Part shown: positions 1 to 33,080 of the stretch, in pieces
How positions within the stretch are numbered: position 1 is the first letter of the stretch
Layout: each line of letters opens with the position of its first letter
DNA from: an uncultured virus (IMG/VR IMGVR_UViG_3300005470_000001)
Lineage: Duplodnaviria; Heunggongvirae; Uroviricota; Caudoviricetes
DNA: 33,080 nucleotides
Virus record (IMG/VR): IMGVR_UViG_3300005470_000001
Direction: 5' to 3' (one strand)
Position numbers and translations under genes: made by a program
The notes under the pieces: generated by a model
What the model saw: only the letters and a program-made list of their open reading frames with translations
The model's database searches: none
What the model was told of the DNA's origin: nothing

Positions 1-152
1 TCCTCAAAGGCATCAACGACCTCAGCCTCAAGCTCTGCAATGCGATTCTGAACCTCAAACGCGTCAATGTATGGCAACGCTGGAGCCCCTTGCTCCGAGT
101 CATACACATCCGCTGTGCCATTATTATACTGTACTACCCATATCGTTTTCAT
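1..152 (-). CDS. 5' part of a hypothetical protein (copy of 8147-8506), truncated by the window edge
   Basis: Identical to 8355-8506; AGGAGG RBS precedes the ATG at 152. Confidence 0.7.
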   Translation of the reverse strand, partial: MKTIWVVQYNNGTADVYDSEQGAPALPYIDAFEVQNRIAELEAEVVDAFE

Positions 153-814
153 TTCTCCTCCTTGTTGAATTTAAAATCTCGCACAGGACGAGCCTTGTAG
201 CTGTTGATCTTGTAGTTGAAGTACTGGTGGCCAGTGTAGAAATACTGGTTCCACGCGAAGTCAGCATTGTATTCCGACGAACTCCAGTAGACATAGGCTC
301 CAAAACCGCCAATAGCTACGCGATTTTTGTACATCTGATTCAGTTCATCCTTGGTCGGCAACCTCCAGCCTTCGCCAAGCGCTTCGACCACCTTAACTGC
401 CTCATCCCATGTGTAAATTCCACCAAGGTCTTGTGGATAGACCTCGAACTCAAGTTCTTGATACAGTGTTGTCGTCATTTCTCCTCCTTGTTCCTCCTTG
501 TTTGGTTTTAAATCTCGCACAGGACGAACCCTGTTATAGATGCTTTTGTAGGCGTTGCCATGGCCGCCAGTGTAGAAACACTTGAGCCACGCAATCTCCT
601 CGTCGTACTCCGACGAACTCCAGTAGTAGTAGGCTCCAAAACCGCCAATTTCTTCTTGCTCCAAATACATCAGCTCCAGCTCTTTTTTTGTTGGTAGTCG
701 CCATCCGTCGCCAAGTGCTTCGACAACCTTAACTGCTTCATCCCATATGTAAAATCCTTCGAGATCTTGTGGGTAAACCTCGAACCCAAGTTCTTGATGT
801 AGTGCTGTCGTCAT
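149..814 (-). CDS. Tandem two-domain DUF1566/C-type-lectin-fold protein, probable DGR target
   Basis: Two copies of W.EA...GWRLPT..EL...YWSSSE...AW...R.RPVR. Start moved from 862 to ATG 814, which follows AACAAGGAGGAGAA. Confidence 0.85.
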   Translation of the reverse strand: MTTALHQELGFEVYPQDLEGFYIWDEAVKVVEALGDGWRLPTKKELELMYLEQEEIGGFGAYYYWSSSEYDEEIAWLKCFYTGGHGNAYKSIYNRVRPVRDLKPNKEEQGGEMTTTLYQELEFEVYPQDLGGIYTWDEAVKVVEALGEGWRLPTKDELNQMYKNRVAIGGFGAYVYWSSSEYNADFAWNQYFYTGHQYFNYKINSYKARPVRDFKFNKEEK

Positions 815-830
815 TTCTCCTCCTTGTTTA

Positions 831-1061
831 TTACGAAAGGTTAAATGCTTCAATCTCTGCACTTGTTAGTTTTTCTAACGCAGACTCACGAAGTTTTATA
901 CGTTTAATCTCTTTTTTTATATAAGGAGATATATTTGTTTTCGTGTTATATTGCTTTCCATAAGCATCAACACCCCAACCACATTCATCGCAGTGCCAAT
1001 CATTGTGTCCTTCCATTATGTAAGACCCACAATTCTTACAAACAATTACATCGTGTCCCAT
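831..1061 (-). CDS. Small Zn-ribbon protein
   Basis: CKNC...CDEC motif; gene packing. Confidence 0.7.
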   Translation of the reverse strand: MGHDVIVCKNCGSYIMEGHNDWHCDECGWGVDAYGKQYNTKTNISPYIKKEIKRIKLRESALEKLTSAEIEAFNLS

Positions 1062-1062
1062 C

Positions 1063-1326
1063 TTAAACCTCCTCCCAATTTAGTTTAGCCCCACACTGAG
1101 GGCAAAAAGTCCATTCTTCGGATAGTCCCCTATATTCGCATTCCGAACAGTCCCAGTCTTTACGCCCTGATCCGTTATACACCGGTCTTATATATATTTT
1201 TTGCGGGTATTCTTCTGCGCGTTTCCTCCAGTAGCACACATCGCATAGGTCAAGGTCAACGCCCTTCTGTCTGCCATGTAGGCGTGGGTTGATGGCGTAT
1301 GATCCGCAATTTTTGCAGTTTATCAT
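1063..1326 (-). CDS. Double Zn-finger phage protein
   Basis: CKNC/CDVC and CSEC/CPQC motifs. Confidence 0.75.
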   Translation of the reverse strand: MINCKNCGSYAINPRLHGRQKGVDLDLCDVCYWRKRAEEYPQKIYIRPVYNGSGRKDWDCSECEYRGLSEEWTFCPQCGAKLNWEEV

Positions 1327-1631
1327 TTTTCCTTTTTGTTTAGCATTGCGTTTATAATTTGGGTAACTGGTGACTCAGTTGTCGCATATACTGCTATGTC
1401 TTCAAGCGCGCCTTCAAGCTCGGCTATGCGCTGAACTGCCTGTGTATACTTAGCACTCAGCTCAAAGTATCGGGTATGTGCAGTCTTGCTTGCTTCAGTA
1501 TGCAGCTCAGCAGTCCTCATACTCCTGTCCAGTTGCTCCTCAAGCTCAGTGATGCGCTCTCTCAAGATGTCTTCAACTCCTCTACTCTGTTGCATCTCTT
1601 CGATTTGTGACTCATTCATGTTTATCTTCAT
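1323..1631 (-). CDS. Hypothetical coiled-coil protein
   Basis: RITELE/RIAELE heptads; ATGA overlap with the next gene. Confidence 0.7.
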   Translation of the reverse strand: MKINMNESQIEEMQQSRGVEDILRERITELEEQLDRSMRTAELHTEASKTAHTRYFELSAKYTQAVQRIAELEGALEDIAVYATTESPVTQIINAMLNKKEK

Positions 1632-1756
1632 CTATATAACAATTATGAAATTCTCTATCCCAAATTTCTTCTTTCCAATACTTAACACTATTAAAAACAA
1701 TATCAACAAGCATTTTTATTTTGCTAATAAATTCTGTCATTTTTATTTTCATAATT

Positions 1757-2275
1757 TTATCTAATAATTAATGATTTTTTTGGTGTAATTTTAATACAAT
1801 CAGGGATTGTTTCAAGAACACCATCTTTAAAATCTTTTTTGATTATAGAAATATGTGGTTTAAATTCTTTAGTTGCATAACCACTTGATAAAAGTGAATT
1901 TTTATTTTCTTCAGTAATATCTTCTTTTAATTCCCAAGATTCAGTATTACGAATATTATAATTTCCTAAATCAGTTTTTAATTTACTTTCTCCACTTAAT
2001 TCCATTAATTGCAACATTTTATTACGTGCAAATTCAATTCGTGATTCACAGCTTAATTTGCGTGCTTTTAAACGATTTTCTTCTTCTTCATACATATTGT
2101 ATTGTGAACGATTATAATTAATCCATCCACGATAACGATCAAGTGAATCTTTTAAATCACCATTGAAATTATCTAAAAGAGCTTGAATTTCAGGAGTAAT
2201 TTCACCTTCACTTTCTATTAAAGAATTATCAATGATTTGATAAAGATTTAATAAATCTATAAATGAATTGTTCAT
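1757..2275 (-). CDS. Siphovirus Gp157-like protein
   Basis: LYQI...GEITPE N-terminus, E.RLKARK coiled coil, KLKTD.G C-terminal part, 172 aa. Confidence 0.75.
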   Translation of the reverse strand: MNNSFIDLLNLYQIIDNSLIESEGEITPEIQALLDNFNGDLKDSLDRYRGWINYNRSQYNMYEEEENRLKARKLSCESRIEFARNKMLQLMELSGESKLKTDLGNYNIRNTESWELKEDITEENKNSLLSSGYATKEFKPHISIIKKDFKDGVLETIPDCIKITPKKSLIIR

Positions 2276-2278
2276 ATT

Positions 2279-2686
2279 TTAAAAGTTAATTTTTTGTCCA
2301 TTAACAAAAACCTGTTCAGACATTTTTTTATCTACAACTGGTCCATTTAATGTTACATGTTTTGAATTACATCTAATCCTTGTATTATTTTTAGGATTTT
2401 TTATAATTAAATCTTGATTACATTCATATTTAGAGTTTTTGTAATGAGATTTAAAATGATTTGTTTGATTTATATTTTCTACTAAAAATATTCTTCTGAG
2501 AACTTCATTTCCACATTTTTTATTATCATGAAAATATGTAGAACTACTTGTATCTACAATAAAAACTTCATCATTAATGTTAATTATACAAGAATTGTTT
2601 GTTAACCAACTCAATGTATCTGTAATAATTTTCATTATTTTAGGATCTCTTATTGCAGCTTCATAAAAAGTATCATTTGTTGGCAT
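2279..2686 (-). CDS. Hypothetical protein
   Basis: 135-aa ORF in an operon-like arrangement. Confidence 0.65.
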   Translation of the reverse strand: MPTNDTFYEAAIRDPKIMKIITDTLSWLTNNSCIININDEVFIVDTSSSTYFHDNKKCGNEVLRRIFLVENINQTNHFKSHYKNSKYECNQDLIIKNPKNNTRIRCNSKHVTLNGPVVDKKMSEQVFVNGQKINF

Positions 2687-2719
2687 TATTATATTATTTT
2701 ATTAATAAAATTAATTGTG

Positions 2720-2792
2720 CTGGCAAGACAGGATTCGAACCTGTAACCGAGCGGTTAACAGCCGCTAGCTCTACCAATTGAGCTACTCGCCA
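2720..2792 (-). tRNA. trnN: tRNA-Asn(GTT)
   Basis: Acceptor TGGCGAG/CTTGCCA, anticodon arm AGCGG-CTGTTAA-CCGCT, T loop TTCGAAT. Confidence 0.95.
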
Positions 2793-2798
2793 GTTTAT

Positions 2799-2933
2799 TT
2801 ATTTATATGATTTACCACATACAGTACAAGTACAACCTTCGCTTTTTAATTTACTATTCATCCAACGTTTAAATTTACCAAGAAGTTTGTCTTGAAAAGC
2901 ATGTTCACATGTACATGTTCTAATTACCATCAT
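2799..2933 (-). CDS. 44-aa Cys-rich protein (MMVIRTCTCEH...CTCTVCGKSYK)
   Basis: Hand translation; below the ORF-track cutoff; CxC..H and CxxC motifs. Confidence 0.55.
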   Translation of the reverse strand: MMVIRTCTCEHAFQDKLLGKFKRWMNSKLKSEGCTCTVCGKSYK

Positions 2934-2949
2934 GATTATTTAATTTATT

Positions 2950-3081
2950 TTAGTTATGATAATCTTCACCTGCATACAAGTTGTCAAAATCAACTATTTC
3001 CACATGAACATCATTAGGGCATTCTACTACTTCAGCAACCCCTCCTGCAACATGGATAACAACAATTTTTTCTTCTTTCAT
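2950..3081 (-). CDS. 43-aa protein (MKEEKIVVIHVAGGVAEVVECPNDVHVEIVDFDN...)
   Basis: Hand translation; the second copy differs by conservative N-terminal substitutions and keeps the frame. Confidence 0.65.
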   Translation of the reverse strand: MKEEKIVVIHVAGGVAEVVECPNDVHVEIVDFDNLYAGEDYHN

Positions 3082-3123
3082 TATTAATTATTTTAGTTAT
3101 GATTTATACAAATTTATAATGAA

Positions 3124-3453
3124 TTATTTTTCATATTTCTTTCTGAGTCTCTCATACTCTTTCTTTTCTGATTCTTCTCTTTTGACTTTCAATTGAGCTT
3201 TCTTTTCCTTTGCCTTTACTTCGTTCTTCAATCGTCTTTCATATTCTTTATCAGTCTCAAAACGGTATGAAATCAAATAAAATTTAAAGTCATCATTATC
3301 CCATGTTACTACTCTAAATTTATGAAGTTCACCCGTAATTTTATTTGATAGGTTGACCAATTCATCTATTGCTTCTTCAATGGTTTTTTCATCAAAGATA
3401 TCGTCAAGATAGACGTGAATTCTTTTATCTTCAACTAATTGTTTCTGTTCCAT
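3124..3453 (-). CDS. Hypothetical protein with C-terminal coiled coil
   Basis: Start moved to MEQKQLVE (3453) to avoid overlap with the upstream gene; RFETDKEYERRL...ERLRKKYE tail. Confidence 0.7.
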   Translation of the reverse strand: MEQKQLVEDKRIHVYLDDIFDEKTIEEAIDELVNLSNKITGELHKFRVVTWDNDDFKFYLISYRFETDKEYERRLKNEVKAKEKKAQLKVKREESEKKEYERLRKKYEK

Positions 3454-3457
3454 ATTA

Positions 3458-3940
3458 TTAATTAATTTTAATTGAACCATCATCATTCCATTCATAACCT
3501 GAAATGTCGTACTTCTCTTCAAGAATGTTTTTAGAATAGCCACAAATGCTCATAGTATTCAAATTGATGAAGTTAGCTATCAATTCTCCGCTATCAACAT
3601 CAACAGCACCCAAAACTAAATTCCCGAAGACACTCGTCCTAACTTCAAACTTCCATTTCTTCAGTGGTGGTTCAACTTCTTTTAGATAAGTACAAACCTT
3701 ACCATCTGTTACTTCAGTAACAAGCTCTACTTCTTGATTTGTATAAGCACCAAAACTGCCTTTATGAACGCCGTAGATATACTTCTTACCATCTTCTTTC
3801 TCATAGGCGGTTATAATATCAATATTAGAAGGAAAATATCTATTTCTACCAACTTTCCTTTCATACCCAAGCGAGAACAGATGGTCTTGAACCTTTCGTG
3901 AATGGTCTTCGCTGTGGATTTTAATCTTAATATCTTTCAT
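3458..3940 (-). CDS. Hypothetical protein, paralogue of 11438-11923
   Basis: Shared KVQDHLFSLGYE and C-terminal YDISGYEWNDDGSIKIN. Confidence 0.8.
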   Translation of the reverse strand: MKDIKIKIHSEDHSRKVQDHLFSLGYERKVGRNRYFPSNIDIITAYEKEDGKKYIYGVHKGSFGAYTNQEVELVTEVTDGKVCTYLKEVEPPLKKWKFEVRTSVFGNLVLGAVDVDSGELIANFINLNTMSICGYSKNILEEKYDISGYEWNDDGSIKIN

Positions 3941-4038
3941 TTTCTTTTAATTTAGTTTACGATACATTCAAAATTTATAATAACATTTTGTAGGGCTGGG
4001 GGGACTCGAACCCCCACGGATTTCTCCAGTGGATTTTA

Positions 4039-4828
4039 CTTACCACTATAGCAGTTAGCTACCAGACTTTCTTGTCTATTTACAATCTATTCGTCTGTTT
4101 GTGGTCTGGACTATATCTTTACCATATCATTTCTGATTTAGGTATGCAGTACATAGTCTCTGAACCTTCCTCATGCAAAAATATAAACGACATTTTTGTT
4201 TAGAGGCTCGGATGCTGATTGACCAATATCAGTTATTTTTATAACATTTGAGTTCGTCATTTCTAACCACTCTTTAGTTAACTGATCTCTAAGGCTATCC
4301 CAGCAATTCTCTGCATTACTACTATACAGTTTCCTATATAGCGACCATTGTTGTTGAAGAAAACGATGTAAAGCATTGTGTTTGTTTACTGACATTATCA
4401 TAAAGTTAGATAATATATTGTGTTCAGGATTTTCATCAATATGATGAATAAAGATATCTTTTGATAACAAGAATCCTAAATCAATAATTGCTTGTCTACC
4501 TAAAGTATTACCTTTAGTACTCCTACTTACTTTATTATAATTTTCAGTATTCTTTTTTCTACATTTTAAATGAGTTAATTGGTTTGGTCTATTCATAATC
4601 ATTGATTCACCACATAATGAACAAACTCCTATACCATAACGTTTTTTAGTATTCTTGTTATAGTATTTTTTAACTCGTTCTCTATTATAGATTTTAGCAC
4701 ACTCTTTACATCTTTTTCTTTCAACTACTTCTTCTTTGCCACAATCAATACACATTTTCATATTTAGATAAGTTTAAGTTAAAAACTAAATATACAAAAA
4801 TGGTAGACAATAACAAAAGAAAAGTTTT
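4039..4828 (-). mobile_element. Group I self-splicing intron (790 nt) with HNH ORF
   Basis: 5' exon ends in U and intron ends in G. P AATTGCTGGGA (4308-4298), Q AATCAGCA (4220-4213), R TCAGAGACTA (4163-4154), S AAGATATAGTCC (4119-4108). P3 ATGCAG/CTGCAT; P2 hairpin with GAAA loop. Confidence 0.92.
4171..4761 (-). CDS. Intron-encoded HNH homing endonuclease
   Basis: HHIDENPEHNILSNF...HNALH HNH motif; N-terminal CxxC Zn motifs. Confidence 0.85.
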   Translation of the reverse strand: MKMCIDCGKEEVVERKRCKECAKIYNRERVKKYYNKNTKKRYGIGVCSLCGESMIMNRPNQLTHLKCRKKNTENYNKVSRSTKGNTLGRQAIIDLGFLLSKDIFIHHIDENPEHNILSNFMIMSVNKHNALHRFLQQQWSLYRKLYSSNAENCWDSLRDQLTKEWLEMTNSNVIKITDIGQSASEPLNKNVVYIFA

Positions 4829-4873
4829 AGTCCACAGCGTCTACCAGTTCCGCCACAACCCCATTAATATTTG

Positions 4874-5001
4874 TTCTTCAGGGTGGATTCGAACCACCAA
4901 GACTCAGTTTATCTCAACTGCCACATTGTCTAATTGTCTCATCTAAGTCTTTTATGTGGTAAATGAATAAGACAATGCTCTACCATTTGAGCTACTGAAG
5001 A
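4874..5001 (-). ncRNA. tRNA-like RNA with expanded, non-canonical anticodon region
   Basis: Perfect acceptor TCTTCAG/CTGAAGA, D arm GCTC-AAATGGTA-GAGC, T arm GGTGG-TTCGAAT-CCACC; about 50 extra nt in the middle. Confidence 0.75.
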
Positions 5002-5040
5002 ACCAAATTATATATAAGACCACCATATATATATAATAAG

Positions 5041-5114
5041 TAGGCCCTGTAGGATTTGAACCTACGACCCAGCGATTATGAGTCGCTTGCTCTAACCAAC
5101 TGAGCTAAGGGCCT
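5041..5114 (-). tRNA. tRNA with CAT anticodon, probably Ile2 (lysidine type)
   Basis: Acceptor AGGCCCT/AGGGCCT; arm AGCGA-CTCATAA-TCGCT resembles bacterial tRNA-Ile2. Confidence 0.9.
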
Positions 5115-5414
5115 TTATCTAAAGGTATCTCTACTCAAGAGAGATTTATTACAAACACCGCGTGTTAAACTTTAGTTACAAAATTTTGTTTCTAATCTAT
5201 ATTTAAAGTGAGAGTAACAATGACCATAATTAACATGTTTTTTTATTTTAAATACATTGTAAATATCTTTAAATAATACAGTAATGTTTTTCATTGTAAT
5301 ATACCTTGTTTATAGAATTAAAATTTTCAAAGAACAATTAAGTGGTATCCCTGGTCCCTGAGCCAGTGATGGTAATATTTCAACCCCAGTTGTTTTAACA
5401 CCAGATACCACAAG

Positions 5415-5488
5415 AGCTTCCTGAGGGACTCGAACCCCCAACATCCTCATTACAAGTGAGGTGCTCTACCAATTAAAGCTAAGGAAGC
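5415..5488 (-). tRNA. trnT: tRNA-Thr(TGT)
   Basis: Acceptor GCTTCCT/AGGAAGC; CCTCA-CTTGTAA-TGAGG. Confidence 0.93.
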
Positions 5489-5595
5489 AAAAATGTAGTA
5501 TATAAAATCATTTACATACTACATTAATAATAAATAATTTAAACTTATGGCGAATATTATTGAAGTATTATCAATTCCAGCTCGAAGTTTTAAAA

Positions 5596-5862
5596 TTATT
5601 TCACAACAAAATCTAAATCTTCAACTTTAAAACATTTAAAACGATTACTGTTTTTTTCAACATGGGTTTGTTCTTCGTCTTCAAAATGTGTATTTTTAAA
5701 ATCAAAAGGAGTAAAATTTAATGTATGATCTACAAAATACAAATCTAGAAAATAATTAGTATCATTTTCAACAAAATCTGTATTATCTCTTTTTATAGCA
5801 ATTACATATTTATCTTTCAATCTAACTAATGCTGTTGCATTATAAGTGGTTATATCTGACAT
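5596..5862 (-). CDS. Hypothetical protein
   Basis: 88-aa ORF immediately downstream of the phosphoesterase. Confidence 0.6.
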   Translation of the reverse strand: MSDITTYNATALVRLKDKYVIAIKRDNTDFVENDTNYFLDLYFVDHTLNFTPFDFKNTHFEDEEQTHVEKNSNRFKCFKVEDLDFVVK

Positions 5863-5869
5863 TTTATTT

Positions 5870-6379
5870 TTATTTTTTTAAATTATTAATAACAATATCT
5901 AATAAAACAGGTGTATAATTGATACATTCTACACTAACATTAAAATGATGTTTTCCCATATTTAATTCAGGATGAACTTCTGCTGTATTATGCATATGAC
6001 CATGTATATTATAAAAAGAAGTATTATTTAAATTTTGTATAGGTTCATGAGATAAAATAACATCATTTATTATAATAGGATATTTATAATACATGTAAAA
6101 TAAATCAATATAATATTGATCTTTTTCATTATCATGATTACCTTTTATTAATATAATTCTACCATTTAATGCATTTATAATTGAAGTAACATGCTCTTTA
6201 TTAATAGACATAGCTATATCACCTAAATGATATACAATATCATTTTTTTTGACAACAGAATTCCAATTATTAATTAATTCTTTTGTCATAATATCTACAT
6301 TTTCAAAAGGTCTATTACAATATTTAATTATATTATTATGTCCAAAATGTGTATCACTTATAATATATGTTTTATTCAT
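5870..6379 (-). CDS. Calcineurin-like metallophosphoesterase
   Basis: SDTHFGH, HLGD, GNHD, SH and HGHMH motifs. Confidence 0.92.
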   Translation of the reverse strand: MNKTYIISDTHFGHNNIIKYCNRPFENVDIMTKELINNWNSVVKKNDIVYHLGDIAMSINKEHVTSIINALNGRIILIKGNHDNEKDQYYIDLFYMYYKYPIIINDVILSHEPIQNLNNTSFYNIHGHMHNTAEVHPELNMGKHHFNVSVECINYTPVLLDIVINNLKK

Positions 6380-6406
6380 GTATAAAATTGTATTTTAAAT
6401 TTATAG

Positions 6407-6478
6407 CTGGGGAAGTAGGATTCGAACCTACGAGTGTCAGCTCCAAAGGCCGATGCCTTACCACTTGGCTATTCCCCA
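6407..6478 (-). tRNA. trnQ: tRNA-Gln(TTG)
   Basis: Acceptor TGGGGAA/TTCCCCA; TCGGC-CTTTGGA-GCTGA. Confidence 0.92.
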
Positions 6479-6491
6479 AGTTGTATATACT

Positions 6492-6668
6492 TTAATCCCC
6501 ATCTCCAGCTATTGAATCTAAATGACAAGTACAGTATTTTATAGTACTCATTTTATACTCAATATACTTCAAAATATCTTTTCTGAGTTCATCAATAGTT
6601 TCATTGTGACTTTGTTCACAAGGACAATTAAACCATTTTGCTTTATTAAAAATTTCTTCTAAATTCAT
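6492..6668 (-). CDS. 58-aa hypothetical protein (MNLEEIFNKAKWFNCPCE...)
   Basis: Hand translation; fills the gap before tRNA-Gln; GGAG upstream. Confidence 0.45.
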   Translation of the reverse strand: MNLEEIFNKAKWFNCPCEQSHNETIDELRKDILKYIEYKMSTIKYCTCHLDSIAGDGD

Positions 6669-7290
6669 TTTTTCTCCTTGTTTTTATAGGAACATATTTT
6701 CTTTGAAATACACCAAAACATACATTAAAAGAACCATCATCACATTTTTCAACATATGCTTTAGGTGAACGTTCATTTTTTATAGCATATTGAAATGCTT
6801 GATATTCAAGATCAACAATTCTTTTTTCCAAAGCCATGATAAGTAAATCTTTACCATTACTTGCATCCTTACAGCATTCAAGTTGTAGTTCTATATCTGC
6901 AATCCTATCATACAACTTTTTATTCGCCTCATAATCTTCAACTTCTTCACGCCATGTTGATGGTTTATCGGATACCACTTTGTCTATAGGCTCTTTGAGT
7001 GGTTTCAAGTTTCGCACAGGACGAACCCTGAAGTTGAAGTCCTTGTTGTAGCTGCTCTGGTTGCCATTGGAGAAGTACTGGTTCCACGCGTTGTCAGCAT
7101 CGTACTCCGACGAACTCCAGTAGTAGTAGGCTCCAAAACCACCAATATTTTCTTGCTCAAGGTACATCTGATTTAGCTCATCTTTTGTCGGCAACCGCCA
7201 ACCATCACCAAGTGCTTCGACAACTTTAATAGCTTTGTCCCACGAGTAAGAGCCATCGAGGTCTTTGTGGTAGATCTCAATATTTAACAT
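6646..7290 (-). CDS. DUF1566/CLec-fold domain fused to a coiled-coil extension, probable DGR target
   Basis: GWRLPTKDEL...YWSSSE...AWNQYF...RVRPVR; GAGGAGG RBS. Confidence 0.82.
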   Translation of the reverse strand: MLNIEIYHKDLDGSYSWDKAIKVVEALGDGWRLPTKDELNQMYLEQENIGGFGAYYYWSSSEYDADNAWNQYFSNGNQSSYNKDFNFRVRPVRNLKPLKEPIDKVVSDKPSTWREEVEDYEANKKLYDRIADIELQLECCKDASNGKDLLIMALEKRIVDLEYQAFQYAIKNERSPKAYVEKCDDGSFNVCFGVFQRKYVPIKTRRKNEFRRNF

Positions 7291-7427
7291 TCTTCCTCCT
7301 CTTTATAATATGCAGGTATGTGATTTTCATAAACAATAGCCGAACCACTTTCCAAATATCCACTGATTTCGTAATGTTTTGTTCCGCTTGAGAACATTAT
7401 CTTCAGTGTGTTCCAGATCTTTTTCAT
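7284..7427 (-). CDS. 47-aa protein, paralogue of 15124-15267
   Basis: MKKIWNTLKIMFSSGTKHYEISGYLESGSAIVYENHIPAYY...; conserved at the protein level with many third-position changes. Confidence 0.75.
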   Translation of the reverse strand: MKKIWNTLKIMFSSGTKHYEISGYLESGSAIVYENHIPAYYKEEEEC

Positions 7428-7439
7428 TTTTTTCTTTCT

Positions 7440-7679
7440 TTATTTTTTGATTTCAAGATCACTAATTGTGTCACCATACACTGTGATGGTGTGAGTATGT
7501 ATATGTCCATATTGATCTTTACAACGCACCTTGATGTGACGTGAATGTACGATACTGTTAAATCCTTCTAGATCACGTACTTCATCAACGGTGATTTCGG
7601 TGACATTATGAATGTCCATTGATGATACTGTCATTATTGTCTTTATTAATTTAGTTATCTCCGTTTTCATATGCGCCAA
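7440..7679 (-). CDS. Hypothetical protein (start probably internal)
   Basis: ORF packing. Confidence 0.55.
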   Translation of the reverse strand: MAHMKTEITKLIKTIMTVSSMDIHNVTEITVDEVRDLEGFNSIVHSRHIKVRCKDQYGHIHTHTITVYGDTISDLEIKK

Positions 7680-7845
7680 CTAACCAAGGTAGTCCTGCAA
7701 ATATAAGCATTACAAGACCACCAAGCAATGCACCTTCTAATGTTGAACTTTTGTCAAAACCAAGTGCTAATCCACCAAGTACACATAAGATAAGTACTCC
7801 AGTTCCTGGATGATCTTTAGCTCCTCTAATGATTCGCTTAATCAT
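7651..7845 (-). CDS. Small membrane protein (2 TM)
   Basis: Two hydrophobic segments; AGGAGG RBS. Confidence 0.7.
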   Translation of the reverse strand: MIKRIIRGAKDHPGTGVLILCVLGGLALGFDKSSTLEGALLGGLVMLIFAGLPWLVGAYENGDN

Positions 7846-7864
7846 ATATTGTCCTCCTAATATA

Positions 7865-8095
7865 TTAAAAACAAAGTGCTACCGCAGCTGCATAATAATG
7901 TGTATCGAAACCGTTCCGGCACAGGTACTCATCCATCAGTGTTGCGAGCGCCTTTTCAAGTTCTGCAATGCGCAGGTCTTTGCTCGCTATCCTGTCGTGC
8001 AGTTCATCAATGACAACCCTCCGCAGTGTGTGCGGACAATTGACCTCAAGTGCTGCTGCGTATGCCTGCTCAAGTTCTGCAATACGCTTCTTCAC
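7865..8095 (-). CDS. Hypothetical coiled-coil protein (start uncertain)
   Basis: RIAELE twice; frame is open up to the TAG at 8147-8149. Confidence 0.6.
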   Translation of the reverse strand: MKKRIAELEQAYAAALEVNCPHTLRRVVIDELHDRIASKDLRIAELEKALATLMDEYLCRNGFDTHYYAAAVALCF

Positions 8096-8146
8096 TGCTT
8101 CTTCAATGCGCGAGATGCTGTCGTTGTGTAGTCGGGTGAACTCTGT

Positions 8147-8506
8147 CTATTTCTCCCCCTTGTTTTCAACAGCCCTTTCAAATCTTTTGATCCAAGCTTC
8201 ACGGTCTTCTTCCCATTCATTCAGTGCTTCCAGCTTTCCCTCAAGCACCTCAATCTGTAGCTTCTGCATATCAACTCTTCCTTCTAACTTTATAACCTGC
8301 CCATCCTTTTCAAGCGCACCCTCTATGTGCCTTAATACTCCAAGATGATATCCATCCTCAAAGGCATCAACGACCTCAGCCTCAAGCTCTGCAATGCGAT
8401 TCTGAACCTCAAACGCGTCAATGTATGGCAACGCTGGAGCCCCTTGCTCCGAGTCATACACATCCGCTGTGCCATTATTATACTGTACTACCCATATCGT
8501 TTTCAT
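8147..8506 (-). CDS. Hypothetical coiled-coil protein
   Basis: AGGAGG RBS; RIAELE motif. Confidence 0.7.
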   Translation of the reverse strand: MKTIWVVQYNNGTADVYDSEQGAPALPYIDAFEVQNRIAELEAEVVDAFEDGYHLGVLRHIEGALEKDGQVIKLEGRVDMQKLQIEVLEGKLEALNEWEEDREAWIKRFERAVENKGEK

Positions 8507-9168
8507 TTCTCCTCCTTGTTGAATTTAAAATCTCGCACAGGACGAGCCTTGTAGCTGTTGATCTTGTAGTTGAAGTACTGGTGGCCAGTGTAGAAATACT
8601 GGTTCCACGCGAAGTCAGCATTGTATTCCGACGAACTCCAGTAGACATAGGCTCCAAAACCGCCAATAGCTACGCGATTTTTGTACATCTGATTCAGTTC
8701 ATCCTTGGTCGGCAACCTCCAGCCTTCGCCAAGCGCTTCGACCACCTTAACTGCCTCATCCCATGTGTAAATTCCACCAAGGTCTTGTGGATAGACCTCG
8801 AACTCAAGTTCTTGATACAGTGTTGTCGTCATTTCTCCTCCTTGTTCCTCCTTGTTTGGTTTTAAATCTCGCACAGGACGAACCCTGTTATAGATGCTTT
8901 TGTAGGCGTTGCCATGGCCGCCAGTGTAGAAACACTTGAGCCACGCAATCTCCTCGTCGTACTCCGACGAACTCCAGTAGTAGTAGGCTCCAAAACCGCC
9001 AATTTCTTCTTGCTCCAAATACATCAGCTCCAGCTCTTTTTTTGTTGGTAGTCGCCATCCGTCGCCAAGTGCTTCGACAACCTTAACTGCTTCATCCCAT
9101 ATGTAAAATCCTTCGAGATCTTGTGGGTAAACCTCGAACCCAAGTTCTTGATGTAGTGCTGTCGTCAT
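8503..9168 (-). CDS. Tandem two-domain DUF1566/CLec protein (duplicate of 149-814)
   Basis: Identical translation. Confidence 0.85.
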   Translation of the reverse strand: MTTALHQELGFEVYPQDLEGFYIWDEAVKVVEALGDGWRLPTKKELELMYLEQEEIGGFGAYYYWSSSEYDEEIAWLKCFYTGGHGNAYKSIYNRVRPVRDLKPNKEEQGGEMTTTLYQELEFEVYPQDLGGIYTWDEAVKVVEALGEGWRLPTKDELNQMYKNRVAIGGFGAYVYWSSSEYNADFAWNQYFYTGHQYFNYKINSYKARPVRDFKFNKEEK

Positions 9169-9184
9169 TTCTCCTCCTTGTTTA

Positions 9185-9415
9185 TTACGAAAGGTTAAAT
9201 GCTTCAATCTCTGCACTTGTTAGTTTTTCTAACGCAGACTCACGAAGTTTTATACGTTTAATCTCTTTTTTTATATAAGGAGATATATTTGTTTTCGTGT
9301 TATATTGCTTTCCATAAGCATCAACACCCCAACCACATTCATCGCAGTGCCAATCATTGTGTCCTTCCATTATGTAAGACCCACAATTCTTACAAACAAT
9401 TACATCGTGTCCCAT
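9185..9415 (-). CDS. Small Zn-ribbon protein (duplicate)
   Basis: Identical to 831-1061. Confidence 0.7.
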   Translation of the reverse strand: MGHDVIVCKNCGSYIMEGHNDWHCDECGWGVDAYGKQYNTKTNISPYIKKEIKRIKLRESALEKLTSAEIEAFNLS

Positions 9416-9416
9416 C

Positions 9417-9680
9417 TTAAACCTCCTCCCAATTTAGTTTAGCCCCACACTGAGGGCAAAAAGTCCATTCTTCGGATAGTCCCCTATATTCGCATTCCGA
9501 ACAGTCCCAGTCTTTACGCCCTGATCCGTTATACACCGGTCTTATATATATTTTTTGCGGGTATTCTTCTGCGCGTTTCCTCCAGTAGCACACATCGCAT
9601 AGGTCAAGGTCAACGCCCTTCTGTCTGCCATGTAGGCGTGGGTTGATGGCGTATGATCCGCAATTTTTGCAGTTTATCAT
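9417..9680 (-). CDS. Double Zn-finger protein (duplicate)
   Basis: Identical to 1063-1326. Confidence 0.75.
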   Translation of the reverse strand: MINCKNCGSYAINPRLHGRQKGVDLDLCDVCYWRKRAEEYPQKIYIRPVYNGSGRKDWDCSECEYRGLSEEWTFCPQCGAKLNWEEV

Positions 9681-9985
9681 TTTTCCTTTTTGTTTAGCAT
9701 TGCGTTTATAATTTGGGTAACTGGTGACTCAGTTGTCGCATATACTGCTATGTCTTCAAGCGCGCCTTCAAGCTCGGCTATGCGCTGAACTGCCTGTGTA
9801 TACTTAGCACTCAGCTCAAAGTATCGGGTATGTGCAGTCTTGCTTGCTTCAGTATGCAGCTCAGCAGTCCTCATACTCCTGTCCAGTTGCTCCTCAAGCT
9901 CAGTGATGCGCTCTCTCAAGATGTCTTCAACTCCTCTACTCTGTTGCATCTCTTCGATTTGTGACTCATTCATGTTTATCTTCAT
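9677..9985 (-). CDS. Coiled-coil hypothetical protein (duplicate)
   Basis: Identical to 1323-1631. Confidence 0.7.
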   Translation of the reverse strand: MKINMNESQIEEMQQSRGVEDILRERITELEEQLDRSMRTAELHTEASKTAHTRYFELSAKYTQAVQRIAELEGALEDIAVYATTESPVTQIINAMLNKKEK

Positions 9986-10110
9986 CTATATAACAATTAT
10001 GAAATTCTCTATCCCAAATTTCTTCTTTCCAATACTTAACACTATTAAAAACAATATCAACAAGCATTTTTATTTTGCTAATAAATTCTGTCATTTTTAT
10101 TTTCATAATT

Positions 10111-10629
10111 TTATCTAATAATTAATGATTTTTTTGGTGTAATTTTAATACAATCAGGGATTGTTTCAAGAACACCATCTTTAAAATCTTTTTTGATTAT
10201 AGAAATATGTGGTTTAAATTCTTTAGTTGCATAACCACTTGATAAAAGTGAATTTTTATTTTCTTCAGTAATATCTTCTTTTAATTCCCAAGATTCAGTA
10301 TTACGAATATTATAATTTCCTAAATCAGTTTTTAATTTACTTTCTCCACTTAATTCCATTAATTGCAACATTTTATTACGTGCAAATTCAATTCGTGATT
10401 CACAGCTTAATTTGCGTGCTTTTAAACGATTTTCTTCTTCTTCATACATATTGTATTGTGAACGATTATAATTAATCCATCCACGATAACGATCAAGTGA
10501 ATCTTTTAAATCACCATTGAAATTATCTAAAAGAGCTTGAATTTCAGGAGTAATTTCACCTTCACTTTCTATTAAAGAATTATCAATGATTTGATAAAGA
10601 TTTAATAAATCTATAAATGAATTGTTCAT
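10111..10629 (-). CDS. Siphovirus Gp157-like protein (duplicate)
   Basis: Identical to 1757-2275. Confidence 0.75.
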   Translation of the reverse strand: MNNSFIDLLNLYQIIDNSLIESEGEITPEIQALLDNFNGDLKDSLDRYRGWINYNRSQYNMYEEEENRLKARKLSCESRIEFARNKMLQLMELSGESKLKTDLGNYNIRNTESWELKEDITEENKNSLLSSGYATKEFKPHISIIKKDFKDGVLETIPDCIKITPKKSLIIR

Positions 10630-10632
10630 ATT

Positions 10633-11040
10633 TTAAAAGTTAATTTTTTGTCCATTAACAAAAACCTGTTCAGACATTTTTTTATCTACAACTGGTCCAT
10701 TTAATGTTACATGTTTTGAATTACATCTAATCCTTGTATTATTTTTAGGATTTTTTATAATTAAATCTTGATTACATTCATATTTAGAGTTTTTGTAATG
10801 AGATTTAAAATGATTTGTTTGATTTATATTTTCTACTAAAAATATTCTTCTGAGAACTTCATTTCCACATTTTTTATTATCATGAAAATATGTAGAACTA
10901 CTTGTATCTACAATAAAAACTTCATCATTAATGTTAATTATACAAGAATTGTTTGTTAACCAACTCAATGTATCTGTAATAATTTTCATTATTTTAGGAT
11001 CTCTTATTGCAGCTTCATAAAAAGTATCATTTGTTGGCAT
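10633..11040 (-). CDS. Hypothetical protein (duplicate)
   Basis: Identical to 2279-2686. Confidence 0.65.
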   Translation of the reverse strand: MPTNDTFYEAAIRDPKIMKIITDTLSWLTNNSCIININDEVFIVDTSSSTYFHDNKKCGNEVLRRIFLVENINQTNHFKSHYKNSKYECNQDLIIKNPKNNTRIRCNSKHVTLNGPVVDKKMSEQVFVNGQKINF

Positions 11041-11073
11041 TATTATATTATTTTATTAATAAAATTAATTGTG

Positions 11074-11146
11074 CTGGCAAGACAGGATTCGAACCTGTAA
11101 CCGAGCGGTTAACAGCCGCTAGCTCTACCAATTGAGCTACTCGCCA
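11074..11146 (-). tRNA. trnN: tRNA-Asn(GTT) (duplicate)
   Basis: Identical to 2720-2792. Confidence 0.95.
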
Positions 11147-11152
11147 GTTTAT

Positions 11153-11287
11153 TTATTTATATGATTTACCACATACAGTACAAGTACAACCTTCGCTTTT
11201 TAATTTACTATTCATCCAACGTTTAAATTTACCAAGAAGTTTGTCTTGAAAAGCATGTTCACATGTACATGTTCTAATTACCATCAT
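11153..11287 (-). CDS. 44-aa Cys-rich protein (duplicate)
   Basis: Identical to 2799-2933. Confidence 0.55.
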   Translation of the reverse strand: MMVIRTCTCEHAFQDKLLGKFKRWMNSKLKSEGCTCTVCGKSYK

Positions 11288-11303
11288 GATTATTTAATTT
11301 ATT

Positions 11304-11435
11304 TTAGTTATGATAATCTTCACCTGCATACAAGTTGTCAAAATCAACTATTTCCACATGAACATCATTAGGGCATTCTACTACTTCAGCAACCCCTCCT
11401 GTAACATGGATAACAACAACTCTTTCTTTTTCCAT
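11304..11435 (-). CDS. 43-aa protein (MEKERVVVIHVTGGVAEVVECPN...)
   Basis: Variant of 2950-3081 that spans the repeat boundary. Confidence 0.65.
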   Translation of the reverse strand: MEKERVVVIHVTGGVAEVVECPNDVHVEIVDFDNLYAGEDYHN

Positions 11436-11437
11436 TA

Positions 11438-11923
11438 TTAATTGATTTTAATTGAACCATCATCATTCCATTCATAACCTGAAATGTCGTACTTCTTTTC
11501 AAGTATATTTTTAGTATAGCCACAAATGGCCATGTTATCCAAATTAATTAAATTAGCTATCAATTCTCCACTTTTAACGTCAACAGCACCCAAAACTAAA
11601 TTCCCGAAAACAGTCTTCCTAACTTCAAACTTCCATTTCTTCAATGGTAGTTCAACTTCTTTTAGATAAGTACAAACTTTTCCATCTGTTACTTCAGTAA
11701 CAAGTTCTACCTCTTGATTTTCTATGTTATTGAAATCACTTACATTATAGAAATAGATATATATATATTTACCATCTATTTCTTCGTATGCGGTTATAAC
11801 ATCAAGTTTACCAATAAAATATGTTTTTCCAATTCCTCTCCATTCATATCCAAGCGAGAACAAATGGTCCTGTACCTTATGAGCATACTCTTCGTCTCTG
11901 ATTCTAATCTTAATGTTTTTCAT
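11438..11923 (-). CDS. Hypothetical protein, paralogue of 3458-3940
   Basis: Start moved to MKNIKIRIR (11923) because the longer ORF overlaps tRNA-Arg and the paralogue starts MKDIKIKI. Confidence 0.8.
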   Translation of the reverse strand: MKNIKIRIRDEEYAHKVQDHLFSLGYEWRGIGKTYFIGKLDVITAYEEIDGKYIYIYFYNVSDFNNIENQEVELVTEVTDGKVCTYLKEVELPLKKWKFEVRKTVFGNLVLGAVDVKSGELIANLINLDNMAICGYTKNILEKKYDISGYEWNDDGSIKIN

Positions 11924-11953
11924 TTTTTTGATATTATTGTAAAAATTTACATG

Positions 11954-12025
11954 TACTCTCCAGAGGAATCGAACCTCTATATACTGGTTAGAAGCCAGTG
12001 GCATTATCCGTTATGCTAGAAGAGC
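11954..12025 (-). tRNA. trnR: tRNA-Arg(TCT)
   Basis: Acceptor GCTCTTC/GGAGAGT; ACTGG-CTTCTAA-CCAGT; T arm AGAGG-TTCGATT-CCTCT. Confidence 0.92.
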
Positions 12026-12031
12026 TAAAAT

Positions 12032-12412
12032 TTATTCAAATTTTAATTCTCTTCTACATTTACTACAAAGAATTACATCAGATTTATTAAATAAAATAAT
12101 ATCACCACAATTTGAACAAATTGTCTGAGATTCTAATTCTGCTTCCATTATATACTTATCAATTTTTTCATTTGCTTGATTAGTATAAAAATAAAGCATT
12201 TCATATTTAGTTTTAATTTCATTTATTTTAAATGATTCTTTTAAACTATCATCTTTATTGATAACTTGCATTATTTTTAAACAAAGTTTATCAATAATAT
12301 TATACCAACCATCACCAACACATATACCATTTTTCATAGGAGATTCTGAAAATCTATTTGAAAATATTTCTGGATATTTAGTAAATAGTTTTTGTTCTAA
12401 TTCTTCTCTCAT
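12032..12412 (-). CDS. Conserved phage hypothetical protein with C-terminal Zn finger
   Basis: C.GDGWY.II...IK.K...L.FY...S..IC..CG pattern, common in phages. Confidence 0.75.
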   Translation of the reverse strand: MREELEQKLFTKYPEIFSNRFSESPMKNGICVGDGWYNIIDKLCLKIMQVINKDDSLKESFKINEIKTKYEMLYFYTNQANEKIDKYIMEAELESQTICSNCGDIILFNKSDVILCSKCRRELKFE

Positions 12413-12502
12413 TTTTATATTAATAATTATTAATAAAATGATTCATGATTATATATGTTACAATGACACCCGACAAAAAACACGTAAAATATAACATTTT
12501 AT

Positions 12503-12808
12503 TTATTTAATTTTATTCTTTATTTTTGAAATAGCAGAAAGTATAACATTGTATCTATCTTCCATCTCTTTGTTTTTATTATGTGTCTGATAAAGAGTAT
12601 TTAATGCTGTAACAACATCAACATTATCATATCTCTTTAACTCTATTGCTTCGTTTAATACTTTCACTTTATGTATAGCATGTTCCTTTTCATATACAGG
12701 ACAATCATTTACCACATTAGTATAATAATTTAAATCAGAAATAATTGCTTCCCTTATTACTTCTAATTCTAATGGACTTAATTCTTCAACTAATTGTTTC
12801 TGTTTCAT
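12503..12808 (-). CDS. Hypothetical protein
   Basis: 101 aa; N-terminus MKQKQLVE shared with 3124-3453. Confidence 0.7.
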   Translation of the reverse strand: MKQKQLVEELSPLELEVIREAIISDLNYYTNVVNDCPVYEKEHAIHKVKVLNEAIELKRYDNVDVVTALNTLYQTHNKNKEMEDRYNVILSAISKIKNKIK

Positions 12809-12839
12809 TATTATTTTGTTTTATGTTATAAACCAAATT

Positions 12840-12913
12840 GACCAGTAGTAGGATTTAAACACTACATCTCCTTAATACAATTTAAGGGCTTTATTCATTT
12901 AAGCTATACTGGC
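12840..12913 (-). pseudogene. Degenerate tRNA (possibly Thr-TGT derived)
   Basis: Acceptor GCCAGTA/TACTGGT and D stem intact; anticodon loop of irregular size; T loop TTTAAAT with a stem bulge. Confidence 0.6.
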
Positions 12914-13012
12914 ATTACCAATAAAATATCATATGATTTATCTATTGGTTATTACATTAATATATTTAATATAATAAATATAATATTATATACAAATAAA
13001 TATATTTGTTGA

Positions 13013-13468
13013 TTAAAAAATTACAACGATTTTTCTTTCTTTTAAAACATTTTTATTGTTTTTATCTATAATAATGATATCACTTAATCCATGAATATCA
13101 CCAGGACAACCAACACTCCATCCATATTTAAAATTATCAGATGAATTGAGTATCCAACCAAAAGATACATGTATTGGATTTATTTCTTCAATTTCAAACT
13201 CAGATGCATTGAATTCATTTAATTGAAAATTATTTTGAATATAATTGAATTTTAACAAAAATTCTGTATGTACAGAATCTACAAATGTGATTATACCAGA
13301 TATATATTGTCTATCAATTGTTTTTGCAACAAAAATAGAATCAACATTATCTATTATAAGTGCATAAATCTCTTCTGATGTCATTGTTTTTTTAATTAAA
13401 TAATAAATACACACTATACTATTATATATAGTGTGTATATAAAATACTAAACATATAATAAATGACAA
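13013..13468 (-). CDS. Hypothetical protein (start probably internal MTSEE)
   Basis: Long AT-rich ORF. Confidence 0.6.
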   Translation of the reverse strand: MSFIICLVFYIHTIYNSIVCIYYLIKKTMTSEEIYALIIDNVDSIFVAKTIDRQYISGIITFVDSVHTEFLLKFNYIQNNFQLNEFNASEFEIEEINPIHVSFGWILNSSDNFKYGWSVGCPGDIHGLSDIIIIDKNNKNVLKERKIVVIF

Positions 13469-13674
13469 TATAACCAGACTCCTAGTCTTTGAGCATTATA
13501 TTATAATGTTGTGTAATTATTATGGTTCAATATAAAAGTTATTCATTACTTGTTTTGATAATTCTTTACATAAAAGTAATTTTTTCGCTGCGTTCACTTT
13601 ATGTTTTATATTATACTTTACAATAATCCTAATAACAACTTATAATAAAATGATTGTTCATTTAAAATATTAGT

Positions 13675-13980
13675 TTAGAAATCATAGTAAGTACTTGGAA
13701 CAGAAGGAACCCAAGAAATATAACCTGCACAACAAAGTAGAAACCATATAATTAAAAATACTAGTTTATATGGTATATAATAACGATTTTCAGAATCATT
13801 ATTATAATTTTTTACATTAATAAGTACATGATCGTTTTCAAGTGTATCAAAAAAGTTTTTTATACTAATTTTAAAACTTTCAAGATCAAATGTTTCTTTT
13901 TTATCATTCAGAAAATAATTGATAATAAGAGGCATTATGAACATAGTTGTCCAAAATAGTATAGCAAAAAAAGTATTCAT
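13675..13980 (-). CDS. Membrane protein (2 TM)
   Basis: Hydrophobic N- and C-terminal segments. Confidence 0.65.
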   Translation of the reverse strand: MNTFFAILFWTTMFIMPLIINYFLNDKKETFDLESFKISIKNFFDTLENDHVLINVKNYNNDSENRYYIPYKLVFLIIWFLLCCAGYISWVPSVPSTYYDF

Positions 13981-13981
13981 T

Positions 13982-14155
13982 TTATTTACTATAAATGTTA
14001 ATATTATTTAGTTCAACATCAATACTGATAACACCACGAGATTCAATTTCATCTATTAGCTCATAAAGTTGTTCTATAGTACCAATAAATGTTTGATAGT
14101 TATATGTACCTTTTGAACAAGTATATGTAATATCATATAGATTAGTTTCACTCAT
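13982..14155 (-). CDS. 57-aa hypothetical protein (MSETNLYDITYTCSKG...)
   Basis: Hand translation; abuts both neighbours; GGAGG upstream. Confidence 0.5.
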   Translation of the reverse strand: MSETNLYDITYTCSKGTYNYQTFIGTIEQLYELIDEIESRGVISIDVELNNINIYSK

Positions 14156-14341
14156 TTAATCCTCCATGTTATCAAAATATTCTTCAAAGTTTTCATCATC
14201 AAAATAAGCAGCACTACTACATTTGGGACATTTCCATAGAGTATCAGCGTTTCTAAGTTGAATTGTATATTCTACTAATGTTAGATACTGCATCCCACAA
14301 TTAGGACATTGAACTGCATACGGACTTTCTGTTGTGATCAT
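14156..14341 (-). CDS. Small Zn-ribbon protein
   Basis: CPNC...WKCPKC; acidic tail. Confidence 0.7.
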   Translation of the reverse strand: MITTESPYAVQCPNCGMQYLTLVEYTIQLRNADTLWKCPKCSSAAYFDDENFEEYFDNMED

Positions 14342-14492
14342 GTTTTATAGATTTATTTTATTTTACAAAACACTTGTAAATGTCAAAAATTTTATTATCT
14401 TACTCTTAAAAAGAGTAAAATAATTATTATTAAAGTTTTGGAGGAGATTTCCAAAGAGGAACCTTTAGCAAGCCAAAAGTCTTAAAATCATT

Positions 14493-14825
14493 TTACTTTG
14501 AAATATTGAGCTCTTTCATTTTTTCTCTAATTTCTTTTTCGTCTGGATGACCCAAACTTAATTCTTGTTTTAATTGAGAAGTATATTTTATATCCCAATA
14601 TAAATCAAAAACATAAGGTAAACGTGGATCTTTTGCGTTAGGAAAATCTTTTAAATCTTTTCTAGGTTTCCATGTATCAAATTCATCCTGGTCAACTGTT
14701 TTACTACCTTCATCGTCATCAAAATAATATGAGATAGTATTTTTAATTCCATTCCCCATATAGCTGTGAGTATAAACAATTTTACCATTTGGTAATTCGT
14801 AATAAATACCAATTGTTCGATTCAT
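14493..14825 (-). CDS. Hypothetical protein
   Basis: 110-aa ORF with ATGA overlap. Confidence 0.7.
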   Translation of the reverse strand: MNRTIGIYYELPNGKIVYTHSYMGNGIKNTISYYFDDDEGSKTVDQDEFDTWKPRKDLKDFPNAKDPRLPYVFDLYWDIKYTSQLKQELSLGHPDEKEIREKMKELNISK

Positions 14826-15127
14826 TTCATTTTATTTAATTGTTTAACAATTGCAATTAATGAAAGCATATCTCGTTCTACATCAAGAGCATCACGAATT
14901 TCTATCCGATATATTTCCATATCAAGTTTGTAGTACAGATTCCAATCAACAGTATCGTCAAGTTTATTCAACTTATCAAAGATAGGTGTTTGAATATCAG
15001 CTATTAGACCTCGCTCCAAAATAGTGCTACGAGAAATGGCAAGATAACAAATATAATTTAATATAATTTGTTTGCTTACATTTAATTGTTCTAACAGCTG
15101 TATATGAAAAAGAAATTGTTCAGTCAT
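14822..15127 (-). CDS. Hypothetical protein
   Basis: GGAGGG RBS; ATGA overlap. Confidence 0.65.
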   Translation of the reverse strand: MTEQFLFHIQLLEQLNVSKQIILNYICYLAISRSTILERGLIADIQTPIFDKLNKLDDTVDWNLYYKLDMEIYRIEIRDALDVERDMLSLIAIVKQLNKMK

Positions 15128-15267
15128 TCTTCACCCTCCTGACTATAAATTGCCGGTATGTGCCCCTCGTACACGATAGCGGACCCGCTGTGCAGGTATC
15201 CGCTGATTTCGTAGTGCTTCGTCCCTGCCGAGAACATCAGTTTTAAGTTGTGCCATAGTTTTTTCAT
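15124..15267 (-). CDS. 47-aa protein, paralogue of 7284-7427
   Basis: MKKLWHNLKLMFSAGTKHYEISGYLHSGSAIVYEGHIPAIY...; AAGGAGG RBS; ATGA overlaps on both sides. Confidence 0.75.
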   Translation of the reverse strand: MKKLWHNLKLMFSAGTKHYEISGYLHSGSAIVYEGHIPAIYSQEGEE

Positions 15268-15581
15268 GAATTATCCTCCTTTAGTGATGCTGGAATTTCG
15301 GGTGTCTCATAGTGTGCCCACCATTCTGACCCATCATACTCTCCACGGCTCGACCAGGTGCCGTCATTGTACCATATGATGCCGTCCAGCTGTTGTCCTC
15401 CATAGCCATCATTATAGTCAAACTCAAGTAACTTGAGGAATACCTCATACTCTGCGGGCGTATATCCCTCCTTCAACTGGGCGACTTCTTCAAAATCAAA
15501 TACCTTTCCCGCCTTATCTATCGTTGCGCATTTGACTTGCCGCATGCCGATATGCTTCTCAAACTCTACTCTTGCATTCAT
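15264..15581 (-). CDS. Conserved phage hypothetical protein
   Basis: Y..GYGGQ.L.G.IW..DGTW..RGEYDGSEWW motif; AAGGAG RBS. Confidence 0.8.
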   Translation of the reverse strand: MNARVEFEKHIGMRQVKCATIDKAGKVFDFEEVAQLKEGYTPAEYEVFLKLLEFDYNDGYGGQQLDGIIWYNDGTWSSRGEYDGSEWWAHYETPEIPASLKEDNS

Positions 15582-15786
15582 TTTTTCTCCTTTTTAGTAT
15601 TTTGAATGGTTGTCTGCATACCTGATCGCCCACCGTTGTAAGTCCATAGTTTGTTTGTTTAATTGTAAATACTCTCAACCAACAGCACCATTATAACTAT
15701 TGGTTGAGACATTTTAATTTCAATCACCAACGGGAAAAATCATCTGTCCTCTTTTGTTGAAAGTGAAATAATAAGTATGATAACCT

Positions 15787-16218
15787 TCAATTTAAAAGAC
15801 GTACAACACAATCTACAAGTATACCATCAGAATTGGTAACATTACAAATCATTTTATCATTTTCAGAACTATGTATAGTAAAAGCAAGACCGTCTGCTTT
15901 AAAATACCATAGTCTTTTTTCGAATATTTTTCCAGTAAATACTAGATAATCAATGACTTTAATTCTTTCAGATGTTGTTATATCAAGAGTTATTTTATCA
16001 ACAATTGCCATTAAGATAGAATAAGTATAACCAAATATTTCTGGAACAACAATTCCATCTAGTTTTTTTGAATTAGTACAGAGATAAATCTCTTTATGGT
16101 TTTCAATATTTTCAACAGAAATACAACCTTTGTATAGTACTCCGTCTATTTCTATTACAACTACACTACCATGTGTATATTTGGTAAAATGATGATCGAG
16201 AATTAGGTTATTGTCCAT
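15787..16218 (-). CDS. Hypothetical protein
   Basis: 143-aa ORF. Confidence 0.7.
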   Translation of the reverse strand: MDNNLILDHHFTKYTHGSVVVIEIDGVLYKGCISVENIENHKEIYLCTNSKKLDGIVVPEIFGYTYSILMAIVDKITLDITTSERIKVIDYLVFTGKIFEKRLWYFKADGLAFTIHSSENDKMICNVTNSDGILVDCVVRLLN

Positions 16219-16593
16219 TTTATTTAAAAGTTATAAGTTGAATTGACTAATGCATAATTTAGTGCAGATTGTAAATTGGGCTATATTAATAGTGAATAGT
16301 GAATTTGTGTTTTGTGGTAATAGTTGAAATAAGTGGGGATTTGGTCTAACCCCTTGTCTCACAACACTTTACAGTCATTTGACCCTCTCAAAACTCTCTC
16401 AAAAACTATTTCAAAACTTCATTTGACCAACAATTAGTCAAATCATCCTAATAACTTTCTACATTACCCTAACATTACCCTAACTTATATTAAAATAACA
16501 ACTTAGCTCACATGTAAACGCCTACATAACATTATGTTAACCAAATAAAAAAAATAACTATTAGATTGAGTGTAAAAAGAGGAAAACCCGGGA

Positions 16594-16620
16594 TAAATAA
16601 AGGGGAAGTTTCCTCCCCCT
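16594..16620 (-). terminator. Intrinsic terminator
   Basis: GGGGGAG-GAAA-CTTCCCC followed by TTTATTT, just after the stop of 16633-17229. Confidence 0.75.
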
Positions 16621-16632
16621 CTACCAAACCAC

Positions 16633-17229
16633 TCAAGCAAGCTGCTCACAACGCGACAGCAACTTTGCAGCCTCCGCTGCTGCAACTTTCTCTTCAGTAG
16701 CTAAATGTAAATCCATACAAGTATACTCTTCAGCTTCTGAGTACACACGAAGATCTACATCTTCATGTGCCTCAGCTGTAGTAGAGAAACCATGCAGGTG
16801 ATACACAGGCAAATTGTTTCTCTTGTCAACAATGTCAACAAGCTCTCCATTTGCAGATACTTTCCTGGAACGCTGGTTGTTTGCAATAGCGTCAATCGTA
16901 GTACGACCAACAGCAATTGCAGCCTTTAGTTCCTCGGTGAGGATTGGCTCATTACTGATAATCTTCCAAATGCGACAATTCGGGTTCGAATCAAGCGCAT
17001 TCTGGATATCCTTCTCAGATTTAGAGATAGGTACACGAAGGATAACGGTTCTTGACGAGGGATAAGGAGTACCCTTATCTGCAAACAGACTGTCTTTGGT
17101 GCTATTGTTAGTACCATAATAAGTCATCACAGGCTGACGAAGCAAGACATTCTTGTGAGTATCGCTAGGATACTTGCTGTCAACGTATTTGTCGAAGACA
17201 GTCTTGCCAAATTCCATTGAAATTGCCAT
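16633..17229 (-). CDS. Hypothetical early protein
   Basis: 198 aa; flanked by its own motif copy and terminator. Confidence 0.85.
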   Translation of the reverse strand: MAISMEFGKTVFDKYVDSKYPSDTHKNVLLRQPVMTYYGTNNSTKDSLFADKGTPYPSSRTVILRVPISKSEKDIQNALDSNPNCRIWKIISNEPILTEELKAAIAVGRTTIDAIANNQRSRKVSANGELVDIVDKRNNLPVYHLHGFSTTAEAHEDVDLRVYSEAEEYTCMDLHLATEEKVAAAEAAKLLSRCEQLA

Positions 17230-17382
17230 GATAGTTGTATTTTATTTAGTTGAATTAGTTGTTTAATACATTGTCACATAAACGCAACAATGCTAAAAAT
17301 TAGATTGAGTGTAAACGGGGGAGAATTGAAAAAGGTTACAGACTACAACAGAGTTTGTTACTCTATTATAGTCTGTAAGAGG

Positions 17383-17562
17383 TTAGGCACGCCATACAAT
17401 TTGGCGTTTGTCAGCATCACACGCTGACCACATGACCCTCATAGTTTCAACACTATAGGTCTGGTCAGCCTTGTAAGACTTGAATGGGCCATTAACCTCG
17501 TTTTTCCCGAGGTTGTAGAACCAAGCTCCGTTGAGCTTGATTTTGGAAACGGTCTTTGTCAT
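17383..17562 (-). CDS. 59-aa early protein (MTKTVSKIKLNGAWFYNLGKNEVNGPF...)
   Basis: Hand translation; lies between motif copy 17599 and the hairpin at 17336-17378. Confidence 0.65.
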   Translation of the reverse strand: MTKTVSKIKLNGAWFYNLGKNEVNGPFKSYKADQTYSVETMRVMWSACDADKRQIVWRA

Positions 17563-17671
17563 GATAATAGATGTTTTGAGGTTTGAAGAAGCTGAAAATT
17601 AGATTGAGTGTTAACGGGTAATTGTTGGGTAATACTATACCCAGTATTGGTTACCGGGTATAGTTGTACTA

Positions 17672-18019
17672 TTAGCAGCCTTCATTCAGAAGTACAATTC
17701 GAATATAAGGATCCTTTGGCTCTAATCTGCCGTAATTCATGTACTTCTCAATTATTTCATCTACTTCACGTGGACTTTCAGCGAAGAAAGTATACATGTG
17801 TGCACCAAACATGTTGTCTGTGGATTCACCAGTAGTATATACTGCTTTATCATACACCTTGATAACAATGTTGTAGGCATAGTCGTCGTCATTTCCAAGT
17901 ATCACAGATAGAGCCTGAAGTTCTGTTCTTGCAACTTGGATAAGAGCAGATGCTACCCCTGTGTTATTTCTTGATAATGCTTCCTTGATTGCTTTGATGC
18001 TTTTCATGTTAATCTCCAT
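17672..18019 (-). CDS. Hypothetical early protein
   Basis: 115 aa, downstream of motif copy 18047. Confidence 0.7.
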   Translation of the reverse strand: MEINMKSIKAIKEALSRNNTGVASALIQVARTELQALSVILGNDDDYAYNIVIKVYDKAVYTTGESTDNMFGAHMYTFFAESPREVDEIIEKYMNYGRLEPKDPYIRIVLLNEGC

Positions 18020-18356
18020 TGTTTGTTGAAATGTTACTGCTGAGAATTAGCTTATGTGTAAACGGAATACTATACCCAATGGATTACCGACTATTGTGTA
18101 ATACTGATCACTGGGTATAGTATATAGTATACTACACTACATCTTCATCTACATCTTCATCATCACTAGTTAGACACAGAGTGTAGTAGTCTGTATCATC
18201 ACCAACACAACCAGATAGTTCATCTGGTGTGAGAACCTTACCAAGCAAAGTACACATCTTCTTTAATTGTTTAAGGTGGAAGAAATGTTACTACCAAAAG
18301 AGTGGCGGGGGTATTTCGGTAGCCTAAAATTCGATGGGGTGTTAACGGGGTACACT

Positions 18357-18470
18357 CACCCACTTATAATTATCAAAAAAAATTATTCACCCACTCACAA
18401 TTATCAAAAAATTTTTCACCCCTCTAACAACTACCAAAAAATTTTTTAAAAAAATTTCAAAAAAAATTTT
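18357..18470. repeat. Three ~30-bp imperfect tandem repeats followed by phased A/T tracts
   Basis: cacccac..aattatcaaaaaa units at 18357, 18388 and 18417. Confidence 0.7.
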
Positions 18471-18530
18471 GTTTTCTCTTTTCTTTTATTAAATTACTAT
18501 ATGTAATTTATTAAAATTTAATATTGAAAT

Positions 18531-18887
18531 ATGAACACATCAACAATAAGTAAGACATTAAGATTGTCTTCAGATGATTATTACCGCATACACATGGAAA
18601 TCATAAATCCAATATTACCAGTTAAATTATCACATAAAGAAATAGAAATACTTTCAATATTTATGTCTTTTACAGGTACTCTTGCTGAGAATAGATTTAG
18701 TACTACAGGTAAAAAATTAGTAAGAGAAAAATTAAAACTTTCACATCAAAGTCTTTCTAATTATATTATATCACTCTCGAAAAAAGGATTTCTTATTAAT
18801 AATAATAATGAACTTTCACTTTTACCAATATTATTTCCTAATAACAAAGAACAAATATATCTTATAAAATTGATAAACAATGCTTGA
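18531..18887 (+). CDS. Winged-HTH-type DNA-binding protein
   Basis: LS.KE.EIL...VREKLKLS.QSLSNYI..L.KKGFL pattern. Confidence 0.65.
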   Translation: MNTSTISKTLRLSSDDYYRIHMEIINPILPVKLSHKEIEILSIFMSFTGTLAENRFSTTGKKLVREKLKLSHQSLSNYIISLSKKGFLINNNNELSLLPILFPNNKEQIYLIKLINNA

Positions 18888-19176
18888 TGAATTTTATGAA
18901 CTCAATAAACATCTTTATCCAAATTTAACAAAAGAACATTTTATTGCTATAGCTAAAGGACCATTTTCCCTAGTAAAACATACAATGAAAAGTGGTACAT
19001 TAGAAGAAATAAGAATAAAAAGATTAGGTGTTTTCAGAGTATTTCCAGGTACAACAAAAAGAATTAGAAAAAATACAGAGGATTACTTTAAAAGAAAATT
19101 AATACCTGAAAAAGAATACAATAGACTTATAAACATGATAGATAATTACGAAAATGAATTACAAAGAAAAAGCTGA
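18880..19176 (+). CDS. HU/IHF-like DNA-binding protein
   Basis: EEIRIKRLGVFRV resembles the HU beta-arm motif; typical position in crAss-like packaging modules. Confidence 0.6.
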   Translation: MLDEFYELNKHLYPNLTKEHFIAIAKGPFSLVKHTMKSGTLEEIRIKRLGVFRVFPGTTKRIRKNTEDYFKRKLIPEKEYNRLINMIDNYENELQRKS

Positions 19177-19918
19177 ACAAGCTTATGCATATCTTGAAAA
19201 TTACTGGAAATTTAATAAACTAGATTTCAGTGAACCAATTCCAAATATATTAGAATCAAGACAAAAAGTAGCTAAAATGCAGACATTTTTAGCTACCTTG
19301 AATTCAAGAGTCGGTAAAATAGATGGTTTATGGGGAGAAAATACAGATTCTGCATATGATATATTTATAGAAAAACAAAAAAAAGGTAAAGTTTTAAGTT
19401 TTAGAACAGATACAGTAAATAATGTACCTCATCTTAAAACACCATATCCAAGATATAAGGATATTGAACTATTTTATGGTAAATTAGCTGATATACCAAA
19501 AAATATTGTTACTATTAAAATACCTTATAAACATTATTTAGCTTGGAATACACATAAAAGTGTAACAAAAGTATCTTGTCATAAAAAGATTTCTGATGTA
19601 TACCTTAATATATTAGAAGAAACATTGAAGATTTATGGTCAAAATAATATACACAAACTTGGTTTAGATTTATTTGGTGGTTGTTATGTTGCTCCACCAA
19701 GAAAAATGAGAGGTGGTAATAATATATCTACACACTCTTATGGGATAGCATTTGATTATAATCCTGAAAACAATCAATTAAAATGGGGTAGAGAAAAAGC
19801 AGTTTTTGCAAAACCTGATTATGCTGATTGGATGGATATATGGTCTAATAATGGGGCCATCAATTTAGGTGAAACAAAAAATTATGATTGGCAACATTTT
19901 CAATTTAATACTTTTTAA
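19154..19918 (+). CDS. Endolysin: peptidoglycan-binding motif plus M15 Zn peptidase
   Basis: IDGLWGENT PG-binding motif; R.MRGG..STHSYGIAFD and DWQHFQ catalytic motifs. Confidence 0.85.
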   Translation: MNYKEKAEQAYAYLENYWKFNKLDFSEPIPNILESRQKVAKMQTFLATLNSRVGKIDGLWGENTDSAYDIFIEKQKKGKVLSFRTDTVNNVPHLKTPYPRYKDIELFYGKLADIPKNIVTIKIPYKHYLAWNTHKSVTKVSCHKKISDVYLNILEETLKIYGQNNIHKLGLDLFGGCYVAPPRKMRGGNNISTHSYGIAFDYNPENNQLKWGREKAVFAKPDYADWMDIWSNNGAINLGETKNYDWQHFQFNTF

Positions 19919-19936
19919 TAATACAAAAATACGACA

Positions 19937-20185
19937 ATGGCACTTAGAAGTTATACACAAGATTTACATAAAGAACTAATAAAATATTTAAAGGCTAATA
20001 GAAAAGAAAAAGGTGAATCATTTCCTATCATATATATTTCACCAGAATTTTTTAATGGTTTATATGCAGAAAATCCTCTTGAATTAGATACATCATTAGG
20101 TAAATATTGTATGACATTTGATAAATATTCAATTGTAATAAAAAAGAAACTAAGTAATTCTAATAATCAAATTCAAATTATATGA
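19937..20185 (+). CDS. Hypothetical protein
   Basis: Operon packing. Confidence 0.6.
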   Translation: MALRSYTQDLHKELIKYLKANRKEKGESFPIIYISPEFFNGLYAENPLELDTSLGKYCMTFDKYSIVIKKKLSNSNNQIQII

Positions 20186-20418
20186 TTTGTAGAATAAAAA
20201 ATATTGTTAATCAGGAAGAAATAGAAACAGCTGAAAAATGTGGTTATAATATTCCAGAAGAAATAACAAGTTGGGATAATTTTTGGTTTAATGAAGATGA
20301 AATAAAAAGAGCTTATATTACATATAATGATAATATCAATATTGTTTTTGACGATGAATATTATACAGTAGAAAAAACAGATAGAATGATCCATTTTCTT
20401 TATAAAAAATTCAAATGA
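20182..20418 (+). CDS. Hypothetical protein
   Basis: ATGA overlaps on both sides. Confidence 0.65.
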   Translation: MICRIKNIVNQEEIETAEKCGYNIPEEITSWDNFWFNEDEIKRAYITYNDNINIVFDDEYYTVEKTDRMIHFLYKKFK

Positions 20419-20990
20419 ATATATTTCAAATAGAAAATAATATTGTGGTTCCTACTCCACAAGCACTTCTTATTAAACCCTTTAAAATCATTTGGGATAG
20501 AGATAAAAGTAAGAAAAAAGAACAGGCTATCAAAGAATTTTCATATATTGAATTTATGTCTTCATATCAAAAAAATAATCCTTTTATTAACTATGAACCT
20601 TTTATGAGACATAGAAAAATATGTGAACATGTATTTGGTGATCCCAAATATATTCCTGATGCACAAGTTAAAAACGCACAGGAAGTTTATGAAGAAATTC
20701 AAAACGAAGGTTCTGTTTCATTGAGATTTTATAAATCTTTGGTTACAGCAGTAGAAAAATTAATAAAATTTGCAGAAGATGTAGATTTAACAGCAAGAGA
20801 TAATAGAGGTAGTGCTGTATATACACCTGCTCATATTACTCAAATTACATCAAAAGCATATGATACCTTAAAACAATTGTCATTAATGGAAACAAAAGTC
20901 CAACAAGACTTATATGAATCATCCAAAACAAGAGGTAATAGAGAAATTAATCACTTTGAAATTAGACCAGATGAGGTAGAATCATTATGA
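20415..20990 (+). CDS. Conserved crAss-like protein upstream of TerL (possible terminase small subunit)
   Basis: PF..IWDRDKSK.K..A.KE..YI.F motif; position. Confidence 0.6.
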   Translation: MNIFQIENNIVVPTPQALLIKPFKIIWDRDKSKKKEQAIKEFSYIEFMSSYQKNNPFINYEPFMRHRKICEHVFGDPKYIPDAQVKNAQEVYEEIQNEGSVSLRFYKSLVTAVEKLIKFAEDVDLTARDNRGSAVYTPAHITQITSKAYDTLKQLSLMETKVQQDLYESSKTRGNREINHFEIRPDEVESL

Positions 20991-21925
20991 AATTAACTGA
21001 AGAACAAAAAAAAGAAATATTATTTTTACATAAAAAAGGTAAATCAAGTAGAGAAATAGCACAGATTATATTAGGTAGAAAATCAAGAAAAACTACAGTA
21101 ACAGATTACTTAAAAGACAAAAAAAATAATTTGATTTCAATACCAAAAGCTAAAATTCTTATACTTGATATTGAAACTTCTCCCTGTCTTGCTTATTATT
21201 GGAAACGTTGGAAAGAAAATATTTCAGAAGCACAAGCAGTATCTGAATCATTTATACTTACATATTCTGCTAAATGGCTTGGGGACAGTGAAATATTATT
21301 TGATTATTTAAGTGTTGATGAAACAGATAGAGAAGATGATTCCAGGCTTCTTGGTAATCTCCACAAGATTCTTTCATCAGCTGATATTGTTGTAGCACAT
21401 AATGCACTGAATTTTGATATACCAGTAATACAAACACGATTGTTATCCAATGGATTTACAGAACCATTACCTTATAAAATAATAGACACATTAAAAATAG
21501 CTAAACGTTATTTTAGATTTCCATCAAACAGTTTACTTTCACTTGCTAAATATCTCAACCTTACTAATAAAACATCACCAGTTGGTGGATTTCAATTGTG
21601 GAGAGATTATCTTTCAGGTATACCAGAAGCCGTACAAAATATGGTAGAATATAACATGAACGATGTAGTAGTACTTGAAGAACTTTATCTTAAAATAAGA
21701 GCATGGGATAAATTGCATCCTAATGTAGCATTATATACAAAAGGAGAAGTAATGGTGTGCCCCACATGTGGTGCTGATCATACACACATTAGTACAACAG
21801 GTAAGTTTGCTTATACAACTGTATCTGCTTTTCCTGTATATACTTGTGATGCTTGTGGAAAGAATTTTAGGGGTAGAAAAAGTAATAATAATAAAACAAA
21901 TCTTGGATTAAACATACAATTATAA
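20987..21925 (+). CDS. DEDD 3'-5' exonuclease (RNase_H_2/PolB-exo-like) with N-terminal HTH and C-terminal Zn ribbon
   Basis: LDIETSP, AHNALNFD, IDTL, YNMNDV; CPTC...CDAC. Confidence 0.85.
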   Translation: MKLTEEQKKEILFLHKKGKSSREIAQIILGRKSRKTTVTDYLKDKKNNLISIPKAKILILDIETSPCLAYYWKRWKENISEAQAVSESFILTYSAKWLGDSEILFDYLSVDETDREDDSRLLGNLHKILSSADIVVAHNALNFDIPVIQTRLLSNGFTEPLPYKIIDTLKIAKRYFRFPSNSLLSLAKYLNLTNKTSPVGGFQLWRDYLSGIPEAVQNMVEYNMNDVVVLEELYLKIRAWDKLHPNVALYTKGEVMVCPTCGADHTHISTTGKFAYTTVSAFPVYTCDACGKNFRGRKSNNNKTNLGLNIQL

Positions 21926-21937
21926 AACAGCCTGTGC

Positions 21938-24031
21938 ATGTCAGCAGTAGACTCTATTAGAAATTCAGATGGTATTTGGATCAATACAAATTGCTTCAGG
22001 GAAGAAGGTTTATCTTTTCAGAAAAATAAATACTATACCCCTGAAGCATGGGGATCACCAGCCTGGGTAGAATATTGGAATGAACAACTCAGAAGATGCA
22101 AAGAAGGTTATTCTGTAGGTGGTGCTTATATCACAGGTCATCATTACTTCTATCTTAATTTCACTAATATCATGTTGACTAAAGATAAAGGTGAAGAAAA
22201 GGTTGTAAAAGATATTAAAAAAACTAGTGGTTCTAAAGTATCAGTATGTCCTGATTTTTGGGATGGTGATTATAATTACTTTCATGCTCTTGATATTGCA
22301 AGAAATGGATGTACCAGAGAATATTTTGATAATCTTAATTTAGGATTAACTGTTCAAGATAGATTCCTCACTGGTGGATATCATATGATTGTCGGCAAAG
22401 CACGTAGAAAAGGATTTTCATATAAATCAGCTGCTATATGTACTAATATATATAATACAGAACCTGATTCACTTGTTATTATTGGTGCATTTGATAAGAA
22501 ATTCTTATATCCACGTGGTACAATGGGTATGACAAGTAGATTTATGGATTTCTTGAATGCTAATACTGGATGGAGAAAAGCTAGAGAATTTGTTGATAAA
22601 CAGGAACATAGAAAAGCATCATATAAAAGTTTTAAATCTGGTGTACCTGTTGAAAACGGTTATATGTCAGAAATCATAGCTTTAACTTTTGGTGATAACC
22701 CAGATGCAGCTCGTGGTAAAGATGCAAAACTTATTTTATTTGAAGAAGCAGGTAAATTTAATAACCTGAAAGATTCATATATGGCTACAAAAGAATCATT
22801 GGAAGATGGTGCTTTTATTACTGGTCAAATGATTATACAGGGTACTTCGGGTGATATGGAAGGTGGTACTATTGATTTTGCAGATATGTATTATAATCCT
22901 GAAGCTTATGATTTATTTCCTTTTAATAATATATGGGATGAAAATGCAGAGCATTCATTGTGTGGTTATTTTCATCCTGAAACATTGAATCTTGTTGGTT
23001 TTTATGACAAGGAAGGTAACTCTGATGTTGAAAATGCAAAAAATTATGAATTAAATAAAAGAGAAGTTTTAAGAAAAGCTGCAAATTCTTCATATGTATT
23101 ACAGAAAAGAATGCAGGAAAAACCATTATGTCCAAGTGAAGCTTTTTTAACAGTATCTACAAATGATTTTCCTATAGTAGAATTACAACATCAATTAGAT
23201 TTAGTAAGAAGAGAGAATTTACATGTAAAGAAAAGTATGCCTGTTACTTTATATAGAGAAGAAGAAACAAATAAAGTTAAGGTTAAGTTAGATTTAAATG
23301 GTACATTAAAGCCTATTAATTCTTATAAAATTAAAGATGAAGATATAAGAGGTTCTGTAGTTATTTATGAGTATCCTGTTCCAGATGCACCAAAAGGTTT
23401 ATATAAAATAGGATATGATCCTTATAGACAAAATCAGGCATTAAGTAGTACTTCTTTAGGTGCTACATATGTATATAAAGGTGTATTACAAGGATCAGCT
23501 ACATATGATTGTATAGTAGCATCTTATATAGGTAGACCAAATACATCTGATGATTATAATAGAAATCTTGAGATGTTAGCAGAATTATATAATGCTGAAA
23601 TAGGATATGAAAATGAAGTAACAGAAGTAAGATCTTATTTTACTAAAAGAAAAAAATTACATTTACTTGCTGTACAACCAGATGCTATTATCTCAGCTAC
23701 TATTAAAAATTCAAAAGTTGCTCGTGTATATGGTATACATATGAATGAAAAACTTAAAGATGCTGGAGAAAAATATCTTAAACAATGGTTATTAACAGAA
23801 AAAAATATTGACGAAAACGATAAACTTATTCTCAATCTAAATACTATTTATGATATAGGATTACTTGAAGAACTAATTCAATATAATAGAAAAGGAAACT
23901 TTGACAGAATTAGTGCAATGATTGTATTAATGATGTTTATTGAAAATGATGGAGAAAATAAAATTCATAATAAAAAACAAGAAGACGATGAAAAGTTTTG
24001 GGATAGCTTTGCACGATCTTTATTCAGATAA
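21938..24031 (+). CDS. terL: Terminase large subunit
   Basis: Walker A GKARRKGFSY, Walker B LILFEEAGKF, nuclease IGYDPY and GNFDR. Confidence 0.93.
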   Translation: MSAVDSIRNSDGIWINTNCFREEGLSFQKNKYYTPEAWGSPAWVEYWNEQLRRCKEGYSVGGAYITGHHYFYLNFTNIMLTKDKGEEKVVKDIKKTSGSKVSVCPDFWDGDYNYFHALDIARNGCTREYFDNLNLGLTVQDRFLTGGYHMIVGKARRKGFSYKSAAICTNIYNTEPDSLVIIGAFDKKFLYPRGTMGMTSRFMDFLNANTGWRKAREFVDKQEHRKASYKSFKSGVPVENGYMSEIIALTFGDNPDAARGKDAKLILFEEAGKFNNLKDSYMATKESLEDGAFITGQMIIQGTSGDMEGGTIDFADMYYNPEAYDLFPFNNIWDENAEHSLCGYFHPETLNLVGFYDKEGNSDVENAKNYELNKREVLRKAANSSYVLQKRMQEKPLCPSEAFLTVSTNDFPIVELQHQLDLVRRENLHVKKSMPVTLYREEETNKVKVKLDLNGTLKPINSYKIKDEDIRGSVVIYEYPVPDAPKGLYKIGYDPYRQNQALSSTSLGATYVYKGVLQGSATYDCIVASYIGRPNTSDDYNRNLEMLAELYNAEIGYENEVTEVRSYFTKRKKLHLLAVQPDAIISATIKNSKVARVYGIHMNEKLKDAGEKYLKQWLLTEKNIDENDKLILNLNTIYDIGLLEELIQYNRKGNFDRISAMIVLMMFIENDGENKIHNKKQEDDEKFWDSFARSLFR

Positions 24032-24056
24032 TTAACTTTAACATATATTAAATAAA

Positions 24057-26492
24057 ATGGATTATAACAACGAAGCATCAATGTCTCAAACAAATGGTTA
24101 TTTGAGTAGTACCAAAAGAGACAGATTAACTCAAAAAGAAAAAGATTCTAACGATAAAGCATGGTATAAACATAAGATACAGACTTTTGATACAGCCGCA
24201 TATCATTCATATGGATTTGGTGGGATATCAGAAACAGTTAGAATGAAAGTTAACTATGATCTTTTCAATAATAAAATTAATGAAGAAGATTTCAATTATG
24301 TTATCAGACCTTATAGTACTGATCCTAAAAATGGTGAATTAAAATTACCCGCTAACTTTACTAATAAAGATATTGTATCTAATAAAATACGAGCTTTGCT
24401 TGGTATGGAAATGCGTAGACCACTTGATTATAAAATTCTTGCTGTTAACGAAGAAGCTACTACTAGAAAAGAAGAAGAACATATGGGTCGTATCAAAGAA
24501 TATGTTGTTTCTCAAATAATGATACCTATTGAAGTACAAGCAAAACAACAAGCTATGGCTCAATTAAATGGTAAAGAACCTACTCCTGAACAAATAGAGC
24601 AAATTGAACAGGAAGTACAAGCTGCTATTCAAGCTGCTACTCCTCCTGAAGTTGCAAAATATATGGCTAGAGAACACCAAGATCCAGCTGAAGCAATGAT
24701 GTCACAGCTTTTTGAATACATAAATCAATTTAATTATATCAAAGATAGTTTCAATAAAGGTTGGAAACATGCTCTGATTTCAGCTTATGAAGTATATTTT
24801 GTTGGTGAAAGAAATGAATTACCTGTTTGTAAAGTAATTAATCCTGTATTTTTTGATTGTGCTAAATCACCAGATACAGAATTCATTGAAGATGGTGAAT
24901 GGGCTGTTTATGAAATGAATATGTCTCCAAGTGAGGTTGTTAGTATGTTTGGTAAAGAGCTTACTGAAAAAGAAATTGATAGAATTTATTCATTAGCTGA
25001 AGGTAGAGGTGTAGATCCTCAATTCACTTTTACTGATAGTAAAGTATCTAATTATAGAAGAAATGTTCGTGTGTTTCATGCTACTTGGAAAAGTTTAAGA
25101 AAAGTTGGTTTTCTTACATATATAGATAATGAAGGTATTGAAGTTATTAAACCTGTCAATGAAGATTATAAATTTGATAAAGAATCTGGAGATATCAATC
25201 TTGAATGGGAATGGATTCCTGAAGTACATGAGGGATACAGAATAGGTTTTGATATATATAAAAGTATGGGCCCCCTCAAAGGACAATATAGAGATATAAA
25301 TAATCTTTATAATGTAAAATTACCTTATCATGGTACTATATATGATAATATAAATGCAGAACCTATTTCAGCAATGGATAGAATGAAAACTTGGCAGTTT
25401 TATTATAATATTATTATGTTCCGTATTGAAAAATTAATGGCTTCTGATAAAGGTAAAATTGCACTTATCAATAGTAAAATGATTCCCAAAAGTCTTGGTA
25501 TTGATATGGATAAATGGCTTTACTTTATGGATACATTAAAAATAGGTTTTATGGATCCTACCAATGAACTTGGTGATGTATCTACATCTAGTAAAGAATT
25601 AGATTTAAGTATGATGGCTGACATCAAGAAATATGTTGAATTAGCAGATTATATAGAACAGAAATGTGGTAGAGCAATTGGTGTTACACCTGAAATTGAA
25701 GGACAGATTGCAAATTCAGCAGCAGTTGGTAATACAGAACAAAATATTAATATGGTATCTAATATACTTGAACCATATTTTAATATGCATGAAAGAGTAA
25801 AAAGAAATGTATTAACATCATTACTTGAAATCAGTAGATATATATATGCTGATCCAAAGAAAGCAGAAAAACTTAGTTTTGTACTCGATGACATGTCAGT
25901 TCAATATTTAACACTTGATAGTGAAATGTTATCAGCAAGTAGTTTTGGTTTATTTGTTTCCAACAGTAGTAAAATACAAGCAACTAAACAACTTATTCAA
26001 AATCTTGCTCAAGCAGCATTACAAAATGATAAAGCTAATTTTAGTGATGTTATTAAGATAACATTATCTGATACATTACAGGATGCACAAGAACTTCTTG
26101 AATCATCTGAAAGAGATTTTGAAAAGAGGCAACAAGAATTTGAACAATTTAAAACACAACAACAACAAGAACTTGCTAAACAAGAGGAGGCATATAGAGA
26201 AAAAGAATTTGAAAGAGAGAAAGAACTTATTATTCTCAAAGAAGCTGAAAGAAGAGAAACTGAACTTCAAAAACAAGCTATGTTATCTATTGGTTTTGAT
26301 ATGAATAAAGATCAGGATAATGATGGTGTACCTGATGTACTTGAAGTATATAAGAGTGGAATTGATGCTGATATTAAAATGAGAAAACAAACACTTGATG
26401 AACAGAAATTTGGACATCAAAAACAACTTGATAAAGAAAAACTTAGTTTAGATAAACAAAAAATAGCTAAGATGGTAAGTCGTAATAAATAA
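24057..26492 (+). CDS. Portal protein
   Basis: 811 aa directly after TerL; long C-terminal coiled coil as in crAss-like portals. Confidence 0.88.
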   Translation: MDYNNEASMSQTNGYLSSTKRDRLTQKEKDSNDKAWYKHKIQTFDTAAYHSYGFGGISETVRMKVNYDLFNNKINEEDFNYVIRPYSTDPKNGELKLPANFTNKDIVSNKIRALLGMEMRRPLDYKILAVNEEATTRKEEEHMGRIKEYVVSQIMIPIEVQAKQQAMAQLNGKEPTPEQIEQIEQEVQAAIQAATPPEVAKYMAREHQDPAEAMMSQLFEYINQFNYIKDSFNKGWKHALISAYEVYFVGERNELPVCKVINPVFFDCAKSPDTEFIEDGEWAVYEMNMSPSEVVSMFGKELTEKEIDRIYSLAEGRGVDPQFTFTDSKVSNYRRNVRVFHATWKSLRKVGFLTYIDNEGIEVIKPVNEDYKFDKESGDINLEWEWIPEVHEGYRIGFDIYKSMGPLKGQYRDINNLYNVKLPYHGTIYDNINAEPISAMDRMKTWQFYYNIIMFRIEKLMASDKGKIALINSKMIPKSLGIDMDKWLYFMDTLKIGFMDPTNELGDVSTSSKELDLSMMADIKKYVELADYIEQKCGRAIGVTPEIEGQIANSAAVGNTEQNINMVSNILEPYFNMHERVKRNVLTSLLEISRYIYADPKKAEKLSFVLDDMSVQYLTLDSEMLSASSFGLFVSNSSKIQATKQLIQNLAQAALQNDKANFSDVIKITLSDTLQDAQELLESSERDFEKRQQEFEQFKTQQQQELAKQEEAYREKEFEREKELIILKEAERRETELQKQAMLSIGFDMNKDQDNDGVPDVLEVYKSGIDADIKMRKQTLDEQKFGHQKQLDKEKLSLDKQKIAKMVSRNK

Positions 26493-26572
26493 TGCTATTT
26501 AGATAAAAGATAAAATAATACAAAAATACATTTTGAAATTGTATAAAACTTAATAAATTAAATGTAATAGAT

Positions 26573-27760
26573 ATGAATAAGAAAAAAACAGAAACTGATG
26601 ACTCATTGTTAAGTAATTTTGAATTTGATACACCTAATGTAAATGATTTTTTTGGTGTAGCAGGATCAGCAGTAGAACCAGTAGTTACTCCAGCAGTTAA
26701 AGTAGAAAAAGAAACTGATGAAAGTACACTAAAAGAACCTGAAGAACCTGAAACAATTATTCCCGATGAAGAATTCAGTTTTGTCGAAGAGGAGAATGAT
26801 TCTAAAGATGATGATAAATCAAAAAAAGAATCTAAAGATACTAAGAAAGAGGATATAGATAAACCTGAAGATAAAAAAGAAAAAGCTGATAAATCAGATA
26901 TTGATGAAGAAGATGTAAAACTCTTTACTGATTTAGCTAATGATTTTAAGGAAATGGGCTTGTTTACATCAACTGACTTAGGTGATGAGGAGATTACTCC
27001 TGATCTGTTCTTTGAAAAGGTTGAAGAAGAAGTTAGTAATAGAGCTAATGGTGTTGTAGAAAATTTGATGACAACTCTTGATGATGATGCTGCTAGTTTT
27101 TTGAAGTTTAAAAGTAATGGTGGCGATACAAGAGATTTCTTCAGATTATACGGAGAAGTATCTGAAATACCAGTTCCAGATGTTGATAGTGAAGAAAATC
27201 AGGAAGCATTTCTAAGATATTATTATTCTTTAGATGAAGATCTTGATCTTGAGGATATTGATGATAGAATTGTTACCTATTCTGAAAAAGGTACATTAGA
27301 AAAATATGCCAAGAAACATTTTGAAAAACTTGAGCATGAATATGCTGTACAAAAACAGACTTTACTTAAACAACAGGAAGAAGCTAAGAAACAACAGATA
27401 GAACACCAAAGAAAGTTTCAGAATAATCTTAAAACAATTATTAATACTGAAAAACAAATTGGTGATCTTGTCATAGATCCTAAAAAGGATAGTTCGCTTG
27501 TTGATTTTATTACTAAACCAATATTTAATAAAGAAACAAAGTTGTCCGCAACTAGTTTCCAAACAAAACTTGGTGAAATTTTCAATGATGAGAAAAAATT
27601 AATTCTTCTTGCAAAACTTGTACAAAATGATTTTGATTTTAGTAGTGTAAAAAAGAAGGCAGAAAGTGAAGCTAACAAGAAAACATTACATACAATTAGA
27701 ACCAGAAAAGAGTATAAAAGTGCTGACTCAGGAAAATCTTTAATAGATTATTTTAAATAA
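26573..27760 (+). CDS. Putative capsid scaffolding protein
   Basis: Acidic, low-complexity N-terminus and helical core; lies between portal and capsid. Confidence 0.65.
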   Translation: MNKKKTETDDSLLSNFEFDTPNVNDFFGVAGSAVEPVVTPAVKVEKETDESTLKEPEEPETIIPDEEFSFVEEENDSKDDDKSKKESKDTKKEDIDKPEDKKEKADKSDIDEEDVKLFTDLANDFKEMGLFTSTDLGDEEITPDLFFEKVEEEVSNRANGVVENLMTTLDDDAASFLKFKSNGGDTRDFFRLYGEVSEIPVPDVDSEENQEAFLRYYYSLDEDLDLEDIDDRIVTYSEKGTLEKYAKKHFEKLEHEYAVQKQTLLKQQEEAKKQQIEHQRKFQNNLKTIINTEKQIGDLVIDPKKDSSLVDFITKPIFNKETKLSATSFQTKLGEIFNDEKKLILLAKLVQNDFDFSSVKKKAESEANKKTLHTIRTRKEYKSADSGKSLIDYFK

Positions 27761-27783
27761 CAAACAACTAAAACAATAATAAT

Positions 27784-29229
27784 ATGGCAATTGCAGAAAA
27801 CAAACTTATAATTAAAAAGATGCCTTGGCATGCTAACATGACAGAAAAAAACCACCTTGGTGCTGCCATGATTATCAAACCAGAAGTCTTTGAGAGTAAG
27901 GCTAATCAGATTTTTAGCGCATATACTTACTCTGATAACCCTTTGACAGGTATGTTAATGAAGACTGGTTCTACTCGTACTATTGGTACTAGTGAGTGGG
28001 AGTGGGAGCTTCGTGGTTTATCTACCCGTCCTCTGGTTATTGTTGAAAATCTTAATGTAAGCGATACTACTCCGGGTAAGTATAATCAAGAATTTAATAT
28101 TAAACTTGATGAGGATTGGTTCCTTGCTGGTGATGTTATTCATCCTGGTAATCCCAATGTTCAGGTTCGTATTCAGGAAGTTGTTGGTAAGCAGGGTAAC
28201 GGTTGTGTTTATTCTGTGCGTTACATGAGTGATGACAGAAATGCTTTCCTTGATCCTAAATATCTTGATCCTGGTACTCGTTGGGCGAAACTTTATTCGC
28301 AGTACGGTGAAGCTGAAGAGCAGTCTGGTTCAACTCAGTATTCGCTTCCTTTAACACTTTCAAGCCGTATGTCACGTTATCGTAAGATGTATAAGGTTAC
28401 CAATGATGCTGCTAATCAGGTCCTCGCAATTAAGATTCCTGACTCTAATGGTGTTTATCATGACACTTGGGTTGGTTATGCTGAGGTTGAGTATTGGAAG
28501 CAATGGTATCGTGAGCTTGAGCGTGGTGCATGGTATTCTAAATCTACCAACACTGTTAATAGTGCAAGTGGTCGTCCTATCTATTCTGGTCCCGGTGTAC
28601 AAGAGTTGCTGAAGGATAGCAATATTTACTACTACAATCAACTTAGTGCAAAACTGATTGAAGAGTATCTTCTTGATATCTTCTACGGTAAGACTCGCCC
28701 TGGTTCTGGTCGTCAGATTAAGGCTTACACTGGTGAGTATGGTATGCTTCAGTTCCACCGTGCTGTTCAGAGCCTTGTTGACAATAGTGGATTCATTAAA
28801 ACTGTTGATATTTATCAGAAGCCGCAGGCAAGTTCTTATACTTCTGTAGGTGCTGCTGCTGGTCTTCAGTATGTTAAATACAACATGGCTAATGGTTGTT
28901 CACTTGAGCTTGAGCATAATCCGCTTTATGATGATGTTCAGATTAACTTTGAGAAGGATGAAGTCACTGGTTATCCGATTGAATCAATGAGGTATACATT
29001 CCTTGATGTTACCGATGGTGGACTTTCTGCAAAGAATGTTCAGCTTGTTGATAGAACCAATGGTTTTGCTCTTGGATATGTTGCTGGTATGCAGACACCT
29101 TATGGTCCGAACACTAAGGGACTTATGTCTCACAGTGGTGGATACTATGAGATGCATGTTGAAAAACAGCAGGGTATTCACATTGAAGATCCTACTCGTT
29201 GTGGTGAGCTTATTCTTCGCAGATCATAA
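27784..29229 (+). CDS. Major capsid protein (crAss-like)
   Basis: 481 aa, strong high-expression codon bias, TGEYG..QFH and LEHNPLYDD motifs, position. Confidence 0.9.
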   Translation: MAIAENKLIIKKMPWHANMTEKNHLGAAMIIKPEVFESKANQIFSAYTYSDNPLTGMLMKTGSTRTIGTSEWEWELRGLSTRPLVIVENLNVSDTTPGKYNQEFNIKLDEDWFLAGDVIHPGNPNVQVRIQEVVGKQGNGCVYSVRYMSDDRNAFLDPKYLDPGTRWAKLYSQYGEAEEQSGSTQYSLPLTLSSRMSRYRKMYKVTNDAANQVLAIKIPDSNGVYHDTWVGYAEVEYWKQWYRELERGAWYSKSTNTVNSASGRPIYSGPGVQELLKDSNIYYYNQLSAKLIEEYLLDIFYGKTRPGSGRQIKAYTGEYGMLQFHRAVQSLVDNSGFIKTVDIYQKPQASSYTSVGAAAGLQYVKYNMANGCSLELEHNPLYDDVQINFEKDEVTGYPIESMRYTFLDVTDGGLSAKNVQLVDRTNGFALGYVAGMQTPYGPNTKGLMSHSGGYYEMHVEKQQGIHIEDPTRCGELILRRS

Positions 29230-29245
29230 CAAGTAATTTTCTTAT

Positions 29246-29307
29246 AAATTATATATTACTCCGTGAGTAATTTTAAAAAAATAAAAACGGAGTAATATTA
29301 TAATTTT
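29246..29307 (+). terminator. Long hairpin after the MCP gene (terminator or RNA-processing site)
   Basis: atattactccgt (29253-29264) / acggagtaatat (29287-29298), extendable, followed by T-rich sequence. Confidence 0.55.
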
Positions 29308-29394
29308 ATTAAAAAAATTCTTGTATTTAAAAAAAATGTTTTATATTTAAGATGTCTTCACAAGAAGATAATTTATTAACTAAAACAAATATTT

Positions 29395-30183
29395 ATGGCA
29401 CAAGTTGAAGTAAGAGTAATAGAAAAAGAATCATGGCATAAAAAGGGTGGTAAAGAAAGTTTTAAACGACCTATTACCATTGAAGCCCTCTATAAGAAAG
29501 GTAAGTACTCAGTTGATTTGACTGACGAAGAACTGAAGAGTTATGGTGAAAAATTAGGTGTCAATCTTGATACCACATTTAAATCTGATAAACCTCATGA
29601 TTTCTATTGTAGTGCACAAGGACGAGTAAAACTTGAAAATAATACAATGATTTTCAATACAAATAATGTTATTGATGCAATCAAAGTTGGTATTATGAAA
29701 GGTAGTCCTTTTGTTGCTAATTCACTAAAAGAATATGAAGAAGGTCTTTATCCAGAAGCAACTCATTATATTTTTAGTGAAGAAGAAGAAATTGCAGTTA
29801 AAGCAAAAAAAGTTGAAATTAATAATGCTTGTATTGTAGCTGCTGCAAAAATGTCACTTGAAGAGAAAATTAATATTGCAATTTGTTTAGGCGATAAACC
29901 TCTCAAGGGACGTAGTCAAAATTTCATTGATGTTGCTATTGATGAAATTATTAAAGATAAACCCGTCGAATTCCTTACTTATGCTAAAAAAGATAAGAAG
30001 GAAAATCATATTAGAGCTACAGTTCTTGATGCTCTGAGAATGAACGTATTAACAAAAGAAGGTCCTACTATTTGTTATATGGGTGATGTTATTGGATATG
30101 GCGTTGATGAAGCTGTATCTTGGTTTAAGGATCCTAATAATCAAGTGATTAAAACTAGTATTTTAGAAAAACTTAACAAGTAA
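29395..30183 (+). CDS. Conserved crAss-like protein downstream of MCP (probable virion protein)
   Basis: 262 aa; position in the structural module. Confidence 0.65.
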   Translation: MAQVEVRVIEKESWHKKGGKESFKRPITIEALYKKGKYSVDLTDEELKSYGEKLGVNLDTTFKSDKPHDFYCSAQGRVKLENNTMIFNTNNVIDAIKVGIMKGSPFVANSLKEYEEGLYPEATHYIFSEEEEIAVKAKKVEINNACIVAAAKMSLEEKINIAICLGDKPLKGRSQNFIDVAIDEIIKDKPVEFLTYAKKDKKENHIRATVLDALRMNVLTKEGPTICYMGDVIGYGVDEAVSWFKDPNNQVIKTSILEKLNK

Positions 30184-30188
30184 ATTGA

Positions 30189-30977
30189 ATGTCATCAATT
30201 AAAGAAATGCATTATCAATTCAAACTCAAACTTGAGAAAGTTGATAGTACAAACAATGTTAATTATTTAATACCTGAAATAGACTGGAGATTAAGAAGAG
30301 CTGAAGCTAAATTTATTAAAGACAGAGTAGCTCAATCAAATCCTTTCAGCAATGGTGCTTATGAATTTAATAATAAAATAATTGATGATTTAAAAAATAT
30401 AATTGTTTCACAAACAATAACAGATATAACAAATGATGGTAATAAATATTATATAGATTTACCAGAAGATTATTATTATTATATTAATTGTGAAGCAAAT
30501 TGTGTTAAAAGTAATGTTACAAAATTAATTCCTTGTCAAGTTAGAAATAATACTGAAGAAATTATGATTTTTAATTCAAGTTCCTTTGAATGGGAAGAAT
30601 TAAATGTTATATTCTTAGATAAACAACTTGTTTTAATAACAGATGGTACTTTCAACATTACATCTATCACACTTAAATATGTGAAAGTACCAGTGTTATT
30701 ACATAATGCAGAATCACATTATGGTACTGTTTCTGTAATAGGATCAACAATAGTAGATTATTATAATACTTATAATAGATCACCGAAAGGTTTAAATCTT
30801 ACTATTGATAATATAATTCCAGAAACAATCTATTCAATAAATGGTTATAAAGCACTTAATGGCTCAATTCTATTTGGATATATAAATTCAGAATTATCTG
30901 AAAATACATTTGAAGATATAGTTGACATCGCAATAAAAGATGTTTTAGAAAATTTAATTCAAACAAATAAACAATAA
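30189..30977 (+). CDS. Putative head-tail ring/adaptor protein
   Basis: EMH..FK..L.KVDS...EID..L..A N-terminus, LP.DY, Y.K.P, SEL....EDIVDIA C-terminus. Confidence 0.6.
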   Translation: MSSIKEMHYQFKLKLEKVDSTNNVNYLIPEIDWRLRRAEAKFIKDRVAQSNPFSNGAYEFNNKIIDDLKNIIVSQTITDITNDGNKYYIDLPEDYYYYINCEANCVKSNVTKLIPCQVRNNTEEIMIFNSSSFEWEELNVIFLDKQLVLITDGTFNITSITLKYVKVPVLLHNAESHYGTVSVIGSTIVDYYNTYNRSPKGLNLTIDNIIPETIYSINGYKALNGSILFGYINSELSENTFEDIVDIAIKDVLENLIQTNKQ

Positions 30978-30985
30978 AAATTATA

Positions 30986-32008
30986 ATGAAAAACGATAAT
31001 AACATGTTTCAGGTACTTGTTGCAAGTACTGTTCAGGCTGAGGGAGCAACTCTCGCTACTACTCTTGGTTCTGATAATAACCTTGGTGTCATGGATACTG
31101 ATACCAATCTGACTGTTGACTCTACTACTGCTGATACAGCAAAAAATATTAAGTTCTATATGTCTCCTGCTAATAGTTCTAACATTTTCGCTTCTGTTGG
31201 TAAGACAATTAATGTTAACAAAGTCAATTCGATTACAAAGAAAGCGTATGCTGCTGGTGTTTCTGCTAAAGTTCAGTTCACTCTTCCTGCTATTGGTAAT
31301 GATACTTCTGCTGTCATTTCTGAAGGTGAAGAGATTGAAATTAAGCTCATTATCAGTGATGGTAATCTGATTACTGTCAATTATGGTAATGAAGTTCGCA
31401 AGTTTTTTGTGCTTTCAGCTCTTAGTACTGCTGATCTGACTGGTGCTGCTTTTGCTACTGCTATCAATGCTGATGCTGAGTCTGTTACCAATGGTGGTTT
31501 CCTTGCAGCTACTTATACTGCTGGTACTAATATTCTTGAAGTAACTTTTGCTAACAATGATGAGTTTTCTACTTCTACTGGTCAGTATGGTCAGGATAAG
31601 AATACTCTTAATGGCAAAACAGCAAGTGGTTATGCTTCACCTACTTCTATTACTGTTGATGATAATGTGACTGGTACTTTGACCACTGCATTCTCTTATG
31701 CACAGGGCAAAGGTTCTTATGTTCAGGAACTTGAGCGTGTTGCTGCTGGTTGGAATGGTGCTACAGGTAAGGGTGCTCATAGATTTAGTTCTACACTTCC
31801 TCTCTACAATTCTTTTGTGCCTGAAGCAGCAGCTGCTACTAATTATGTACTTTATGTATTTAATTATGATCTTGATTATGCACAGAATGCAAATAAGATT
31901 AACAATGTTGAAACAATTATAGCAGTACCTACAGGTTCTACGGCTGTTACTACACTTGATGCAATTGTTGGCGCACTGGTTATTAGCGGTAAAAAGATTG
32001 GGTTTTAA
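30986..32008 (+). CDS. Abundant virion structural protein (capsid auxiliary-like)
   Basis: Ala/Thr/Gly-rich beta protein with high-expression codon usage. Confidence 0.6.
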   Translation: MKNDNNMFQVLVASTVQAEGATLATTLGSDNNLGVMDTDTNLTVDSTTADTAKNIKFYMSPANSSNIFASVGKTINVNKVNSITKKAYAAGVSAKVQFTLPAIGNDTSAVISEGEEIEIKLIISDGNLITVNYGNEVRKFFVLSALSTADLTGAAFATAINADAESVTNGGFLAATYTAGTNILEVTFANNDEFSTSTGQYGQDKNTLNGKTASGYASPTSITVDDNVTGTLTTAFSYAQGKGSYVQELERVAAGWNGATGKGAHRFSSTLPLYNSFVPEAAAATNYVLYVFNYDLDYAQNANKINNVETIIAVPTGSTAVTTLDAIVGALVISGKKIGF

Positions 32009-32019
32009 CTAAACTAAAT

Positions 32020-32055
32020 TTAAAGGGGGTAGAAATATCCCCTTTAATTAATTTT
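32020..32055 (+). terminator. Intrinsic terminator
   Basis: TTAAAGGGGGTA-GAAA-TATCCCCTTTAA hairpin plus T-rich tail. Confidence 0.7.
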
Positions 32056-32078
32056 AACTCTTAAATATTAAATATAAA

Positions 32079-32351
32079 ATGATTGTTTCTCTTCCAATTA
32101 AATACAATCTTCCTTCTGCATATAAACCTGTTAATTATACAGCGGCAGATAATAAGATAGATACACACCTCAAAGGTGTAGATACTGTTCTCGGTACTCT
32201 TGTAGCTGATACAACTGATGCTTCTATCACTGGTGCAATTCTTACTGGTTTTGATGTTGAAGCAGATGCTGGTGTACTTGCAGCTACTGATACAATTCTT
32301 GAAGCTATTGAAAAACTTAATGCTCGTGTTATTGCATTAGAAGCAGTATAA
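32079..32351 (+). CDS. Small fibre-like virion protein
   Basis: LAATDTILEAIEKL motif seen in phage fibre repeats. Confidence 0.55.
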   Translation: MIVSLPIKYNLPSAYKPVNYTAADNKIDTHLKGVDTVLGTLVADTTDASITGAILTGFDVEADAGVLAATDTILEAIEKLNARVIALEAV

Positions 32352-32396
32352 CCCAAATAATATATTATTTATTAACTTATAAATTTAAAAGAACTA

Positions 32397-33041
32397 ATGG
32401 GGATTGAACCAAGACTTTTGTCTACATATGATACTGCAAGTGTAGCAGAAACTAATACAGGTACTAAAAAAGATAAATATGTATCTCCTTTTGTTTTAAA
32501 AAGAGTAATTAGTGAAGGCATTGTAGGTGCAGAGAGTAATACTAATAAAGTAAGTTCAATTTCTAGTTCTTCTACTGATGTACAATATCCGACTGCTAAA
32601 TTAGTATATGATCAGTTAGCTTTAAAATTAGCTAAAACTAATGATACTATTACTAATATTAAAGAAAAAATTAATATTGTTGTAGATAGTGTAAATAATA
32701 TTTCTGATATAGATACTGATACATCTTTAGTATGGTATTTTACTTCTGATTCTACTGCTAATTGGACAACAAATTTTAGAGCAAATTCTTCTGTAACTTT
32801 GAATGAAAGATTAGCTGTTGGAGAATCTATTAGTGGATTAATAATAGCAACACAAGGATCAACTGCTTATTATCCTACAAATTGGACTATTGATGGAAAT
32901 ATACCTTCAGTTATTAAGTGGGAATATGGATTTGTACCTATAAATGGTACACCAAATGGTATTGATTTTTTTTACTTTACTATAATTAAAACAGCTGATG
33001 CTACTTTTACTTTGTTAAACTCAACAACAAATTTTTCATGA
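32397..33041 (+). CDS. Putative fibre/receptor-binding protein
   Basis: AE...GT...KYVSP and STD.QYPTAK.VYD fibre repeats; C-terminal IKW..G..P...NGIDFFYF beta-sandwich. Confidence 0.6.
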   Translation: MGIEPRLLSTYDTASVAETNTGTKKDKYVSPFVLKRVISEGIVGAESNTNKVSSISSSSTDVQYPTAKLVYDQLALKLAKTNDTITNIKEKINIVVDSVNNISDIDTDTSLVWYFTSDSTANWTTNFRANSSVTLNERLAVGESISGLIIATQGSTAYYPTNWTIDGNIPSVIKWEYGFVPINGTPNGIDFFYFTIIKTADATFTLLNSTTNFS

Positions 33042-33080
33042 GATTAACAAGTATATATAATAAAAAAACTAATAATCTCC

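Follow-up and report, generated by a model that had tools for sequence, protein, structure and literature searches.

Three distinct small genes of a crAss-like phage (A, B and C), all on the minus strand and all encoding Lcl_C/DUF1566 domains of the C-type-lectin (CLec) fold, carry variable regions (VRs) that compare, base by base, as copies of a template (TR) belonging to a Chlorobium-type DGR. We propose that these genes are orphan, largely frozen DGR targets that were probably rewritten at different times by such a DGR acting in trans. The window, by which we mean the whole 33,080-nucleotide stretch analysed here, has a GC content of about 28%, and the features on which the argument rests are collected in Table 1.

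Table 1 Features of the phage window discussed in the text
Feature	Position	Strand	Remarks
Exact direct repeat, left copy, 3047 bp	1..3047	.	First mismatch at 3048
Gene B, 109 aa, single Lcl_C/DUF1566 domain, no signal peptide	149..478	-	PF07603, E 1.1e-11
Gene A, Lcl_C domain, ATG at 814	485..814	-	PF07603, E 5.2e-9
Phage tRNA-Met(CAT)	5040..5114	-	93-97% identical to tRNA of Chlorobiaceae genomes
Gene C, 214 aa, N-terminal Lcl_C domain and 120-aa tail of no known family	6646..7290	-	PF07603, E 1.3e-12
Exact direct repeat, right copy, 3047 bp	8355..11401	.	
Second gene B copy, identical	8503-8832	-	
Second gene A copy, identical	8839-9168	-	
Crassvirales major capsid protein	27784..29229	+	PF23898; marks the replicon as a crAss-like phage

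The capsid protein (Pfam E 2.1e-120, with relatives found), together with synteny with crAss-like genomes, places the window in the Crassvirales. It is collinear with 71.7-96 kb of G005, a complete (100%) 96-kb close relative whose capsid is 94% identical; comparisons also covered G003, which belongs to the same phage species and adds about 46 kb, G002 (79% complete) and a 75-kb relative. The 3047-bp repeat, whose left boundary is the window edge, contains A and B, a zinc-ribbon open reading frame (ORF), a coiled-coil ORF, a Gp157/Gam-like ORF and a tRNA-Asn. Parts of the window are present in 16 sequencing runs, in each at no more than 0.20 of the sampled words and always as contigs, and protein C is also encoded by a recorded contig of 95,080 bp. 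Megablast of window positions 1-9200 against GenBank phages gave matches at the tRNA level only, to T4-like phages, and an IMG/VR search with the last window gene returned no near-identical contig going past the right end of the window.

All three genes exceed the Pfam gathering cut-off of 34.9 bits for Lcl_C/DUF1566 (PF07603), with scores of 45.5, 36.8 and 48.5. An AF2 model of the gene B product, built on a 71-sequence alignment, has the CLec fold at a pLDDT of 89.5; a fold search with it returned the Legionella Lcl C-terminal domain as best match (8q4e_A, E 6.4e-7, TM 0.75) followed by C-type lectins, and a sequence profile matches the same entry (E 2.5e-12). An earlier model on a 7-sequence alignment (pLDDT 61, VR part below 50) was discarded. 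Family assignment and model both confirm the CLec fold put forward in the preliminary description and place the VR at the domain's C-terminal end. The VR tracts lie at about 179-312 (B), 515-648 (A) and 7012-7145 (C). In gene B the stop codon overlaps the ATG of the next gene; gene A has lost the canonical stop behind its VR and stays open through a linker containing AAGGAGG (Shine-Dalgarno-like) up to the end of gene B, and the resulting 221-aa tandem ORF (149-814) is on record as P0147. Two of the VRs had been called internal, and A does read on into B and C into its 120-aa tail, which relatives also carry; neither VR is deeply internal. The likely function of the three products is that of a few intracellular binding modules of fixed specificity, with a ligand-binding face shaped by DGR mutagenesis; the anti-defence role suggested for them in the preliminary description would be one candidate.

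The preliminary description rested on aligned 40-codon blocks of the form GCC...CGTCCTGTGCGA, which are present on the minus strand at 179-298 (B), 515-634 (A) and 7012-7131 (C), those of B and A being repeated identically at +8354 as part of the direct repeat. Its count of 19 differing codons between the first and third blocks, 16 at positions 1-2 and 3 at the third position only, proved exact; the pattern of NNY/NNY pairs also held, with 15 of the 16 on recounting and not the 14 given. On a by-eye reading, no more than one or two codons separate the template it had deduced from the TR of the Chlorobium-type loci L203 and L295; it has AAC instead of TAC after GAG.

That TR was located by a 17-mer scan of metagenome contigs. 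On one of these, L203, a VR and a TR lie 716 nt apart, accompanied by Lcl_C, bAvd (PF22296) and RVT_1 genes. Across 185,579 species genomes the 3' 17-mer occurs in 46 stretches, of which only two are VR-like, both in Chlorobium phaeovibrioides BrKhr17 (its VR and its TR); the other 44 were set aside as unrelated chance matches in GC-rich genomes. The BrKhr17 DGR, on NZ_RXYK01000002.1 (locus L295), is a canonical cassette with an Lcl_C surface-protein target, bAvd, TR and RT, and L203 and L211 are 96.7% and 99.4% identical to the BrKhr17 genome, respectively. The DNA upstream in the Chlorobium target is only distantly similar to that upstream in the phage genes.

Measured against the 134-nt Chlorobium TR (45 adenines and 89 other bases), gene C has changes at 14/45 adenines and at 2/89 other bases, these two lying at the tract edges; the corresponding figures are 16/45 and 6/89 for gene B, 20/45 and 11/89 for gene A, and 19/45 and 6/89 for the related gene of G002. 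Chlorobium's own VR differs from its own TR at 23/45 adenines and at none of the 89 others. The adenine specificity of the mismatches is strong (p 6e-5 to 3e-6), and the L203 TR as reference gives the same trend. A DGR origin had been claimed for the tracts, and by the measure set beforehand, a real TR with mismatches enriched at its adenines, that origin is upheld: at the level of sequence comparison, each phage VR is shown to copy a single template, from which it departs mainly at the adenines.

The same comparisons bear on the age of the tracts. Genes B and C differ at the third position of 25/48 codons upstream of the tract and at only 4/44 non-adenine third positions within it (Fisher p = 1e-5); nucleotide identity between them rises from 0.67 upstream to 0.93 on the tract scaffold. 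Because change of the synonymous type is scarce inside the tract and frequent outside it, the VR tract is, as judged from these differences, younger than the genes that carry it.

The alleles themselves are nearly constant. G003 carries a gene C VR with no difference at any adenine site, within flanks that are 99.8% identical; the VR of gene A is unchanged in P0002 and that of gene B in P0121, both of which are recombinant genes; and G002 and G004, 99.75% identical over 18,656 nt, have identical VRs. Among these assembled contigs, close relatives therefore share identical VRs in near-identical or recombinant backgrounds. Three C proteins that are otherwise identical differ at the first AAC codon only (Y, N or T), all other diversified sites being the same in four independent C sequences. 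In a third phage-like lineage, two neighbouring bases within an AAC codon distinguish the VRs of L176 and L215, but indels separate their upstream parts, so that the pair does not provide a clean test.

The elements that would serve homing appear to have decayed. At the VR 3' end, where an IMH would lie, homology between the phage and Chlorobium VRs stops at GTGCG, and on a by-eye reading about half of the next dozen bases differ. The Chlorobium VR is followed by a hairpin with an 11-bp GC stem, whereas no stable hairpin was found within 96 nt downstream of the phage copies (z -0.8 to +0.4), which keep a remnant of the Chlorobium 3' flank, AACCA, after the lost stop. In BPP-1, hairpin and IMH are described as needed for efficient homing (PMC3240598).

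We suggest that A, B and C are paralogous, signal-less Lcl_C/DUF1566 modules of about 100 aa in a phage accessory region, with VRs at their 3' ends. The tracts would have been rewritten after the paralogs diverged and not all at once, A being probably the oldest, then B, then C, and the source was probably a Chlorobium-type DGR on another replicon in the same cell. Rewriting would now be rare or have ended, as suggested by alleles unchanged across samples, IMH drift 3' of the tract, loss of the stop and the missing GC hairpin. The preliminary description had offered either targets served in trans or fossil products; a mix of the two fits, the cognate TR and RT lying on a bacterial chromosome, that is, another replicon, and the present alleles looking nearly frozen.

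A more ambitious form of this proposal is that green sulfur bacteria are infected by a crAss-like phage that maintains an RT-less CLec family as targets of a host chromosomal DGR, outsourcing the hypermutation of intracellular binders in trans during infection, with the shared TR as a natural host-range marker; we consider this conceivable but doubtful. We judge it unlikely that the DGR on the host chromosome is still at work on the phage genes in infected cells and thereby diversifies the phage binders. The cognate TR and RT have been located in Chlorobium, four or more diverged phage genes bear adenine patterns independent of one another on a TR-identical scaffold, avd-TR-brt is described as active in trans from a plasmid (PMC5758913), and the Y/N/T polymorphism at one AAC codon of C is one sign of continuing change. 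This change is, however, limited to the 5'-most codon, unlike the expected 3'-anchored homing product; the other C sites are identical in the four independent sequences, the A, B and G002 alleles are fixed too, and the phage copies have a degraded IMH and no hairpin.

If the phage copies have no functional IMH and hairpin, it is difficult to see how retrohoming could have reached them, and homologous recombination with host VR/TR DNA at the conserved tract arms would look the same. Capture of this kind, in which tracts were copied from host DNA and not reverse-transcribed into the phage genome, needs neither element. In all copies 15-18 identical bases stand as arms around the variable core, the phage paralogs do recombine (P0002 and P0121), and a Gp157/Mu Gam-like gene lies inside the 3047-bp repeat. 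The arms are nevertheless very short, and the Chlorobium VR alleles compared (L295, L203 and L175) include none of the three found in the phage; we hold capture to be as improbable as continuing rewriting by the host. With present data, capture and homing give an indistinguishable outcome.

Less probable again is an ordinary DGR acting in cis, with RT, Avd and TR elsewhere in the phage genome and A, B and C as non-adjacent targets. Our coverage of the species comprised the window and about 46 kb more; some 20 kb, equivalent to G005 52-71.7 kb, lies outside it and leaves room for an RT and a TR in cis. CrAss-like phages with complete DGR cassettes are described (PMC7290462), non-adjacent targets within 50 kb are reported as common in phage DGRs (PMC5758913), and the scaffold of gene C is pristine. 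Against this, the preliminary observation that the window holds neither RT nor template was sustained and extends well beyond it. Pfam assigned neither RVT_1 (PF00078) nor Avd to any of the 46 window ORFs, and PF00078 was equally absent from G001-G004 and from five crAss-like genomes 98-100% complete (G005 and four others). In tblastn, Chlorobium RT and Avd gave nothing below E = 2.8 on the window and G001-G005; in blastn, the real TR gave the five VR copies in the window and one in each of G002-G005, and no TR. In IMG/VR, three exact patterns contained in the TR revealed no viral copy of the Chlorobium-type TR, and no close relative of the Chlorobium RT was found. The constancy of the VR alleles between samples also speaks against a DGR in cis. 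Finally, that the genes are ordinary paralogs under diversifying selection, with the NNC pattern arising by chance, is effectively refuted, because although the W..F..G...VR.VR motif is common to Lcl_C domains generally, the scaffold matches a real TR base for base, the mismatches are adenine-specific and synonymous sites are frozen only within the tract.

If the tracts were indeed written in trans by a Chlorobium-type DGR, the most likely hosts of the phage are green sulfur bacteria that carry a DGR (Chlorobium). Its tRNA-Met has matches in 78/78 genomes of the genus Chlorobium at 94-97% identity. In a phylum-level sample 66 of 301 genomes reach at least 93%, 62 of these 66 being also in the family-level sample and the rest lying at no more than 93%; elsewhere, four named Bacteroidota genomes and one Bdellovibrionales genome match at 77-87% over partial length. 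The gap in GC content between the phage (26-29%) and the Chlorobium DGR locus (55%) is unusually wide for a phage-host pair and counts against a Chlorobium host. CRISPR spacers from 121 Chlorobiaceae genomes gave no link to window positions 11402-31401, and those from 78 genomes none to positions 1-11401 among the matches listed; with 2-3 candidates scored per genome, both are weak negatives. One spacer-like match in G055 (32 nt, 91%) was rejected as chance, lying in an AT-rich, spacer-less stretch with no array.

In published descriptions a DGR is a self-contained cassette, and its targets belong to the genome that houses it. The closest known counterpart of the phage tracts is the DGR of C. 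phaeovibrioides BrKhr17 (with L203 and L211), whose TR scaffold is identical base for base over 134 nt and whose VR is of the same class (Lcl_C, ending R.RPVR). Its target, however, is a protein of 399 aa that has repeat domains and, at its N terminus, a signal or membrane segment; it stops right after the VR, is followed by the GC hairpin and adjoins bAvd, TR and RT, whereas the phage genes encode bare domains and have no such neighbours. The domain family is also that of the CLec2 or 'category d' targets (DUF1566, DUF823, Fib_succ_major), such as Legionella LdtA (PMC5758913). About half of these are given as short DUF1566-only proteins (Wu et al. 2018, PMC5758913), so the small size of the phage proteins is not new in itself; the category d targets described there share a genome with RT and TR, and LdtA is a surface lipoprotein, unlike the phage proteins with no signal peptide.

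One TR serving several dispersed VRs far from the RT is described for remote targets in Treponema denticola (PMC5758913; PMC4891356), but on the same chromosome as the DGR, whereas here the targets are in a phage and the DGR is on a bacterial chromosome; Wu et al. (PMC5758913) expect remote targets only for cellular DGRs. CrAssphage LMMB (PMC7290462) is likewise a Crassvirales genome with a DGR-diversified gene, yet it is reported to have a complete cassette and a tail-collar fibre gene as target, in contrast to the small accessory/tRNA-region genes here, for which no RT or TR was found. Trans-complementation and transplantation in BPP-1 indicate that a DGR acts on a VR of another replicon given IMH and hairpin (PMC3240598; PMC5758913), but that case is a laboratory construct, and the phage copies here have a drifted IMH and no recognisable hairpin. 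None of the literature searched describes a host DGR with targets carried by a phage.

Writing of the tracts in trans would mean that natural DGRs can act across replicons, that orphan VRs might serve to connect uncultured phages with their hosts, here a crAss-like phage with Chlorobium, and that surveys based on RT genes miss a class of diversified proteins. Even if they are fossils, the tracts of A, B and C, with their differing degrees of decay, constitute a natural time series of a VR after its diversification ends.

Three minus-strand Lcl_C/DUF1566 genes of the window, A, B and C, carry variable regions (VRs) whose mismatches to a real template repeat (TR), the 134-nt TR of the Chlorobium phaeovibrioides BrKhr17 DGR (45 adenines and 89 other bases), are enriched at adenines. 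Changes fall at 14/45 adenine and 2/89 other sites in C (the latter only among the first and last few bases), 16/45 and 6/89 in B and 20/45 and 11/89 in A, compared with 19/45 and 6/89 in the homologous gene of a related phage, G002, and 23/45 and 0/89 in Chlorobium's own VR; the same trend is seen with the TR of a near-identical metagenome contig, L203, as reference. A DGR origin of the three tracts, as proposed in the preliminary description, withstands the refuting check named there, a lack of adenine enrichment among mismatches to a real TR, and is on this sequence evidence nearly certain. The 40-codon blocks noted there are present (about 179–298, 515–634 and 7012–7131), and its counts were reproduced, with the first and third blocks differing in 19 codons, 16 at positions 1–2 and 3 at the third position only.

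Upstream of the block, nearly all codons differ at the third position among the paralogues, whereas inside it third positions are frozen and positions 1–2 of NNC codons vary; between B and C, third-position differences number 25/48 upstream versus 4/44 in the block (p = 1e-5), with identities of 0.67 upstream versus 0.93 in the scaffold. The upstream half of the Lcl_C domain has distant DNA similarity only to the Chlorobium target. Because the tract is conserved far beyond the surrounding gene sequence, we suggest that the tracts were refreshed from the Chlorobium TR lineage after the phage paralogues had diverged. The graded non-adenine drift suggests that A would have been rewritten first, then B, then C.

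The template was traced through short scaffold patterns. In IMG/VR, the block-start 17-mer is confined to three contigs, each crAss-like and with a single copy. A degenerate scaffold pattern gave 43 matches in viral contigs, many of them VR/TR pairs of the classical type from other DGR families, which marks this class of scaffold as DGR-typical. A metagenome scan returned at least 122 stretches, many being VRs of a related, abundant DGR family, together with L203 and a second near-identical contig, L211. In L203, whose gene order is canonical (Lcl_C target, bAvd, RVT_1 reverse transcriptase (RT)), the VR is followed 716 nt downstream by an adenine-rich copy, from which the template predicted in the preliminary description differs, by eye, in one or two codons. 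Among 185,579 species, one genome each, the 3′ 17-mer gave 46 stretches, of which only two have a VR/TR context; both belong to BrKhr17 and lie 716 nt apart. That genome, with which L203 shares 96.7% and L211 99.4% identity, contains a single VR and a single TR, and its target protein has a hydrophobic N-terminal segment and repeat domains. The abundant related family accounts for most of the scan matches (loci L134–L255); its VRs end ...CGGGTCCGTGCTGTTCGGGCTTTTTAAC, its TRs (L189, L232, L246) end GGGGTTTTAAAC followed by a hairpin, and many members lie on contigs of 31–45% GC.

The frame of gene A continues into gene B across a linker with two AAGGAGG motifs and across the B start codon (ATG), giving a 221-aa two-domain ORF that is on record as P0147; a separate B product besides it is possible. 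The tail of gene C (6646–7011) is coiled-coil-like, contains several cysteines and matches no Pfam or PHROG family, and it is kept in several relatives with differing VRs in the Lcl_C domain (P0004, P0005, P0006 and P0009). The expected CLec fold was borne out by a predicted model (pLDDT 89.5, from a 71-sequence alignment); in the PDB it most closely matches the Legionella Lcl C-terminal domain (E 6.4e-7, TM 0.75), and many C-type lectin domains rank next. By sequence inspection, no signal peptide was found in the A, B and C proteins. Given the lectin-like model and the lack of a signal peptide, we read them as putative intracellular binding modules, each of a different, fixed specificity.

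By its gene content and collinearity, the window comes from a crAss-like phage. Its right half is collinear with G005, a complete crAss-like genome of 96,316 bp (capsid identity 94%), and the minus strand carries all genes of its first 18 kb, including many small ORFs without a known family. Against a GC background of 22–33%, islands of 40–48% lie at 1–1630 and about 7000–10000.

Features of the window and of related contigs (window coordinates unless stated)
Feature	Position	Strand	Remarks
Gene B	149–478	minus	109 aa; bare Lcl_C/DUF1566 domain above Pfam cut-off
Gene A	485–814	minus	ATG at 814; without stop; bare Lcl_C/DUF1566 domain above Pfam cut-off
Gene C	6646–7290	minus	214 aa; Lcl_C/DUF1566 domain above Pfam cut-off, then 120-aa tail
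tRNA genes	1–18 kb	minus	n = 6
Gp157/Mu-Gam-like gene, phosphoesterase, HNH-like ORF	1–18 kb	minus	
HNH/endonuclease VII-like ORF	4171–4761		
tRNA-Met	5040–5114	minus	94–97% identical to Chlorobium-genus genomes, matches in 78/78
tRNA-Gln	6406–6478		86–88% identical to Chlorobium-genus tRNA genes
Crassvirus major capsid protein ORF	27784–29229		Family match, E 2.1e-120
Lcl_C gene of L176	about 2926–3197 of L176	minus	Versus Chlorobium TR, 19/45 A and 8/89 non-A
245-aa Lcl_C protein of G005	1372–2109 of L133		Adjoins helicase-like gene

Stretches resembling tRNA 3′ halves (GGTTCGAA-type T-arms) lie at about 3990–4060 and 4860–4990, either side of the endonuclease VII-like ORF; neither ARAGORN nor Rfam calls a tRNA there, and they may be split, intron-bearing or decayed tRNA genes.

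The first 3047 bp of the window recur exactly as a direct repeat at 8355–11401 (offset 8354 bp), its left end being the window edge, so that A and B occur again at +8354. Diverged continuations follow (3454–3740 versus 11434–11720, 91%; 3786–3946 versus 11769–11929, 75%). As G003, a contig of the same species that is 99.8% identical over 3989–7229, departs from the window order at 3989 towards a replication module, 1–3988 either is a tandem-like duplication found in this genome alone or reflects two variants joined during assembly.

Neither RT nor TR was found in the window, in agreement with the preliminary description, or in G003, which matches the window over 3989–7229 and then extends by some 46 kb with the replication module; together the two cover the genome of the window species apart from the equivalent of G005 52–71.7 kb. 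The related G001, G002 (75 kb, 79% complete), G004 and G005 likewise yielded no RT or TR, and no RT was found in four other crAss-like genomes; G005 and these four are 98–100% complete. In IMG/VR, three exact patterns contained in the Chlorobium TR returned no viral copy, and no close relative of the Chlorobium RT was found. Protein C is also recorded from a contig of 95,080 bp. The only Lcl_C gene of G005 is decayed and lies at another locus; its VR-like stretch, a GC-rich patch within an AT-rich gene, matches the TR at only 64%, and the gene resembles an older relic of this type. A third phage-like lineage, the 4020-bp contig L176, has a small Lcl_C gene without RT that follows the scaffold of the Chlorobium TR; around it lie pentapeptide-repeat genes, a DNA methylase and a PAPS-reductase-like gene. 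The accession of L176 comes from the record series that also contains L211, the contig with the Chlorobium-type RT, and its VR differs from that of another scan locus, L215, by two adjacent bases within one AAC codon.

The TR-identical tract implies that the phage genome and a Chlorobium-type DGR were once present in one cell, and we infer that the tracts were written in trans by a host-derived DGR. The phage tRNA-Met supports a Chlorobiaceae host: in a 301-genome draw of the phylum, 66 genomes match at 93% or more, 62 of these being also in the family-level draw, the remaining genomes, where they match, score at most 93%, and five named outgroup genomes give 77–87% over partial length. Weighing against this host are the wide GC gap (phage 26–29% versus Chlorobium 55%) and the finding of no CRISPR match to Chlorobiaceae, for which only 2–3 candidates per genome were scored.

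Whether the VRs are still being rewritten was judged by comparing independent assemblies. The VR of C is identical at all adenine sites in G003, that of A is unchanged in P0002 (an A domain joined to a C tail), that of B is unchanged in P0121 (with an A-like N terminus), and G002 and G004 share their VR despite 41 mismatches and 1 gap in 18,656 nt. These identical VRs in recombinant or slightly diverged backgrounds indicate that the VRs are fixed; flanks that change or recombine around fixed VRs are, as far as such comparisons tell, the reverse of what an active DGR would produce. In the phage copies, the sequence on the 3′ side of the tract has diverged from the Chlorobium homing site (IMH), the canonical stop (TTTTTAA) is missing from all three, and the 11-bp GC hairpin that follows the Chlorobium VR has no stable counterpart after them; in BPP-1, a hairpin of this sort and an IMH are needed for efficient homing and suffice to retarget the DGR (PMC3240598). 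One observation points away from a frozen state: three 214-aa proteins from three contigs, forming the 90% cluster of gene C, differ solely at residue 55 (Y, N or T; 7126–7128), where the template tract has its first AAC codon, and in the L203 VR the second base of the matching codon reads N. A change confined to the 5′-most codon does not fit 3′-anchored homing. Present DGR activity on the phage VRs is unlikely.

It is already known that DGR targets can be small, DUF1566-only proteins, multiple or remote, and that a DGR can act in trans from a plasmid (Wu et al. 2018, PMC5758913); the same authors argue against remote targets for phage-associated DGRs. Full DGR cassettes have also been described in crAss-like phages (PMC7290462), in contrast to the VRs without RT or TR found here. 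In the literature searched, we found no description of phage-borne targets with TR and RT in a bacterial chromosome.

Follow-up and report, generated by a model that had tools for sequence, protein, structure and literature searches.

The locus

The DNA analysed here, referred to as the window, is a stretch of 33,080 nucleotides from an uncultured virus (IMG/VR record IMGVR_UViG_3300005470_000001) with a G+C content of about 30%. It is part of a crAss-like phage, as its ORFs at 21938-29226 match PHROG families of terminase, portal, and major head proteins with E-values of 1e-141 to 1e-169; the head protein shares 53.5% identity with that of Flavobacterium phage FpV4, and the 146 matching records include Bacteroides phages and crAssphages. 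All tRNA genes of the window lie on the minus strand. Default ARAGORN called six of them and missed the tRNA-Leu gene described below, as did Rfam at gathering scores, and once introns were allowed ARAGORN called a tRNA-Leu(taa) with a 790-nt intron, i(35,790).

This gene consists of two minus-strand halves separated by 790 nt, delimited from the sequence and by the ARAGORN call. The 5′ exon (4829-4862) reads GGGGTTG-TG-GCG..CGC-T-GTGGA-CT from 4862 to 4829 and supplies the acceptor strand, the D arm, the 5′ strand of the anticodon stem, C32, and U33. The 3′ exon (3991-4038) reads TAA-AA-TCCAC from 4038, that is, U34 A35 A36, A37 A38, and the 3′ strand of the anticodon stem, and continues with a 13-nt variable arm, a T arm (GGGGG/CCCCC), the acceptor strand CAGCCCT, and A73 at 3991, with no encoded CCA. 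Together the halves build an undamaged class II tRNA with a fully paired acceptor stem, and its usefulness can be gauged from the TTA codon, which accounts for 140 of the 354 leucine codons in 13 ORFs. The splice solution is unique: cuts after U33 (4829) and after G4039 leave a U at position −1, a G at omega, and the seven-nucleotide anticodon loop CUUAAAA, the loop size on which the original prediction had been staked. The 3′ exon starts with UAAAAUCC, and the splice pattern is CU/a...g/UAAAA.

A tRNA-like gene lies 11 nt upstream of tRNA-Leu, at 4874-5001 on the minus strand. It matches the Rfam tRNA model with 45.3 bits and a 38-nt gap in the anticodon loop, and ARAGORN with introns allowed reads it as tRNA-Lys(UUU) with a 35-nt insert and a 25-nt variable arm. 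The inserts are mutually complementary (CCACA/UGUGG and AAGACUUAG/CUGAGUCUU), and the gene is identical in two sister phage contigs, G002 and G003, discussed below. The insert is too small to be a group I intron. Elsewhere in the window, a direct repeat of 3.1 kb (1-3098 and 8355-11453; 99.8% identity, 8354 bases apart) carries a Gam-like gene, a phrog_4245 gene, and a tRNA-Asn, and may represent either a real duplication or the assembly of two strains. The stretch 3432-3946 is 81.5% like 11414-11929.

Fold and guide sequence of the intron

The insert is a group I intron of 790 nt on the minus strand, running from A4828 to omega G4039 (4039-4828), as identified by a covariance-model match, covariation, and a splice-site table. 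At a permissive threshold, the Rfam group I model RF00028 matched the minus strand from 4366 to 4095 over its full model length (29.7 bits, E 2.2e-5) with the P, Q, R, and S elements aligned; the covariance-model check of the intron thus recovered the core, but at a score below the 50-bit gathering score. The P, Q, R, and S elements that had been noticed by eye are present in this alignment, and the P3 and P7 helices in a family alignment.

The 5′ strand of P1 (4828-4832) is formed by exon nucleotides G30 A31 C32 U33 and intron A+1, which pair with 4347-4343 in four exon pairs and one intron pair. The 3′ strand of P1 (4343-4347) is the internal guide sequence U-GGUC, in which G4346 wobbles with U33 (U4829). 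The original prediction had named GGUC at 4346-4343 as a candidate guide pairing with exon GACU through a U-G pair, and its position directly 5′ of P2 and its invariance (GGTC in 10 of 10 introns at the 33/34 site) agree with that proposal. P2 (4322-4341) has 8 bp and a GAAA loop, with changes on both sides in seven of its eight pairs, and the 5′ strand of P3 (4311-4316) pairs with 4144-4149, with both-side changes in four of six pairs. The region 4213-4305 holds P4 (4300-4305 with 4213-4218) around P5 and an extended P5a/P5b arm (4222-4295); P4 is invariant, and P5 and P5a/b covary. P6 (4164-4212) likewise covaries, and has a single U-U at its base in the window.

The 5′ strand of P7, in the R element (4154-4160, with bulged A4159), is invariant in 11 of 11 sequences and pairs with the 3′ strand in the S element (4108-4113), which was placed by alignment. 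The 3′ strand of P3 (4144-4149) follows P7 directly in both the sequence and the alignment, and P7.1 and P7.2 are absent, as had been stated for this insert. P8 (4121-4143), also covarying, is near-identical to P8 of a sister phage's intron at the 34/35 site and 84% like that of a tRNA-Leu intron in a 735-kb phage. The P9 domain (4042-4105) is closed by ACCAC (4105-4101) and GUGGU (4046-4042), leaving AAG before the 3′ splice site, and the closing helix is kept in relatives by compensatory changes (ACUAC/GUAGU, ACUCAA/UUGAGU, and AUCAGA/UCUGAU, checked by eye only). No P10 was seen in the window's intron.

The fold was evaluated on an alignment of 11 of 14 cores; the remaining three, the compact cores of L232, G002, and G003, were excluded, as their P5 and P6 could not be aligned with the rest. 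RNAalifold recovered P2, P4, P5, P5a/b, P6, P7, and P8 from this alignment, and P3 and P7 were entered by hand as a pseudoknot for pair counting. Standard pairs occupied 95.4% of 589 cells compared with 27-39% in slid controls, a comparison biased in favour of the model, which was partly derived from the same 11 sequences. Compensatory changes on both sides were found in 27 of 54 pairs, and none of 500 shuffles reached any of the observed measures; P4 and P7 are uninformative on covariation because they never vary, and J8/7 is conserved. In the window's own sequence 53 of the 54 modelled core pairs are standard, the exception being the U-U in P6, and with the covariation of the family this makes the observed split tRNA-Leu with its group I intron more than chance. 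The fold, the covariation, and the splice-site table agree on a phage tRNA-Leu(UAA) gene in which a group I intron of intact structure follows U33, and the central claim of the original prediction stands.

The endonuclease gene within the intron

The intron contains an ORF of 196 codons (4171-4761, minus strand) whose product has two CxxC zinc ribbons and an HNH_3-type nuclease motif (HH106-107, N115, N119, H128, and H132). The P1 loop contains the first 415 nt of the ORF, whose last 58 codons double as P1′ to P6, and the TGA stop (4173-4171) falls in the 3′ strand of P6; the guide GGUC itself lies within the codons for W139-S140. Homologues of the ORF number 81, with 45-86% identity, and all are metagenomic. 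In an alignment of 33 of them CxxC pairs are invariant, the individual invariant residues being H106, H107, N115, N119, H128, H132, C47, C50, and C67, and the window ORF keeps all of these; the reading frame extends through the R element (EEGSETMY) in 22 of the 33 relatives and through the S element (DIVQT) in 17.

The assignment as an HNH endonuclease, which had been made from the sequence by eye, holds through the family and not through a domain match of the window's protein. PF13392 was matched by 30 of the 33 family members (best E 3e-9), and PHROG searches with the window's protein gave six HNH families and one endonuclease VII family (E 6e-5 to 5e-3); Pfam searches with the same protein returned no HNH match at 0.01, or at E up to 1. 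An AlphaFold model had a mean pLDDT of 86, including the tail encoded by the ribozyme core. Foldseek found no PDB entry matching this model at an E-value of 0.001 or below, and phmmer with the ORF found no match among PDB sequences. VIA-align superposed model residues 73-137 on I-HmuI with Z 3.7 and rmsd 2.8 over 64 residues, at rank 4 and tied with unrelated chains. In 50,697 phage records, neither a megablast with 3900-5100 nor a tblastn with the ORF found anything relevant.

The RNA is the primary constraint on the overlapping region, because its sequence is kept both by ORF-less members of the family and by members at 34/35 whose ORF is a different one. Since the ORF reads through P1′ to P6, translation and ribozyme folding of one RNA should be mutually exclusive, and a passage in PMC3984707 states that core-invading intron ORFs require tight expression control.

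Two insertion sites and their guides

Introns in phage tRNA-Leu genes were found at 33/34 and at 34/35, and each site has its own guide. In 10 of 10 introns at 33/34, GGUC-G lies just 5′ of P2 and pairs with exon GACU, placing U33 opposite the first G. In the four tabulated 34/35 introns the guide is GAG(U)(C/G), which pairs with (GA)CUU, and 12 further compact 34/35 introns have GAGU or GAGC as judged by eye, with one intron, L286, ambiguous. In every case, therefore, the guide and the 3′ junction indicate the same site as the 5′ flank does, and the 34/35 position is excluded for the 33/34 class because U33 is followed by any of the four bases, depending on the member.

A scan of viral contigs for the S element followed by the junction G/TAAAATC gave 14 hits, 12 of which are tRNA-Leu: 11 were called as intron-bearing tRNA-Leu by ARAGORN, the twelfth is cut by the contig end, and the remaining two are unrelated. 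The corresponding pattern with G/AAAATC was found 42 times, and in 34 of these cases an intron-tRNA call spans the site; core-motif scans yielded further tRNA-Leu(UAA) genes cut after U33. Among 185,579 prokaryote species, each represented by one genome, the 33/34 pattern had 11 hits, about as many as were estimated for chance alone, and none was in a tRNA. Introns at 33/34 without an ORF measure 204 nt (L232, the same as L238) or 278-279 nt (L240 and L241), and L242 is a 480-nt form that has no ORF of at least 60 aa but retains 32 codons from the start of the ORF together with its tail. The premise that tRNA-Leu introns at 34/35 lack ORFs does not extend to phages, in which they often carry them.

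Introns or candidate introns were also noted in other viral sequences. Just downstream of the split tRNA-Leu in contig L237, at 1644-2521, ARAGORN called a second intron-bearing tRNA, a tRNA-His with a 786-nt intron. The 735-kb uncultured phage LR756501.1 (locus L245, 1370-1660) has an unannotated tRNA-Leu(UAA) with a 205-nt intron at 34/35, and Prevotella phage Lak-B1 (L246, 1337-1654) has an unannotated split tRNA with a 245-nt intron. In Vibrio phage 1.232.O (MG592596.1; L244, 1501-1636) the interval separating the major capsid protein gene from an annotated HNH nuclease gene contains a stretch 73% like P2-P5a of the window, which probably represents an intron, missing from the annotation, within the capsid gene or following it.

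Turnover at one gene in sister phages

A viral contig represented by loci L001, L008, and L051 is 99.8% identical to the window over 6761-3989 and carries the same intron; the two sequences do not diverge until the 3′ exon, within its T arm. The contigs G002 and G003 share with the window the upstream tRNA-Met, the odd tRNA-like gene, and the 5′ exon at 98.7-98.9% identity, ending exactly at 4829. Their introns differ from that of the window and occupy the classic site (CUU/a...g/AAAAUCC); G002 has another type of HNH ORF (motif CPNCH), and G003 has an ORF of the same type as G002 on the opposite strand. Homology with the window returns in P6-P9 at 79%, and P8-P9 resembles the window's. Because the flanks match while the introns differ, three introns are seen at two adjacent sites in one gene of near-identical phages. 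These flanks, 98.7-99.8% identical up to 4829 around three different introns, are signs of mobility, as are relatives without an ORF (L232, L240, and L241) or with the ORF deleted (L242).

Four alleles of the gene were found and all are interrupted. The search of related phages for intron-less orthologues, suggested with the original prediction, brought up none of the same gene in a 5′ exon motif scan, contigs of four DNA runs, or a metagenome junction scan. The motif scan gave 30 loci: nine uninterrupted tRNA-Leu(UAA), eight tRNA-Leu(CAA), seven non-tRNA, and six interrupted, G002 and G003 among the last. Other viral contigs have uninterrupted copies whose anticodon arm is the same, and an uninterrupted tRNA-Leu(UAA) with an identical 28-nt junction is present in three metagenome contigs of one unrelated element with an 18-tRNA array, which was rejected as an orthologue of the window gene on that account. 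The single joint seen in the DNA-run contigs, of 4027 to 4837, was rejected as an intron-less allele, as it carries 19 other letters and belongs to another tRNA-Leu. The nearest record, G001, is without the intron region.

DNA contigs about 90-95% alike with most of the intron in place were recovered from runs X1, X2, and X4 (groundwater, aquatic, and freshwater), and short intron pieces from a fourth run, X3 (lake water), the four runs belonging to four studies. Among the public runs found to contain the window's stretch, none was an RNA run.

The 3′ exons of the sister phages (G002, at L039 1312-1360; G003, at L037; and L001) have a different variable arm and T arm; the acceptor stem that they form with the shared 5′ exon contains two neighbouring U-U mismatches, and that of the window pairs throughout. 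From the sequences, these differences look like exon co-conversion or recombination within the tRNA gene. A second group I intron lies a few kilobases downstream in G002 (L039 3725-3949; RF00028 95.8 bits), in a DNA-polymerase-like frame and followed by a core-like stretch, and G003 has the same arrangement. In L007 (G006), the 5′ half of tRNA-Leu is followed by other sequence.

Origin and integrity of the intron

The window intron is a member of a recurrent family of phage tRNA-Leu introns, a family common in uncultured phages and hardly described in print. A maximum-likelihood tree was built from 26 cores (the duplicate L254 was dropped, L238 and the cut L231 are absent, and midpoint rooting was used for drawing only). 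A clade with an extended P5, with support of 100/100, contains nine introns at 33/34 and three at 34/35 (G004, G005, and L286), and a weakly supported compact group contains 12 introns at 34/35 and L232 at 33/34. The site label requires three changes on this tree, and the starred branches force at least two, although recombination between modules could mimic repeated site changes. The window intron itself looks like a mosaic at the sequence level, with the guide, P2, and P9 like those of L232 and G002 and P3-P7 like those of L236 and L242.

These relationships bear on the original prediction of an independent invasion, in which an unrelated homing intron from a phage protein gene would have entered at 33/34, owing nothing to the classic tRNA-Leu intron. 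The P4-P5 core motif occurs in more than 120 viral loci, with tRNA genes in only five of the 80 fetched, the P4-P5a stretch is 72% like Twort nrdE intron 2, and the extended-P5 clade stands apart from the compact tRNA-Leu introns, all of which would suit such an origin. Yet that clade itself includes introns at 34/35, the compact group includes a 33/34 intron (L232) whose guide, P2, and P9 are close to the window's, phages about 99% identical carry 34/35 introns in the same gene, the window's P8-P9 matches that of a sister phage's 34/35 intron, and the design of the 3′ domain is common to all, so that an independent invasion is unlikely. The further suggestion that the intron might home into a host trnL found no support, the 17-nt junction being present in 0 of 301 sampled genomes from the phylum of a Reichenbachiella record.

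The element could also be dead, with an intron that has lost the ability to splice and a tRNA pseudogene that the phage merely carries along. The sub-threshold Rfam score, the overlap of the ORF with the core, the U-U in P6, and the odd inserts of the neighbouring tRNA-like gene at 4874-5001 point in this direction; against them stand the nearly complete core pairing with invariant P4 and P7 and conserved J8/7, an intact ORF that has kept every invariant residue of its family, two undamaged tRNA halves with a well-paired acceptor stem, and the persistence of the intron in the 90-95% alike variants of three further runs, which together make a dead element improbable. Finally, although relatives in the same gene do sit at 34/35, it is scarcely credible that the window intron has been mis-mapped and really lies there as in cyanobacteria and plastids: that position is impossible because the base after U33 is A in the window (and C in the relative L241), UAAAAUCC follows the omega G directly, and the guide lacks the A that pairs with U33 in 34/35 introns.

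Proposed mechanism and significance

The reading preferred here, with a probability of about 85%, is that a crAss-like freshwater phage carries a tRNA-Leu(UAA) gene interrupted between U33 and U34 by a mobile 790-nt group I intron with an HNH_3-family gene, which would splice and home as follows, the splicing and homing steps being read from the anatomy of the locus. After transcription of the tRNA cluster, the intron would fold through P2-P9, and the guide GGUC (4346-4343) would pair with exon GACU across the 480-nt P1 loop, setting U33 opposite G. Free guanosine would then cut after U33, omega G4039 would enter the P7 site, and joining of the exons would give the loop CUUAAAA. The 196-aa HNH_3-family enzyme encoded by the intron presumably acts on uninterrupted tRNA-Leu(UAA) genes in phages infecting the same cell, which it would nick or cut, its predicted target being an uninterrupted tRNA-Leu gene bearing GTGGACTTAAAATCCAC, and repair of the cut gene would copy the intron in. 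Members of the intron family occupy 34/35 or, as in the window, the position one base upstream, with the guide adjusted to the site each time. Several points count against this reading: P1 has only four exon pairs and one intron pair with which to close over so long a loop, and no P10 was seen; the Rfam score falls short of the gathering score; a U-U sits at the base of P6; the window's own protein lacks a Pfam HNH match; and the searches brought up no intron-less copy of the gene.

A broader and decidedly tentative interpretation, with the odds somewhat against it, treats the phage tRNA-Leu introns as a natural series. On more than one occasion the intron would have shifted by a single base, between U33 and U34, through re-tuning of one guide position (GAGUC to GGUC), three introns at two sites would be competing for one gene in phages about 99% identical, and the placement of the endonuclease gene over the ribozyme core would make each RNA either ribozyme or message, a built-in switch between splicing and spreading.

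One strict motif alone retrieves about 46 phage tRNA group I introns from public viral contigs, and the tRNA sets of phages are undercounted because standard tRNA finders miss split genes. The 33/34 and 34/35 forms with matching guides in near-identical phages offer a simple test of how a ribozyme target site moves, and the ORF over the ribozyme core a test of the balance between splicing and endonuclease expression.

Comparison with known systems

The classic tRNA-Leu(UAA) intron of cyanobacteria and plastids (Leu.3Ug) lies between U34 and A35. The window intron shares with it the tRNA and anticodon loop, the U at −1, the omega G, a P2 with a GNRA loop, and the absence of P7.1 and P7.2, the type examples being represented in this comparison by the phage 34/35 introns. 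In both, the P9 helix closes the 3′ domain just before the splice site, and sister phages carry introns of the classic kind in the same gene. The window intron differs in being inserted between U33 and U34, one base upstream of the U34/A35 site of Leu.3Ug, with GGUC instead of GAGU as its guide; its P5 arm is extended, and the HNH ORF that begins in its P1 loop overlaps the core. Set against the IC3 architecture, it is without P7.1 and P7.2, has P2, and has an extended P5 arm.

A cyanobacterial tRNA-fMet intron (fMet.2Ug), which Bonocora and Shub are said to have described in 2001, reportedly lies after U33 and carries the homing endonuclease I-Ssp6803I. It resembles the window intron as a group I intron after U33 of a tRNA with its own homing endonuclease aimed at the anticodon region, and differs in its tRNA, its bacterial host, and its endonuclease, which is said to belong to another family than HNH. 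Intron 2 of nrdE in the Staphylococcus phage Twort (AF485080) is likewise a phage group I intron with an HNH gene (I-TwoI), and the part of it that resembles core positions 41-154 (P4-P5a) immediately precedes the I-TwoI gene; it lies in a protein-coding gene, its ORF occupies another part of the fold, and the likeness found was confined to P4-P5a. I-HmuI, the HNH homing endonuclease of Bacillus phage SPO1 (PDB 1u3e), is the weak structural match noted above; the window ORF has no sequence match to any solved structure.

The passage on phage introns in PMC3984707 places all those known by 2014 in protein-coding genes, despite the many tRNA genes of phages, and crAss-like phage introns are described from protein genes only in the relevant part of PMC7886860. 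The literature searched offered no description after 2014 of group I introns in phage tRNA genes. For bacteria, 21 types of tRNA intron are distinguished, four classical ones of which are named in the text, under a naming rule that combines the loop base of the cut, the −1 base, and the omega base (Williams 2020). The window intron follows base 2 of the loop, has U at −1, and has g as its omega base, which makes it Leu.2Ug by this rule.

Follow-up and report, generated by a model that had tools for sequence, protein, structure and literature searches.

A tRNA-shaped gene with a self-complementary surplus of 50-55 nt in the tRNA array of a crAss-like phage

A tRNA-shaped gene with an overlong core

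Is a tRNA-shaped phage gene that has no contiguous anticodon loop a tRNA split by an insert, an RNA that borrows the tRNA shape for another end, or a damaged gene? The locus that raises this question lies in the tRNA array of an uncultured virus (IMG/VR record IMGVR_UViG_3300005470_000001), from which the whole stretch of 33,080 nt was analysed (hereafter the window). The window has a G+C content of 31.7% and encodes terminase, portal and major head proteins (PHROGs). Its major capsid protein shares 53.5% identity with its counterpart in Flavobacterium phage FpV4 and also matches Bacteroides and Cellulophaga crAss-like phages; the phage is a freshwater crAss-like phage of the ~96-kb class. A Bacteroidota host is likely, because the nearest cultured relatives are Flavobacterium phages. 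Parts of the region occur in sequencing runs that carry the labels freshwater, aquatic, viral and groundwater metagenome.

The gene of interest (hereafter the element) encodes a 128-nt RNA that is the exact reverse complement of positions 4874-5001. On the minus strand, the order of the array is tRNA-Met, the element, and a tRNA-Leu split by an intron. The features of the array and of the tRNA frame are (RNA positions count from the 5' end of the 128-nt RNA):

3990..4862, minus strand: tRNA-Leu(UAA), downstream neighbour, 11 nt away, with a 790-nt group I intron (ARAGORN -i)
4171-4761: ORF inside the tRNA-Leu intron
4874..5001, minus strand: the whole tRNA-shaped gene, 128 nt (Rfam RF00005, 45.3 bits)
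4874..4881, minus strand: acceptor 3' strand CUGAAGA and discriminator A73 (from the sequence)
4882..4898, minus strand: T arm GGUGG-UUCGAAU-CCACC (sequence and Rfam)
4970-4969, minus strand: U32 and U33, directly after UUGUC
4971..4975, minus strand: UUGUC, anticodon stem 5' strand, RNA 27-31 (Rfam and excision enumeration)
4977..4992, minus strand: D arm, 4-bp stem and 8-nt loop, AAAUGGUA (sequence and Rfam)
4995..5001, minus strand: acceptor stem 5' strand UCUUCAG, RNA 1-7; pairs with 4875-4881
5040..5114, minus strand: tRNA-Met(CAU), upstream neighbour, 38-nt spacer (ARAGORN and Rfam)

The tRNA-Leu intron matches the Rfam Intron_gpI model at 29.7 bits (E 1.9e-5) and so falls short of that model's gathering score, which is 50. 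The tRNAs called in the window by default ARAGORN include Asn, Thr, Gln, Arg(UCU), Leu(UAA) and Met, and none is a tRNA-Lys. No terminator-like site was seen within the array, the promoter/terminator scan being uninformative in DNA as AT-rich as this.

The tRNA frame of the element is intact. As a sequence-only reading of the locus had claimed, the acceptor (7/7), D (4/4) and T (5/5) stems are paired perfectly by Watson-Crick pairs. Indeed, all 16 arm pairs and all bases of the tertiary interactions are in place, with U8, A9, A14, G18G19, A21 and the T loop UUCGAAU present. CCA is encoded neither by the element nor by its array neighbours. The peculiarity lies between the D and T arms, where the element carries 78 nt against 22-23 in a normal tRNA, a surplus of about 50-55 nt. 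A contiguous 7-nt anticodon loop is absent, and neither a 5-bp anticodon stem nor a normal variable region is contiguous.

When the region was searched alone, the Rfam tRNA model (RF00005) matched at 45.3 bits (E 1.6e-8, model positions 1-71) and cleared its gathering score of 29 bits; for the alignment, the anticodon loop has to take an insert of 38 nt and the variable region one of 25 nt. The element was missed by the whole-window Rfam run at gathering scores and by default ARAGORN. No other Rfam family matches the element at E up to 10. The statement that the RNA belongs to no known family is thus borne out for Rfam 15, where tRNA is the sole match, and the reported lack of a 7-nt anticodon loop and of a group I core was likewise confirmed (no Intron_gpI match at E up to 10).

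Folding of the core

All four helices that had been proposed for the core exist: (i) the helix UUGUCUUAUU/GAUGAGACAA, of 10 bp with two G-U pairs and a 22-nt loop, (ii) the pairing CCACAU/AUGUGG, of six Watson-Crick base pairs, (iii) the hairpin CAGUU/AACUG, and (iv) an alternative helix, AAGACUUAG/CUGAGUCUU, of 9 bp with one G-U pair. Their positions are:

4899-4907, minus strand: CUGAGUCUU, within the enlarged variable loop
4916-4920 with 4905-4909, minus strand: CAGUU/AACUG hairpin of the minimum free energy (MFE) fold; contains GUU
4934..4943, minus strand: GAUGAGACAA, RNA 59-68; its MFE partner is RNA 27-36, 4966-4975
4943..4951, minus strand: AAGACUUAG, RNA 51-59, within the candidate insert; complementary over 9 bp to CUGAGUCUU at 4899-4907
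4954..4959, minus strand: CCACAU, RNA 43-48; pairs with AUGUGG at 4921-4926, RNA 76-81

The 10-bp MFE helix hides the 5' strand of the anticodon stem and buries U32-U33. The MFE of the whole RNA is -34.5 kcal/mol (z -2.88), a value that owes its z-score to the tRNA arms. Once the arms are held fixed, folding of the central 77 nt gives -33.4 against -32.2 +/- 2.6 for 1000 dinucleotide shuffles (z -0.47), and 31% of those shuffles fold as well. Complementarity is another matter. A 6-bp Watson-Crick match between two unpaired MFE loops arose in 0.3% of 1000 shuffles; among 3000 shuffles, 8.5% had a helix of at least 10 bp and 3.0% had two helices of at least 9 bp. The three long core helices cross one another and cannot form simultaneously. 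The core is therefore unusually self-complementary, not unusually stable, and the element is confirmed as a real, intact-looking tRNA-shaped gene with a self-complementary surplus of 50-55 nt.

Such a core could belong to a tRNA mimic that does not decode. The 128-nt RNA would then be the final product, with a compact, possibly pseudoknotted domain in place of the anticodon and variable region; the top half would serve RNase P and CCA processing and stability, while the lower domain would bind or distract a host factor, e.g., a tRNA-targeting defence nuclease, a modification enzyme, or a synthetase. The rarity among shuffles of the 6-bp loop-loop pairing and of two helices of at least 9 bp favours this idea, and ordinary end processing would suffice to make the RNA, with no extra splicing enzyme. 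It also has a phage precedent in rnaC of the T4 tRNA cluster. A dedicated structural domain is less readily squared with a nested core fold no more stable than shuffles, with three long helices that cannot coexist, or with the finding of neither a related Rfam family nor a significant antisense match in the window. (Antisense targets in the window were considered and rejected: the 12-13 nt matches fall in coding sequence, and a motif count of 5, against 1.95 expected, was equalled by 6/100 shuffles.) We regard the mimic as possible, though somewhat unlikely.

Virtual removal of 50 nt restores a GUU anticodon arm

With its intron option (-i), ARAGORN reads the element as a tRNA-Lys(UUU) whose intron has 35 nt and whose extra arm has 26 nt; other settings give tRNA-Ile(AAU). 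Besides depending on the settings, an intron tRNA is called in 277/400 shuffled cores (69%), so the call carries no weight and was rejected as evidence of isotype. Single excisions were therefore enumerated under a strict rule, by which the product must have nucleotide 26, 5/5 anticodon stem pairs, U33, and a purine at 37. Among single excisions that leave a variable loop of 4-6 nt, there is no solution for the element. Where variable loops of up to 13 nt are allowed, a sole strict solution exists: removal of RNA 34-83, i.e., 50 nt after U33. It yields UUGUC / UUGUUGA / GAUAA with the anticodon GUU (AUU if the cut moves one base). The product is a 78-nt cloverleaf in which A26 is present, the anticodon stem has 5 bp, the loop reads UUGUUGA and the variable loop measures 10 nt. 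The parts of this parse are:

4899..4908, minus strand: 10-nt variable loop ACUGAGUCUU (excision enumeration)
4909..4918, minus strand: GUUGA (G34-A38), then GAUAA, anticodon stem 3' strand (enumeration and folds)
4919..4968, minus strand: 50-nt insert, RNA 34-83 (single-excision enumeration)

In 5000 shuffled cores, any solution was found in 10.9% and a GUU solution in 0.28%; with the 5' strand fixed, the respective values are 26.9% and 0.78%. These percentages should be read with the knowledge that the wider variable-loop limit was chosen only after the Asn lead had appeared. The same limit rescues 1/24 other long tRNAs that the strict rule leaves without a solution (among the matches listed in the survey below), which is the background level. 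Up to its 115% threshold, ARAGORN calls the virtual Asn product an ordinary tRNA. Models with two excisions were discarded as uninformative: the 110 solutions are spread over nine different anticodon loops, and at least one solution arises in 28% of shuffles.

When the mature anticodon stem is enforced, the element folds at -29.3 kcal/mol into a rod, consisting of the anticodon stem, an irregular extension, the CCACAU/AUGUGG stem and a 27-nt capping loop. In this constrained fold both splice junctions lie inside helices. Of the ten bases in the variable loop, nine could pair with the insert. This pairing crosses the insert's own stem, and so the two together would form an H-type pseudoknot.

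These results modify three points of the sequence-only reading. Firstly, to call the anticodon arm "replaced" was too strong, given that removal of RNA 34-83 restores the 5-bp stem UUGUC/GAUAA and a 7-nt GUU loop. Secondly, the pairing CCACAU/AUGUGG, which had been read as a pseudoknot, is real, but under the Asn parse it simply forms the stem of the insert. Thirdly, of the two options offered, a mimic or a tRNA with a mini-intron, the second is slightly favoured on weak statistics, because the 50-nt removal restores the GUU arm and turns CCACAU/AUGUGG into a stem of the insert, and the mimic is somewhat less likely.

Independently of the excision, the acceptor stem bears on the isotype. It is identical at 7/7 pairs to that of tRNA-Asn(GUU) of Bacteroidales-type genomes. 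A scan for the stem in one genome per prokaryotic species gave at least 166 matches in at least 120 loci; among the matches listed, 141 are Asn(gtt) and 25 tRNA-Thr, and the records are nearly all titled Bacteroidota, mostly Bacteroidales. The Asn matches listed share the identical 7-bp stem including its first base, except for one variant (2 matches) that begins with G, while all 25 of the tRNA-Thr matches listed have G at position 1. Thus, two lines of evidence, the restorable GUU and the Asn-identical acceptor stem, point to Asn. If the RNA were a mimic, the restorable Asn arm and the Asn-type stem would be a coincidence (0.3-0.8%). The exact stem was found in 3/301 sampled genomes of the phylum, and hence is not a phylum-wide mark of Asn. 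A search with the 5' half was not diagnostic of isotype, its matches being scattered over Val, Arg, Met, Ile, Asn and Trp.

Several marks speak against Asn. The product has G37 and A73, against A37 and G73 in the Bacteroidota and phage tRNA-Asn genes compared, and an unstructured variable loop of 10 nt, against an apparent 5 nt (five bases before the T stem) in the compared tRNA-Asn. The phage already has two canonical tRNA-Asn genes. Further, A73, the 8-nt D loop and the T loop UUCGAAU are closer to Bacteroidota tRNA-Lys than to tRNA-Asn.

Could the gene then be a tRNA-Lys(UUU)? By this parse a 35-nt insert follows U33 (RNA 34-68, 4934-4968), and a 26-nt extra arm is permanent. The resulting loop CUUUUAG has C32, U33 and A37, the discriminator is A73, and both the length of the D loop and the T loop agree with Bacteroidota tRNA-Lys, an isotype that no other gene in the window supplies. 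The virtual Lys product is still called at the ARAGORN 120% threshold, and so does at least as well as the Asn product (115%). As noted, however, intron calls by ARAGORN -i come up in 69% of shuffled cores, with Lys in 7/400; A26 is spent in the stem, which leaves nucleotide 26 missing; and a C32-G38 pair could shrink the loop to 5 nt. The acceptor stem agrees with Bacteroidota Lys at 5/7 positions, compared with 7/7 for Asn, and we know of no tRNA-Lys with a 26-nt extra arm. In our estimation there is only a slight chance that the Lys parse as a whole is right. The two parses share the 5' junction after U33; the 3' junction precedes RNA 84 (Asn) or RNA 69 (Lys).

Neither these nor any other excision yields a fully canonical tRNA (every parse has at least two anomalies), a point in favour of the mimic. 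On balance, our tentative reading, plausible although short of probable, is that the element is an AAN-box tRNA split by a short insert after U33, most likely Asn(GUU) and less likely Lys(UUU).

Search for a splicing route

An insert that leaves a tRNA needs a means of leaving it. To our knowledge, tRNA splicing in bacteria occurs solely through self-splicing group I or II introns, and we know of no splicing endonuclease in bacteria or their phages. No match to Intron_gpI was obtained in 4700-5200 at E up to 10, in an Rfam search that did detect the neighbouring tRNA-Leu intron (positive control). The insert is 50 nt long and its last base is A, unlike that of group I introns (3'-terminal G). 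None of the small self-cleaving ribozyme families of Rfam 15, among them the HDV-like, hammerhead, twister, pistol and hatchet families, matched at E up to 10. Inspection by eye led to rejection of an HDV-like fold (no P3) and of a hammerhead (no CUGAUGA...GAAA core). A script scan between RNA positions 26 and 104 found no strict bulge-helix-bulge (BHB) motif, defined as two 3-nt bulges on opposite strands with a 4-bp helix between them and helices flanking. Also rejected were tmRNA (no ARAGORN call; positions 3-70 are U-A, not G3-U70) and a mini-tmRNA with a GCA-started 5-codon frame (no G3-U70); the Rfam tmRNA matches lie away from the element and cover a T arm only.

On the protein side, RtcB and RNA_ligase families had no match in a 49-kb sister contig (52% complete), and Pfam applied to 27/86 of the listed window ORFs returned no RtcB or RNA ligase. 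RtcB was present in a Bacteroides control genome.

Against this background, a bolder version of the split-tRNA reading is that the 50-nt insert is a genuine intron, spliced by a route new to bacteria and phages with the help of a guide in the variable loop, and hiding the tRNA from nucleases. Cuts would fall on both sides of position 33/34, which we take to be the cut site of PrrC-type anticodon nucleases, and an RNA-repair ligase would rejoin the ends. The enlarged variable loop would act as an exon-borne guide that forms 9 bp with the intron, and the guide pairing and the intron's 6-bp stem would make a pseudoknot that positions or masks the splice sites. The tRNA would in this way stay hidden from anticodon-loop nucleases until needed. 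We consider this full scenario unlikely.

Copies of the element and the possibility of decay

Identical copies of the element occur in three IMG/VR contigs, two metagenome records, and contigs of three runs from three studies. They fall into two lineages. The first is 99.8% identical to the window across 3989-7229. The second differs at 7/534 bases around the element (4847, 5005, 5023, 5055, 5094, 5117 and 5215) and carries a different tRNA-Leu intron, with zero changes in the element's 128 nt. Between the lineages, the spacers, the tRNA-Met gene and the tRNA-Leu intron differ and the element is identical. Zero changes in 128 nt have a chance probability of ~0.15, which is not significant and so does not demonstrate selection. 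The closest complete relative (major capsid protein 94% identical) is without the whole tRNA region.

Beyond these copies, searches for relatives of the element came back empty within the collections covered. A pattern of T arm plus acceptor hit three contigs, all identical copies, and a pattern running from the D arm to the T loop, applied to IMG/VR and metagenomes, gave no diverged homologue among the matches listed. With an insert-anchored pattern, a T loop lay nearby in 1 of at least 118 loci, and that one is the element itself. Acceptor-anchored patterns, both long and of canonical length, found no diverged form and no uninterrupted sibling. No diverged homologue emerged from blastn against 50,697 phage records, from a neighbouring-gene search with the phosphoesterase, or from capsid relatives scanned for tRNAs. 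Compared with the retrieved loci, the insert has no similarity beyond the matches built into the patterns.

So narrow a distribution suits a third explanation, by which the element is a recently damaged tRNA gene, perhaps captured from the host, with junk in its anticodon loop and decaying without function. By the patterns run on IMG/VR and metagenomes (among the matches listed), the element is confined to one narrow phage lineage, and the region is missing altogether from the relative with the 94% identical capsid protein; G37, A73 and the irregular variable loop have the look of drift, shuffled cores are just as stable, and the absence of changes is statistically not significant. A decaying gene would, however, hardly be expected to keep all 16 arm pairs and tertiary bases, to stay identical in all copies while spacers, tRNA-Met and the neighbouring intron vary between lineages, to show unusual self-complementarity, or to sit tightly in an array with spacers of 11 and 38 nt. 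We consider decay improbable.

Short inserts in other phage tRNA genes

A survey pattern consisting of the element's D arm, 60-90 nt, and a T loop matched at least 119 IMG/VR loci. Among the matches listed, and with copies of the element excluded, 55 are long tRNAs with intact acceptor and T stems; 31/55 become fully canonical after one excision, compared with 25/1140 shuffles. In these 31 (again among the matches listed), the inserts are mostly 42-58 nt and overall 40-58 nt long, and lie mostly in the 5' strand of the anticodon stem (after 28-31), with some after U33. The insert-bearing tRNAs resolved among the matches listed are of many isotypes and are located in tRNA arrays. In the same set of matches, the inserts form a hairpin or rod that varies in sequence, and behind it, near the 3' end, ACAGCAA or GUUACUU is conserved. 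In 20 insert-bearing loci submitted to Rfam, tRNA alone was found. By these sequence comparisons, short non-group-I inserts are widespread in phage tRNA genes.

The element resembles this class in its intact tRNA frame, self-pairing insert and array setting. It differs in having neither ACAGCAA nor GUUACUU and in giving no solution under the strict rule. In crAss-like relatives (capsid ~58% identical), a 167-nt tRNA-shaped gene carries ACAGCAA; it, too, is not resolved by the strict rule.

For the element read as a split tRNA, the following sequence of events may be envisaged. The array would be transcribed as one precursor, from which RNase P and 3' processing would free the 128-nt RNA, and a host enzyme would add CCA. 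The insert-bearing RNA would be unable to decode, its U32-U33 being held by the 10-bp helix and its G34-U36 by the CAGUU/AACUG hairpin. The insert's own stem, CCACAU/AUGUGG, would bring both junctions to the same end of the rod, where an endonuclease could cut both and an RNA ligase rejoin the halves. The excision route would be the same one that the many other phage tRNA inserts require.

Excision of the inserts would imply a so far undescribed tRNA-splicing pathway in phage-infected bacteria. Without excision, phages would be producing a large class of tRNA-shaped RNAs with added modules. The element is an awkward member among the insert-bearing tRNAs, and the cleaner families are the better starting point; its value as a test case lies in the choice between two candidate 3' junctions, the complementarity of an exon loop to the insert, and the mixture of Asn and Lys marks.

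Comparison with known systems

Introns of known types share some traits with the insert. Bacterial group I tRNA introns likewise lie in the anticodon loop and have a 5' exon ending in U, but they are at least 200 nt long and have a catalytic core, whereas the 50-nt insert has none. The BHB introns of archaeal and eukaryal tRNAs are short, depend on proteins, as excision of the candidate insert would, and likewise pair with the anticodon region. They lie at 37/38, whereas the insert lies at 33/34 and is without a strict BHB motif.

Other RNAs resemble the element when it is taken as a whole. In tmRNA and YrlA-type Y RNAs, the top half of a tRNA is likewise joined to a domain that is not an anticodon arm, and that of tmRNA has pseudoknots. 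The element differs from tmRNA in having no G3-U70, a complete D arm, and a core of 77 nt. YrlA-type Y RNA has the opposite chain topology, and the YrlA match, which reaches 16 bits where the gathering score is 69, falls for the most part beyond the element. The T4 genes rnaC and rnaD (species 1 and 2 RNAs; AF158101) encode stable RNAs that measure 119-139 nt and are flanked by tRNAs in a phage tRNA cluster. T4 rnaC has a T arm and an acceptor-like end but no tRNA score (best match tRNA-Sec, 17.5 bits), compared with 45.3 for the element, and neither T4 gene has sequence similarity to it.

A search of the literature for short non-group-I introns in phage tRNAs found nothing besides Devoto et al. 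2019 (PMC6784885); the main text of the theta-ribozyme paper (PMC10879173) is without mention of introns or inserts in tRNAs. According to Devoto et al., tRNA genes in Lak megaphages exceed the expected length and contain short "enigmatic introns" that match no Rfam family (PMC6784885), and the inserts are identical wherever the same insert recurs (PMC6784885). The likeness to the element, drawn from that description, lies in an overlong phage tRNA with a short insert that has no Rfam match. Lak phages are megaphages of gut Prevotella, while the phage of the element is a freshwater crAss-like phage of the ~96-kb class. Set against the Lak introns as described, the element is distinguished by an exon with an enlarged variable loop that is complementary to the insert.

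Short inserts in phage tRNA genes

Phage tRNA genes carrying inserts of 42–58 nt form a large set among the matches listed for IMG/VR (L004–L122, retrieved with a pattern of D arm, 60–90 nt and T loop). A single excision restores a canonical tRNA (nucleotide 26, five of five anticodon-stem pairs, U33, purine 37 and a 4–6 nt variable loop) in 31 of the 55 intact-frame loci among these listed matches, across many isotypes; in a shuffle control for the same rule, 25 of 1140 resolve. In the 31 resolved tRNAs, the insert mostly interrupts the anticodon stem on its 5' strand, following positions 28–31. It is built from a hairpin of variable sequence and a conserved ACAGCAA or GUUACUU motif close to its 3' end, and no Rfam family matched the inserts in the 20 of these loci that were searched. 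These inserts look like an undescribed, mobile class, and the set merits separate study.

The speed filters of Rfam searches conceal insert-bearing tRNAs when the query is long. When the whole 33-kb window is searched at the gathering threshold, the 128-nt element at 4874–5001 (a 45-bit tRNA match) goes unreported; a 500-nt search recovers it.

tRNA-shaped genes in related phages and in T4

The related crAss-like phages G007 and G018, whose capsid is ~58% identical to that of the window phage, each carry a long tRNA-shaped gene:

L252, G007:C1:6081–6247: 167-nt tRNA-shaped gene, ~95-nt core with ACAGCAA
L250, genome G018: 167-nt tRNA-shaped gene, ~95-nt core with ACAGCAA

The one-excision test yields no tRNA from either. 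G007 and a further related genome, G014, contain Leu-like genes of 100–101 nt with odd anticodon regions. Separately, a phage tRNA-shaped gene of normal length (L500, IMGVR_UViG_3300021431_000918) has an acceptor stem identical to that of the element and a similar D arm; its anticodon loop, GAUGAAG, lacks U33, and its discriminator is C.

An old example of a tRNA-flanked RNA within a phage tRNA cluster comes from T4:

L162 (AF158101) 1909–2172: rnaC and rnaD, T4 tRNA cluster

The stable RNA rnaC has a perfect T arm at its 3' end, together with an acceptor-like stem, but its best score is only 17.5 bits, as tRNA-Sec.

Genomic surroundings of the element

Three further features lie in the tRNA region:

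3990–4862 (-): tRNA-Leu(UAA) with group I intron (Rfam Intron_gpI)
4171–4761: 196-aa ORF inside this intron
5870–6379 (-): calcineurin-like metallophosphoesterase gene (Pfam PF00149, PHROG 547)

The 790-nt intron is inserted after position 34/35, and its Intron_gpI match, at 29.7 bits (E 1.9e-5), does not reach the gathering score (50). The ORF product has a Cys-rich N-terminus and no match in Pfam or PHROG. The intron is polymorphic, since a second phage lineage and three sequencing runs diverge from the window precisely at the exon–intron border (4825–4829). RNA 3'-end-healing phosphoesterases are among the enzymes with the calcineurin-like metallophosphoesterase fold. For the gene here, neither a kinase nor a ligase partner was seen.

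The window also contains a 3.1-kb direct repeat (1–3095 versus 8355–11450, 99.8% identity), such that several ORFs and tRNA-Asn(GUU) are present twice. Because the first copy begins at window base 1, an origin by assembly or as a terminal repeat is possible. Beyond the repeat, a further 0.5 kb is 82% identical (3432–3947 versus 11414–11929).
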